From Patescibacteria group bacterium (GTDB taxonomy: Bacteria > Patescibacteriota > Minisyncoccia > UBA6257 > HR35), in NCBI GenBank assembly GCA_023480925.1, contig JAMCWY010000019.1:1-32000 (forward strand): a stretch of DNA of 32,000 nucleotides, read 5' to 3'. The notes below the pieces were generated by a model. The model was given only the letters and a program-made list of their open reading frames with translations, did not search any database and was not told the DNA's origin. Shown here piece after piece: positions 1 to 32,000 of this stretch (positions are counted from its first letter, which is position 1; each line of letters begins with the position of its first letter). Both the position numbers and the translations under genes were made by a program.

Positions 1-1640
1 ACAAAAACAAAGAAATTTATCAAAAGTTCTCTCTTCATATCAGCCGGCCCTTCGCCACGCTCGGCAACGCCGACTACATTGGCTTCTTCTCGCTTTTAGT
101 CATCTTTCTTTGTTTTTATTTTTATCGCGAAGAAAAAAGCAAAAGCGGCAAAATCGTCATTAGCCTTTTGGCCTTAGCAAACCTTGGCGCCATGATCGCC
201 TCGGAAACTCGCGGTTCGATCTTGGCCTTAGGCGCGGCGGGCATTTTTTTAATCATCGCCTTAATTTCAATCTCGATTAAAGACAAAAGGCGCAAACTCG
301 CCTTTTTTGGCCTGGTTATCATTTTTGTCGTCGGTTTTTACGGCTTGGTTAAATCGCCAATAGCCGAACACCTGCCCGGAATCAACCGCCTTCACACCAC
401 CCTTCAAAGCAACTCTTCTTACATCGCTCGACTGATCGCCTGGCAAATTTTTCTCCGGGCCTCGCTTGTCCATCCGATCGCGGGCTACGGTTTGGAAAAC
501 GAACCAATCGCTTATTTCGACAAGTTCGAACCGAAAATTTTTAACTACGAACAGGTTATTTTCGACCGACCCCACAACAAGTACATTGAGATCTTGGTCA
601 CAACCGGTCTGATCGGTACGATTTTTTATCTAATCTTTTACGGCTCGATCCTGACCGATTTATTGACTGAAGACGATAAAACCAAAAAATACATCCTTAT
701 CTCGCTCTTCCTCGCCTACCTTTTTGACAACTTTATTCTTTTCGATATGCAGGCGAGCTACCTCTTGTTTTTTTTCGGCTTAGCCCTGATAGCCCGGCCG
801 GTCCAACTGGAAAAACCAAAAACGAACGAGCATCAACTTAGCCTGAAGATTTTAATTTCCGGTCTGGTCGGCTTAGGCTTGCTCTTTAATATTTATAACG
901 TTTACATCCTTTCAAGAATCATCGCCAATCTCAAACTCCCGCCCGAAGAAGCGTTAGCCAATTACGATCAACTCGCCAACTACGCCGGCCCTTATTTGGA
1001 AGAAGAAGCGATTATTGTCAGCAACTACTTCAAAGGCAACATTAAAAACATCAACAACTTGGCGGAACTAAATTTAATTAAAGATGTTTTCCGCAAAGCC
1101 TACGCTCGCGATCCCTACGACATCAGAATCGTTTCCAACTACGCCACCTTTTTGGGCCAGATGGTTGATGTCGAAAAAGCTAATCACCTGCCCGATCAGG
1201 CTGATTTGAATCAGGCCAAGATTGTTTTCGAACAAGCAGTTAAACAATTTAACCACTTCCCCGACCTTTATCTCAATTACGCCATCTTTCTGCATCAAAC
1301 CAACAACGACGCGCGGGCTTATCAGCTGACGGTCGAGACGGAAAAATATTATAAAAATTATCCCGGCGGCTTGGTCTTAACCGCCGAGGTTATGTCGTTA
1401 TTAAATAAAAACAAAGAAGCCCTGGCTTTAGTTGAACAAGCCGAAGCAAAAGGTTACCAACCCAGCCAAAATCTTCAAACCGGCCTGATCACTTTAAGGG
1501 TCTATATTGAAAATAAAAAAATTAACCAAGCCAACCAGCTTCTCCGCCAATTGCTCAAAAATAATCCCGATCCCAAAACTCAGGCGGCCATTATTCAAGT
1601 CGTCAAAACTTTCGTCAACGCGACTAGTTCGCAAAAATAA
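1..1640 (+). CDS. O-antigen ligase (Wzy_C)-family polytopic membrane protein with C-terminal TPR-like helical-repeat domain; 5' end lies outside the window
   Basis: Frame 3 is open from base 3 (KNKEIYQKFSLHISRPFATLGNADYIGFFSLLVIF...), so the TTG at 168 in the ORF track is internal. The SETRGS motif and multiple hydrophobic helices are typical of O-antigen ligase-like proteins. The roughly 270-aa C-terminal part has repeated helical-pair motifs (YLNYAIFLHQ, ALALVEQAEAKG). Stop TAA at 1638-1640. Confidence 0.6.
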   Translation, partial: KNKEIYQKFSLHISRPFATLGNADYIGFFSLLVIFLCFYFYREEKSKSGKIVISLLALANLGAMIASETRGSILALGAAGIFLIIALISISIKDKRRKLAFFGLVIIFVVGFYGLVKSPIAEHLPGINRLHTTLQSNSSYIARLIAWQIFLRASLVHPIAGYGLENEPIAYFDKFEPKIFNYEQVIFDRPHNKYIEILVTTGLIGTIFYLIFYGSILTDLLTEDDKTKKYILISLFLAYLFDNFILFDMQASYLLFFFGLALIARPVQLEKPKTNEHQLSLKILISGLVGLGLLFNIYNVYILSRIIANLKLPPEEALANYDQLANYAGPYLEEEAIIVSNYFKGNIKNINNLAELNLIKDVFRKAYARDPYDIRIVSNYATFLGQMVDVEKANHLPDQADLNQAKIVFEQAVKQFNHFPDLYLNYAIFLHQTNNDARAYQLTVETEKYYKNYPGGLVLTAEVMSLLNKNKEALALVEQAEAKGYQPSQNLQTGLITLRVYIENKKINQANQLLRQLLKNNPDPKTQAAIIQVVKTFVNATSSQK

Positions 1641-1760
1641 AACTTTTTAGTTTAAACAACTCGATCGCGGCCGGAATTAAAAAAAATAACCTCGAAATTG
1701 CCTTTAAAACAGCTCGAAAACCGACCTAATTATAAAAACCGCTATCCCCATTGGAAAAAT

Positions 1761-1789
1761 TTGACAACCAAACAAAGATCCCGATAATA
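1761..1789 (+). promoter_or_regulatory. Sigma-70-like promoter candidate for nrdJ
   Basis: TTGACA at 1761-1766, a 16-17 nt spacer, then GATAAT/ATAATA at 1783-1789. It lies about 75 nt upstream of the nrdJ ATG. Confidence 0.45.
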
Positions 1790-1865
1790 ATTTAACCGCC
1801 TAAGGCCAGGGTTAAAATTTATTTCAATCGATTTATTTTAGTCGAATTATTTTTTTACGAGCTTA

Positions 1866-4559
1866 ATGAAAAAAACCGCGGTCAAAAAAGAATTGACGTC
1901 AGTTTCCAAAAACAAAACTCTTCGCTTGAACCGATACTTTAGCCAAGAAAATATTCAGCCCTACGATCAAGTTGAATGGGTTAAAACCGACGCCGTCATT
2001 GCCGGATCTCAGGGGCCAAGTTTTGAACAAAAAAATGTCGAGTTCCCGAATTTTTATTCTCAAAACGCGATTAATATTATCAGTTCAAAATACTTTCGAT
2101 TTCAGGGCGAGAAAAAAGAAAAATCTTTAAAAAATATTATCGACCGAGTCGTTAAAATTTTCCGGGCCTGGGCTGAAGATCAAAATTATTTTCGAACTAA
2201 AACCGAGGCGGAAATTTTCGAAAACGAGTTGACCTTTCTTATCCTTGACCAACGGGCTTGGTTTAATTCGCCTATTTGGTTTAATGTCGGCGTCAAAGAA
2301 AAACCGCAATGTTCGGCTTGTTTTATTCTTTCAGTCGAAGACTCGATGGAATCGATTTTAAATTGGATCAAAACCGAAGGATTAATTTTTAAAAACGGCT
2401 CCGGCTCCGGCATCAATCTTTCACCCCTGCGGGGCAAAGGTGAAACCTTAAATAGCGGTGGATCTTCTTCCGGCCCGATTTCATTTATGACCGCGGCCGA
2501 CGCTGTAGCTGGATCGATCAAATCCGGCGGTTCGACTCGCCGAGCGGCCAAGATGCTTATTCTCAACGCCGACCATCCGGATATTTTGGAATTTATCCAA
2601 GTCAAAACAAAAGAAGAAGACAAGATCCGCGCCTTGATCGAAGCCGGTTATGACTTAACCGACATGAATAATCCTCTTTGGCAAAATATTTTTTTTCAAA
2701 ACGGCAACAATTCCATTCGAATTCCCGACGAGTTAATGACCGCAGCCTTAGCCGATGAAGATTGGCCGGTTTATAATATTCACGATCGCGCCGTCGCTAA
2801 AAACTATAAGGCCAGGTTTATTCTTGAAGAAATAGCCAAGGCGGCTTGGTCTTGCGGCGATCCCGGCGTCCAATTCGACACGACAATCCAAAAGTGGCAC
2901 ACCTGTAAAAATTCAGACAAAATAAATGCGACTAATCCCTGCGCCGAGTATATTTTTCTTGACAACACCAGTTGTAATCTCAGCTCGATCAATCTCTTAA
3001 AATACTTGCGCGAAGACGACAGTTTTGATATCGAAGGTTTTAAACAAACCGCGCGAATAATGTTCATGGCCCAAGATCTTTTAATCGACAAAGCCGGTTA
3101 TCCCACGAGTCAAATTGAAGAAGAAACGAGAAAATATCGAACAATTGGCCTTGGTTACGCCAATCTTGGCGCTCTCTTAATGGCGCTTGGCCTGCCTTAT
3201 GATTCAGACGAAGGCCGCGCCTGGGCGGCTTCTTTAACCGCCCTTCTCACCGGTCAGGCTTACAAAACCTCGGCTCAAATGGCTGCTCAACTTGGTCCAT
3301 TCGAACAATTTGAGCAAAACCGCGAACCAATGTTCAAGATAATTGAAGCTCATCGAGAAAAAATCAATGAAATTGACGGTCGGTTAGCGCCAAAAGATAT
3401 TTTGGCCGCGGCCAGAAAAATTTGGAATGAAACGCTTGAACTTGGACAAAGATTTGGTTTTCGCAACGCTCAAGCAACCGTCTTGGCGCCGACGGGAACG
3501 ATTGGTTTAGCTATGGATTGCGACACAACCGGAGTTGAACCGGATTTTGCTTTGGTCAAGATGAAACAGTTGGTCGGCGGCGGTTATATGACCTTCGTCA
3601 ATAAAACCGTCAAGACCGGGTTAAAACGACTCGGCTATAACGAAGAAGAAATTAAAATCATCGTTGACCATCTTGAAAAAAATCGCAATATTGAAACAGC
3701 GCCGATTCTGAAATCGAAAGATTTGGCTGTTTTCGACTGCGCGGTTAAGCCAACTGGCGGCCAACGTTCAATCCATTGGCGCGGCCACGTCAAAATGGTC
3801 GCCGCGGTTCAACCATTTATCTCGGGCGGTATCTCGAAAACATTCAATATGCCGAATGAGGCCGGCGTTGACGAAATTTACAACGCCTATATCGAAGCCT
3901 GGAAACTCGGAATCAAGTGCTTCGCCGTCTACCGCGACGGTTCAAAAGCGACCCAGGCGCTTTACAGTGGCGATAAAAACAAAAAAAGCGGTGAAGAAAA
4001 AAAAATTCAAATCCAAAGAAAAAAATTGCCCGACCGACGCGCTTCTGAGACCCACAAATTCACCGTTGCCGGCCACGAAGGCTTTTTGACTTACAGTTTT
4101 TACGAAGACGGCAATCTCGGCGAGATCTTCATCCGAATGTCAAAACAAGGCAGTACCCTTTCCGGTCTTTTAGACGCTTTCTCGATCTCGGTCTCAATCG
4201 CCCTCCAATACGGCGTGCCTTTAAAAACTTTGGCTCAAAAATTTATTCACATGCGGTTTGAACCAATGGGCGTAACCAATAACGACGAGATTAGAATCGC
4301 CAGTTCAATTATTGATTACATCTTTAAGTATTTAAGTTTCAGATTTTTCACCAGCGAAGAATTATTTGAACTCGGTCTTCAATTAAAGCCGGAAAATTAT
4401 GCCGTCTTGGAAAGTCAACCAAAACTTTTTGAACAAAATAAACGTAACTCGACCGAATCGCCCGGACCGCCCTGCAAATTTTGCGGCGGTCTGACGATGA
4501 GAACCGGCAGCTGCTACACTTGCGTCGAGTGCGGTGAAAGCAGCGGCGGGTGCGGTTAA
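1866..4559 (+). CDS. nrdJ: Class II (adenosylcobalamin-dependent) ribonucleotide reductase
   Basis: 897-aa ORF starting at ATG. It has the RNR active-site loop NPCAEYIFLDNTSCNLSSINL, VLAPTGTIG and AVYRDGSK segments, and the Cys-rich C-terminal tail CKFCGG...CYTCVECG...GGCG typical of NrdJ. Confidence 0.9.
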   Translation: MKKTAVKKELTSVSKNKTLRLNRYFSQENIQPYDQVEWVKTDAVIAGSQGPSFEQKNVEFPNFYSQNAINIISSKYFRFQGEKKEKSLKNIIDRVVKIFRAWAEDQNYFRTKTEAEIFENELTFLILDQRAWFNSPIWFNVGVKEKPQCSACFILSVEDSMESILNWIKTEGLIFKNGSGSGINLSPLRGKGETLNSGGSSSGPISFMTAADAVAGSIKSGGSTRRAAKMLILNADHPDILEFIQVKTKEEDKIRALIEAGYDLTDMNNPLWQNIFFQNGNNSIRIPDELMTAALADEDWPVYNIHDRAVAKNYKARFILEEIAKAAWSCGDPGVQFDTTIQKWHTCKNSDKINATNPCAEYIFLDNTSCNLSSINLLKYLREDDSFDIEGFKQTARIMFMAQDLLIDKAGYPTSQIEEETRKYRTIGLGYANLGALLMALGLPYDSDEGRAWAASLTALLTGQAYKTSAQMAAQLGPFEQFEQNREPMFKIIEAHREKINEIDGRLAPKDILAAARKIWNETLELGQRFGFRNAQATVLAPTGTIGLAMDCDTTGVEPDFALVKMKQLVGGGYMTFVNKTVKTGLKRLGYNEEEIKIIVDHLEKNRNIETAPILKSKDLAVFDCAVKPTGGQRSIHWRGHVKMVAAVQPFISGGISKTFNMPNEAGVDEIYNAYIEAWKLGIKCFAVYRDGSKATQALYSGDKNKKSGEEKKIQIQRKKLPDRRASETHKFTVAGHEGFLTYSFYEDGNLGEIFIRMSKQGSTLSGLLDAFSISVSIALQYGVPLKTLAQKFIHMRFEPMGVTNNDEIRIASSIIDYIFKYLSFRFFTSEELFELGLQLKPENYAVLESQPKLFEQNKRNSTESPGPPCKFCGGLTMRTGSCYTCVECGESSGGCG

Positions 4560-5200
4560 GGCAAGTTAATTGTTTGACTTGAAGGCGAACCAATCTGGCA
4601 AGGGCCGGAACTAACACCGGTTAGAACAACTTCGATCGTATCGTTTGAGTGAAAATCGCGGCTGGGTAAACTCAAAGTAAACATATCGCCGGGACCGGAA
4701 AAGCCAAATGAACTAGGATTAGTCTCGAAACTTTCATTCATCCCGAATCCGCTCGTCTGATCATTAGCTCTAACGGAAAAAGTACAAATAGCCGCTTGAG
4801 TCAAGCTGATTGTACCCACAACAGAATAACCTATTAAAGCATTGCCCCTCGTCTGCAAAAGAGTCAGCGACATGCTTGAAGTTTGGCCGCCGCCACTCGT
4901 ACCGCCTGGCGGATTGATAGTTACCCCGGGCGGATTATTGCCGTTGCCAGCGCCAGTCGGCGCGGAAGGCAAAGTTCCGCCCGAGACAAACGATTGAATA
5001 ATGACTGGCAAGCTCGCGGCTAAAACAATAATAGCGATGCCAATAATAATCCAAATCAAATTTTGATGAATTGAAGAAACATTGCCGCCGCCGGCAACAT
5101 ACTTAAACCCGGTAATGATTATCATCAAAACCGAAAAAGTCAAACCGCCCAGATAAAGAACATGGGACAAACCTTGAATAATGTGAAGCAGGTCAGGCAT
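4556..5200 (-). CDS. Pilin-hairpin paralogue P214: N-terminal VirB2/TrbC-like two-TM hairpin, Gly/Pro linker, C-terminal Cys-paired ectodomain
   Basis: ATG at 5200. There is no signal peptide. TM1 is LGGLTFSVLMIIITGFKYV, the loop is AGGGNVSSIHQN, and TM2 is LIWIIIGIAIIVLAASLPVII. The linker is SGGTLPSAPTGAGNGNNPPGVTINPPGGTSGGGQ, followed by about 110 aa with a C-x61-C pair. The stop shares the tetranucleotide TTAA with the nrdJ stop. Confidence 0.7.
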   Translation of the reverse strand: MPDLLHIIQGLSHVLYLGGLTFSVLMIIITGFKYVAGGGNVSSIHQNLIWIIIGIAIIVLAASLPVIIQSFVSGGTLPSAPTGAGNGNNPPGVTINPPGGTSGGGQTSSMSLTLLQTRGNALIGYSVVGTISLTQAAICTFSVRANDQTSGFGMNESFETNPSSFGFSGPGDMFTLSLPSRDFHSNDTIEVVLTGVSSGPCQIGSPSSQTINLP

Positions 5201-5218
5201 AAAAGTTTTTAAAATTAT

Positions 5219-6568
5219 TTATTGGCCGCCGTGAATCGAAATTTGTCTGGGCGAAGCATAATCACTAGTAACAACGCAATCGCTACCAGGTTGAATTGAC
5301 AACTTTAACTCCTGGTAAGTATTATTAAAAAGACCCAAGCTCATATACGCGGTTGAAAATGGTTGAGTCTGGCCTCCAGTTGTCGGGATATTATTTAAGT
5401 AGAAACTAACTGGTTGGTTAAAAGTATTAATATCCGACTGGGTAATGCTATTAATATTTTGGTTGTTTAAGCCGCTGACATAAATGCCGCTGATTAAACC
5501 TTGAACCGCGCAGTTAGCCGGAGCGCTGTTTGGATTATCAGCGAGATAGTTAATTTGAACATAAAATGGCGGATCGTAAAGATATGAACCATTAAGATAC
5601 ACAAAACCAAGATTTGTGATCCAATTGAAAAAATTATTATTATTCAAACCGCTAAGACTGTATGACTGCGCGCCATAAATTGTTATTCCGCCATAAAGAA
5701 TATTAACTTGGGTTTGCTGAACCGCGATTGGCGCTGACGGTAGGGTGTAAGAATAGGTTGATTCCGGCACAGTGCAAGCGCTGACATTGTTGCTTGAAAA
5801 AACAACACGAAGATTATCGCCGGGTTGGGCATTCAAACTTGAAAGCAAGAGCAGGAATCCGCCGGGCGGACTGATTATGGTCCCAGTAACCGGCAACTGC
5901 GTTCCCTGAGTGACATTATAAACGCTGGCGCTAAGACTACAATCACCGGCGTTAGCGGGAATGCTGCCGTTAAGGTCGGCAAAACCAGTCAGACCGCTTC
6001 TCTGGTTGTTATAGCCTAGATCGGTGATAACAACTTGAGCTGGTTGCGCTTGAGGCGAACCGGCACCACCACCAGTGCCGCTAACCGGCGGCGGAGTCGT
6101 GCCACTTAATGTCAACTCCAGCCCCTGAACAATACTAAAAGCCAAAACCGCGACGATAATACCAGTTAAACCATAATAAAGTCTTTTGTGCACGTCCGGA
6201 GCGTTGCCGGGCTTGGTGATATAAATTATTCCGGCCCAGATTAAAAATATAACCGCCAAAAATAAAGCTAAAGTGTAAACCACTCTCAAAGTTTTATCTA
6301 AAAGCCACAAAAGACACTGACCGAGACCGCCGGCGCTGCCAGTGCAAGCGGACTGAGTCGGCAAAAAACCAAGGTAATTCGAACCGGTCTTAATACCGTA
6401 ATGAAATGGATTTTGGTATGAAGAAGAAGCTGCCGCTTGGACAAAACTGATTTTCAAAAAACCGAACAAAAGAAAAACAAAAATAACACCGGCCAAAATA
6501 AATTTTAAATCTTTTTTAAATTCTTTCAGACGACTTGGTTTGATTTTGACCCGATTTAAAATTTTCAT
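5219..6568 (-). CDS. Pilin-hairpin paralogue P449: signal/anchor, Cys loop, two-TM hairpin, Gly/Pro linker, large Asn/Ser/Thr-rich C-terminal ectodomain
   Basis: ATG at 6568. It has a hydrophobic N-terminus (FILAGVIFVFLLFGFL) and a C-x9-C loop before TM1. The hairpin is LAVIFLIWAGIIYITKPGNAPDVHKRLYYGLTGIIVAVLAFSIV and the linker is SGTTPPPVSGTGGGAGSPQAQPAQ. About 280 aa follow, carrying two further Cys pairs (C-x54-C and C-x77-C). Confidence 0.7.
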   Translation of the reverse strand: MKILNRVKIKPSRLKEFKKDLKFILAGVIFVFLLFGFLKISFVQAAASSSYQNPFHYGIKTGSNYLGFLPTQSACTGSAGGLGQCLLWLLDKTLRVVYTLALFLAVIFLIWAGIIYITKPGNAPDVHKRLYYGLTGIIVAVLAFSIVQGLELTLSGTTPPPVSGTGGGAGSPQAQPAQVVITDLGYNNQRSGLTGFADLNGSIPANAGDCSLSASVYNVTQGTQLPVTGTIISPPGGFLLLLSSLNAQPGDNLRVVFSSNNVSACTVPESTYSYTLPSAPIAVQQTQVNILYGGITIYGAQSYSLSGLNNNNFFNWITNLGFVYLNGSYLYDPPFYVQINYLADNPNSAPANCAVQGLISGIYVSGLNNQNINSITQSDINTFNQPVSFYLNNIPTTGGQTQPFSTAYMSLGLFNNTYQELKLSIQPGSDCVVTSDYASPRQISIHGGQ

Positions 6569-6587
6569 TTTGCCATTTATTTTTAAA

Positions 6588-7025
6588 TTAACCGGTTAAG
6601 CTAATTTCTAAAGCCTTGACGATAGCAAAGGCCAAAATCGCGACGCCAACGCCCCAGATCACCCAAATTAATTGTTTGTGAATATTTTCCGCTCCGCCTG
6701 ATCCGCTGACATACCTGAAACCGATATAAATCAAATAACCAACGCTTAAAAGCATCACGACCGTGTAAGCAACACTTAGAATTTTAATTAAATAAAAAAT
6801 GACGCACTTGCCCAAAAGACCTTGGCGAACACTAAGATTAACCCCGCCGCTTTGTTCAAAAATATTTATCTCCGATCCGCCGCACCTAACGCCCGTCTGG
6901 TTAAAATTTAAACTGTCGACGCCGGCGGCGAAAACAGAACCAAGATTAAAAATAAACAACCCAATTAAAACAATGATAGCAATATTAAAAAAATTTTTTT
7001 TATCTTTTTTAAACCGACTGAGCAT
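6588..7025 (-). CDS. Pilin-hairpin paralogue P145 (VirB2/TrbC-like small membrane protein)
   Basis: ATG at 7025. It has a signal-like N-terminus (IAIIVLIGLFIFNLGSVFAAG) and a C-x25-C loop. The hairpin is VVMLLSVGYLIYIGFRYVSGSGGAENIHKQLIWVIWGVGVAILAFAIV. Confidence 0.7.
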   Translation of the reverse strand: MLSRFKKDKKNFFNIAIIVLIGLFIFNLGSVFAAGVDSLNFNQTGVRCGGSEINIFEQSGGVNLSVRQGLLGKCVIFYLIKILSVAYTVVMLLSVGYLIYIGFRYVSGSGGAENIHKQLIWVIWGVGVAILAFAIVKALEISLTG

Positions 7026-7055
7026 TAAAATAAATTTTTATTTTTTTAACTTGTT

Positions 7056-7439
7056 TTAAATACCGGTACTGACCCAGAATTCAATCAGTTTAACCAAACC
7101 ATAAGCGCTTAAAGCGATAACCAAACCGATCGATCCCCAAATTAAATAAGCTTTGATTTTGTTCGCCTCTTCCGGCTTACCTCCGGCTTTAGTCATAAAA
7201 AGAATACCGGCCAAAATAAAGAAAATCACGGCCAAGGCGCCGCTTAAAATAATCAAGACGTTGAAAACCTGAGTGAAGAGATAAGCAAGGCAATTATTAA
7301 AACCGCTCGCGCAAGAATTGATTTCCGGCGCTGGTTGCGGTTGACCCAAACCATACTGCCACGGTATAATCGTCTGGTTAGCAGACAAGAATAAACCGTT
7401 TAAACTCGATAAAATAACTATCCGTTTATTTTTTTTCAT
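7056..7439 (-). CDS. Pilin-hairpin paralogue P127 (VirB2/TrbC-like small membrane protein)
   Basis: The start is placed at ATG 7439 (MKKNKR...) rather than the upstream TTG at 7466 used by the ORF track, because the paralogues mostly begin MKK. It has a C-x6-C loop. The hairpin is LAVIFFILAGILFMTKAGGKPEEANKIKAYLIWGSIGLVIALSAYGLV. Confidence 0.7.
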   Translation of the reverse strand: MKKNKRIVILSSLNGLFLSANQTIIPWQYGLGQPQPAPEINSCASGFNNCLAYLFTQVFNVLIILSGALAVIFFILAGILFMTKAGGKPEEANKIKAYLIWGSIGLVIALSAYGLVKLIEFWVSTGI

Positions 7440-7494
7440 TTTGTTTCGGTCAAACTCGGCAACCAACGCCAGAAAAATTGAAAATTTCCAAGAA

Positions 7495-7503
7495 ATATTA
7501 TCA
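7495..7503 (-). promoter_or_regulatory. Extended -10 candidate (TGATAATAT) between P135 and P127
   Basis: The - strand reads cttGATAATATttc, i.e. TG-a-TAATAT, in the 72-nt gap between the P135 stop (7512) and the P127 ATG (7439). Confidence 0.3.
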
Positions 7504-7511
7504 AGACAAAA

Positions 7512-7919
7512 CTAACCGCCAACACCTGAAACGTTGACGATATTTTGAAGTGCTGCAACCAAAGCGTAAGAAACTAAAGCGACAACCAGACCGATCGCGC
7601 CATAAATCAACATTGTTTTCGCTTTTTGTTGGGAGGCTGGATCGCCGGCCTTGGTGATAAAAATAATACCAGCCCAAATAAAGAAAATCACGGCCAAACC
7701 GCCGGCAACCCAAATTAAAACCTTAAAAACAATAGCAAAAATTGCGGTTATACACGTATTTAAGGTACTGCCAACAGGACAAATTTGTTGCGTAGTTGCC
7801 TGCTGAGGACTTTGAATTGGCAAGTTAATTTGCCCGTGAACCGGCAAGGCGACTATAACCGGCGTTAAAACAGCGAAGAGAGCGGCTACTAAAATTAAGC
7901 TAGAATAAAATTTCTTCAT
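7512..7919 (-). CDS. Pilin-hairpin paralogue P135 (VirB2/TrbC-like small membrane protein)
   Basis: ATG at 7919. It has a signal peptide (LILVAALFAVLTPVIVALPVHG) and a C-x8-C loop. The hairpin is LAVIFFIWAGIIFITKAGDPASQQKAKTMLIYGAIGLVVALVSYALV. Confidence 0.75.
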   Translation of the reverse strand: MKKFYSSLILVAALFAVLTPVIVALPVHGQINLPIQSPQQATTQQICPVGSTLNTCITAIFAIVFKVLIWVAGGLAVIFFIWAGIIFITKAGDPASQQKAKTMLIYGAIGLVVALVSYALVAALQNIVNVSGVGG

Positions 7920-8129
7920 TTTTTCTTAATTAGCTAACCTTAACTTTTTTAATTCGACCCAAAACTGTCCGTTAATTAAACTGGGCAGTAATTAAATTAA
8001 TAATTATTCTATTTTAAACCATATCGATCAAATCGCAAGAGCGCTGGGGATAACCAATAACAAAGATATGCTCATAGATCAGAAAAATCACTAATAGATA
8101 AATAATTCAAAGAATTTACCGCTTTTTAC

Positions 8130-9569
8130 TCAACCCAAAATACTAGTTAAAAGAGCAACAATAGCCGAGGCGATCAAAAGAAGGAAGTAACCGACAACGG
8201 CGTATTTTATCCAACCGTGGCCTTTTCTAACATACTCTTCGCTCAAAGGTGTTAAGAGATAAACCAAACCGCCAATCGTGATTAAAAGGATCAGAAGAGG
8301 AACGGACAAACTGTTAAGAAAATGTTCGATTCTATAAAAAATAGATTGGGGCGTAACGCTGGCGTAACCGCTCGGGTTGGCTAAATTATTAAAAATCCCG
8401 CCGGGAAAAACAGTGATCGGAATTGATGATGTCGTCACGCTGACGCTGCCGCCGGAAAGCGCGTATGAAGAAATATTATTCATCGAGGTTTGGAGCTGAT
8501 TAGAAGCGTTGGTTACGTTCGTATTGGCGGCTTGTAAATTAGAATTAGCCTGGTCGCAGGCTGATAAGATTTCGCTATCAGTTGAATTCAAACTAGCCAA
8601 CTTATTTAAACAATTATCATAATTTCTAATCGCGGCCCTTAAACTATCAACCGATGTTATAGAAGCAGAAGTTTGATTAGTAGAAATTAATTCCTCTACG
8701 CCGCTGTTCATTTTTTCCAAATAAGCGTAAAGCGTATCGTAACAATAACCCGGCGAGGTAGATCCGCTTGGGCAAACGGCAACTTCAACGCCAGGAATAT
8801 TACTAGTGTTGTACACGACAGCGACACCAAAAGAAAGAAGATCTTTATAAAAACTATTATATAAAGTGCTAATCAGCTGATTCTCAAGGTTGTTTTGATT
8901 CACTCCCGCGCTGAGATTATTTCTTAAATTAAGCAACGCTTGTTTAAGTCGCGGGTTGCCTCTAACTCTGGTTTGAGCGTTTTGAATAATCGAATTCCAA
9001 CTATCAACTTCTAATAGCTGTACATTTGGAAAAGGGCTTGGAGTAGTGACACTAGTGATACCCAAAATTTTATTAGTCACGTCGCGGAACATCCTCAAGA
9101 CATCGATCAAGTAAAGTTGATAGGCGTTATCCGCTATTAAAGTATTCTCATTACTAGTTATCTTCTGCGCTATAATAAAATCACTGTCTTCTTTTCTCAC
9201 ACGATACGGGTCAAGCCCGTTTAAAAAATTATTAGCGAACTCAGCGACATAACACATCCGATAATAAACTGAATTTAAAGAACAATTATGATTGGTATAA
9301 TTCAGCGCCGGCGATGGCGTCCAACCGGTCATTAAATCACTCCGGTCGGTCGATGGAAAATAACCAGATGAATTTGGAAAATTCCTTTCAATAATATTGG
9401 TCAAATTAATAATATCATTATTTAGAGCCGTGTTTATATCTTGCTTGTAACCAGTCTCGATTTGTTGTTCAACGTCAGATCCTGATTGGGCCAAACTAAA
9501 ATGAGAACTTGGCCAAAACAACGAAAGCGCGGTACCAATCAGAACTAAAACCACAAATTTCTTTTTCAT
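8130..9569 (-). CDS. Pilin-hairpin paralogue P479: signal peptide, large N-terminal ectodomain, C-terminal two-TM hairpin
   Basis: ATG at 9569 overlaps the stop of the upstream gene (ATGA). The signal peptide is MKKKFVVLVLIGTALSLFWPSSHFSLAQ. The roughly 400-aa Asn/Ser-rich ectodomain has three Cys pairs (C-x9-C, C-x9-C, C-x17-C). The C-terminal hairpin is VPLLILLITIGGLVYLLTPLSEEYVRKGHGWIKYAVVGYFLLLIASAIVALL. Confidence 0.7.
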   Translation of the reverse strand: MKKKFVVLVLIGTALSLFWPSSHFSLAQSGSDVEQQIETGYKQDINTALNNDIINLTNIIERNFPNSSGYFPSTDRSDLMTGWTPSPALNYTNHNCSLNSVYYRMCYVAEFANNFLNGLDPYRVRKEDSDFIIAQKITSNENTLIADNAYQLYLIDVLRMFRDVTNKILGITSVTTPSPFPNVQLLEVDSWNSIIQNAQTRVRGNPRLKQALLNLRNNLSAGVNQNNLENQLISTLYNSFYKDLLSFGVAVVYNTSNIPGVEVAVCPSGSTSPGYCYDTLYAYLEKMNSGVEELISTNQTSASITSVDSLRAAIRNYDNCLNKLASLNSTDSEILSACDQANSNLQAANTNVTNASNQLQTSMNNISSYALSGGSVSVTTSSIPITVFPGGIFNNLANPSGYASVTPQSIFYRIEHFLNSLSVPLLILLITIGGLVYLLTPLSEEYVRKGHGWIKYAVVGYFLLLIASAIVALLTSILG

Positions 9570-10006
9570 TTGGCAATTGTCTTAATGACCGCCTCGATAA
9601 TAGCATAACCAAAAATGATCGCGAATCCGATCGTTGACCAGATCAGAATCGTCTTAGCCCATTTTAGCCAGCCGGAATTAAGAGTTTCGCCAAAAATCAA
9701 GTAGGCGCCGGCGACGACGATCGCCAATGAAAAAAGGACGGCCGCGACGATTCTTAACTTGCTCGCGATCGCGGTCATACAACTGATGATTTCATCCAAG
9801 GCCGTACTGCCCTGAAGGCAATTTGGTCCGTGCGCCGCGTTTCTAATCTGATCGTAAAAAACGTTTGGACTGCTTGGATTGGTTGTCGGCGCCGGGCTCG
9901 AACCGCTTGGCTGAAAATTTGAAGCTGTCTTAGCCAAAACAAAAACAGCCGAGCTAAACGCCAGAGCGAAAAAAAATAAAAACATAATTAAAAATATTTT
10001 TTTCAT
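9566..10006 (-). CDS. Pilin-hairpin paralogue P146 (VirB2/TrbC-like small membrane protein)
   Basis: ATG at 10006, 1 nt after the stop of P126. It has a signal peptide (IFLIMFLFFFALAFSSAVFVLA), a Pro/Ser-rich spacer and a C-x12-C loop. The hairpin is AAVLFSLAIVVAGAYLIFGETLNSGWLKWAKTILIWSTIGFAIIFGYAII. Confidence 0.65.
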   Translation of the reverse strand: MKKIFLIMFLFFFALAFSSAVFVLAKTASNFQPSGSSPAPTTNPSSPNVFYDQIRNAAHGPNCLQGSTALDEIISCMTAIASKLRIVAAVLFSLAIVVAGAYLIFGETLNSGWLKWAKTILIWSTIGFAIIFGYAIIEAVIKTIAK

Positions 10007-10007
10007 C

Positions 10008-10388
10008 TTATGGTCCGCCGGGCGGATGGAGGGTACCGCCGATAAATTGAAGAACTAAATCGAAAAAGATGCCGGCGAAGACAACGACAGCGTAACCAAT
10101 CAAAGCCTTAACCATCATACTTTTGCCTTTTTCGGCCGTACCTGGGTTAGCGCCGCCAAACATATACATAAAGGCGCCGATAACAACTAAAATGCTTACA
10201 AGAACAAAAGCTAAATCAAGCGTGATAAACCTAAGAACATTTCCGGTGGTCGCGATAACATTGGCCCAAGCGCAATCAACGCCAGTGCAGCTTTGATCAA
10301 CTAAAGGTAAGGCCGTTTGGGCGAAAACGCCGTAACCAAAACCAAAACCGACGATTGAAAATAAAAGCGAAATAATTAACACCTTCAT
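10008..10388 (-). CDS. Pilin-hairpin paralogue P126 (VirB2/TrbC-like small membrane protein)
   Basis: ATG at 10388 overlaps the TGA of the upstream SBP-like gene (ATGA). It has a signal peptide (VLIISLLFSIVGFGFGYGVFA) and a C-x4-C loop. The hairpin is LAFVLVSILVVIGAFMYMFGGANPGTAEKGKSMMVKALIGYAVVVFAGIFF. Confidence 0.65.
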   Translation of the reverse strand: MKVLIISLLFSIVGFGFGYGVFAQTALPLVDQSCTGVDCAWANVIATTGNVLRFITLDLAFVLVSILVVIGAFMYMFGGANPGTAEKGKSMMVKALIGYAVVVFAGIFFDLVLQFIGGTLHPPGGP

Positions 10389-11674
10389 CTTGTAAAAATC
10401 TGATTCAATTGGGTTGACCCGATCAAATATCCTGTTTCTTGCTTATTCGTGATCCAGTTGGAAAAATCGCTTGGCAAAATTTGTTTAAGAAAATCTAGAT
10501 TCCAATTGGAAAAACTTTCGCCGGCGATAATTTCGTTAAAAACGATCTTCTCGTCGCCGCTTAAATTTTGGGCCAAACTCAGTTTAAGCGGCAAAATATT
10601 AGCCTGCTTGGTTAAATCGCCGTAACTTTTATCCAGCTGCGTTAAAAGAATTTTCATCGCCGCCAGTTTCACCGGTTTTATTTTAGGCAAGGCAAAGTAA
10701 TAAACTTTCAAAAAATTTGTTTTGAGCGGATAAGCTTGAAAATGCGGGAACGGCGCGATGGCGAAATTTAAACGCGGGTTGAAACCGGTAATTTGGTCTT
10801 TAACCGAATAATAATCAAAAATCAAGGCGACTTTGTTCTGGCTGAATAATTTTAAATCATTGTCCATATTCTCGTTCCAAGAATAATCGTTTGAATTTTG
10901 ATTAGCGAACTGAGTGTAAAAATCAAAAGCCTGACCCAAGCTTTTCATTAACTCGACGCTGTTGTAATTTTGGCCATTAAAGTTAACGCCGCCGATCATT
11001 TTCGCAATCGCGGCAAAAATCTCAGCCGAGTGATCAATATTATTGGCCGCGCCCAGGGCGACCGGGGCTAAATTAAAATTGCCGCTCGAATCTTTTTTCC
11101 TTAATTCCGGCACGATGCCGGTAATCGCTTCGAACGTCGCCGGCGGTTGGCTTAGACCAATCGAGTTGAAATAATCAACGTTCCAAAAAGAAACAAGAGC
11201 GTCGGCCGTGACCGGATAAAGACCGGGATTTTGAACGATAAATTTTTTGACGCCGTCGGGATAATTATTAGTATCCAAAGGCAAGCCGGCTAAACTGCTT
11301 TCAAAGATATTTTTATTGTCTGAATAATAACGACCGCTGACGTAAACCAAATCGGGCGGGTTGTTGGCCGCGGCCAAACTTGAAACCAAATCGGCCTCAA
11401 TCTGACTTTCCGATTTCTGAACCAAATTTAACACAATACAATAACCACGTAATGACTGGCTCAGTTTGCCAAAGGCGGAATAATTAAAAGGCGACCAAAT
11501 CGTGAAAGTTTGATTGTAGCAAGTAGTCGGATGACTGCCGCCGTTGGCGGTCGGCTTGCTTTTCGAAGCCAGTGAATGAAAAAGCCAAAAAATAATAATC
11601 AGACCAACGACAATCCCGCCGATAACCAACTGAAAATTTCGATCTGATTTTAATCTTTCCAAAAAATCCGACAT
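10385..11674 (-). CDS. Membrane-anchored extracellular solute-binding-protein-like protein (SBP family 1-like), orphan
   Basis: The start is placed at ATG 11674 (MSDFLERL...); the ORF track start at 11692 is a TTG. It has an N-terminal TM anchor (LVIGGIVVGLIIIFWLF). The mature part has the layout of sugar-type ABC substrate-binding proteins (TFTIW..., NNPPDLVYVS, SFWNVDYFNSIGLSQPPATFEAI, KVALIFDYY). No permease or ATPase gene is adjacent. Confidence 0.5.
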   Translation of the reverse strand: MSDFLERLKSDRNFQLVIGGIVVGLIIIFWLFHSLASKSKPTANGGSHPTTCYNQTFTIWSPFNYSAFGKLSQSLRGYCIVLNLVQKSESQIEADLVSSLAAANNPPDLVYVSGRYYSDNKNIFESSLAGLPLDTNNYPDGVKKFIVQNPGLYPVTADALVSFWNVDYFNSIGLSQPPATFEAITGIVPELRKKDSSGNFNLAPVALGAANNIDHSAEIFAAIAKMIGGVNFNGQNYNSVELMKSLGQAFDFYTQFANQNSNDYSWNENMDNDLKLFSQNKVALIFDYYSVKDQITGFNPRLNFAIAPFPHFQAYPLKTNFLKVYYFALPKIKPVKLAAMKILLTQLDKSYGDLTKQANILPLKLSLAQNLSGDEKIVFNEIIAGESFSNWNLDFLKQILPSDFSNWITNKQETGYLIGSTQLNQIFTR

Positions 11675-11706
11675 TCTTTTATTATATTCCAAACCAAAGT
11701 TTAAAA

Positions 11707-12255
11707 TTAATTTTCAACCTGACCGGCAAAAAGATGATAACCGTCGAAATTTTCAGCCGCGATTAAACTAAACCCGGCCTGAGCCAGCCAAGCTTTAATC
11801 TGGTCGGCGGAAACCACATTATAGTCATTAGTCTGGCTGAACGGCTTAAGAAAAGGATGAACCTGGTCTGGTTCGACCAAAACAACATAGCCTTTCCGGC
11901 GCAAAACCCTCTTCGCCTCGTCGATAATTCGTTTATCCGCCTCAGCGTGGTTTTGAAATAAAACCTGACTGATAAAAACAAGATCAACGCTCTCGCTTAA
12001 TAAATTCGTCCGCTCCAGATTAACAAGAGCGCAATTAATATTATTTAAATTTAAAACCTCGGCCAACTCTTTTGTCTCTTTAACCGCCTCGGCCGAAAAA
12101 TCCAAAGCAAAAACCTGGCCGTCCGGACCGACCGTCTGAGCTAAAAGAGCGCTGAAATAACCGCCACCGCAACCAAAATCAGCGACCCGAAAACCTTTAA
12201 CGAGAATCAAATGTTTGGTTAAAAAATCGATTACCCTATTGGGTTTTAAGAACAT
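11707..12255 (-). CDS. Class I SAM-dependent methyltransferase
   Basis: ATG at 12255. It has the motif I sequence [11 protein letters not shown], an acidic post-I residue (VFALDFS), and DLVFISQVL / GYVVLVE motifs. It overlaps the gyrA 3' end by 20 nt. Confidence 0.75.
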
Positions 12256-14575
12256 TGATTTTTTTGATTTTACCGATAAGTTTCTTTGGTTGGTTGACTC
12301 GTTTTAACAAGGGCAGATCTTTAACCGTTAAGGTTGAAATTTTGTCGTCAATAGCCAAAAGCTGATCTTCTTTGGAAAGAACTTGACTAAATATAAGTTT
12401 ACCAATTTTTTCACCCGGTTCAAAAACTTTTATACCAAGGCCGCCGCGACGTTGGAGTTTGATCTCGTCTAAATCAATCTTTTTGACAAAGCCCTGATCG
12501 AAAACCAAAACCAGTTCTTTGTTGGTCCGAACGACTAAATCGAAAACTTCATCATCCTTTAATTTAATCATCTTAACGCCCGCGGCTGATCGCGTCTGAC
12601 CGGTCAAATCGTCTTTAAAAGAAAGAGCGAAACCGGCTCGCGTCAGCAGAATTAAATCGCCTTGGTTATAAGTCGCGACCGCGGCAACCTCATCGTTCTT
12701 TTTTAACTTGATAATTTGCAAACCGGTTTTCTTTTGAGAGAGACAATCGGCGATGGCGATCTTCTTGCCTAAACCGTTTTTCGTCGCTAAAAATAAAAAT
12801 CTGTCTGACCGCTCGACTTTAAATGTTTTTAAGATCTGGTCGTTATGATTGAGACTGATTTCCGCTTCAAGATACTTTTGGTTCTGATAAAAGTTATAAA
12901 TTGGCACTTGGTAAATCCTACCCTTCTTCGTTAAAAGCCAAAGTTTTTCTGTTGTTCGAGCTAAAATAATCTGGCCAAAATTATCTTTTTCTTTGGTCAA
13001 CTTTTCCACGGGCGTACCGATTGGAAAAGTTGAAACGTATTCCTTGGCGTCGATAAAAACAAGAACGTCCTCGTCGGCGATCGATTCGGCTTCGGTTTCT
13101 TCTTCTAATTTTTCATTGACAATTTCGGTCCGACGCTCATCGCCGTATTTTGTTTTGATTTCTTCAATTTCTTTTTTTAAAACACCCTCGAGCTTTTTTC
13201 GGCTGGCCAAAATTTCTTCCAATTCTTTTTGAAGTTTTAATTTTTCTTTTAGCTCGGTTTCAATTTTTAGTTTTTCCAAATTGGTTAACGTCCGCAAGGG
13301 CATCTCTAAAATACTTTCGGCTTGCCGTTCGGATAAACTTAAATTCTTGATCAATTTCGATTTCGCCTCGTCTTTATCTTTTGAATTCCGAATTAACCGA
13401 ATGACCAAATCAATTTTATCTAAGGCTTTTTTAAACCCCTCGAGGAGATGAATTCGATCTTTAACCTTTTCCAATTCGAATTTCGTCCGACGCGTGATCA
13501 CTTCTTTCCGGTGATCGAGCCATTCCAACAAAATCGACTTCAAATCGTAAAGTTTCGGTTGAACGCCGTGTTCAAGCGCGACCAAGTTAATCGAAAAATT
13601 TTTTTGGAAATCGGTCAAACGGTAAAGTTTTTCCACCACGGCCGCGGCCTGATTTTCTCGCAACTCGATCACGACCCGAACACCCTCCTTGTTCGACTCA
13701 TCCCGAACATCTTTGATTTGAGGCAAAGTTTTAGCCAAAGAAAGTTCGGCAATTTGGCGAACCAACTCAGCCTTATTAACCTGATAGGGCAATTCAATCA
13801 GAACAACCCGCTCATCCCCGCGTTTGTTTTGTTCAATTTTATATCGACCCCGAATAACAATTCGACCGCGGCCGGTTTGATAAACTTCGGCCAAACGCTC
13901 GCGGTCGTAAATAATTCCGGCTGAAGGAAAATCCGGTCCTTGAATTAATTTCAAAATTTCTTTAAGCGAACCATTTTGATTGTCAACTAAAAAAGTCAGA
14001 GCCGAGCAAACTTCTTTTAAGTTATGAGGCGGAATGTTCGTCGTCATGCCAACGGCGATACCGAGGTTGCCGTTGACGATTAGATTGGGAATTTTCGCTG
14101 GCAGGACCTTTGGTTCCTTTTTAGTGTTATCGTAGTTGGGCATAAAATCAACCGTCTCTTTATCCAACTCCGTAATCATCTCTTCGGCAATCTCGGTTAG
14201 ACGCGCTTCGGTGTAGCGGTAAGCCGCGGCCGGATCGCCGTCAATCGAACCAAAATTGCCCTGGCCGTCAACGAGCGGGGAACGGAGAGAGAAATCTTGG
14301 GCTAAACGAACGAGAGTCTCATAAGTGGCCGCGTCGCCGTGGGGATGATACTTGCCTAAAACATCGCCGACGATCCGAGCGCACTTCATGTATTTGGCAT
14401 TATGGTCCAGACCCAACTCTTTCATCACAAACAGAATTCGACGCTGGACCGGTTTGAGGCCGTCGCGAGCGTCGGGAATAGCCCGGCTGACAATAACGCT
14501 TAAAGCGTAATCAAGATAAGAAGTTTTTAATTCGTTTGTGATTTCCGATTGGATAATTTTTTCTTTCATCGCCAT
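12236..14575 (-). CDS. gyrA: DNA gyrase subunit A
   Basis: 779 aa. It has [18 protein letters not shown], the QRDR-equivalent [21 protein letters not shown], the catalytic Tyr context [10 protein letters not shown], and a C-terminal beta-pinwheel-like repeat region. Confidence 0.95.
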
Positions 14576-14646
14576 AAATTAAATAATCAAAATTTAATCT
14601 CGCTTCAAGTTTTAATCACGACCAAGACGTTACCACAATCGCTTCA

Positions 14647-14856
14647 TTAACGGCCGGAGCCGATACTTGAAACGATGTTAAAAATATTAGCCATTCCGCT
14701 CTTGAGGGCGTTGGCCGTGCCAACAACAATGACCTCAGCCGGTGATGGTTTGGGCGCCAGAAACGGCAACAAGTCACCGCCCTGAAACCACCAGAGAAAA
14801 ACAATGATGGCAAAAAGGGCGAGACTGTAACGAAAGGCGGTATATTTGTTTTTCAT
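14647..14856 (-). CDS. Hypothetical small single-pass membrane protein (69 aa)
   Basis: An ATG ORF with one hydrophobic helix (YSLALFAIIVFLWWF), lying between the hypothetical gene and gyrA. No recognisable family. A competing overlapping ORF (14616-14813) makes the call uncertain. Confidence 0.3.
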   Translation of the reverse strand: MKNKYTAFRYSLALFAIIVFLWWFQGGDLLPFLAPKPSPAEVIVVGTANALKSGMANIFNIVSSIGSGR

Positions 14857-14866
14857 TTTTTTTAAC

Positions 14867-15382
14867 TTAATGCATTAAATAAAATGCCGGCGCGATTTTT
14901 TTTGAATTAATTTTAACTTCATTTGTTTTTTCCCGTTTTAAATCCAAAGCCCTGCTTCTGTCGCTAAAGCCGATCCAAACAAGCGGCTTAAAGTACGATT
15001 TAATTTTACTGATCGAACCGGCCGATAGTTCCTTAAAAAGAACGACGTCGATTTTTTCAAACTCGAGACTGATTTCTTTTAAAACCGCGTCGCTTATATC
15101 GGTCGGGCAATAAAGATAATTTAAACCCTCGTTGTCCCTGATGATGAAAAAAAGTTTTTTCGCTTCGGCTGATTTCAATTTGGATTGAAGAAAAGCTTGA
15201 AAATAAAAATTGCCCGCTTCGTACTGGCCGGTCAAGTTGAAAATCCTGCCATCGTTTATATTTCTTTCCCAGTCGGTCAGAATGTTCACGCCCGCTTCAA
15301 CTCTGTTCGGATCGAGATAAACTTTGGCCGTCTTATCATAACTCAGGACAAATTTATTTTCGGGAGTTTTTTTAATTATCAT
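14867..15382 (-). CDS. Hypothetical soluble protein (171 aa)
   Basis: The start is placed at ATG 15382 (MIIKKTPENKF...). The extension to 15421 in the ORF track covers a TGTTATAAT promoter motif. No family recognised. Confidence 0.5.
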   Translation of the reverse strand: MIIKKTPENKFVLSYDKTAKVYLDPNRVEAGVNILTDWERNINDGRIFNLTGQYEAGNFYFQAFLQSKLKSAEAKKLFFIIRDNEGLNYLYCPTDISDAVLKEISLEFEKIDVVLFKELSAGSISKIKSYFKPLVWIGFSDRSRALDLKREKTNEVKINSKKIAPAFYLMH

Positions 15383-15404
15383 CTTGCCTTGATTGATTTT
15401 TAAT

Positions 15405-15413
15405 ATTATAACA
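15405..15413 (-). promoter_or_regulatory. Extended -10 promoter element TGTTATAAT for the 171-aa hypothetical gene
   Basis: The - strand reads ttcgaccaagagttgatttaTGTTATAATatt, with TTCGAC 17 nt upstream as a -35 candidate. The ATG is 22 nt downstream of the hexamer. Confidence 0.5.
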
Positions 15414-15555
15414 TAAATCAACTCTTGGTCGAATGAGACGAAACAGCCGTGGTCAAAACGGCTCGCCCGAACCGTTTATTGCCAGTTTAAGTTTGTTTCC
15501 AAAAAATAAATAAAAACAACGCGTCTTTCCGCGAACTGATTCAAATAGATTCGTT

Positions 15556-15561
15556 TACAAT
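15556..15561 (+). promoter_or_regulatory. -10-like hexamer TACAAT 8 nt upstream of the CofE-like ATG (possible leaderless start)
   Basis: The sequence gtttTACAATagaagttaATGgag. There is no Shine-Dalgarno sequence between hexamer and ATG. Confidence 0.35.
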
Positions 15562-15569
15562 AGAAGTTA

Positions 15570-16277
15570 ATGGAGATAATTCCGATCAAGACAAGAATTT
15601 TCAAAGAAAGCGACGATTTGTTCGGTTTTCTCCGCGCCAATCTTCCGTTATTGAAATCGGGCGATATCGTTGTCGTGACTTCAAAAATCGTGGCCCTGGC
15701 CCAAGGCCGAACCGTCCTATTTTCGCCTAAAGAAAAATATAAGTGGATAAAAAAAGAAAGCGACCAAATTATTAAAACACCCTGGGCTTATCTGACTCTC
15801 AGAGAAAAACGTTGGTGCGTTAGCGCCGGTATCGATGAATCTAACGGCCGGGGCCGATTAATTTTTTTACCCAATGCCCCATTTAGCGTGGCCAAAAATC
15901 TTCAAAAGAAATTAAAAAAATTTTATGGCCTAAAAAAAATCGGCGTTCTGATCACGGACACTCGGAGCACGCCCTTGCGGGCGGGGGTGATCGGTTCAAC
16001 TCTGGCCTACTTTGGTTTCTCGCCCATGAAAGACTACGTTGGTAAAAAAGATTTATTTGGCAGAAAGTTTAAATTTGTCAAAAGTAATATTGTTGATGCC
16101 TTAGCCGCGGCGGCGGGCGTAACGATGGGCGAAGGAGCGGAACGAAAACCAATTGCCGTTATCCGAAATGCCAATGTTTATTTTACTCAAAAAAAACAAT
16201 CTTTGGCAAAAGTTTTGATTAGACCCGAAAAAGATCTCTACCGATTTATTTACCGCCGAATTCGATCAACATCTTAA
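15570..16277 (+). CDS. F420-0:gamma-glutamyl ligase (CofE)-family protein
   Basis: 235 aa. It has GDIVVVTSKIVALAQGR, SAGIDESN, GVLITDTRSTPLRAGVIGSTLAYFG and VDALAAAAGVTMGEGAERKPIAVIR, which match the conserved layout of the F420_ligase/CofE fold. Confidence 0.7.
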   Translation: MEIIPIKTRIFKESDDLFGFLRANLPLLKSGDIVVVTSKIVALAQGRTVLFSPKEKYKWIKKESDQIIKTPWAYLTLREKRWCVSAGIDESNGRGRLIFLPNAPFSVAKNLQKKLKKFYGLKKIGVLITDTRSTPLRAGVIGSTLAYFGFSPMKDYVGKKDLFGRKFKFVKSNIVDALAAAAGVTMGEGAERKPIAVIRNANVYFTQKKQSLAKVLIRPEKDLYRFIYRRIRSTS

Positions 16278-16332
16278 TCAGCCGTATTATTTTCGTCCAA
16301 TCAATAAAATCCTATTTTAAAAAAGAAAAACA

Positions 16333-17328
16333 ATGAAACCGTGTTTCGTCAGCCCGTTGATCCAAACAGTTGGCCGCGAGTTAGGAATTGAGGTCCGGTT
16401 GGAACCGAAGTATGGCTATGCCGGACAGTTAATTTTGCCGAACGGCCAAAAACGTTATTTCCGCAACAATAGTTTCGATATCAATCTCCTGGGCGCTTCG
16501 GAAATTGCGAAAGACAAAATGTACGCGGCCTCCTTCCTCGCCAAGATGAACTACCCCGTCCCTGAAGGCGAAGAGTTTTTTTCCGACGCGTGGTGCGAAA
16601 CTATCGCAAGTAAACGAGAGGCGCGAGCGGCCTATCGCTACGCCCAGTCAATTGGATTTCCCGTTATAATTAAACCAAACAACAAAAGTCAAGGCGAAGG
16701 TGTTTTTAAAGTTGCGGGCAAAATTGATTTTTTCCGCTCGGTTGAAACAATCACTGCTTCCGACCGCGTCTTTTTAGTCCAACGGATAGTTGAAGGCGAC
16801 GATTTTCGTTTCGTTGTTTTGGATCAAGAAGTTCTCGCCGCTTACCAAAGGATTCCACTTTCGGTCACTGGCGATGGCCAATCTTCAATCCTGACACTAT
16901 TGAAACAAAAACAAAAATCTTTTGATCGGTTAAAACGTTTTATTCGAATCTCGTTTGCCGACAATCGAATTACAAATCAGTTGAAACAATTAAAACTAAC
17001 GCTCGATTCTATTTTGGGGATGGGTCAAATAATTCAGGTCCTGCCAATAGCCAATCTTTCTCTGGGCGGCGAGGCGATCGATCTGAGTGAAAAAATTCAT
17101 CCCGATTGGAAACGTTTGGCTATTGAGATTACTCGGGCGATGGGACTACGTTTCTGCGGTTTAGACTTTATTATTCAAGGCAAAATTTGGGCTCAACCTT
17201 TTTCGTACGTGATTTTAGAATTAAATCCTTCACCCGGCCTTGAACACTTCGCCTCTTTGGGCAAAAAACAGCGCGAGCGAGTTAAGATTATTTATCGAAA
17301 ATTATTAGAAACGTTCTTGGAGAATTAA
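16333..17328 (+). CDS. Stand-alone ATP-grasp ligase, cyanophycin-synthetase/GshAB-like
   Basis: 331 aa. It has GFPVIIKPNNKSQGEGVF, FLVQRIVEGDDFRFVVLD, PLSVTGDGQSSILTLL, ANLSLGGEAIDLSEKIHPDWKRLAIEITRAMGLRFCGLDFI and ILELNPSPGLEHF, following the ATP-grasp pattern of the cyanophycin synthetase N-terminal domain. Confidence 0.7.
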   Translation: MKPCFVSPLIQTVGRELGIEVRLEPKYGYAGQLILPNGQKRYFRNNSFDINLLGASEIAKDKMYAASFLAKMNYPVPEGEEFFSDAWCETIASKREARAAYRYAQSIGFPVIIKPNNKSQGEGVFKVAGKIDFFRSVETITASDRVFLVQRIVEGDDFRFVVLDQEVLAAYQRIPLSVTGDGQSSILTLLKQKQKSFDRLKRFIRISFADNRITNQLKQLKLTLDSILGMGQIIQVLPIANLSLGGEAIDLSEKIHPDWKRLAIEITRAMGLRFCGLDFIIQGKIWAQPFSYVILELNPSPGLEHFASLGKKQRERVKIIYRKLLETFLEN

Positions 17329-17622
17329 GATAGGCTTTCGCCAACAGATTTATTTTTTGCCAATTTTTTTATTAACGATTTAAATTCACAACCGGGAAAG
17401 AATATATTTTTGGAAAACCGGCTTTCGCCACCCCTCATTATATGAATCGGAAAAATTCAAGTCAAATTTTTGCCGCGTTGTCTTTGTCAATTTTCAGTTA
17501 AATATTTTCTAAATAAACCATATTAATGATAAAATGAAAAATCAAGCCAAAATAGAAAATTTCGACTCGAGCGCCAGCGCGAATTTTTTCGTTTCAGTTT
17601 AACCACCACCGTGGCGGAATTA

Positions 17623-17631
17623 TGTTATAAT
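17623..17631 (+). promoter_or_regulatory. Extended -10 promoter element TGTTATAAT for rpsA, 8 nt from the ATG
   Basis: The sequence ggaattaTGTTATAATgtcaaataATGaat. The hexamer ends at 17631 and the ATG is at 17640. Confidence 0.5.
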
Positions 17632-17639
17632 GTCAAATA

Positions 17640-18689
17640 ATGAATAGCATCATTAAAACTAGCCCGGAATTTAATTTAAATATATCCCGCGGCTTAAAAA
17701 AAATCACGATCGGATCGCTTATGAACGGTTTTGTTTTGGCGAAACGACCGAAAGAACTTTTAGTTGACTTAAAAAATCTTGGTTTAGCCAGAATCTATGG
17801 TCAAGAATATAACCGGGCCAAAAGTCTCATTAACAAAATCAATCCGGGCGACGAAGTTATCGTTAAAATCACAAAATTCGACGACGGCTACGGCAATTAC
17901 GAAGGCTCCCTTCAAGACATTCAAGAAATCAACCAGTGGCAAAAAATCAAAAACTTTCTTAAAACCAAAAAAGTTCTTGAACTCAAAGTTATCGACGCGA
18001 ACAAGGGCGGCTTGATCGTCGAAGTCGAAGGGGTTAAAGGTTTTGTTCCAGTTTCCCAGCTTTCGCCCGAACACTATCCCAGAATTTCAAACAACAACAA
18101 ACAGGTGATTTTGAATCATTTAAAGAACTTCGTCGGTCAAAGTTTTCCTTTTCGGATTATTAACGCCGAACCAAGCAACCAAAAATTAATCTTATCCGAA
18201 CGGTCGGCCTTGGAAGAAACTTCGGCTCAAGCGATCAACCAGTTTAACGTTGGTCAAATTGTCGACGTTAAAATTGTCGGCTTGGGCAAATTTGGCATCT
18301 TTGTCCGCTTTAACGACAACCCGCCCTTGGACGGCCTCGTCCACATCAGCGAGATACCGGAGAAAGAACAGGAGTTGGAAACAAGGTTTGAAATCGGCAA
18401 CAGTTTTAAGGCCAAAATCATCAAGATTGAAGGCGACCGGGCGAACTTCAGCCTAAAAGACTTAAACGAAGATCCATGGTTAATATTTTCAAAAGATCAC
18501 CAGGTCGGCTCAATCATCAAAGGCCGGGTCAGCCAAAAAACAAACGACATTTTCGCCACAGTTGACATTGACAAGATCAAAGGCGCGATTTTTGAAAACC
18601 TGGACAAGATCAAAGAAAACGAAGATTACGAATTCAAAATCGAAGATTTAAACATTAAGGAAAAAAAACTAATTTTAAAGTTGATTTAA
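17640..18689 (+). CDS. rpsA: 30S ribosomal protein S1-like protein (multi-S1-domain RNA-binding protein)
   Basis: 349 aa with repeated S1/OB motifs (GDEVIVKITKFDDGYG, GGLIVEVEGVKGFVPVSQL, GQIVDVKIVGLGKFGIFVRF...GLVHISEI, GSIIKGRVSQK). It is shorter than the six-domain E. coli S1. Confidence 0.75.
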   Translation: MNSIIKTSPEFNLNISRGLKKITIGSLMNGFVLAKRPKELLVDLKNLGLARIYGQEYNRAKSLINKINPGDEVIVKITKFDDGYGNYEGSLQDIQEINQWQKIKNFLKTKKVLELKVIDANKGGLIVEVEGVKGFVPVSQLSPEHYPRISNNNKQVILNHLKNFVGQSFPFRIINAEPSNQKLILSERSALEETSAQAINQFNVGQIVDVKIVGLGKFGIFVRFNDNPPLDGLVHISEIPEKEQELETRFEIGNSFKAKIIKIEGDRANFSLKDLNEDPWLIFSKDHQVGSIIKGRVSQKTNDIFATVDIDKIKGAIFENLDKIKENEDYEFKIEDLNIKEKKLILKLI

Positions 18690-18741
18690 GTTTAATTTAG
18701 CCCGGCCTGATTAAAATTGATCTAAGATTTAAAAATTTTTT

Positions 18742-20592
18742 ATGAAAAAAGGTTTATTATATATAACCGTAACCGTTTTAATTATTGTCATCGTCGGCTT
18801 GGTTTTTACTTCGCTCAAAAATCACTTGGTTCAAAATGTTTCAATTTATGATGTCGTTAATTTAATCAAGACCGGCCAAGTTAAAAAAGTCTATGTCAGC
18901 TCAAACCAAATCCTGGTCCAACTAACCAACAACAGTCTTGTCAGCGCCGCCAAGGAGAGCCAAGTTTCTTTCTGGCAAATCGTCAAAGACTCAAAAATTC
19001 CTTCGACTCAGTTGGAAAATATCAAAATTCAAATTCAAGACACAAGCTATAGCGCTTTAATTCTTGGTTTTCTTTTTAATGTTTTGCCCTTTATCGTCAT
19101 CGGCTGGCTCTTTTGGCGATTTTTTGTCCAAGCTCAAAAAGGCGCGGGCCAAATTTTTTCTTTTTCCAAATCTGGCGTCCGGATTTATAATCCCCAAAAA
19201 GATCGCATCACCTTTAAAGACATCGCCGGTTTAGTTGAAGCAAAAGAAGAGGTTCAAGAAATTATCGAATTCTTGAAAAACCAAGACCGTTTCGTCCGGC
19301 TTGGCGCTCAAATACCCAAAGGCGTCTTGCTTGTTGGCCCGCCCGGCAGCGGTAAAACTTTATTGGCCCGGGCGGTCGCTTGCGAAAGCAACGTTCCCTT
19401 TCTTCATATCTCCGGCTCGGAATTCGTCGAGATGTTCGTCGGCGTTGGCGCCGGCCGAGTCCGCGACACGTTCGCAATGGCGAAAAAATTAGCGCCGTCG
19501 ATTCTTTTCGTTGACGAACTCGATGCCGTTGGCCGAGCCCGCGGCGTTGGTTTAGGCGGCACTCACGAAGAACGCGAGCAAACCTTAAACCAAATCTTGG
19601 TTGAGATGGACGGTTTGGAAAAAAATTCCGGCGTGATCGTTCTTTCTGCCACCAACCGACCAGACGTGCTTGATCAAGCTTTGCTCCGACCGGGCCGATT
19701 TGACCGAAAAATCGTTCTCGACCTGCCCGACATCAAAGGCCGAGAGGATATCTTAACAATCCATCTGCGCGATAAAAAAATCGGCAAAATTAATCTGCGC
19801 CAAGTGGCCGAGCGCACGCCCGGCTTTACCGGCGCCGATCTGGCCAATCTCGCCAACGAAGCAGCGATCTTGGCCGCGCGAAAAAATAAAACCGAAATTG
19901 ATCAAATTGAACTTTTGGAATCAATCGAAAAAGTTATTCTTGGGCCGGAACGCAAATCAAAAGTTTTTTCCAAAAAAGAAAAAGAGCTGGCGGCTTACCA
20001 TGAATCCGGCCACGCCATTGTCGCTCATTATCTCGTCGGAGCCGCCCCCGTCCAAAAAATTTCAATTATCAGCCGAGGCCAGGCGGGTGGCTATACAATC
20101 AAAGCGCCGTTCGAAGAAAAAAATTTCCACTTTAAAAAGGAATTTTTTGACGAACTGGCGGTTATGCTTGGTGGTTACGCCGCTGAACTAACTCAGTTCA
20201 ACGATATTTCAACTGGGGCCGCGAGCGACCTTCAAATCGCGACCGATCTGACCCACCAACTTATCACTCGCTACGGCATGTCCGAAACATTCGGACCGAT
20301 GGCTTTGGGCAAAATCCAAGAACTTAATTATTTAAGCCGAGACGCGATCGTTGAAAAAGATTACTCGGAAAAAAGCGCTGAGCTAATCGACCTGGAAACG
20401 AAGCAAATTTTAGACAACGCCCTGAACCAAGCTAAAAATGTTATTCAAAATAAAATCGATAAATTTAAAAAACTCGCTTCGTATTTGATTAAAAAAGAAA
20501 CGATCGAAAAAAAACAATTTGAAAAGTTAATCGGCGACAAAAAAGGTTCTTTTTCGACCGAGCCAACGCTCGCGCCGAGACCAAACGTTTAA
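18742..20592 (+). CDS. ftsH: ATP-dependent zinc metalloprotease FtsH
   Basis: 616 aa. It has two N-terminal TM helices, Walker [16 protein letters not shown], Walker [10 protein letters not shown], the SRH segment [20 protein letters not shown], and the zinc motif HESGHAIV. Confidence 0.95.
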
Positions 20593-20821
20593 CTTTTCCG
20601 CCGCGTTCGACTCAAACTTATTTTTATCTTCCGAATCTCCGCGTGCGGGTAAGCGTGGACGGTCAGATTGAAACATTCGAACGAGGCGATTGGCCGGCGG
20701 CTAAAAAAGTTTAACCAAAAAATCAATCCAAGCCAAAAACTCCAAACCTGAAATTTACCGGCACCGGCCGGCTGACGTTAAATTGATAATAAAAATTAAG
20801 GCCGAGATTGAAATTTTGGTT

Positions 20822-21571
20822 TTATAATTTTATTTCTTTGCTCTTTTTCCCCCGCCAAAACTGAATTTTTTTATGATCGCCGGAAAGCAGAACCTTTGGC
20901 ACCTTTAGCTCCTTGCCCTTGATTTTAAAAATTCTCGGTTTGGTCAAAACCGGCCAACTGGTCAACTTGCCCCCGCCTCTTTTTTCTTCAAGCGAATCGG
21001 GGTTATGCAAAAATCCGGGCAGATGACGGGAGACGCTATCAATAATCGCCATCGCCGCGATCTCGCCGCCGCTGAGAACATAAGGGCCAAGTGAAATTTC
21101 CATATCGATAAATTTTTTGATCCTTTCGTCTACGCCTTCATAATGACCGCAAATAATAATAAGTTGTTTTTCCAAACTTAACTTGTTAATCAATTTTTGG
21201 TTCAATTGTTGACCAGCCAAACTGGTTAAAATCACAAGTTTTTTTCTTTTGGGCGCGATCTTTTTCGCCTGAGTCAAAGCCCGATAAAGCGGTTCAACCT
21301 TTAAAACCATGCCTGGACCGCCGCCAAAAGGCCGATCGTCAATCGTCTTGCGCGCGTCTTGAGTAAAATCGCGCAAAGACCAAATTTTAATCCGGATCAA
21401 ACCGCGTTTAACCGCTCGCCCGATCAAAGAAGTTTTAAGATAATCAAAACTTTCGGGCAGGGCGGTGATTATATCAAAACAAAATAAAGGCTTCGCCGAT
21501 GAAGCCTTTATTTTCTTGATTGCTTTCTTGGTTTTAGTTATTTTTGAGATCTTCGATAATCTTTTCGCCAT
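20822..21571 (-). CDS. trmD: tRNA (guanine37-N1)-methyltransferase with Lys-rich N-terminal extension
   Basis: The start is placed at ATG 21571. It has FDIITALPESFDYL, DDRPFGGGPGMVLKVEPL, ICGHYEGVDERI and SLGPYVLSGGEIAAM. No in-frame ATG/GTG/TTG lies nearer the conserved core, so the gene overlaps the KH gene by 38 nt. Confidence 0.85.
   Translation of the reverse strand: MAKRLSKISKITKTKKAIKKIKASSAKPLFCFDIITALPESFDYLKTSLIGRAVKRGLIRIKIWSLRDFTQDARKTIDDRPFGGGPGMVLKVEPLYRALTQAKKIAPKRKKLVILTSLAGQQLNQKLINKLSLEKQLIIICGHYEGVDERIKKFIDMEISLGPYVLSGGEIAAMAIIDSVSRHLPGFLHNPDSLEEKRGGGKLTSWPVLTKPRIFKIKGKELKVPKVLLSGDHKKIQFWRGKKSKEIKL
21486..21509 (-). terminator. Perfect 9-bp hairpin plus T-rich tract (terminator/attenuator-like) inside the trmD 5' coding region
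   Basis: The - strand reads AAAGGCTTC-atcggc-GAAGCCTTT followed by ATTTTGTTTTG. The hairpin begins 25 nt after the KH-gene stop (21534). Confidence 0.4.
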
Positions 21572-21845
21572 CAACTTTGGCCCGACTCAGGGCGGAAGGC
21601 TCTTCTAATTTAATATTGATTCGAGCGTGAGATTTTAAACCAATCGCCTTCATCACCATCTTTAAAGCTTTAATCAGTTCGCCGTTGCGACCAATGATCA
21701 AACCCATATCTTGAGGATTGGCCTTGACTCGCAACAACACGCCCATCTCGTCCAAACTCCGACTGATTTTTAGATCTTCGGGGTGAGTAACCATATTTTT
21801 TAAAACTTTATCAAGAACTTCAACGTACTCGGTTTTATCGATCAT
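21534..21845 (-). CDS. KH-domain RNA-binding protein (YlqC/KhpA-like)
   Basis: 103 aa. It has VTHPEDLKISRSLDEMGVLLRVKANPQDMGLIIGRNGELIKALKMVMKAIG, which carries the KH GxxG-type loop IGRNG. It sits upstream of trmD, as in the conserved rpsP-KH-rimM-trmD neighbourhood. It is one of the few genes here with a clear RBS (GAGG 5 nt before the ATG). Confidence 0.8.
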   Translation of the reverse strand: MIDKTEYVEVLDKVLKNMVTHPEDLKISRSLDEMGVLLRVKANPQDMGLIIGRNGELIKALKMVMKAIGLKSHARINIKLEEPSALSRAKVDGEKIIEDLKNN

Positions 21846-21947
21846 TTTTTCCTCTAACCTTCGGCCGAATTAAAACCGGACGAAGATTTAATCATTCAAT
21901 TCACGACCAAACTTTTAAAGTTCGCTAATGACTAAACCACTATTAAA

Positions 21948-21956
21948 ATTATACCA
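21948..21956 (-). promoter_or_regulatory. Extended -10 promoter element TGGTATAAT upstream of the KH-domain gene
   Basis: The - strand reads gctaaagttgTGGTATAATttta, about 100 nt upstream of the KH ATG. Confidence 0.45.
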
Positions 21957-21990
21957 CAACTTTAGCTTAAACCAAACTGAGACAACCGAC

Positions 21991-23553
21991 TTAGTTTTGA
22001 ATGTTAACCTTGATTTTGCTCGCGTCCAAAGGAAACGATTTCTGCCAAAATGGCCAAATTTCAATATCGGCTTTTTCAACCTGGTCCAAGGATTTTAGAT
22101 AATCGCGGATGTCGGTTAAAGACTTCCCCCTTAACTCCTGAACGATTTTTTGACTATCAAGAATTTCCTTGGTCGTAACCGTTCCTGTCGCCTCGATCGC
22201 CTCATTCTTAAAGTCCGGATCAAGTTGCTGAAGTTTGACCTTATCAATACTGATATTGGTAATCTCGACATTATTTTTATTGGCTAGATTTTTTTTGGCG
22301 AAAATATCTTTGAGAAGTGAAATAAGCAATTCCTTTTTAACGCCAATCGCTTTCAGCTCGCCCGTGCCGCTTACCATAATTTTGGCCGCGGTCTGGCCAA
22401 CCTGGTTGGAAACGTCGGTAACTTGAACGTTAATTTGGCCAATTTCTTCCGGAAAAACATAGTCCGGATACTTCAAGGCAAGATCCTTGACCAAAAGATT
22501 GTTTAACTCGTTCTCCAACTTGACCCGACCATTATTAATATCGTCGATTAAAACCGTGTGGGAAACGTTGCCACCACCACCACCGCTAATCGTCCCTTTC
22601 GATTGAGCCGTAATTAACTTCTGCCAACTCGTTCCGGCTAAGCCCGGGATAGTGAAATTCGTCGTGGTCGAAAGATTATAGTCGCCACTTGAACCGTCGG
22701 CGGTGACTTGAACATCAACACTGCCTTGACCAGAAACATAAACCTGACTCAAAGAACGATAAATCTTACCGGCGGGTGATTGAAAACGGGTGCCGGGAAC
22801 CAAAGTCAAACTGTCGGCCGAAGAATCGGTTAAAACGATTACGCCCTGAGCGCGATTGTTCACGCCAAGACTTGGTCCGGTTGTCGTTTGAAAAACGCTA
22901 TCGTTTTTAGTGATGTCAACGAAAGTCCCGGGCAAGGTGTGCGTGTCGATATTTTCCGAAGTGGCGTTACGGTCAAGAATAATAATCTCGTCAAACTTCT
23001 GGGTATCTTCCTTGGGCGTGATATCAACCTTGGCGCTGGTGCTGAAACCGCCCACGACAAATAAACCCAAACCGGTCAGGGCGATCGCGGCGGCGGTGAC
23101 AAGAAAGATCTTTTTCAGTTTTTTTGTTTTTTTCGTTCGGCCGCGATCAAGAAAAATATCTTCGCCTTTCGACCGATGACGCTCGGCCTTGTGTTCGGCC
23201 GGATGATGAACCGGATTAAAATAATGAAATGGCTTCGGTTTAATCTTGGCCGGCGGCTTGATGTCTGTCACCAACTTCGCTCCTTCCGCCATCGCCTCGT
23301 ACTCTTCCATAAATAAATCAAATCCGGCTTCTTTGACCAATTTGATAATCTCTTCGTCTTCCGTGCTTAAATAAATTTTTTTCTTCAAACGTTCGGTTTC
23401 TTTTTTAAGCAAGTCAAGATTGATTGGATGGAGGAAAACTTTTGTTTTGTCCGGGACAACCAAAATTAACTCTTTACTCTCGGAGTCACGAATCAACTCA
23501 ATCACATCGCCCAACTCCTCTGTCCCTTTTAAATAAAAATAATCTTTTTCCAT
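21991..23553 (-). CDS. Hypothetical single-pass membrane protein with about 85-aa cytoplasmic N-domain and about 340-aa ectodomain
   Basis: The start is placed at ATG 23553; the TTG at 23556 is the track start. It has a basic linker (HRSKGEDIFLDRGRTKKTKKLKK) and a TM helix (IFLVTAAAIALTGLGLFVVGGF). The ectodomain segment LVPGTRFQSPAGKIYRSLSQVYVSGQGSVDVQVTADGSSGDYNL loosely resembles baseplate-J-like domains; this is recognition by eye only. Confidence 0.5.
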   Translation of the reverse strand: MEKDYFYLKGTEELGDVIELIRDSESKELILVVPDKTKVFLHPINLDLLKKETERLKKKIYLSTEDEEIIKLVKEAGFDLFMEEYEAMAEGAKLVTDIKPPAKIKPKPFHYFNPVHHPAEHKAERHRSKGEDIFLDRGRTKKTKKLKKIFLVTAAAIALTGLGLFVVGGFSTSAKVDITPKEDTQKFDEIIILDRNATSENIDTHTLPGTFVDITKNDSVFQTTTGPSLGVNNRAQGVIVLTDSSADSLTLVPGTRFQSPAGKIYRSLSQVYVSGQGSVDVQVTADGSSGDYNLSTTTNFTIPGLAGTSWQKLITAQSKGTISGGGGGNVSHTVLIDDINNGRVKLENELNNLLVKDLALKYPDYVFPEEIGQINVQVTDVSNQVGQTAAKIMVSGTGELKAIGVKKELLISLLKDIFAKKNLANKNNVEITNISIDKVKLQQLDPDFKNEAIEATGTVTTKEILDSQKIVQELRGKSLTDIRDYLKSLDQVEKADIEIWPFWQKSFPLDASKIKVNIQN

Positions 23554-23570
23554 CAACAGTTTTTGGTTGA

Positions 23571-24845
23571 TTAAACCGCTTTCGAAATTTTTTGATGCTC
23601 TTTGAATCGTTCGTTAAAAATATCTTCGACTTTTGGCGAAATTTCCATTTTTTTTATCTGCGCCAGTTCTTTTGCCAACTCCAAAGGCAAACCGTAAGTG
23701 GCGTAAAGTTGAAAAAGTTTTCCAGCCAGTTCTTCGGCCGTCTCGACGCCGGTGATGTTTCGTTCAAACCGCCTTAGAGCCTGACCCAATGTTTGTTCGA
23801 ACGTTCCCAGTTCCGCCTTAATTACTTTTAATATTTTATCATAATTCTGCAACTCCGGATAAATTTGGCCAAACTTTTCTCTAACCGATTTAATCACCAG
23901 CTCGAGTTGAACCAACTCAATCTGATTCAAGCGCAGACGCAAAGCTAAACGACGCAAGATCCGACGCAAAACATAACCGCGCTCAAGATTGCTTGGCTGG
24001 ACACCGGCGCCGGCCAAAAAAACCGCGGCCCGAACATGATCAAGAATAATTCGAAGATCAGATTGGACTAAATCAGACTTGATTTCCAAAAGCCGCGTTC
24101 GGGTTGGCTCGAATAAATCCGTCTCGAATATCGTTTCCGTTTTTTGAATCACCTTCATCAATCGTTCAAAACCCATACCCGTGTCAATACCAACAAGATC
24201 AAGTTTCTTTAATTTTCCGTCTGAATCTTGATAATACTGGTTAAAAACTAAATTCCAAACCTCAAGATCGTTAATGTAAATTTCCGTAGTCGGGCCACAC
24301 GGTCCTTCTTCACCCGTCGGTCCCCAAAAATTATCCTCCCGGCCGCGCTTTTTAATTTTATCCCCGTAGCCAATCTCGTCCCAAACTCGTGCGCTGGCTT
24401 CGTCAAAAGGAATGTCGGCTTCGCCCTTAAAAACCGTAACGGAATCAAAATTTAAACCCAATTCTTTTTCCAAAAATTCCCTCGCCCAAATAATCGCCGA
24501 TCTTTTAAAATAACCGGCCGGGCCGAAATCAGCCGGATCATCCGAACCAACCGGGCCGAAAGAAAAATTACCAAGCATTTCAAAAAAAGTCAGGTGAGTC
24601 GTGTCGCCAATTTCATTAATATCGGTCGTCCGAAAACATTTTTGGATTGAAGCAGTTCTCTGGCCGCCAAAATCAACTCGGGCGTCTTTTTCGGCCGTGA
24701 AATATTTTTTAAACTGCTGCATTCCGGCCGTGGTCAACAAGACCGACTTGTCACCAAACGGTATCAACGACGATGACTGAATAATTTTATGGCCGCGGTC
24801 GGAAAAAAAATTAAAAAATAATTTTCTGACTTCTTCCGAACTCAT
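23571..24845 (-). CDS. alaS: Alanine--tRNA ligase, aminoacylation/tRNA-recognition half only (424 aa)
   Basis: It has SSSLIPFGDKSVLLTTAGMQQFKKYF, QKCFRTTDINEIGDTTHLTFFEMLGNFSFG and GIDTGMGFERL. It ends (LYATYGLPLELAKELA...FKEHQKISKAV) where full-length AlaRS continues into the editing domain. The next gene downstream is unrelated. Confidence 0.85.
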   Translation of the reverse strand: MSSEEVRKLFFNFFSDRGHKIIQSSSLIPFGDKSVLLTTAGMQQFKKYFTAEKDARVDFGGQRTASIQKCFRTTDINEIGDTTHLTFFEMLGNFSFGPVGSDDPADFGPAGYFKRSAIIWAREFLEKELGLNFDSVTVFKGEADIPFDEASARVWDEIGYGDKIKKRGREDNFWGPTGEEGPCGPTTEIYINDLEVWNLVFNQYYQDSDGKLKKLDLVGIDTGMGFERLMKVIQKTETIFETDLFEPTRTRLLEIKSDLVQSDLRIILDHVRAAVFLAGAGVQPSNLERGYVLRRILRRLALRLRLNQIELVQLELVIKSVREKFGQIYPELQNYDKILKVIKAELGTFEQTLGQALRRFERNITGVETAEELAGKLFQLYATYGLPLELAKELAQIKKMEISPKVEDIFNERFKEHQKISKAV

Positions 24846-24854
24846 TCTTAAAAA

Positions 24855-24863
24855 ATTATAACA
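24855..24863 (-). promoter_or_regulatory. Extended -10 promoter element TGTTATAAT for alaS, 9 nt from the ATG
   Basis: The - strand reads aatttttGTTATAATtttttaagaATGagt. The ATG is at 24845. Confidence 0.5.
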
Positions 24864-24955
24864 AAAATTATTATTGGGAACAAATTTAAATTTTTTTTAA
24901 AAAAAATCGGTTCTAATTGAAAAACAACTTAAAAACAGAAAAACTTCAACTAAAT

Positions 24956-25231
24956 TTATTTGACTTTCGGACTAAAAGCCTTATTGACCTTTTTGCTCAA
25001 ACGAGATTTCAAGCGGCTGGCTTTATTCTTATGAATAAATGACTTGGCCGCCTTGTCAAGTTTTTTAAACGTCTGACGTAAATTTTCTTTGGCCGCGGCC
25101 TGATCGCCGGAAAGAATTGACTTTTTCAACGCCTTGACCGTTTTTTTAATCTCGACCTTCTTTTTTAAATTTCTCTCTTTTCGACGCAACGATTGTCTCA
25201 AAGCTTTTTGACCCGAACTGGTGATTGGCAT
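24956..25231 (-). CDS. rpsT: 30S ribosomal protein S20
   Basis: 91 aa, strongly basic. It has SGQKALRQSLRRKERNLKKK and FIHKNKASRLKSRLSKKV, typical of bS20. The ATG lies 1 nt after the dnaJ stop. Confidence 0.85.
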   Translation of the reverse strand: MPITSSGQKALRQSLRRKERNLKKKVEIKKTVKALKKSILSGDQAAAKENLRQTFKKLDKAAKSFIHKNKASRLKSRLSKKVNKAFSPKVK

Positions 25232-25232
25232 T

Positions 25233-26264
25233 TTAATTTATTTCTTTTTTTAATTCTTCGATTAATTTTTTCGCTTTTTCGGAAATTTTTTTCGGCGTCC
25301 GGATTTGAACTTTAATCAAAAGCGAACCGGCCCTGATACCCTTGCCCGGAATTCGAATAACTTCACCCTGATTGATTCCGGCTGGAATTTTAATTTTAAT
25401 CTCTTCGTCAAAAAATTTCAAATTCAACTCCGTTCCAACCAAGGCGTCGACTAAACCAATATCGATATCAGTCAAAATATCTCGACCCTGGATTTTGAAA
25501 CGCGAGTCCGGCCGCGGATGAATTCGAATAATAAGCTTACCCCCTTTTTTTGTCCGAGGATCTTCATCGCCCAAACTTGGCACGATTAGATATTCGCGCG
25601 GATCAAAATGAGGCGGCAAATCAACCTCAAACGATTCGGACCGAACAACAACGCCTGTCCCTTGGCAAAAAGAACAAATTTTTTCCGGAACCGAACCGCG
25701 ACCATGACAAATCTTACAAATATTTTCCGTTTCAAAGACAAAGCCGGTGAAAAAACTTGATTTCGATCGAACTCGACCCTGACCTTGGCAGGCGGAACAT
25801 TTTTTTAGAACTTTCGTCTGACTGCCCGTCCCTTGACATTCAAGACAAAGTTTTTTTCGCTTATAACTAATCGATTTTTTTGAACCGCGAACGATTTCAG
25901 CGATATCAACATCCAAATCAATGACCAGGTCCAAATTTTGTTCGGATTTAGAACCAAAAAAATCGCCAAGAAGATCGGAAAGCAAATCGTCAAAATTCTG
26001 ATTGCGAAAAAAAGAACCGAGATCGCTCGCCTGGCCAAAGTCGTTAAAATTAAACCCGGCTGAGCCGAATTTCTTTTTCTGATCGTATTCCCCTCTTAAT
26101 TTTTGATCGGATAAGACTCGGTAAGCTTCGACTATTTTTTTAAACTTTTCCGCGTCGCCGCCAAGATCGGGATGGTACTTCTTCGCCAAGACCCGAAAGG
26201 CCTTTTTGATTTCATCGTTCGAAGCGTTTTCCGAGACGCCTAAAATTTTATAGTAATCGTCCAT
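25233..26264 (-). CDS. dnaJ: Molecular chaperone DnaJ
   Basis: It has a J domain (DYYKILGV...KKYHPD), four CxxCxGxG zinc-finger repeats ([32 protein letters not shown]) and a C-terminal substrate-binding domain. Confidence 0.95.
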
Positions 26265-26310
26265 TCGAAATAATAAGTTGTCTAAATTAACTCAAACTTG
26301 ACTTTTGATT

Positions 26311-26331
26311 AAAAAAAGGCCGTGAGCCTTT
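26311..26331 (-). terminator. Weak intrinsic terminator candidate downstream of the membrane-protein gene
   Basis: The - strand reads AAAGGC-tcacg-GCCTTTTTTTAAT. The stem is short (3 GC + 3 AU pairs) and merges into a T7 run. Confidence 0.4.
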
Positions 26332-26386
26332 AAATGACTTCATTTTAACACGTCTAAACTAAAATCCAATTTAAATATTATTCCAA

Positions 26387-27406
26387 CTAAAAACCGAGGC
26401 TGATTTTTTCGCGCTCGACCATTTCCTTTTCAATTCGATAAAGACCGAGCTTGCCTAAAATATAAAAACAAAACCAAGCGATAAAACTCAGAACCCACCC
26501 ATAAAACCACAAAATTGATTGGACAATAACGACGATTAGCAGCGCCAAAATAATCTTGACGGCGTAAAATTTTAGCTGGTCGCGGCTCGAGTTTAACCAA
26601 AACAAACTGAGATATTTGTAAACCGCTTGGCTTAAAGTATCGTTGGGGTTGATGTTGGTTTTGAGTTTGTTATTTAAATTACTTAGAGTTGGACTAACGG
26701 CCGCCGCCTCAATCGTTCCGGTTGAAACCTGAATCGGCTGGCTGGTTGAGCCGACCGGCAGACCAAGATTGCTTAAATTAACCACACTACTCTCCGACAT
26801 AATGTTACTTGAAATAATCTCGCTAACCTTGGTTTCGGGCGTAATTTGAACCTTAAGACTTTGGCTAACTTGACTAAAAATCGGCGTGGTTAAGTTGGCC
26901 AAACGATTAAAATTCTGGGCCGAAATAAAATCTTGACCCGAACTAGTAAAAACCACAATAATCAAAATTAAAATTAAAAACCAGTTTACGACCGTCCACT
27001 TCGCCCGAGTCAAACCAAGCCAGTTAATTTTTAACTTCGCCTGTTCAACGCTCATCATCCGCCAAAAGGCGTTCAGGCTGACGATAATAAAAATCAAAAA
27101 AGACCAGCTGGCCAAATTAACGTTCCCGGTCAAACGATAAAACCAAACTGACAAAAACACGGCCACGATCACTTGGGCCAAAAAAGAAATAATAAAATCG
27201 CCGCCAAGCTCAAGGAGAATATCAAAAAGCAACCAGATGAGCGCACTTAAAATAAAAACATTAAATAAATTAAAGTTGAGCTGAAGAAAAACGATCAAGC
27301 CGAGATAGGCCGTACTTGAACCAAAAATGATCGTGGCTAAAAATATCAAGATTGTTTTTAAACCAACCCTCTCAATCTTTGCCACTTCTTCGCTTTTAAT
27401 CACCAT
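26387..27406 (-). CDS. Hypothetical polytopic membrane protein inserted between dnaK and dnaJ
   Basis: 339 aa, ATG at 27406. It has about five N-terminal TM helices, a Ser/Thr/Asn-rich loop of about 110 aa, and two C-terminal TM helices. No family recognised. Confidence 0.6.
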   Translation of the reverse strand: MVIKSEEVAKIERVGLKTILIFLATIIFGSSTAYLGLIVFLQLNFNLFNVFILSALIWLLFDILLELGGDFIISFLAQVIVAVFLSVWFYRLTGNVNLASWSFLIFIIVSLNAFWRMMSVEQAKLKINWLGLTRAKWTVVNWFLILILIIVVFTSSGQDFISAQNFNRLANLTTPIFSQVSQSLKVQITPETKVSEIISSNIMSESSVVNLSNLGLPVGSTSQPIQVSTGTIEAAAVSPTLSNLNNKLKTNINPNDTLSQAVYKYLSLFWLNSSRDQLKFYAVKIILALLIVVIVQSILWFYGWVLSFIAWFCFYILGKLGLYRIEKEMVEREKISLGF

Positions 27407-27414
27407 TAAATTAA

Positions 27415-27420
27415 ATTATA
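27415..27420 (-). promoter_or_regulatory. -10 hexamer TATAAT 8 nt upstream of the membrane-protein ATG (possible internal, leaderless promoter)
   Basis: The - strand reads attattaTATAATttaatttaATGgtg. TTGACC lies 24 nt upstream of the hexamer, which is too far for a canonical -35. Confidence 0.3.
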
Positions 27421-27467
27421 TAATAATAATCTCGCTTTTGTTAAGGTCAAAACGATCGGATCAAAAA

Positions 27468-29378
27468 TTAGTTTTCCGGTTCTGATTCAGATTGGTTGGA
27501 ATCGGTCGAGTTGTCCGAATCAGCCGAATTGCCAGAATCGGCCTGATTATCCGAATCAGCCGAACCGGTCTGACCGTCGGCTTGATAAAAATTCTTGCCA
27601 ATTTCGGCCATTATTTCAGAAACTTCTTTTATTTTCGCGTCGATGATATCGCTGTCAACACCGTCTTTAACCGCCTCCAACTCTTTTATTTTCGCCTCGA
27701 TCCGATCGCTTAAATCAGCCGGAACTTTATCTTTATACTCGGCTAAAATTTTTCTCGATTGATAAATAATATTTTCCGCCTGATTTTTCGCCTCAACTGT
27801 TTTTTTCTTTTTAACATCCTCCGCCTCGTGCTCTTCCGCTTCTCGTCTCAACTTTTCGACCTCGTCTTTGGACAAGTTGGCCGAACCCTGAACCTTAACC
27901 GACTGAGACTTTCCTGTCGCCTTGTCTTTGGCTATGACCGTTAAGATGCCGTTAACGTCAATATCAAAATTAACTTCGACCTGAGGCACGCCTCGAGGCG
28001 ACGGCGGCAAGCCGTCTAAAATAAATCTGGCCAAACTTTTATTGTCTCCGGCCATCGGCCGCTCGCCCTGGACAACGTTAACTTCGACCGAAGTTTGGCT
28101 GTCGGCCGCGGTCGTAAAAATTTCCGTTTTTGAAAATGGAATCGGCGTATTTTTTGAAATCATCGGATGAGCGACGCCGCCCATTGTTTCAATCGCCAAA
28201 GTCAAAGGAATAACGTCAAGCAAAAGAATTTCGCGAATGTCGCCCTGGATAATACCGGCTTGGATGGACGCGCCAACCGCGACAACCTCGTCCGGATTAA
28301 TGTCTTTTTTCGCCGGCTGGCCAAAATAATCAGCGACCAATTTTTGGATCAATGGCATTCGCGTTTGACCGCCAACTAAGATTATCTCGTTGATTTCTTT
28401 TGGATTAAAATTAACGTCTTTTAAAGTTTGATCGACTAACTTAATTGATTTTTCAATCAAATCCCGAGTTAAGTTTTCCAATTCCGTTCGAGTCAACTTA
28501 AAATAAAGATGTTTCGGTCCGGACTCGCCTGAAGTAATAAAAGGCAGGTTGATCTCTGTCTCAAATAAAGTCGAAAGTTCCTGTTTGGCTTTTTCCGCCC
28601 CTTCCTTTAGACGCTGAAGCGCGAGCGGGTCCTTACTTAAATCAATTCCCTCTTGTTTTTTAAACTCACTCATTAAGAAACTAATCACGCGTTGGTCAAG
28701 GTCGTCGCCGCCTAAAAACGAATCACCGCCAATCGCCTTCGTCTCGATGACGTTGTCGCCAACTTCTAAAATCGAAATATCGAAAGTGCCGCCGCCGAAA
28801 TCATAAACCAAAATCTTGGTGTTGTTTCTTTTGTCTAAACCGTAAGAAAGAGCCGCGGCCGTTGGTTCGGGCAAAAGCCGCTTGACGTTCAAACCGGCAA
28901 TCTCGGCCGACGCCTTAGTCGCCGCTCGCTGAGAATCGTTAAAATAAGCCGGGACAGTCACGACAACCTCATCGATCTTCTCGCCCAACTTCGCCTCGAC
29001 GTCGGATTTAATTTTTTGCAAAACCATCGCTGAAATTTCTTCCGGTCGATACCACTTCTCGCCCATCTTGACCTCAATCCCACCATTGACCGATTCTTTG
29101 ATTTCGTAGGGTAAAACGCTTTTTGATTTTTGAACCTCTTCGTCTTTATAACGCCGGCCGATGACACGCTTAATCGAATAAATCGTGTTAGTCGGATTGG
29201 TAATCGACTGCCGTTTGGCCAAAACACCAACCAGACGTTCGCCCGCTTTTGAAACCGCCACGACTGACGGCGTCAAACGCGAACCCTCGCTATTTTCTAA
29301 AACTTTTGGCACGCCCGCTTCAACAATCGCCGCGACCGAATTGGTTGTGCCTAAATCAATACCTAAAATTTTTGCCAT
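27468..29378 (-). CDS. dnaK: Molecular chaperone DnaK (Hsp70)
   Basis: 636 aa. It has [31 protein letters not shown] and [13 protein letters not shown], plus an acidic Asp/Ser/Asn repeat tail. Confidence 0.97.
27471..27564 (-). repeat. Imperfect 36-nt tandem repeat encoding the DnaK C-terminal tail ([12 protein letters not shown] / [12 protein letters not shown])
   Basis: The 14-mer ccgaatcagccgaa occurs at 27515-27528 and at 27551-27564, exactly 36 nt apart. The related tggaatcggtcgag and ccagaatcggcctg units flank them. Confidence 0.7.
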
Positions 29379-29393
29379 CTTTATTTTTTAATA

Positions 29394-29984
29394 TTAAATT
29401 AAATTTGACTTAGATTTAATCTGGTCAGGATGAACGATAACCTTGACCTTAGCCGGCCGAATGATCCGGCCCTGAAACCGATAACCGCGACTAAAAACTT
29501 CAGTGATTAAGCCATCATCATCGCCGGAACAATCTTTTTTATCACAAGTTTTAGTTGAAATCGCCTCGTGGAAATTTGGATCAAATTTTTCCTGGCCAAT
29601 CTCAACCGACTCAAAACCGCATCGTTTCAAAATATCAAAAAGCTGAGCCTGGATTAAATAATAACCCTTACCCAACTGCTTCTCTTTATCCGCCTCGGTC
29701 AACGAACCAATGGCCAGGTCAAAACTATCGAGGACCGGCACGAGATCATGAACGAGAATTTCATTTGCCCGAAACTGAAACTCTTTCGCCTCAATCTCCA
29801 TTTCTTTTTTCGCCCGAAGCAAATCCGCCTTGGCCCGTTGGAGGCCGTTAAAATATTCAATCTTTTCCTGTTCGAGCTGTTTTATCTGTTCGCTTAATTC
29901 CCTAATTGTTTCCGACTCGGTCGGCAATTTTTCTTCAGCCTCGTTTTGATTTTGTTCGTTCTGACTTTCGTCTAAGTTTGTCAT
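29394..29984 (-). CDS. grpE: Nucleotide exchange factor GrpE
   Basis: 196 aa. It has an acidic N-terminus, a coiled-coil (LEQEKIEYFNGLQRAKADLLRAKKE), and VLDSFDLA, FDPNFHEA and RPAKVKV motifs. It sits between hrcA and dnaK. Confidence 0.9.
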   Translation of the reverse strand: MTNLDESQNEQNQNEAEEKLPTESETIRELSEQIKQLEQEKIEYFNGLQRAKADLLRAKKEMEIEAKEFQFRANEILVHDLVPVLDSFDLAIGSLTEADKEKQLGKGYYLIQAQLFDILKRCGFESVEIGQEKFDPNFHEAISTKTCDKKDCSGDDDGLITEVFSRGYRFQGRIIRPAKVKVIVHPDQIKSKSNLI

Positions 29985-30008
29985 TTTTAATTTTGATTAA
30001 TTTAAAAT

Positions 30009-30647
30009 TTAGTCAATTAAATCCAAAAAAGAATAATTCTTAAGATAATCCGTTCGTTTAACGCCGCTCATAATCAAACCCTGATTGTTATTTTTCCTAA
30101 TCATCAGAAAAAACTGTTCAGCCCGACTAATCGGCGTTTCGCTGCCAATAAAAATTTTATTCTCGCCTTCGGCTAAATTCAAAAAAATTTGGTCAAGATC
30201 AATTTTTAGCTTCTCCACGAACGCCAAAAAATCAACAATCATCCGCCGTTCTTTAAATTCCGGCTCGGCCAAAACATAGACAAAGCTGCACTCTTTTATG
30301 ACCGGACCAGCTTTAACCAAACAGTAAGTTTTTGTTTGCTTAGCCACATCGGCCAAAAACTCTTCCGCCGAAAATTTCGTTCGATTTGATTTATTTTTAA
30401 CTCTTTTAAGCTTGCGATAAAAATACAACCGCCAACCCCGATCTGTTGGCCGGCGGCCGGCGGAAAAGTTAACATTTTCAAGCAAACGCCGGTTGACCAA
30501 ACGACTCAAAATCAATCTCAAGTTCGACGATGAAACATCGGGGAAAAAATTTTTAGATAAAATTTTCGATCCGACCGGTTTGGCTGTTTTTTGATAAATC
30601 CGAACGACTCGATCAAAAACTTTTGTTTCAAGATCAACTTCAACCAT
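30009..30647 (-). CDS. hrcA: Heat-inducible transcription repressor HrcA, short form (212 aa)
   Basis: The start is placed at ATG 30647 (MVEVDL...). The track start at 30689 would overlap hsp20. The N-terminal winged helix is RVVRIYQKTAKPVGSKILSK...VSSSNLRLILSRLVNRRLLENVNFSAGRRPTDRGWRLYF. It occupies the operon position upstream of grpE-dnaK. Confidence 0.75.
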   Translation of the reverse strand: MVEVDLETKVFDRVVRIYQKTAKPVGSKILSKNFFPDVSSSNLRLILSRLVNRRLLENVNFSAGRRPTDRGWRLYFYRKLKRVKNKSNRTKFSAEEFLADVAKQTKTYCLVKAGPVIKECSFVYVLAEPEFKERRMIVDFLAFVEKLKIDLDQIFLNLAEGENKIFIGSETPISRAEQFFLMIRKNNNQGLIMSGVKRTDYLKNYSFLDLID

Positions 30648-30654
30648 GACGCGA

Positions 30655-31074
30655 TTATGACTCGATCTTAATTTCCCGGCCTTGATCAACCTTGGCCGTC
30701 TTGGGCAAATTTATTTTCAAAATGCCGTTTTCGTACTTCGCCTTCGACTCGGCCGCGTTAACTTCTTGAGGCAAAACGATTGTTCGGTTAAACTCGCCTC
30801 GTTTAATTTCTTTCCGCCAATAATTTTCCGCCTTCGTTTCTTTTTTTTCATCAAACCGGCCCGAAATTTTCAATCGATTCTCTTCAATTTTTAAACTGGC
30901 ATTTTTCGGATCAACTCCGGTCAAACCAACCTCAACGACGATGTTGTTATCATCTTCGTAAATATCAACCGGCAGATCATTTAAACGGAAAATCGGAACA
31001 AAAGCCGGAGCAAAATCTTCGGAAAAAAATTTTTCAATGTCTTTAAACGGATCCCACTTAATTAAGCCCGCCAT
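30655..31074 (-). CDS. Hsp20/alpha-crystallin family small heat-shock protein
   Basis: The start is placed at ATG 31074 (MAGLIKWDPFKDIEKFF). The alpha-crystallin domain is VDIYEDDNNIVVEVGLTGVDPKNASLKIEENRLKISG...FNRTIVLPQEVNAAESKAKYENGILKINLPK. Confidence 0.85.
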   Translation of the reverse strand: MAGLIKWDPFKDIEKFFSEDFAPAFVPIFRLNDLPVDIYEDDNNIVVEVGLTGVDPKNASLKIEENRLKISGRFDEKKETKAENYWRKEIKRGEFNRTIVLPQEVNAAESKAKYENGILKINLPKTAKVDQGREIKIES

Positions 31075-31157
31075 TTTATTTTTTGGCCGCAACCAGACCG
31101 CGCGGCGGCGACCAAGAAAAAAATTAATAAAAATGACCGCTGGATTAATTTCTTGCC

Positions 31158-31166
31158 ATTATAACA
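31158..31166 (-). promoter_or_regulatory. Extended -10 promoter element TGTTATAAT of the heat-shock operon
   Basis: The - strand reads gccaaatttGTTATAATggcaag, immediately downstream of the CIRCE inverted repeat and about 84 nt upstream of the hsp20 ATG. Confidence 0.55.
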
Positions 31167-31168
31167 AA

Positions 31169-31195
31169 TTGGCACGCCTTAGTCAAGGGTGCTAA
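31169..31195. promoter_or_regulatory. CIRCE operator (HrcA binding site)
   Basis: The - strand reads TTAGCACCC-ttgactaag-GCGTGCCAA against the consensus TTAGCACTC-N9-GAGTGCTAA. The left arm matches 8/9 and the right arm 7/9, with a 9-nt spacer. It abuts the -10 element in the -35/spacer position. Confidence 0.75.
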
Positions 31196-31405
31196 ATTTT
31201 CGGCCTTGTTTATTATCGCCTGTTCGGACAACCTTTAATTTAAAAAAACGCGGCTTATTTTAAACTTTTTCGAATAACAAGGTTCTTAAAACGCGGCCGC
31301 TTAATTTATTGCCGCCAATCGTAATTTCGCTAATTTTTAAATCGGCCTGTTTGATTTCCGCAAAAGAATGATAATATTTATTAATAAGCTATAGCCAACG
31401 ACAAA

Positions 31406-32000
31406 ATGTTTTATTCGAACGACTCGAAAAAAAATAAATTGTTTTACCGCCGCTTGCTTTTAAGGCGGCAAAAAGGCAACCGGTCTTTCACTTTGATTGA
31501 ACTTTTGATTGTCTTTTCGATCTTGGCCGTTTTAGCCACGGTCTTAATCATCTTAATCAAACCGGCTCAAATCTTCGCCAAAGTCAGAGACGGCCAAAGA
31601 GTTCAAAATATTAAAAATCTCAACACCGCCGTTGAAATTTTTAATTCGACTAACCCCACCGCCTTCATCGGCACGAGCTCAATCGTTTATATCTCTTTGC
31701 CCGACGCGGCCGGAAATTGCGGCAACTGGTTAGACCGACTTCCGCCCCTGCCTAATAGCGGTTGGTCTTACCATTGCGCCACTACTCAAAACTATAAAAA
31801 TGTTAACGGCACGGGCTGGTTGCCGATCAATTTTACGGCCGACCCAATGATTAATCTCTCTCAATTGCCAACCGACCCGATCAACAACACAACCTACTTT
31901 TATTCTTACACGACCGACCCGCAATGGCATTTGACCACTCCTTTGGAATTGGCCGCGAATCGAAGCGACAAAGCTTTGGCTGGCACCGACGGCGGTTCTT
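31406..32000 (+). CDS. Type IV pilin/pseudopilin-like protein with prepilin-type N-terminal helix; 3' end outside the window
   Basis: Not in the ORF track because no stop lies in the window. I translated it from ATG 31406: MFYSNDSKKNKLFYRRLLLRRQKGNRSFTLIELLIVFSILAVLATVLIILIKPAQIFAKVRDGQRVQNIKNL...GWSYHCATTQNYKNVNGTGWLPINF... The frame stays open to base 31999. FTLIELLIV is the class III signal/methylation motif. Confidence 0.8.
   Translation, partial: MFYSNDSKKNKLFYRRLLLRRQKGNRSFTLIELLIVFSILAVLATVLIILIKPAQIFAKVRDGQRVQNIKNLNTAVEIFNSTNPTAFIGTSSIVYISLPDAAGNCGNWLDRLPPLPNSGWSYHCATTQNYKNVNGTGWLPINFTADPMINLSQLPTDPINNTTYFYSYTTDPQWHLTTPLELAANRSDKALAGTDGGS

Follow-up and report, generated by a model that had tools for sequence, protein, structure and literature searches.

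Results

An array of eight genes with a shared module

We analyzed a stretch of 32,000 nt (the window), whose NCBI source label is Patescibacteria group bacterium (CPR). Between positions 4556 and 10388, its minus strand carries eight consecutive, co-oriented, and tightly packed ORFs, all with a shared module (Table 1). These ORFs match the gene calls of three other assemblies, and both p479 and p127 carry the NCBI name 'pilin'. The length of p127 is counted from its ATG and becomes 136 aa if the ORF starts at a TTG at 7466. Overlapping stop and start codons, noted in an earlier sequence-only reading of this DNA, were found for gyrA/MTase (20 nt), up435/p126 (4 nt), and p146/p479 (4 nt); the convergent stops of p214 and nrdJ also overlap by 4 nt. 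The gap between p479 and p135 may hold an internal promoter that serves p135 and the genes downstream. It contains two overlapping sigma-70-like sites, which are consensus matches in a region whose site count does not exceed the shuffle expectation.

Table 1. Coordinates of the array genes, their parts, and adjacent features in the window.
Feature	Position (nt)	Strand	Size	Description
up435	10385-11692	-	435 aa	N-terminally membrane-anchored, unknown family
p126	10008-10388	-	126 aa	Pilin-like hairpin protein 1: signal peptide and two-helix hairpin
p146	9566-10006	-	146 aa	Pilin-like hairpin protein 2, most divergent of the eight
p479	8130-9569	-	479 aa	Signal peptide, N-terminal ectodomain, C-terminal pilin hairpin
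p479 ectodomain	8355-9488	-	~380 aa	All-alpha, N-terminal
p479 hairpin	8133-8354	-		C-terminal
Intergenic gap	7920-8129		210 bp	Within array, between p479 and p135
Sigma-70-like sites	8038-8003	-		Two, overlapping
p135	7512-7919	-	135 aa	Canonical small pilin with signal peptide, N-out segment that contains Cys, and hairpin
p127	7056-7439	-	127 aa	Canonical small pilin
p145	6588-7025	-	145 aa	Small pilin-like hairpin protein
p449	5219-6568	-	449 aa	Signal peptide, hairpin, linker, C-terminal ectodomain
p449 hairpin	6101-6319	-		Followed by a Gly/Pro/Thr linker
p449 ectodomain	5222-6100	-	~290 aa	Beta-rich, C-terminal
p214	4556-5200	-	214 aa	N-terminal hairpin and C-terminal extension
p214 hairpin	4973-5200	-		N-terminal
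p214 extension	4559-4972	-	~140 aa	Gly/Ser/Thr-rich, C-terminal

The module spans 75 to 87 aa and consists of two adjacent hydrophobic helices with a short Gly-rich basic loop between them. The helix motifs proposed earlier hold in part: G-x-x-[FY]-[IMVL] and [LI]-[IY]-[WY]-x-x-x-G are each exact in six of the eight proteins and offset in the remaining two. One Gly of helix 2 is invariant across all eight. Leave-one-out HMMs were run against 185 six-frame ORFs of the window, with results for seven members. The held-out member was the top non-training match in all seven cases (E values: p126, 9e-9; p146, 2.6e-5; p479, 6e-6; p135, 7e-20; p145, 8e-9; p449, 2e-18; p214, 1e-9). No unrelated window ORF had an E value below 0.29, and Wzy and FtsH, both multi-TM proteins, did not score. 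ORFs, hydrophobic helices, and HMMs thus agree with the claim of eight same-strand neighbors sharing one module.

A check of topology returned a predicted two-helix hairpin for all eight proteins, each with a K/R-bearing loop joining two TM-like helices. Because this loop is basic, the positive-inside rule would place both termini outside the cell. Sec-type signal peptides are predicted in six or seven of the eight and are absent from p214, and the three hydrophobic segments of p146 correspond to a signal peptide plus the hairpin.

Assignment to the T4SS pilin families

Searching the eight proteins against PF18895 (T4SS_pilin) and PF04956 (TrbC) placed three above the PF18895 gathering score: p479 (31.5 bits, residues 410-473), p135 (36.9 bits), and p127/136 (42.1 bits). 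Four other members have sub-threshold matches to PF18895, PF04956, or NF045849. PF18895 scores below its cut-off were found for p126 (23.1 bits), p145 (20.1), p449 (22.9), and p214 (14.2). Matches to PF04956 are all sub-threshold and occur in five members, including p126 (20.6 bits) and p214 (19.8 bits), and NF045849 matches four of the eight weakly, with a best score of 32.7 bits for p135 against a cut-off of 40 bits. No Pfam match was obtained for p146, which only the in-window profile recognizes. When the module was aligned by hhalign with six annotated MPF-T VirB2/TrbC proteins, the two were in register along 59 columns that took in the loop and the two helices (E = 1.3e-4; score of 28.4 versus 11.9 for the reversed control and 15.1 for the best of 60 shuffles). 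A profile search of solved pilin structures gave nothing significant. Within the array, identity averages 22% and reaches 49%, between p135 and its nearest paralog p127. The VirB2/TrbC and T4SS_pilin architecture, first recognized by eye, is thus borne out by the Pfam matches and the in-register alignment, and sequence comparison confirms that the eight genes encode paralogous T4SS-pilin-like membrane hairpins.

Large ectodomains and their variation

Three members carry large additional regions. Among 91 representative homologs of p479, ~45 are 400 to 540 aa long and match over the C-terminal 110 to 175 aa alone. Its AF2 model has a pLDDT of ~80 at residues 305-479 and a helical, low-confidence N-terminal part, and no fold match was found for it. 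The p449 ectodomain has four invariant Cys and an AF2 secondary structure that is beta-rich, at low confidence (pLDDT of 52.8); only eight distant homologs were found, all in pilin arrays and all of identical architecture. Between strains, the p214 extension differs by 11.6% versus 1.3% for its hairpin. More generally, between-strain changes concentrate in the ectodomains (4.8 to 11.6%) versus the hairpins (~1.4%). The ectodomains of these three members are therefore fast-evolving, and this concentration of changes suggests that they are exposed.

Conservation and chromosomal setting

All eight genes have collinear reciprocal best hits in a distant relative (L018), whose GyrA is 61% identical. 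Orthologs score 0.52 to 0.65, and every paralog scores at most 0.47. The orthologs of p126 and p146 are L018.1 and L018.2 (48.5% identical), respectively. Those of p127 and p145 are fused into one 332-aa protein, with p145 corresponding to the second half (48%), and that of p214 is an 87-aa hairpin-only protein (55%). Array genes have pN/pS values of 0.25 to 0.65 and no frameshifts, and those of their neighbors are 0.08 to 0.20. The array evolves two to five times faster than the housekeeping neighbors, yet all eight genes are under purifying selection.

As the sequence-only reading had stated, the neighbors are core genes: a class II RNR (nrdJ), a GyrA/ParC-family subunit (named topoisomerase IV subunit A by NCBI), FtsH, TrmD, AlaRS, and DnaK/J/GrpE. 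The array is preceded by up435, which is conserved and translationally coupled. This protein has one N-terminal TM segment, belongs to no Pfam or NCBIfam family, and has a 42.5%-identical ortholog at the equivalent position in L018. A profile of three up435 orthologs gave weak but consistent matches to MalE/sugar-ABC binding proteins (E of 0.014 to 0.2), so that up435 tentatively resembles a substrate-binding protein. The gyrA-MTase-up435-array synteny is kept in L018. Its persistence across this GyrA divergence argues for chromosomal, vertical inheritance rather than a mobile element, in line with the original claim. The word 'constitutive' in that claim goes further than a sequence can show.

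Neither the window nor ~56 kb surrounding the array on a sister strain's contig yielded a T4SS ATPase, channel, relaxase, or integrase, and the arrays of the closest relatives (L015, L017, and L018) have no T4SS genes within 10 kb. The reported absence of secretion machinery therefore stands for the window and the sister strain. It does not extend to homologous arrays in other Patescibacteria, which adjoin VirB6/VirB3/TrsD/VirB4 genes. One has eight pilins beside two TrbL_3 genes (L011), and another has six beside TrbL_3, PrgI, TraC-like, and 629-aa VirB4 genes (L013). Window pilins match pilins of these T4SS-abutting arrays by BLASTP (up to E = 3e-15); the match of p135 to an L013 pilin is 36% identical over 124 aa at that E value.

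Discussion

Relation to known pilin arrays

Tandem pilin arrays were already published for this phylum between 2020 and 2025, and the kind of feature is thus known. A total of 441 VirB2-like pilin arrays of 2 to 11 genes occur in 383 Patescibacteria assemblies, with a mean identity of 25% and a maximum of 54% (PMC12102498). Most Patescibacteria genomes encode VirB4, and a pilin lies near virB4 in just 1,135 of 1,948 assemblies (PMC12102498). Southlakia epibionticum ML1 has a pilin series within an essential T4SS cluster (Wang et al. 2023, PMC10633639), and both the array and the T4SS are essential (PMC10633639; PMC12857230). The claim that the present arrangement is unprecedented is thus not upheld, because such arrays, often apart from virB4, are on record (PMC12102498; PMC10633639; PMC7427843; PMC12857230). 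The window array resembles them in phylum, PF18895/PF04956 matches, Sec signal peptides, gene number, low within-array identity, a chromosomal locus, and the absence of a relaxase nearby. It lies apart from virB4/virB6, as in ~40% of published pilin-bearing assemblies.

Other systems are less similar. Like the Gram-negative MPF-T T-pilin VirB2/TrbC (Agrobacterium VirB2), window members have a signal peptide followed by two helices that form a short-looped hairpin, and the profiles align in register. However, all PF04956 matches are below the curated cut-off, there are eight paralogs rather than one, no adjacent virB operon was found, some members reach 214 to 479 aa, and the Patescibacteria host is reported to be monoderm in the cited papers. 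The Mbov_0395 family of Mycoplasma ICEs (NF045849) is likewise a small hairpin protein, from the T4SS of a wall-less/monoderm host, but it is a single gene inside a mobile element, and window matches fall below 40 bits. VirB2 paralogs of the Bartonella/Anaplasma virulence T4SS are also tandem, divergent, and chromosomal. Unlike the individually conserved and architecturally distinct window paralogs, they are thought to be interchangeable and lie beside their machinery (cited in PMC12102498).

A putative heteromeric surface structure

We assign a probability of about 0.7 to the reading that the locus is this lineage's chromosomal VirB2-like pilin array, with hairpins that form a pilus-like surface structure via a T4SS. 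The proteins would be inserted by Sec, their signal peptides cleaved, and the hairpins then extracted from the membrane and polymerized. This work would fall to the phylum's chromosomal T4SS of monoderm type (MPF-FATA-like), placed elsewhere in the genome, with VirB4, TrsD, VirB3/PrgI, and VirB6/TrbL_3 as its probable parts. The structure's body would consist of the small members (p135, p127, p145, p126, and p146). The others (p479, p449, and p214) may serve as minor subunits, as tip subunits, or as decoration at the host-cell interface, presenting ectodomains on the exposed terminus (N-terminal and helical in p479; C-terminal and beta-rich or low-complexity in p449 and p214). One-to-one orthology and the natural p127-p145 fusion argue for a single heteromeric assembly in which each of the eight has a non-redundant part, rather than for variants that could replace one another.

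Some observations weigh against a pilus. It is not obvious how a VirB2-type helical lattice would accommodate subunits of 449 to 479 aa or a di-pilin fusion with four helices. Five of the eight members are below the Pfam curated cut-off, the ectodomain models are of low confidence, and T4SS genes are absent from the window, from ~56 kb around the sister-strain array, and from 10 kb around the closest relatives' arrays. A search for VirB4 gave Saccharibacteria proteins only. A pilus of this kind has been seen on no Patescibacterium, and PMC12857230 treats it as a possibility.

Hairpins could instead serve as T4SS-independent anchors that hold small peptides or large ectodomains on the surface without a filament. 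The distant or missing machinery fits this, as do the three ectodomains, the L018 di-hairpin fusion (which would be a four-TM protein), and the basic loops, which are expected of stable membrane proteins. We nevertheless consider it unlikely, because the module aligns with VirB2 and is homologous to pilins inside T4SS clusters of other Patescibacteria, and because both the array and the T4SS are essential to S. epibionticum (PMC10633639). Past 25 to 45 residues, five members offer almost nothing for display, and a fixed order of eight distinct hairpins exceeds the needs of anchoring.

We give little credence to the paralogs being interchangeable major pilins that vary antigens or host range, a role proposed for Bartonella/Anaplasma VirB2 and suggested for Patescibacteria paralogs (Quinonero-Coronel et al. 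2025, PMC12102498). Low within-array identity and pN/pS values above those of the neighbors are in its favor, but orthologs are closer than paralogs and collinear in L018, all members are under purifying selection, their architectures are very different, two are fused in L018, and variation sits in the ectodomains rather than the hairpins.

Sec signal peptides and a tandem layout also recall the 'Sec-secreted array' of TM7x, for which an analogy with pertussis toxin was made (McLean et al. 2020, PMC7427843). It is very improbable that the window array encodes the parts of a toxin-like complex that a T4SS releases, as two strongly hydrophobic helices remain after the signal peptide in every member, a misfit with soluble toxin subunits, and the profile matches are to pilin rather than toxin families.

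Pilin genes left behind by a conjugative element, which the weak NCBIfam matches to a Mycoplasma ICE pilin-like protein might recall, are disfavored to the point of being scarcely credible: the genes are intact and under selection, gyrA synteny is held across genera, GC content resembles that of the flanks, and no relaxase, coupling protein, integrase, or tRNA gene was found at the locus. The sequence-only reading had reckoned with a flanking conjugative T4SS, and neither relaxase nor integrase occurs over the ~56 kb of the sister strain.

The window array adds one more case to a feature of Patescibacteria that is known but still poorly understood. Its operon-like gyrA-MTase-up435 context, large ectodomains on three of eight members, and collinear orthologs of all eight in a distant relative are points of which we found no discussion in the cited papers. 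The one-to-one orthology, the two-member fusion, the large ectodomains, and up435 go beyond the cited literature on these arrays.

Eight tandem genes share a hairpin module

The array comprises eight successive pilin-like genes on the minus strand (see the table), and the same eight were found in independent gene calls from three other assemblies of this organism. We name their products by length (p126, p146, p479, p135, p127, p145, p449 and p214). All eight have two adjoining, strongly hydrophobic segments joined by a short Gly-rich loop bearing Lys, Arg or His, and six or seven, p214 not among them, open with a signal-like hydrophobic segment whose end is of the A-x-A type. These signal-peptide and hairpin assignments are based on hydropathy and inspection. 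Five of the proteins are small, and three (p479, p449 and p214) carry large additional domains outside the hairpin, here called ectodomains. The aligned hairpins form a module of 75 to 87 aa with one invariant Gly and pairwise identities from 13% to 49% (mean 22%). Two hairpin motifs described in the sequence-only reading are present in most members but not in all eight.

The shared module was borne out by leave-one-out HMMs, each built from seven modules and searched against the 185 ORFs in the six frames of the window. For seven members (the 127/136-aa protein is not one of these), the held-out paralogue ranked first among matches outside the training set (p126, E = 9 × 10−9; p146, 2.6 × 10−5; p479, 6 × 10−6; p135, 7 × 10−20; p145, 8 × 10−9; p449, 2 × 10−18; p214, 1 × 10−9). 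The best unrelated ORF had E ≥ 0.29, and neither a polytopic Wzy-type protein nor FtsH scored better. A 184-aa ORF upstream of gyrA recurs as the best non-pilin match, at non-significant values (E = 0.3 to 2).

The proteins had been referred by eye to two Pfam families. One of these, PF18895, scored above its curated cut-off (26.6 bits) for three of the eight (p479, 31.5; p135, 36.9; p127/136, 42.1 bits); p126, p145, p449 and p214 fell below it (14 to 23 bits) and p146 had no Pfam match. Matches to the other, PF04956 (TrbC), were all below its cut-off (top scores, 20.6 and 19.8 bits). NCBIfam gave weak matches to a Mycoplasma ICE 'pilin-like conjugal transfer protein' model. Judged by the leave-one-out profiles, the members below the PF18895 cut-off are homologous to those above it.

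We also compared the module with six annotated VirB2/TrbC sequences: Agrobacterium VirB2 (100% identical to the annotated 'pilin major subunit VirB2') and five divergent TrbC/VirB2 proteins, those encoded between VirB1 and VirB3 on conjugative plasmids. The hhalign score was 28.4 (E = 1.3 × 10−4, probability 54%) across 59 columns, which take in the two helices plus the loop without a shift in register. Reversing the VirB2 alignment gave a score of 11.9, and none of 60 column shuffles exceeded 15.1. Against solved structures, the module profile returned nothing significant (best pilin entry, 9vf4, E = 2.7). The link to Gram-negative VirB2 thus appears real but distant, and the hhalign strength is modest. 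Together, the leave-one-out HMMs, Pfam and hhalign with its controls confirm the observation and its VirB2/TrbC-like reading: The array is a real feature and its pilin family was rightly recognized.

None of the eight proteins matched N_methyl (PF07963, the class III signal), and we rejected type IV pilus (T4P) pilin identity. A separate T4P-type gene with N_methyl and Laminin_G_3 domains lies at the end of the window and is part of a pilus system distinct from the array.

Positions of the array and of other features discussed
Sequence	Positions (strand)	Feature	Remarks
Window	4556-10388 (−)	Pilin array	126, 146, 479, 135, 127 (136 via upstream TTG), 145, 449 and 214 aa
Window	4556-4559	Stop codons of convergent nrdJ (+) and p214 (−)	4-nt overlap
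Window	10385-11692 (−)	up435	435 aa, membrane-anchored; no Pfam or NCBIfam family
Window	12236-14575	GyrA/ParC-family gene	One intact 779-aa ORF, as in L001 and L004
Window	14867-15421 (−)	184-aa ORF	No known family; conserved in L018 (33% identity)
Window	21991-23556 (−)	521-aa ORF	No Pfam family; 15 nt downstream of AlaRS gene
Window	23571-24845 (−)	AlaRS gene	424 aa, limited to the catalytic core (1-428 of 552 Pfam positions)
Window	30655-31092	hsp20	~20 kb from array; 33-36% identical to L011 and L013 Hsp20
Window	~31388-32000 (+)	N_methyl + Laminin_G_3 gene	Begins right after hsp20, runs off end
L002 (GCA_023381135.1)	2025-4360	GyrA/ParC-family gene	Called as three pieces (349, 169, 256 aa)
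L008	1691-3040	N_methyl + Laminin_G_3 gene	Complete, 449 aa
L011	10492-10953	hsp20	Directly beside pilin array
L013	11014-11472	hsp20	Directly beside pilin array
L018 (JGI 3300035183, Ga0373637_0003694)	12245-13243	Natural fusion of p127 and p145 orthologues	332 aa
L020 (sister strain)	9505-14976	Seven co-oriented genes	164, 129, 287, 412, 370, 103, 250 aa; just left of window
Sister-strain contig (226 kb)	93,862-149,600	Stretch searched for T4SS genes	~56 kb

The array is a further case of a published arrangement

The arrangement is not unprecedented: Pilin arrays are already published (McLean et al. 2020, PMC7427843; Wang et al. 2023, PMC10633639; Quinonero-Coronel et al. 2025, PMC12102498). 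Among 3,035 genomes, the last of these studies found 441 VirB2 arrays of 2 to 11 genes each in 383 assemblies, most commonly in Microgenomatia and Saccharimonadia. An array was there defined as at least two genes matching PF04956 or PF18895 (i-E < 0.001 and coverage above 50% of the profile), lying either in tandem or with one non-pilin gene between them (PMC12102498). Six of our eight proteins match at these thresholds (p126, p479, p135, p127, p145 and p449); p146 and p214 would be missed. The published arrays come from the same phylum and are as divergent as this one (mean identity, 25%; maximum, 54%; PMC12102498). A pilin gene is near virB4 in only 1,135 of 1,948 VirB4-containing assemblies (PMC12102498), and the array studied here is of the subclass without an adjacent virB4. 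It is therefore a further case of the published type, and very probably belongs to the Patescibacteria pilin-array kind. The collinear orthology, gene fusion, ectodomains, variation pattern and coupled upstream gene described below go beyond the accounts cited here.

A module-profile search retrieved PF18895 proteins mostly from Patescibacteria, Saccharibacteria included. Two retrieved loci show the canonical arrangement beside type IV secretion system (T4SS) genes. L011 has eight tandem pilin genes adjoining two TrbL_3 (VirB6-like) genes; L013 has six, divergent from genes for TrbL_3, PrgI (VirB3-like), a TraC-like protein and a 629-aa VirB4 (DUF87/P-loop_TraG). Their pilins match those of the window at up to 36% identity over 124 aa (BLASTP, E = 3 × 10−15). 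In the closest lineages (L015, L017 and L018/L019), arrays have housekeeping neighbors, and no T4SS gene lies less than 10 kb away. Note that both L011 and L013, which are unrelated, have an hsp20 gene directly beside the array, and that the window also encodes an Hsp20. This proximity may be due to chance or may be left over from a synteny that the ancestors shared.

No secretion machinery near the array

The window otherwise encodes housekeeping proteins: a Wzy_C/TPR protein, class II ribonucleotide reductase, a methyltransferase, a GyrA/ParC-family subunit, an F420-ligase-like protein, a RimK-like ATP-grasp protein, an S1 protein, FtsH, TrmD, a KH protein, AlaRS, DnaJ, DnaK, GrpE and Hsp20. 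The proteins also occur as identical entries under the name 'Patescibacteria group bacterium' (MCL5258006-16 and MCL4358549-56), with p479 and p127 named 'pilin' by NCBI. A Pfam scan of the window found no VirB4/VirB6/VirB3-type machinery, relaxed Pfam scans of the unannotated ORFs revealed no hidden T4SS components, and BLASTP against the T4SS genes of L011 and L013 found no similarity outside the pilins. In a sister strain (97% identical), the searched part of the contig holds only housekeeping genes and genes of no known family, with no VirB4, VirB6/TrbL, VirD4, relaxase or integrase match. Thus, the earlier statement that no secretion machinery is in sight holds for the window and for ~56 kb of the sister-strain contig. 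When the L013 VirB4 was used as a query, the best 120 matches were close Saccharibacteria relatives; p479 and p127 had no match in a species-representative genome collection.

Across the array region, promoter-like and terminator-like sites are no more numerous than expected. The p135 gene ends in a terminator-like hairpin, which we considered as a sign of a 'major pilin'; this idea was dropped because the fold is not better than that of shuffles (z = −1.6). At the p214 end of the array, the overlapping stop codons of nrdJ and p214 leave no intergenic room for terminators.

Three further observations concern the surrounding genes. The short AlaRS gene and the 521-aa ORF beside it may represent a split or highly diverged alanyl-tRNA synthetase. 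The three-piece GyrA/ParC call in GCA_023381135.1 likely reflects errors in the MAG as deposited, either of assembly or frameshifts. Last, the seven-gene run in the sister strain lies between a Wzy-like gene and ftsW; it has no Pfam family and encodes at least one membrane-embedded protein.

Individually conserved members, a gene fusion and variable ectodomains

L018/L019 comes from a distant relative whose GyrA is 61% identical to that of the window, and it keeps the order gyrA, methyltransferase, up435, array. Between the two arrays, every one of the eight modules has its reciprocal best hit in collinear position (normalized scores, 0.52 to 0.65), and each is nearer to its L018 orthologue than to any paralogue in the same genome (scores at most 0.47). 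The eight-member set is therefore old, with each member kept individually. Such individual conservation and collinearity across genera suggest specialized parts, not variants. In L018, the p127 and p145 orthologues are fused, with two complete pilin hairpins separated by a YDPNSDPNYDP-type low-complexity linker. By the gene-fusion argument, this suggests that p127 and p145 are in physical contact.

Because the loop is basic, the hairpin termini, and with them the ectodomains, are predicted to lie outside the cell. The N-terminal domain of p479 (~380 aa) is predicted to be all-helical; ~45 clusters of proteins of 400 to 540 aa match p479 only over its C-terminal 110 to 175 aa. The C-terminal domain of p449 (~290 aa) is predicted to be beta-rich, with four invariant Cys, and has only eight distant homologues. 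The C-terminal extension of p214 (~140 aa) is missing from the 87-aa L018 orthologue. AlphaFold2 models the ectodomains with low confidence (pLDDT, 52.8 for p449 and 61.4 for p479), and Foldseek found no match with E < 1 for the p479 model in the PDB. Relative to the sister strain, the pilin genes have pN/pS ratios of 0.25 to 0.65, compared with 0.08 to 0.20 for their neighbors, and no frameshifts. In the three large proteins, 4.8 to 11.6% of positions changed in the ectodomains and ~1.4% in the hairpins. These large, variable domains on termini predicted to be exposed are candidate host-contact parts.

The gene directly upstream, up435, is translationally coupled to p126 (its stop overlaps the p126 start by 4 nt) and has an L018 orthologue in the same position (42.5% identity). 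A three-sequence profile of up435 gave weak, consistent matches to MalE/sugar-ABC substrate-binding proteins (E = 0.014 to 0.2); no ABC permease or ATPase gene is near it.

Possible assembly and significance

The analysis shows a vertically inherited, selected, eight-member set of hairpins of the VirB2 superfamily with predicted Sec targeting. We propose that these hairpins would be inserted N-out/C-out, extracted from the membrane by the phylum's chromosomal monoderm-type T4SS, presumably encoded elsewhere, and then polymerized into a heteromeric pilus-like structure. Where this structure meets the host, the members with ectodomains would be minor, tip or decorating subunits. A pilin array of the known kind with pilus-like assembly by a distal T4SS is the best explanation overall (probability, ~0.7). 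For the narrower claim that a distal T4SS does assemble these proteins into a pilus, we consider the odds to be even.

The main rival is that the hairpins are membrane anchors only, functioning without a T4SS. We regard this as unlikely; it stays alive because no machinery lies near the arrays of this sub-lineage. Also unlikely is that the eight paralogues, possibly with up435, form one obligately heteromeric VirB2-type surface structure, whose ectodomain subunits display host-binding or nutrient-capture modules and whose assembly depends on a distant and much diverged T4SS or on none. If so, it would be the first VirB2-type filament made of several subunits and decorated with ectodomains, and on a monoderm cell. 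The idea of a variation cassette is weakened by the collinear, one-to-one correspondence of the eight paralogues with L018, and that of toxin subunits is poorly supported. So is a mobile-element origin as a conjugative element or ICE pilin locus, against which the sequence-only reading had also argued: Pfam found no relaxase, coupling protein or integrase nearby, the window has no tRNA genes or Rfam families, the array has the GC content of its flanks with no compositional anomaly, synteny is conserved across genera, and no conjugative T4SS with relaxase or integrase was found in the window or the sister-strain stretch.

A 2025 review describes a potential pilus on Gram-positive-type cells as an 'intriguing possibility', and no extracellular pilus of this type is so far reported from a Patescibacterium (PMC12857230). 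In the single species examined, the T4SS and its pilin arrays are essential for growth as an epibiont. The array described here is no new kind of system, yet it adds useful comparative detail. Its three constraints, individual conservation, fusion and variable ectodomains, point to subunits for study in tractable relatives.

Follow-up and report, generated by a model that had tools for sequence, protein, structure and literature searches.

Much of bacterial diversity falls within the Patescibacteria, which seem to live attached to host cells. In the only species among them that is genetically tractable, the T4SS and its array of small pilins are essential. The window (the whole stretch of DNA that was analysed, 32 kb from an ultra-small member of the Patescibacteria, or CPR) contains eight mutually related VirB2-like (PF18895) pilin genes, which lie consecutively on one strand. 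Three of the encoded proteins, P479, P449 and P214, carry such domains. Fusions of hairpin and ectodomain are tangible candidates for what governs the recognition and range of hosts. They would also add the VirB2 superfamily, for the first time, to those in which modular pilins occur; until now this design has been known from pili of the type 4 and chaperone-usher kinds. A preliminary description of this DNA had held that such fusions are not a described feature of VirB2-family pilins. Indeed, no description of a VirB2-family pilin fused to an ectodomain was found in the literature searched, in which a survey of Patescibacteria T4SSs treats VirB2 as a small protein and finds no adhesins (PMC12102498) and a paper on the Gram-positive PrgF makes no mention of fusions.

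Eight pilin genes in two adjacent operons

The pilin genes are split over two adjacent operons (Table 1). Type A has the order methyltransferase, P435, P126, P146, P479, and type B the order P135, P136, P145, P449, P214. The three reading frames with large domains were found at the coordinates given in the preliminary description, on the minus strand, and their hydrophobic segments agree with it as well. In the type A operon, the stop codon of P146 overlaps the start codon of P479, and the stop codon of P435 overlaps the start codon of P126 by 4 nt; because the P126, P146 and P479 reading frames overlap or abut, translational coupling is suggested. P435 has one N-terminal transmembrane (TM) segment, its homologues match SBP_bac_8, and its family profile matches sugar-binding proteins and MalE in the PDB. 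The type B order of three small pilins followed by a P449 homologue recurs in L041-L043.

Table 1. Positions of the pilin genes, their parts and their neighbours in the window
Feature	Position	Strand	Basis
P479, type A long modular pilin	8130-9569	minus	ORF and PF18895 match, aa 410-473
P479 signal peptide, aa 1-27	9489..9569	minus	Hydrophobic segment aa 5-24 and family consensus
P479 variable ectodomain, aa 28-349	8523..9488	minus	Cys pairs, AF2 model, dN/dS
P479 conserved C-terminal module, aa 350-479	8133..8522	minus	Family profile, dN/dS, pLDDT
P449, type B modular pilin	5219-6568	minus	ORF, hairpin relationship and eight homologues
P449 C-terminal ectodomain, aa 180-449	5222..6031	minus	AF2, Foldseek and Cys conservation
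P214, hairpin, linker and small domain	4556-5200	minus	ORF and hairpin relationship
P135, small pilin, type B	7512-7919	minus	PF18895 above gathering score
P136, small pilin, type B	7056-7466	minus	PF18895 above gathering score; probably 127 aa, internal ATG
P145, small pilin, type B	6588-7025	minus	Related to P449 at 4e-19
P126, small pilin, type A	10008-10388	minus	ORF and hairpin relationship
P146, small pilin, type A	9566-10006	minus	ORF and hairpin relationship
P435, membrane-anchored, MBP-like (family 1) solute-binding fold	10385..11692	minus	Homologue matches and profile
Small class I SAM-dependent methyltransferase	11707..12255	minus	Pfam Methyltransf_31/11/25

Arrays of VirB2-like genes have been described from Patescibacteria (PMC10633639, PMC12102498), and the window genes belong to the same Pfam family and phylum. 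The eight-gene array also lies within the reported range of 2-11 divergent pilin genes (PMC12102498). However, the described arrays have been treated as small pilins, whereas three members here bear ectodomains of 140-400 aa. Furthermore, unlike the described arrays, that of the window is not next to virB4, and its conserved partners are the methyltransferase and the MBP-like protein. No gene for VirB4, VirB6 or a coupling protein was detected within the 32-kb window, nor in the 7-10 kb around some 30 related loci. A position away from virB4 is reported for about 40% of the pilin genes of Patescibacteria. PADLOC and NCBIfam searches of the window returned nothing relevant apart from one weak match of P136, to the Mycoplasma ICE 'pilin-like conjugal transfer protein' NF045849. 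In the NCBI assembly of the same genome gyrA is fragmented, and assembly errors thus exist in that record.

One hairpin with large domains at opposite termini

All eight hairpins are mutually related (P449-P145, 4e-19; P449-P214, 4e-9; P479-P126, 1e-5), which bears out the earlier proposal that P479, P449 and P214 share one paralogous pilin hairpin. The hairpin of P449 is related to those of P145, P136 and P135 at E values of 1e-14 to 1e-19 and that of P214 to P145 at 2e-11, the range for both proteins against P135/P136/P145 being 1e-9 to 1e-19. Against PF18895 (T4SS_pilin), residues 410-473 of P479 score 31.5 bits; the gathering score of 26.6 is also passed by P135 and P136, while P449 (22.9 bits) and P214 (14.2 bits) fall below the threshold. 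Matches to PF04956 (TrbC/VirB2) all lie below its 27.9-bit cut-off (P126, 5e-4; P214, 9e-4; P479, 0.068; P449, 0.15). A hairpin profile searched against PDB sequences found no solved VirB2 or TraA, and at the level of sequence the connection with true VirB2 is thus weak. Nor did a Foldseek search of the PDB with the P479 model bring up a solved pilin. P479 is annotated by NCBI as 'pilin', and both P479 and P449 show the pilin layout of a signal peptide, two TM segments and a charged loop with three Lys/Arg. Canonical PF18895 proteins are about 100-190 aa long and essentially consist of the hairpin; P479, P449 and P214, with 479, 449 and 214 aa, are pilin-domain proteins and not canonical pilins.

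As first described, the large domains occupy opposite termini, being N-terminal in P479 and C-terminal in P449 and P214. P479 comprises a signal peptide, a helical domain of ~320 aa with six Cys, and a conserved 130-aa module ending in the hairpin. Its hydrophobic segments are the signal peptide (5-24) and two TM segments (414-444 and 452-479), and the likely cleavage site, read by eye, is SLA|QSG, the family consensus likewise ending in ..AQ. Within the C-terminal module, an extended pre-hairpin motif (GGSVSVTTSSIPITVFPGGIF...TPQSIF) precedes the two-TM hairpin with its charged loop (EEYVRKGHGWIK). P449 has a signal peptide (1-45), Cys75/Cys85, the hairpin (86-156), a Gly/Pro linker (157-179) and two modules at about 177-275 and 286-447, each with one conserved Cys pair; its hydrophobic segments span 17-49 (signal peptide/anchor), 89-121 (TM) and 129-156 (TM). 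In P214, the hairpin (aa 6-72) bears the motif SLPVIIQSF and is followed by a Gly/Pro linker (73-106) and then by a small C-terminal domain; the TM segments lie at about 10-35 and 41-76, and there is no signal peptide. Both linkers noted in the preliminary description are present in the translated reading frames, and the ectodomain cysteines lie exactly where it had listed them, namely 96/106, 266/276 and 320/338 in P479, 210/265 and 353/431 in P449, and 139/201 in the C-terminal domain of P214. The pair at 75/85 of P449, located before the hairpin, is an extra one that was absent from that list.

The large domains of P479, P449 and P214 are almost certainly extracytoplasmic, as the signal peptides of P479 and P449, the basic hairpin loops and the even Cys counts indicate. 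The loop between the two helices contains 1-3 Lys/Arg in all hairpins of the array but that of P214, and the flanking residues mostly include 0-1. The 12-aa loop window of P214 contains no Lys/Arg, with one Lys just upstream; since this protein also has no signal peptide, its topology rests on homology. Among members of the P479 family, the Cys count of the mature ectodomain is even in 32 of 34, the hairpins having no Cys, and each of the two odd-Cys members has a Cys at position 25-26, the assumed signal-peptide boundary. Both termini are outside in solved conjugative pili, as quoted in bioRxiv 10.64898/2025.12.18.695078. It is well supported that Sec-dependent insertion leaves both termini outside and the basic loop in the cytoplasm, and domains attached at either end consequently face outside.

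In an AF2 model of low confidence (pLDDT 59.5), the two modules of P449 are beta-sandwiches, and Foldseek pairs the model with MG domains (4zjg, 1.8e-5), S-layer SbsC (2ra1), RbmA and cytokine-receptor FN3 pairs, at TM-scores of only 0.1-0.3. The model thus suggests, with low confidence, a generic resemblance to the Ig/FN3-like beta-sandwiches that occur in tandem in proteins of the S-layer and matrix and in receptors. The eight P449 homologues have the same architecture, and C210, C265, C353 and C431 are invariant among them. Members of the P214 family also close the type B arrays of L041 and L042, and between these genomes they differ in that the C-terminal domain is either there (265 aa in total) or missing (90 aa). 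Homology of the C-terminal domain of P214 with the first module of P449, as had been suggested, is not statistically supported, as hhalign placed the two in the expected register but with an E value of 0.15.

These architectures also admit a reading in which the hairpin, recycled from a pilin, serves as no more than an anchor in the cytoplasmic membrane, and P479, P449 and P214 are cell-surface proteins that never polymerise, with the Gly/Pro linkers as wall-spanning stalks. The linkers of P449 and P214, at 24-34 aa, do resemble wall-spanning spacers, and the modelled P449 domains look like S-layer or matrix beta-sandwiches. Moreover, T4SS machinery is absent from the window and from the vicinity of the related loci, and one bulky domain per subunit would be hard to fit into a VirB2 lattice.

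A variable ectodomain on a conserved module

Nothing was found in favour of a reading of the long reading frames as artefacts of fused neighbours, frameshift read-through or misassembly. P479 is identical across four independent assemblies. In the sister strain L044, all ORFs, the long ones included, are intact at a dS of about 0.04-0.11 and a dN/dS of 0.07-0.66, each gene showing 5-30 synonymous differences, and many metagenomes and genomes contain homologues built in the same way. With independent assemblies, sister strain and relatives in agreement, the artefact reading is rejected as having next to no probability, and the genes stand as first described.

A survey for the same fusion architectures, as proposed in the preliminary description, yielded at least 33 relatives of P479 in addition to the eight homologues of P449. 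The P479 family was found by exhaustive representative search; word-indexed searches, whether with P479 alone or with a 31-sequence family alignment, gave only P479 and one relative. It comprises at least 33 protein clusters of 310-540 aa, all with signal peptide, ectodomain and C-terminal hairpin, and a profile of 33 relatives, the confidently aligned part of which is the conserved C-terminal module, matches P479 at E 2e-59. The motif shared by the family, PI.V.PgGiF...TP..If, lies precisely where the variable domain gives way to the hairpin.

The P479 ectodomain evolves about ten times faster than the hairpin. In the proposed comparison of ectodomain with hairpin, made against the sister strain, the ectodomain has a dN/dS of 0.50 and the C-terminal module one of 0.04. 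Across 15 loci, the median identity is 19% for the ectodomain of the long pilin and 57% for its C-terminal 130 aa, with values of 47-49% for the small pilins and 52% for ComEC at the same loci. The P449 family shows the same trend, with medians of 70% for the hairpin and 33% and 28% for the two modules. Ectodomains of the P479 family fall into clusters that are unlinkable even by profile-profile comparison. This comparison was made after removal of 135 aa, as a residual pre-hairpin motif of ~55 aa falsely joins all ectodomains. When the P479 ectodomain was compared with those of its relatives (phmmer, BLAST, hhalign), no significant match was obtained beyond the end of the signal peptide and one cluster, to which there is a weak link (E 2.7e-4).

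In the AF2 model of P479 (overall pLDDT 58.7), the ectodomain is mostly alpha-helical, with pLDDT <50 over most of aa 22-300, whereas the C-terminal module mostly reaches 65-89, falling to 50-56 at aa 371-390. Foldseek returned no fold match in the PDB with E <1 for the model, and no known adhesin fold was matched by the low-confidence ectodomain. Likeness to the VirB5 helical bundle was likewise sought without a Pfam/NCBIfam match or a PDB fold match, the low confidence of the ectodomain model leaving room for a distant relationship. Hits to Pfam BAR, MG280 and a PHROG 'minor tail protein' were sub-threshold, fell on a helical low-complexity region and were dismissed. The ectodomain had been called Asn/Ser-rich; Ser (11.5%) and Asn (10.4%) are indeed abundant, but the commonest residue in P479 is Leu (11.9%).

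The best reading of this pattern is a conserved assembly module carrying a variable display domain. A mere anchor should not be the best-conserved part of a protein, yet the C-terminal 130 aa of the P479 family, with the identity and dN/dS given above, include an extended non-membrane motif and are more conserved than the neighbouring small pilins. In addition, the long proteins hold fixed positions in pilin operons, their frames overlapping or abutting those of small pilins. We thus regard the membrane-anchor reading as possible but doubtful.

The position of the conserved motif allows a further reading for P479. VirB2-family propilins are processed at their termini, as illustrated by the TraA leader and by TrbC/TraF processing. 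By analogy with this processing of TraA and TrbC, the N-terminal part of P479 could be a pro-domain or cargo that is cleaved at the pre-hairpin motif, either to mature a normal-sized pilin or to release a secreted variable protein; a strongly conserved extended motif exactly at the border of variable domain and hairpin would suit such a cut. However, a hypervariable, disulfide-bonded leader of ~320 aa would be costly for so small a genome, the cassette has no conserved protease gene, and the C-terminal fusions of P449 and P214 would be left unexplained. Cleavage of this kind is accordingly considered improbable.

Possible display on a pilus and the surrounding cassette

Our preferred reading, of moderate confidence, is that P479, P449 and P214 act as minor or tip pilins of modular build. 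Each joins the conserved hairpin to a fast-evolving, disulfide-bonded domain outside the cytoplasm, which would be displayed for binding, incorporation into a pilus being putative. By means of the hairpin, the long proteins would be built into the structure formed by the co-encoded small pilins, which may be a T4SS-type pilus or a short conduit built elsewhere in the genome. Because a domain of 30-45 kDa per subunit would not fit a VirB2-type helical lattice, the long pilins would enter it at low stoichiometry, forming a terminal (tip) layer or decorating it sparsely. In S. epibionticum, the proteins encoded by the array SEML1_0014-0019 measure about 125-185 aa, and since this essential array consists of small pilins only, long pilins are not universally required. 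The displayed domains may mediate host-cell recognition or attachment. Such a role would be that of VirB5 or surface adhesins in other T4SSs, neither of which was found in surveys of Patescibacteria T4SSs. Host-driven diversifying pressure would account for a hypervariable ectodomain on a conserved assembly module.

Comparable designs exist in unrelated pili. FimH and PapG combine a pilin domain with a receptor-binding domain and occur in single copy at the tip. These chaperone-usher adhesins are limited to diderm bacteria, and their fold and assembly pathway are unrelated to those of P479, P449 and P214. The modular type 4 pilins PilB and PilC of Streptococcus sanguinis join a filament-entering pilin module to a bulky adhesion domain and are minor subunits encoded with the major pilin (PMC8179133, PMC9934059). 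Type 4 pilins, however, form an unrelated superfamily defined by an N-terminal helix and prepilin peptidase processing, both of which are absent here. The proposed role is like that of VirB5/TraC of Gram-negative T4SSs, which in the summary of PMC12857230 is one specialised, largely helical, surface-exposed tip protein per system that nucleates assembly and contacts the target. VirB5 is a separate soluble protein, whereas P479 is a fusion to a pilin hairpin in which no sequence or fold similarity to VirB5 was detected. In Bartonella Trw and in Anaplasma, tandem variable pilin paralogues are thought to broaden or vary host-surface binding, but there the variation resides in small pilins and separate VirB5 copies, with no ectodomain fusions.

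Cassettes of the P479 family have the order methyltransferase, MBP-like protein, one or two small pilins and long pilin, the last always at the end. Each cassette has one long pilin, most have two small pilins and a few have one, and the reading frames of long and small pilins overlap or abut. The MBP-like protein keeps its position in all cassettes, the methyltransferase lies upstream of the P435 homologue in every related locus that reaches that far, and the order of methyltransferase, binding protein and pilins is kept across four different genomic contexts. The MBP-like protein, the methyltransferase and, in one clade, comEC provide further testable links. A joint reading, which we consider unlikely as a whole, would make the modular pilins host-specificity determinants of Patescibacteria episymbiosis and the cassette an unrecognised uptake or contact apparatus. 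In it, a conserved VirB2-like module would place interchangeable, fast-diversifying receptor-binding domains on a T4SS-type pilus, at its tip or on its surface, and the cassette would couple recognition of the host surface (glycans) to the import of DNA or nutrients. If true, this would supply the adhesin/VirB5 function missing so far from Patescibacteria systems.

A narrower reading makes the type A cassette part of a DNA-uptake (competence) apparatus, rather than of a host-adhesion pilus, with its pilins and MBP-like protein working together with ComEC. A split comEC (Competence PF03772 and a metallo-beta-lactamase domain) comes immediately downstream of the long pilin in 19 related loci, which belong to one clade, and the T4SS loci of another Patescibacteria class adjoin comF, recG and radA (PMC12102498). 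DNA uptake also involves VirB2-like proteins in the ComB T4SS of H. pylori, which works with ComEC, and in the VirB2-like Ced/Ted pili of archaea, which import DNA. ComB and Ced/Ted, however, encode VirB4 and VirB6 with the pilin, neither of which was seen in the window. The comEC adjacency is limited to that clade and is missing in three other contexts of the same cassette, including the window. It is also weak evidence, because Patescibacteria genomes are compact and syntenic. Furthermore, a hypervariable ectodomain is not expected of a DNA receptor, and S. epibionticum can grow without comEC, whereas its small T4SS pilins are essential. Epibiotic growth of a cultured Saccharibacterium requires the arrays of small pilins. 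A competence role in place of host adhesion is thus given only a slight chance. Within the comEC-adjacent clade, where RNase J is about 68% identical, long pilin and comEC overlap or are separated by at most a few nt (five loci read directly), and on the basis of this adjacency comEC is probably co-transcribed with the cassette there.

Hairpins and authenticity of the long ORFs

The sequence statements of the preliminary description (ORFs, hydropathy, Cys spacings, and linkers) all held when checked, with the Cys spacings and both Gly/Pro linkers matching exactly. Hydropathy analysis gave a signal peptide and two C-terminal transmembrane (TM) helices for P479; for P449, two TM helices preceded by a signal peptide and followed by a long C-terminal extension; and a hairpin with a C-terminal extension, lacking a signal peptide, for P214 (ORFs are named by length in amino acids). 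In Pfam, the P479 hairpin (aa 410-473) matches PF18895 (T4SS_pilin) above the gathering score, as do P135 and P136, while P449, P126, P145, and P214 have only sub-threshold matches to PF18895 or PF04956. Direct all-against-all comparison nevertheless bore out the claim that the three proteins carry the same hairpin: all eight hairpins are related, falling into group B (P135, P136, P145, P449, and P214; E 1e-9 to 1e-22) and group A (P126, P146, and P479; E about 1e-5), with cross-links such as P126-P214 (3e-6). The hairpin common to P449 and P214 was also found by BLASTP (E 6e-8). P145 lies below the PF18895 gathering score, yet matches P449 directly at 4e-19; P146 has no Pfam match, yet matches P126 at 4e-6. 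These direct matches make both clear pilin paralogues, and HMM-based surveys therefore undercount pilins in such arrays. Judged by their hairpins, P479, P449, and P214 are PF18895 members, not canonical pilins; membership in the classical VirB2/TrbC family and a T4SS link are putative. No T4SS ATPase or channel gene was found in the 32-kb window, and the NCBI annotation of the source, a Patescibacteria MAG (GCA_023381135.1), names P479 "pilin".

P479 is identical on four independently assembled contigs, and the sister strain (GCA_021788915.1) carries the entire array with all ORFs intact, at a per-gene dS of about 0.04-0.11 and a dN/dS of 0.31 for P479 and 0.30 for P449. Together with homologues of the same architecture, these observations rule out assembly or frameshift artefacts, a reading with practically no probability left; the finding is real and conserved.

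Relatives and their gene cassettes

An exhaustive search of 1.8 billion representatives returned 91 matches, 33 of which share the long-pilin layout (~310-540 aa; signal peptide, long ectodomain, hairpin at the extreme C-terminus). The profile of these 33 relatives matches P479 with an E of 2e-59, and the family profile aligns confidently only over the last ~130 residues, where the motif ..G.V.V.T..PI.V.PgGiF....TP..If..i..FL precedes the hairpin. The same search yielded further modular relatives: some with two or three hairpins in tandem, one of 780 aa with three hairpins and a Cys-rich ~480-aa domain between the second and third, and one of 510 aa with 34 Cys before two hairpins; these architectures are represented by P0054, P0062, P0071, P0089, P0057, and P0058 (loci L021, L030, and L035-L037). 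Given this variety of relatives, the hairpin behaves as a mobile building block.

Using a hairpin HMM and reference profiles, we annotated 36 related loci from genomes and metagenomes. In those reaching far enough upstream, the cassette runs from a methyltransferase through an MBP-like binding protein and one or two small pilins to the long pilin, always last, and the window shows the same order. The core (methyltransferase, MBP-like protein, pilins) occupies four neighbourhoods. In one clade (19 loci) it is flanked by RNase J and a split comEC; elsewhere it precedes hsp20-hrcA-grpE-dnaK, or stands between gyrA and metS, with double-hairpin pilins in place of the long pilin; in the window its neighbours are gyrA and the type B array (P135 to P214). 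No VirB4, VirB6, or coupling protein was found in any flank. In every related locus extending far enough, the MBP-like gene is directly preceded by the methyltransferase gene; the PADLOC match of the methyltransferase to "mad2" (2.6e-20) is probably a generic methyltransferase-fold match. P435 is membrane-anchored and has an MBP-like (family 1, sugar-type) solute-binding fold; its gene shares 4 nt with the P126 reading frame. Like its homologues in L005-L037, it always lies between the small methyltransferase and the first pilin, with no ABC permease or ATPase nearby.

The split comEC, a Competence-domain ORF plus a separate metallo-beta-lactamase (MBL) ORF, lies directly 3' of the long pilin in the 19 loci (comEC-adjacent loci: L005-L019, L023-L025, L031, and L039; for example, L009 10594-12640). 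At five junctions read directly, long pilin and comEC overlap by 1-14 nt or are separated by a few nucleotides. This adjacency hints that the cassette may be linked to DNA uptake; it is absent from the window and from two other cassette contexts, and a role as a competence accessory appears improbable.

P449 has eight homologues (30-40% identity) with the parts in the same order and all four ectodomain Cys invariant; one of them has three ectodomain modules instead of two, and in several an additional helical insert of ~110 aa precedes the hairpin. Their array consists of three small pilins, the P449 homologue, and two or three short hairpin proteins lacking a signal peptide, and is separate from P479-type cassettes in other genomes; the window unites two operon types located apart elsewhere. 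The final short protein of these arrays carries P214's motif SLP[VL]II.SF, and its C-terminal Cys-containing domain is present in one locus (L041, 265 aa) and absent in another (L042, 90 aa).

Ectodomain variability, topology, and putative role

When 15 cassettes from the comEC clade are compared pairwise, median identity is 68% for RNase J, 64% for the methyltransferase, 61% for the MBL part of comEC, 57% for the long-pilin C-terminal module, 52% for ComEC, 47-49% for the small pilins, 46% for the MBP-like protein, and 19% for the long-pilin ectodomain. After removal of 135 C-terminal residues, BLAST left six of the 34 ectodomains, P479 among them, as singletons and placed the rest in six small clusters; profile-profile comparison joined only two cluster pairs. 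P479 differs between the sister strains by 29 amino-acid changes, 26 of them in the ectodomain, and dN/dS is 0.50 over aa 25-349 versus 0.04 over aa 350-479. The P449 family shows 70% identity in the hairpin and 33% and 28% in the two modules, with a small dN/dS contrast between sister strains (0.34 vs 0.25).

The P449 model (nine sequences, pLDDT 59.5) consists of the hairpin and, beyond a disordered linker, two modules with a beta-sandwich fold. Foldseek matched these to tandem Ig/FN3-like domains (E to 1.8e-5, with low TM-scores) of macroglobulins, the S-layer proteins SbsC and Sap, the Vibrio matrix protein RbmA, and cytokine receptors; we take the modules to be generic surface beta-sandwiches and no more. 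In the P479 model (31 sequences, pLDDT 58.7), most of residues 300-479 are placed with confidence, as a helical hairpin with a Cys320/Cys338 pair, an extended segment, and two TM helices; the remainder is helical, unreliable, and without a match in the PDB.

The inter-helix loop holds 1-3 Lys/Arg in seven of the eight hairpins, and the flanks mostly 0-1. Cys counts in the mature ectodomain are even in 32 of 34 members of the P479 family (probability of at least 32 if parity were random, by our calculation, about 3e-8); both odd-numbered members carry a Cys at 25-26, the assumed signal-peptide boundary, and the hairpins have none. Loop charge, signal peptides, and Cys parity thus place both termini, and hence the three large domains, outside the cytoplasm, as initially proposed, P214, with no signal peptide and one Lys near the loop, being the weak case. 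Conjugative pili of solved structure expose both termini at their outer surface, with the loop lining the lumen (bioRxiv 10.64898/2025.12.18.695078).

We infer function from architecture, topology, and evolutionary rate alone, and favour, at about even odds, the reading of P479, P449, and P214 as modular minor or tip pilins. This role is suggested by the single long pilin per cassette, its invariably last position, reading frames that overlap or abut (suggesting possible translational coupling), a hairpin module more conserved than that of the small pilins, and the steric implausibility of a 30-45 kDa domain on all subunits of a VirB2-type lattice. The docking module for the small pilins' assembly would be the conserved hairpin, extended in the P479 family by the pre-hairpin motif; that the hairpin is a membrane anchor only is unlikely, though deserving some weight. 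Binding would be the task of the appended domains, variable and exposed; a cleaved pro-domain or cargo is a poor prospect. The readings overlap in part: DNA uptake could, for example, be a further function of a tip pilin.

FimH-type two-domain adhesins are one example of modular pilins. The others known (S. sanguinis PilB and PilC) all belong to the type 4 pilus superfamily, which is unrelated. In Patescibacteria, arrays of 2-11 divergent VirB2-like pilins in tandem have been described, and the small pilins are essential in S. epibionticum, whose array has no long members; these accounts treat VirB2 as a small protein and report no adhesin. A recent preprint, which mentions no fusions, adds Gram-positive plasmids to the known carriers of VirB2-like pilins, and in the open-access full text and bioRxiv preprints searched, pilin-ectodomain fusions are undescribed, in agreement with the preliminary description. 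The hairpin-ectodomain fusions are concrete host-recognition candidates, open to testing, in a group with largely unexplored surface biology.

Gene layout of the window

Nine genes follow in succession on the minus strand from 11692 to 4556, with the methyltransferase and gyrA upstream and a convergent ribonucleotide reductase gene downstream; the remaining window genes are housekeeping, including ftsH, trmD, dnaK, grpE, hrcA, and dnaJ.

Coordinates of features in the window
Feature	Position	Strand	Remark
Methyltransferase	11707-12255	-	small, class I SAM-dependent
P435	10385-11692	-	start ambiguous
P126	10008-10388	-	
P146	9566-10006	-	start ambiguous
P479	8130-9569	-	
Promoter-like hexamers	8003-8038	-	weak consensus matches
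P135	7512-7919	-	
Terminator-like stem-loop	7515-7541	-	weak consensus match
P136	7056-7466	-	start ambiguous
P145	6588-7025	-	
P449	5219-6568	-	
P214	4556-5200	-	
P214/ribonucleotide reductase overlap	4556-4559		4 nt
Ribonucleotide reductase	1866-4559	+	convergent with P214
ORF	21991-23556	-	
ORF	23571-24845	-	
ORF	26387-27406	-	

The P214 stop codon overlaps the 3' end of the ribonucleotide reductase gene, leaving no space for a terminator between them. P135 is the first type B gene, and the stem-loop overlapping its 3' end could make it the most abundant pilin. The hexamers fall within the 210 nt that separate P479 from P135, where promoter-like sites are no more frequent than in shuffled sequence; stem-loop and hexamer counts together are not clearly above it. 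As called on other assemblies, P136 has 127 aa, starting at an internal ATG rather than at TTG; P146 is called at either 139 or 146 aa, and P435 at either 429 or 435 aa.

Among the three further ORFs tabulated is a stand-alone alanyl-tRNA synthetase catalytic fragment (424 aa, at 23571-24845); neither a 521-aa protein with one TM segment (21991-23556) nor a 339-aa polytopic membrane protein adjoining dnaK (26387-27406) has a Pfam match. In the NCBI assembly of the window's source genome, gyrA (L002 2025-4360) is split into three ORFs, probably by assembly frameshifts, because the window and Logan contigs carry it intact (779 aa). A relative's gyrA contains a LAGLIDADG intein (L030 380-4036).
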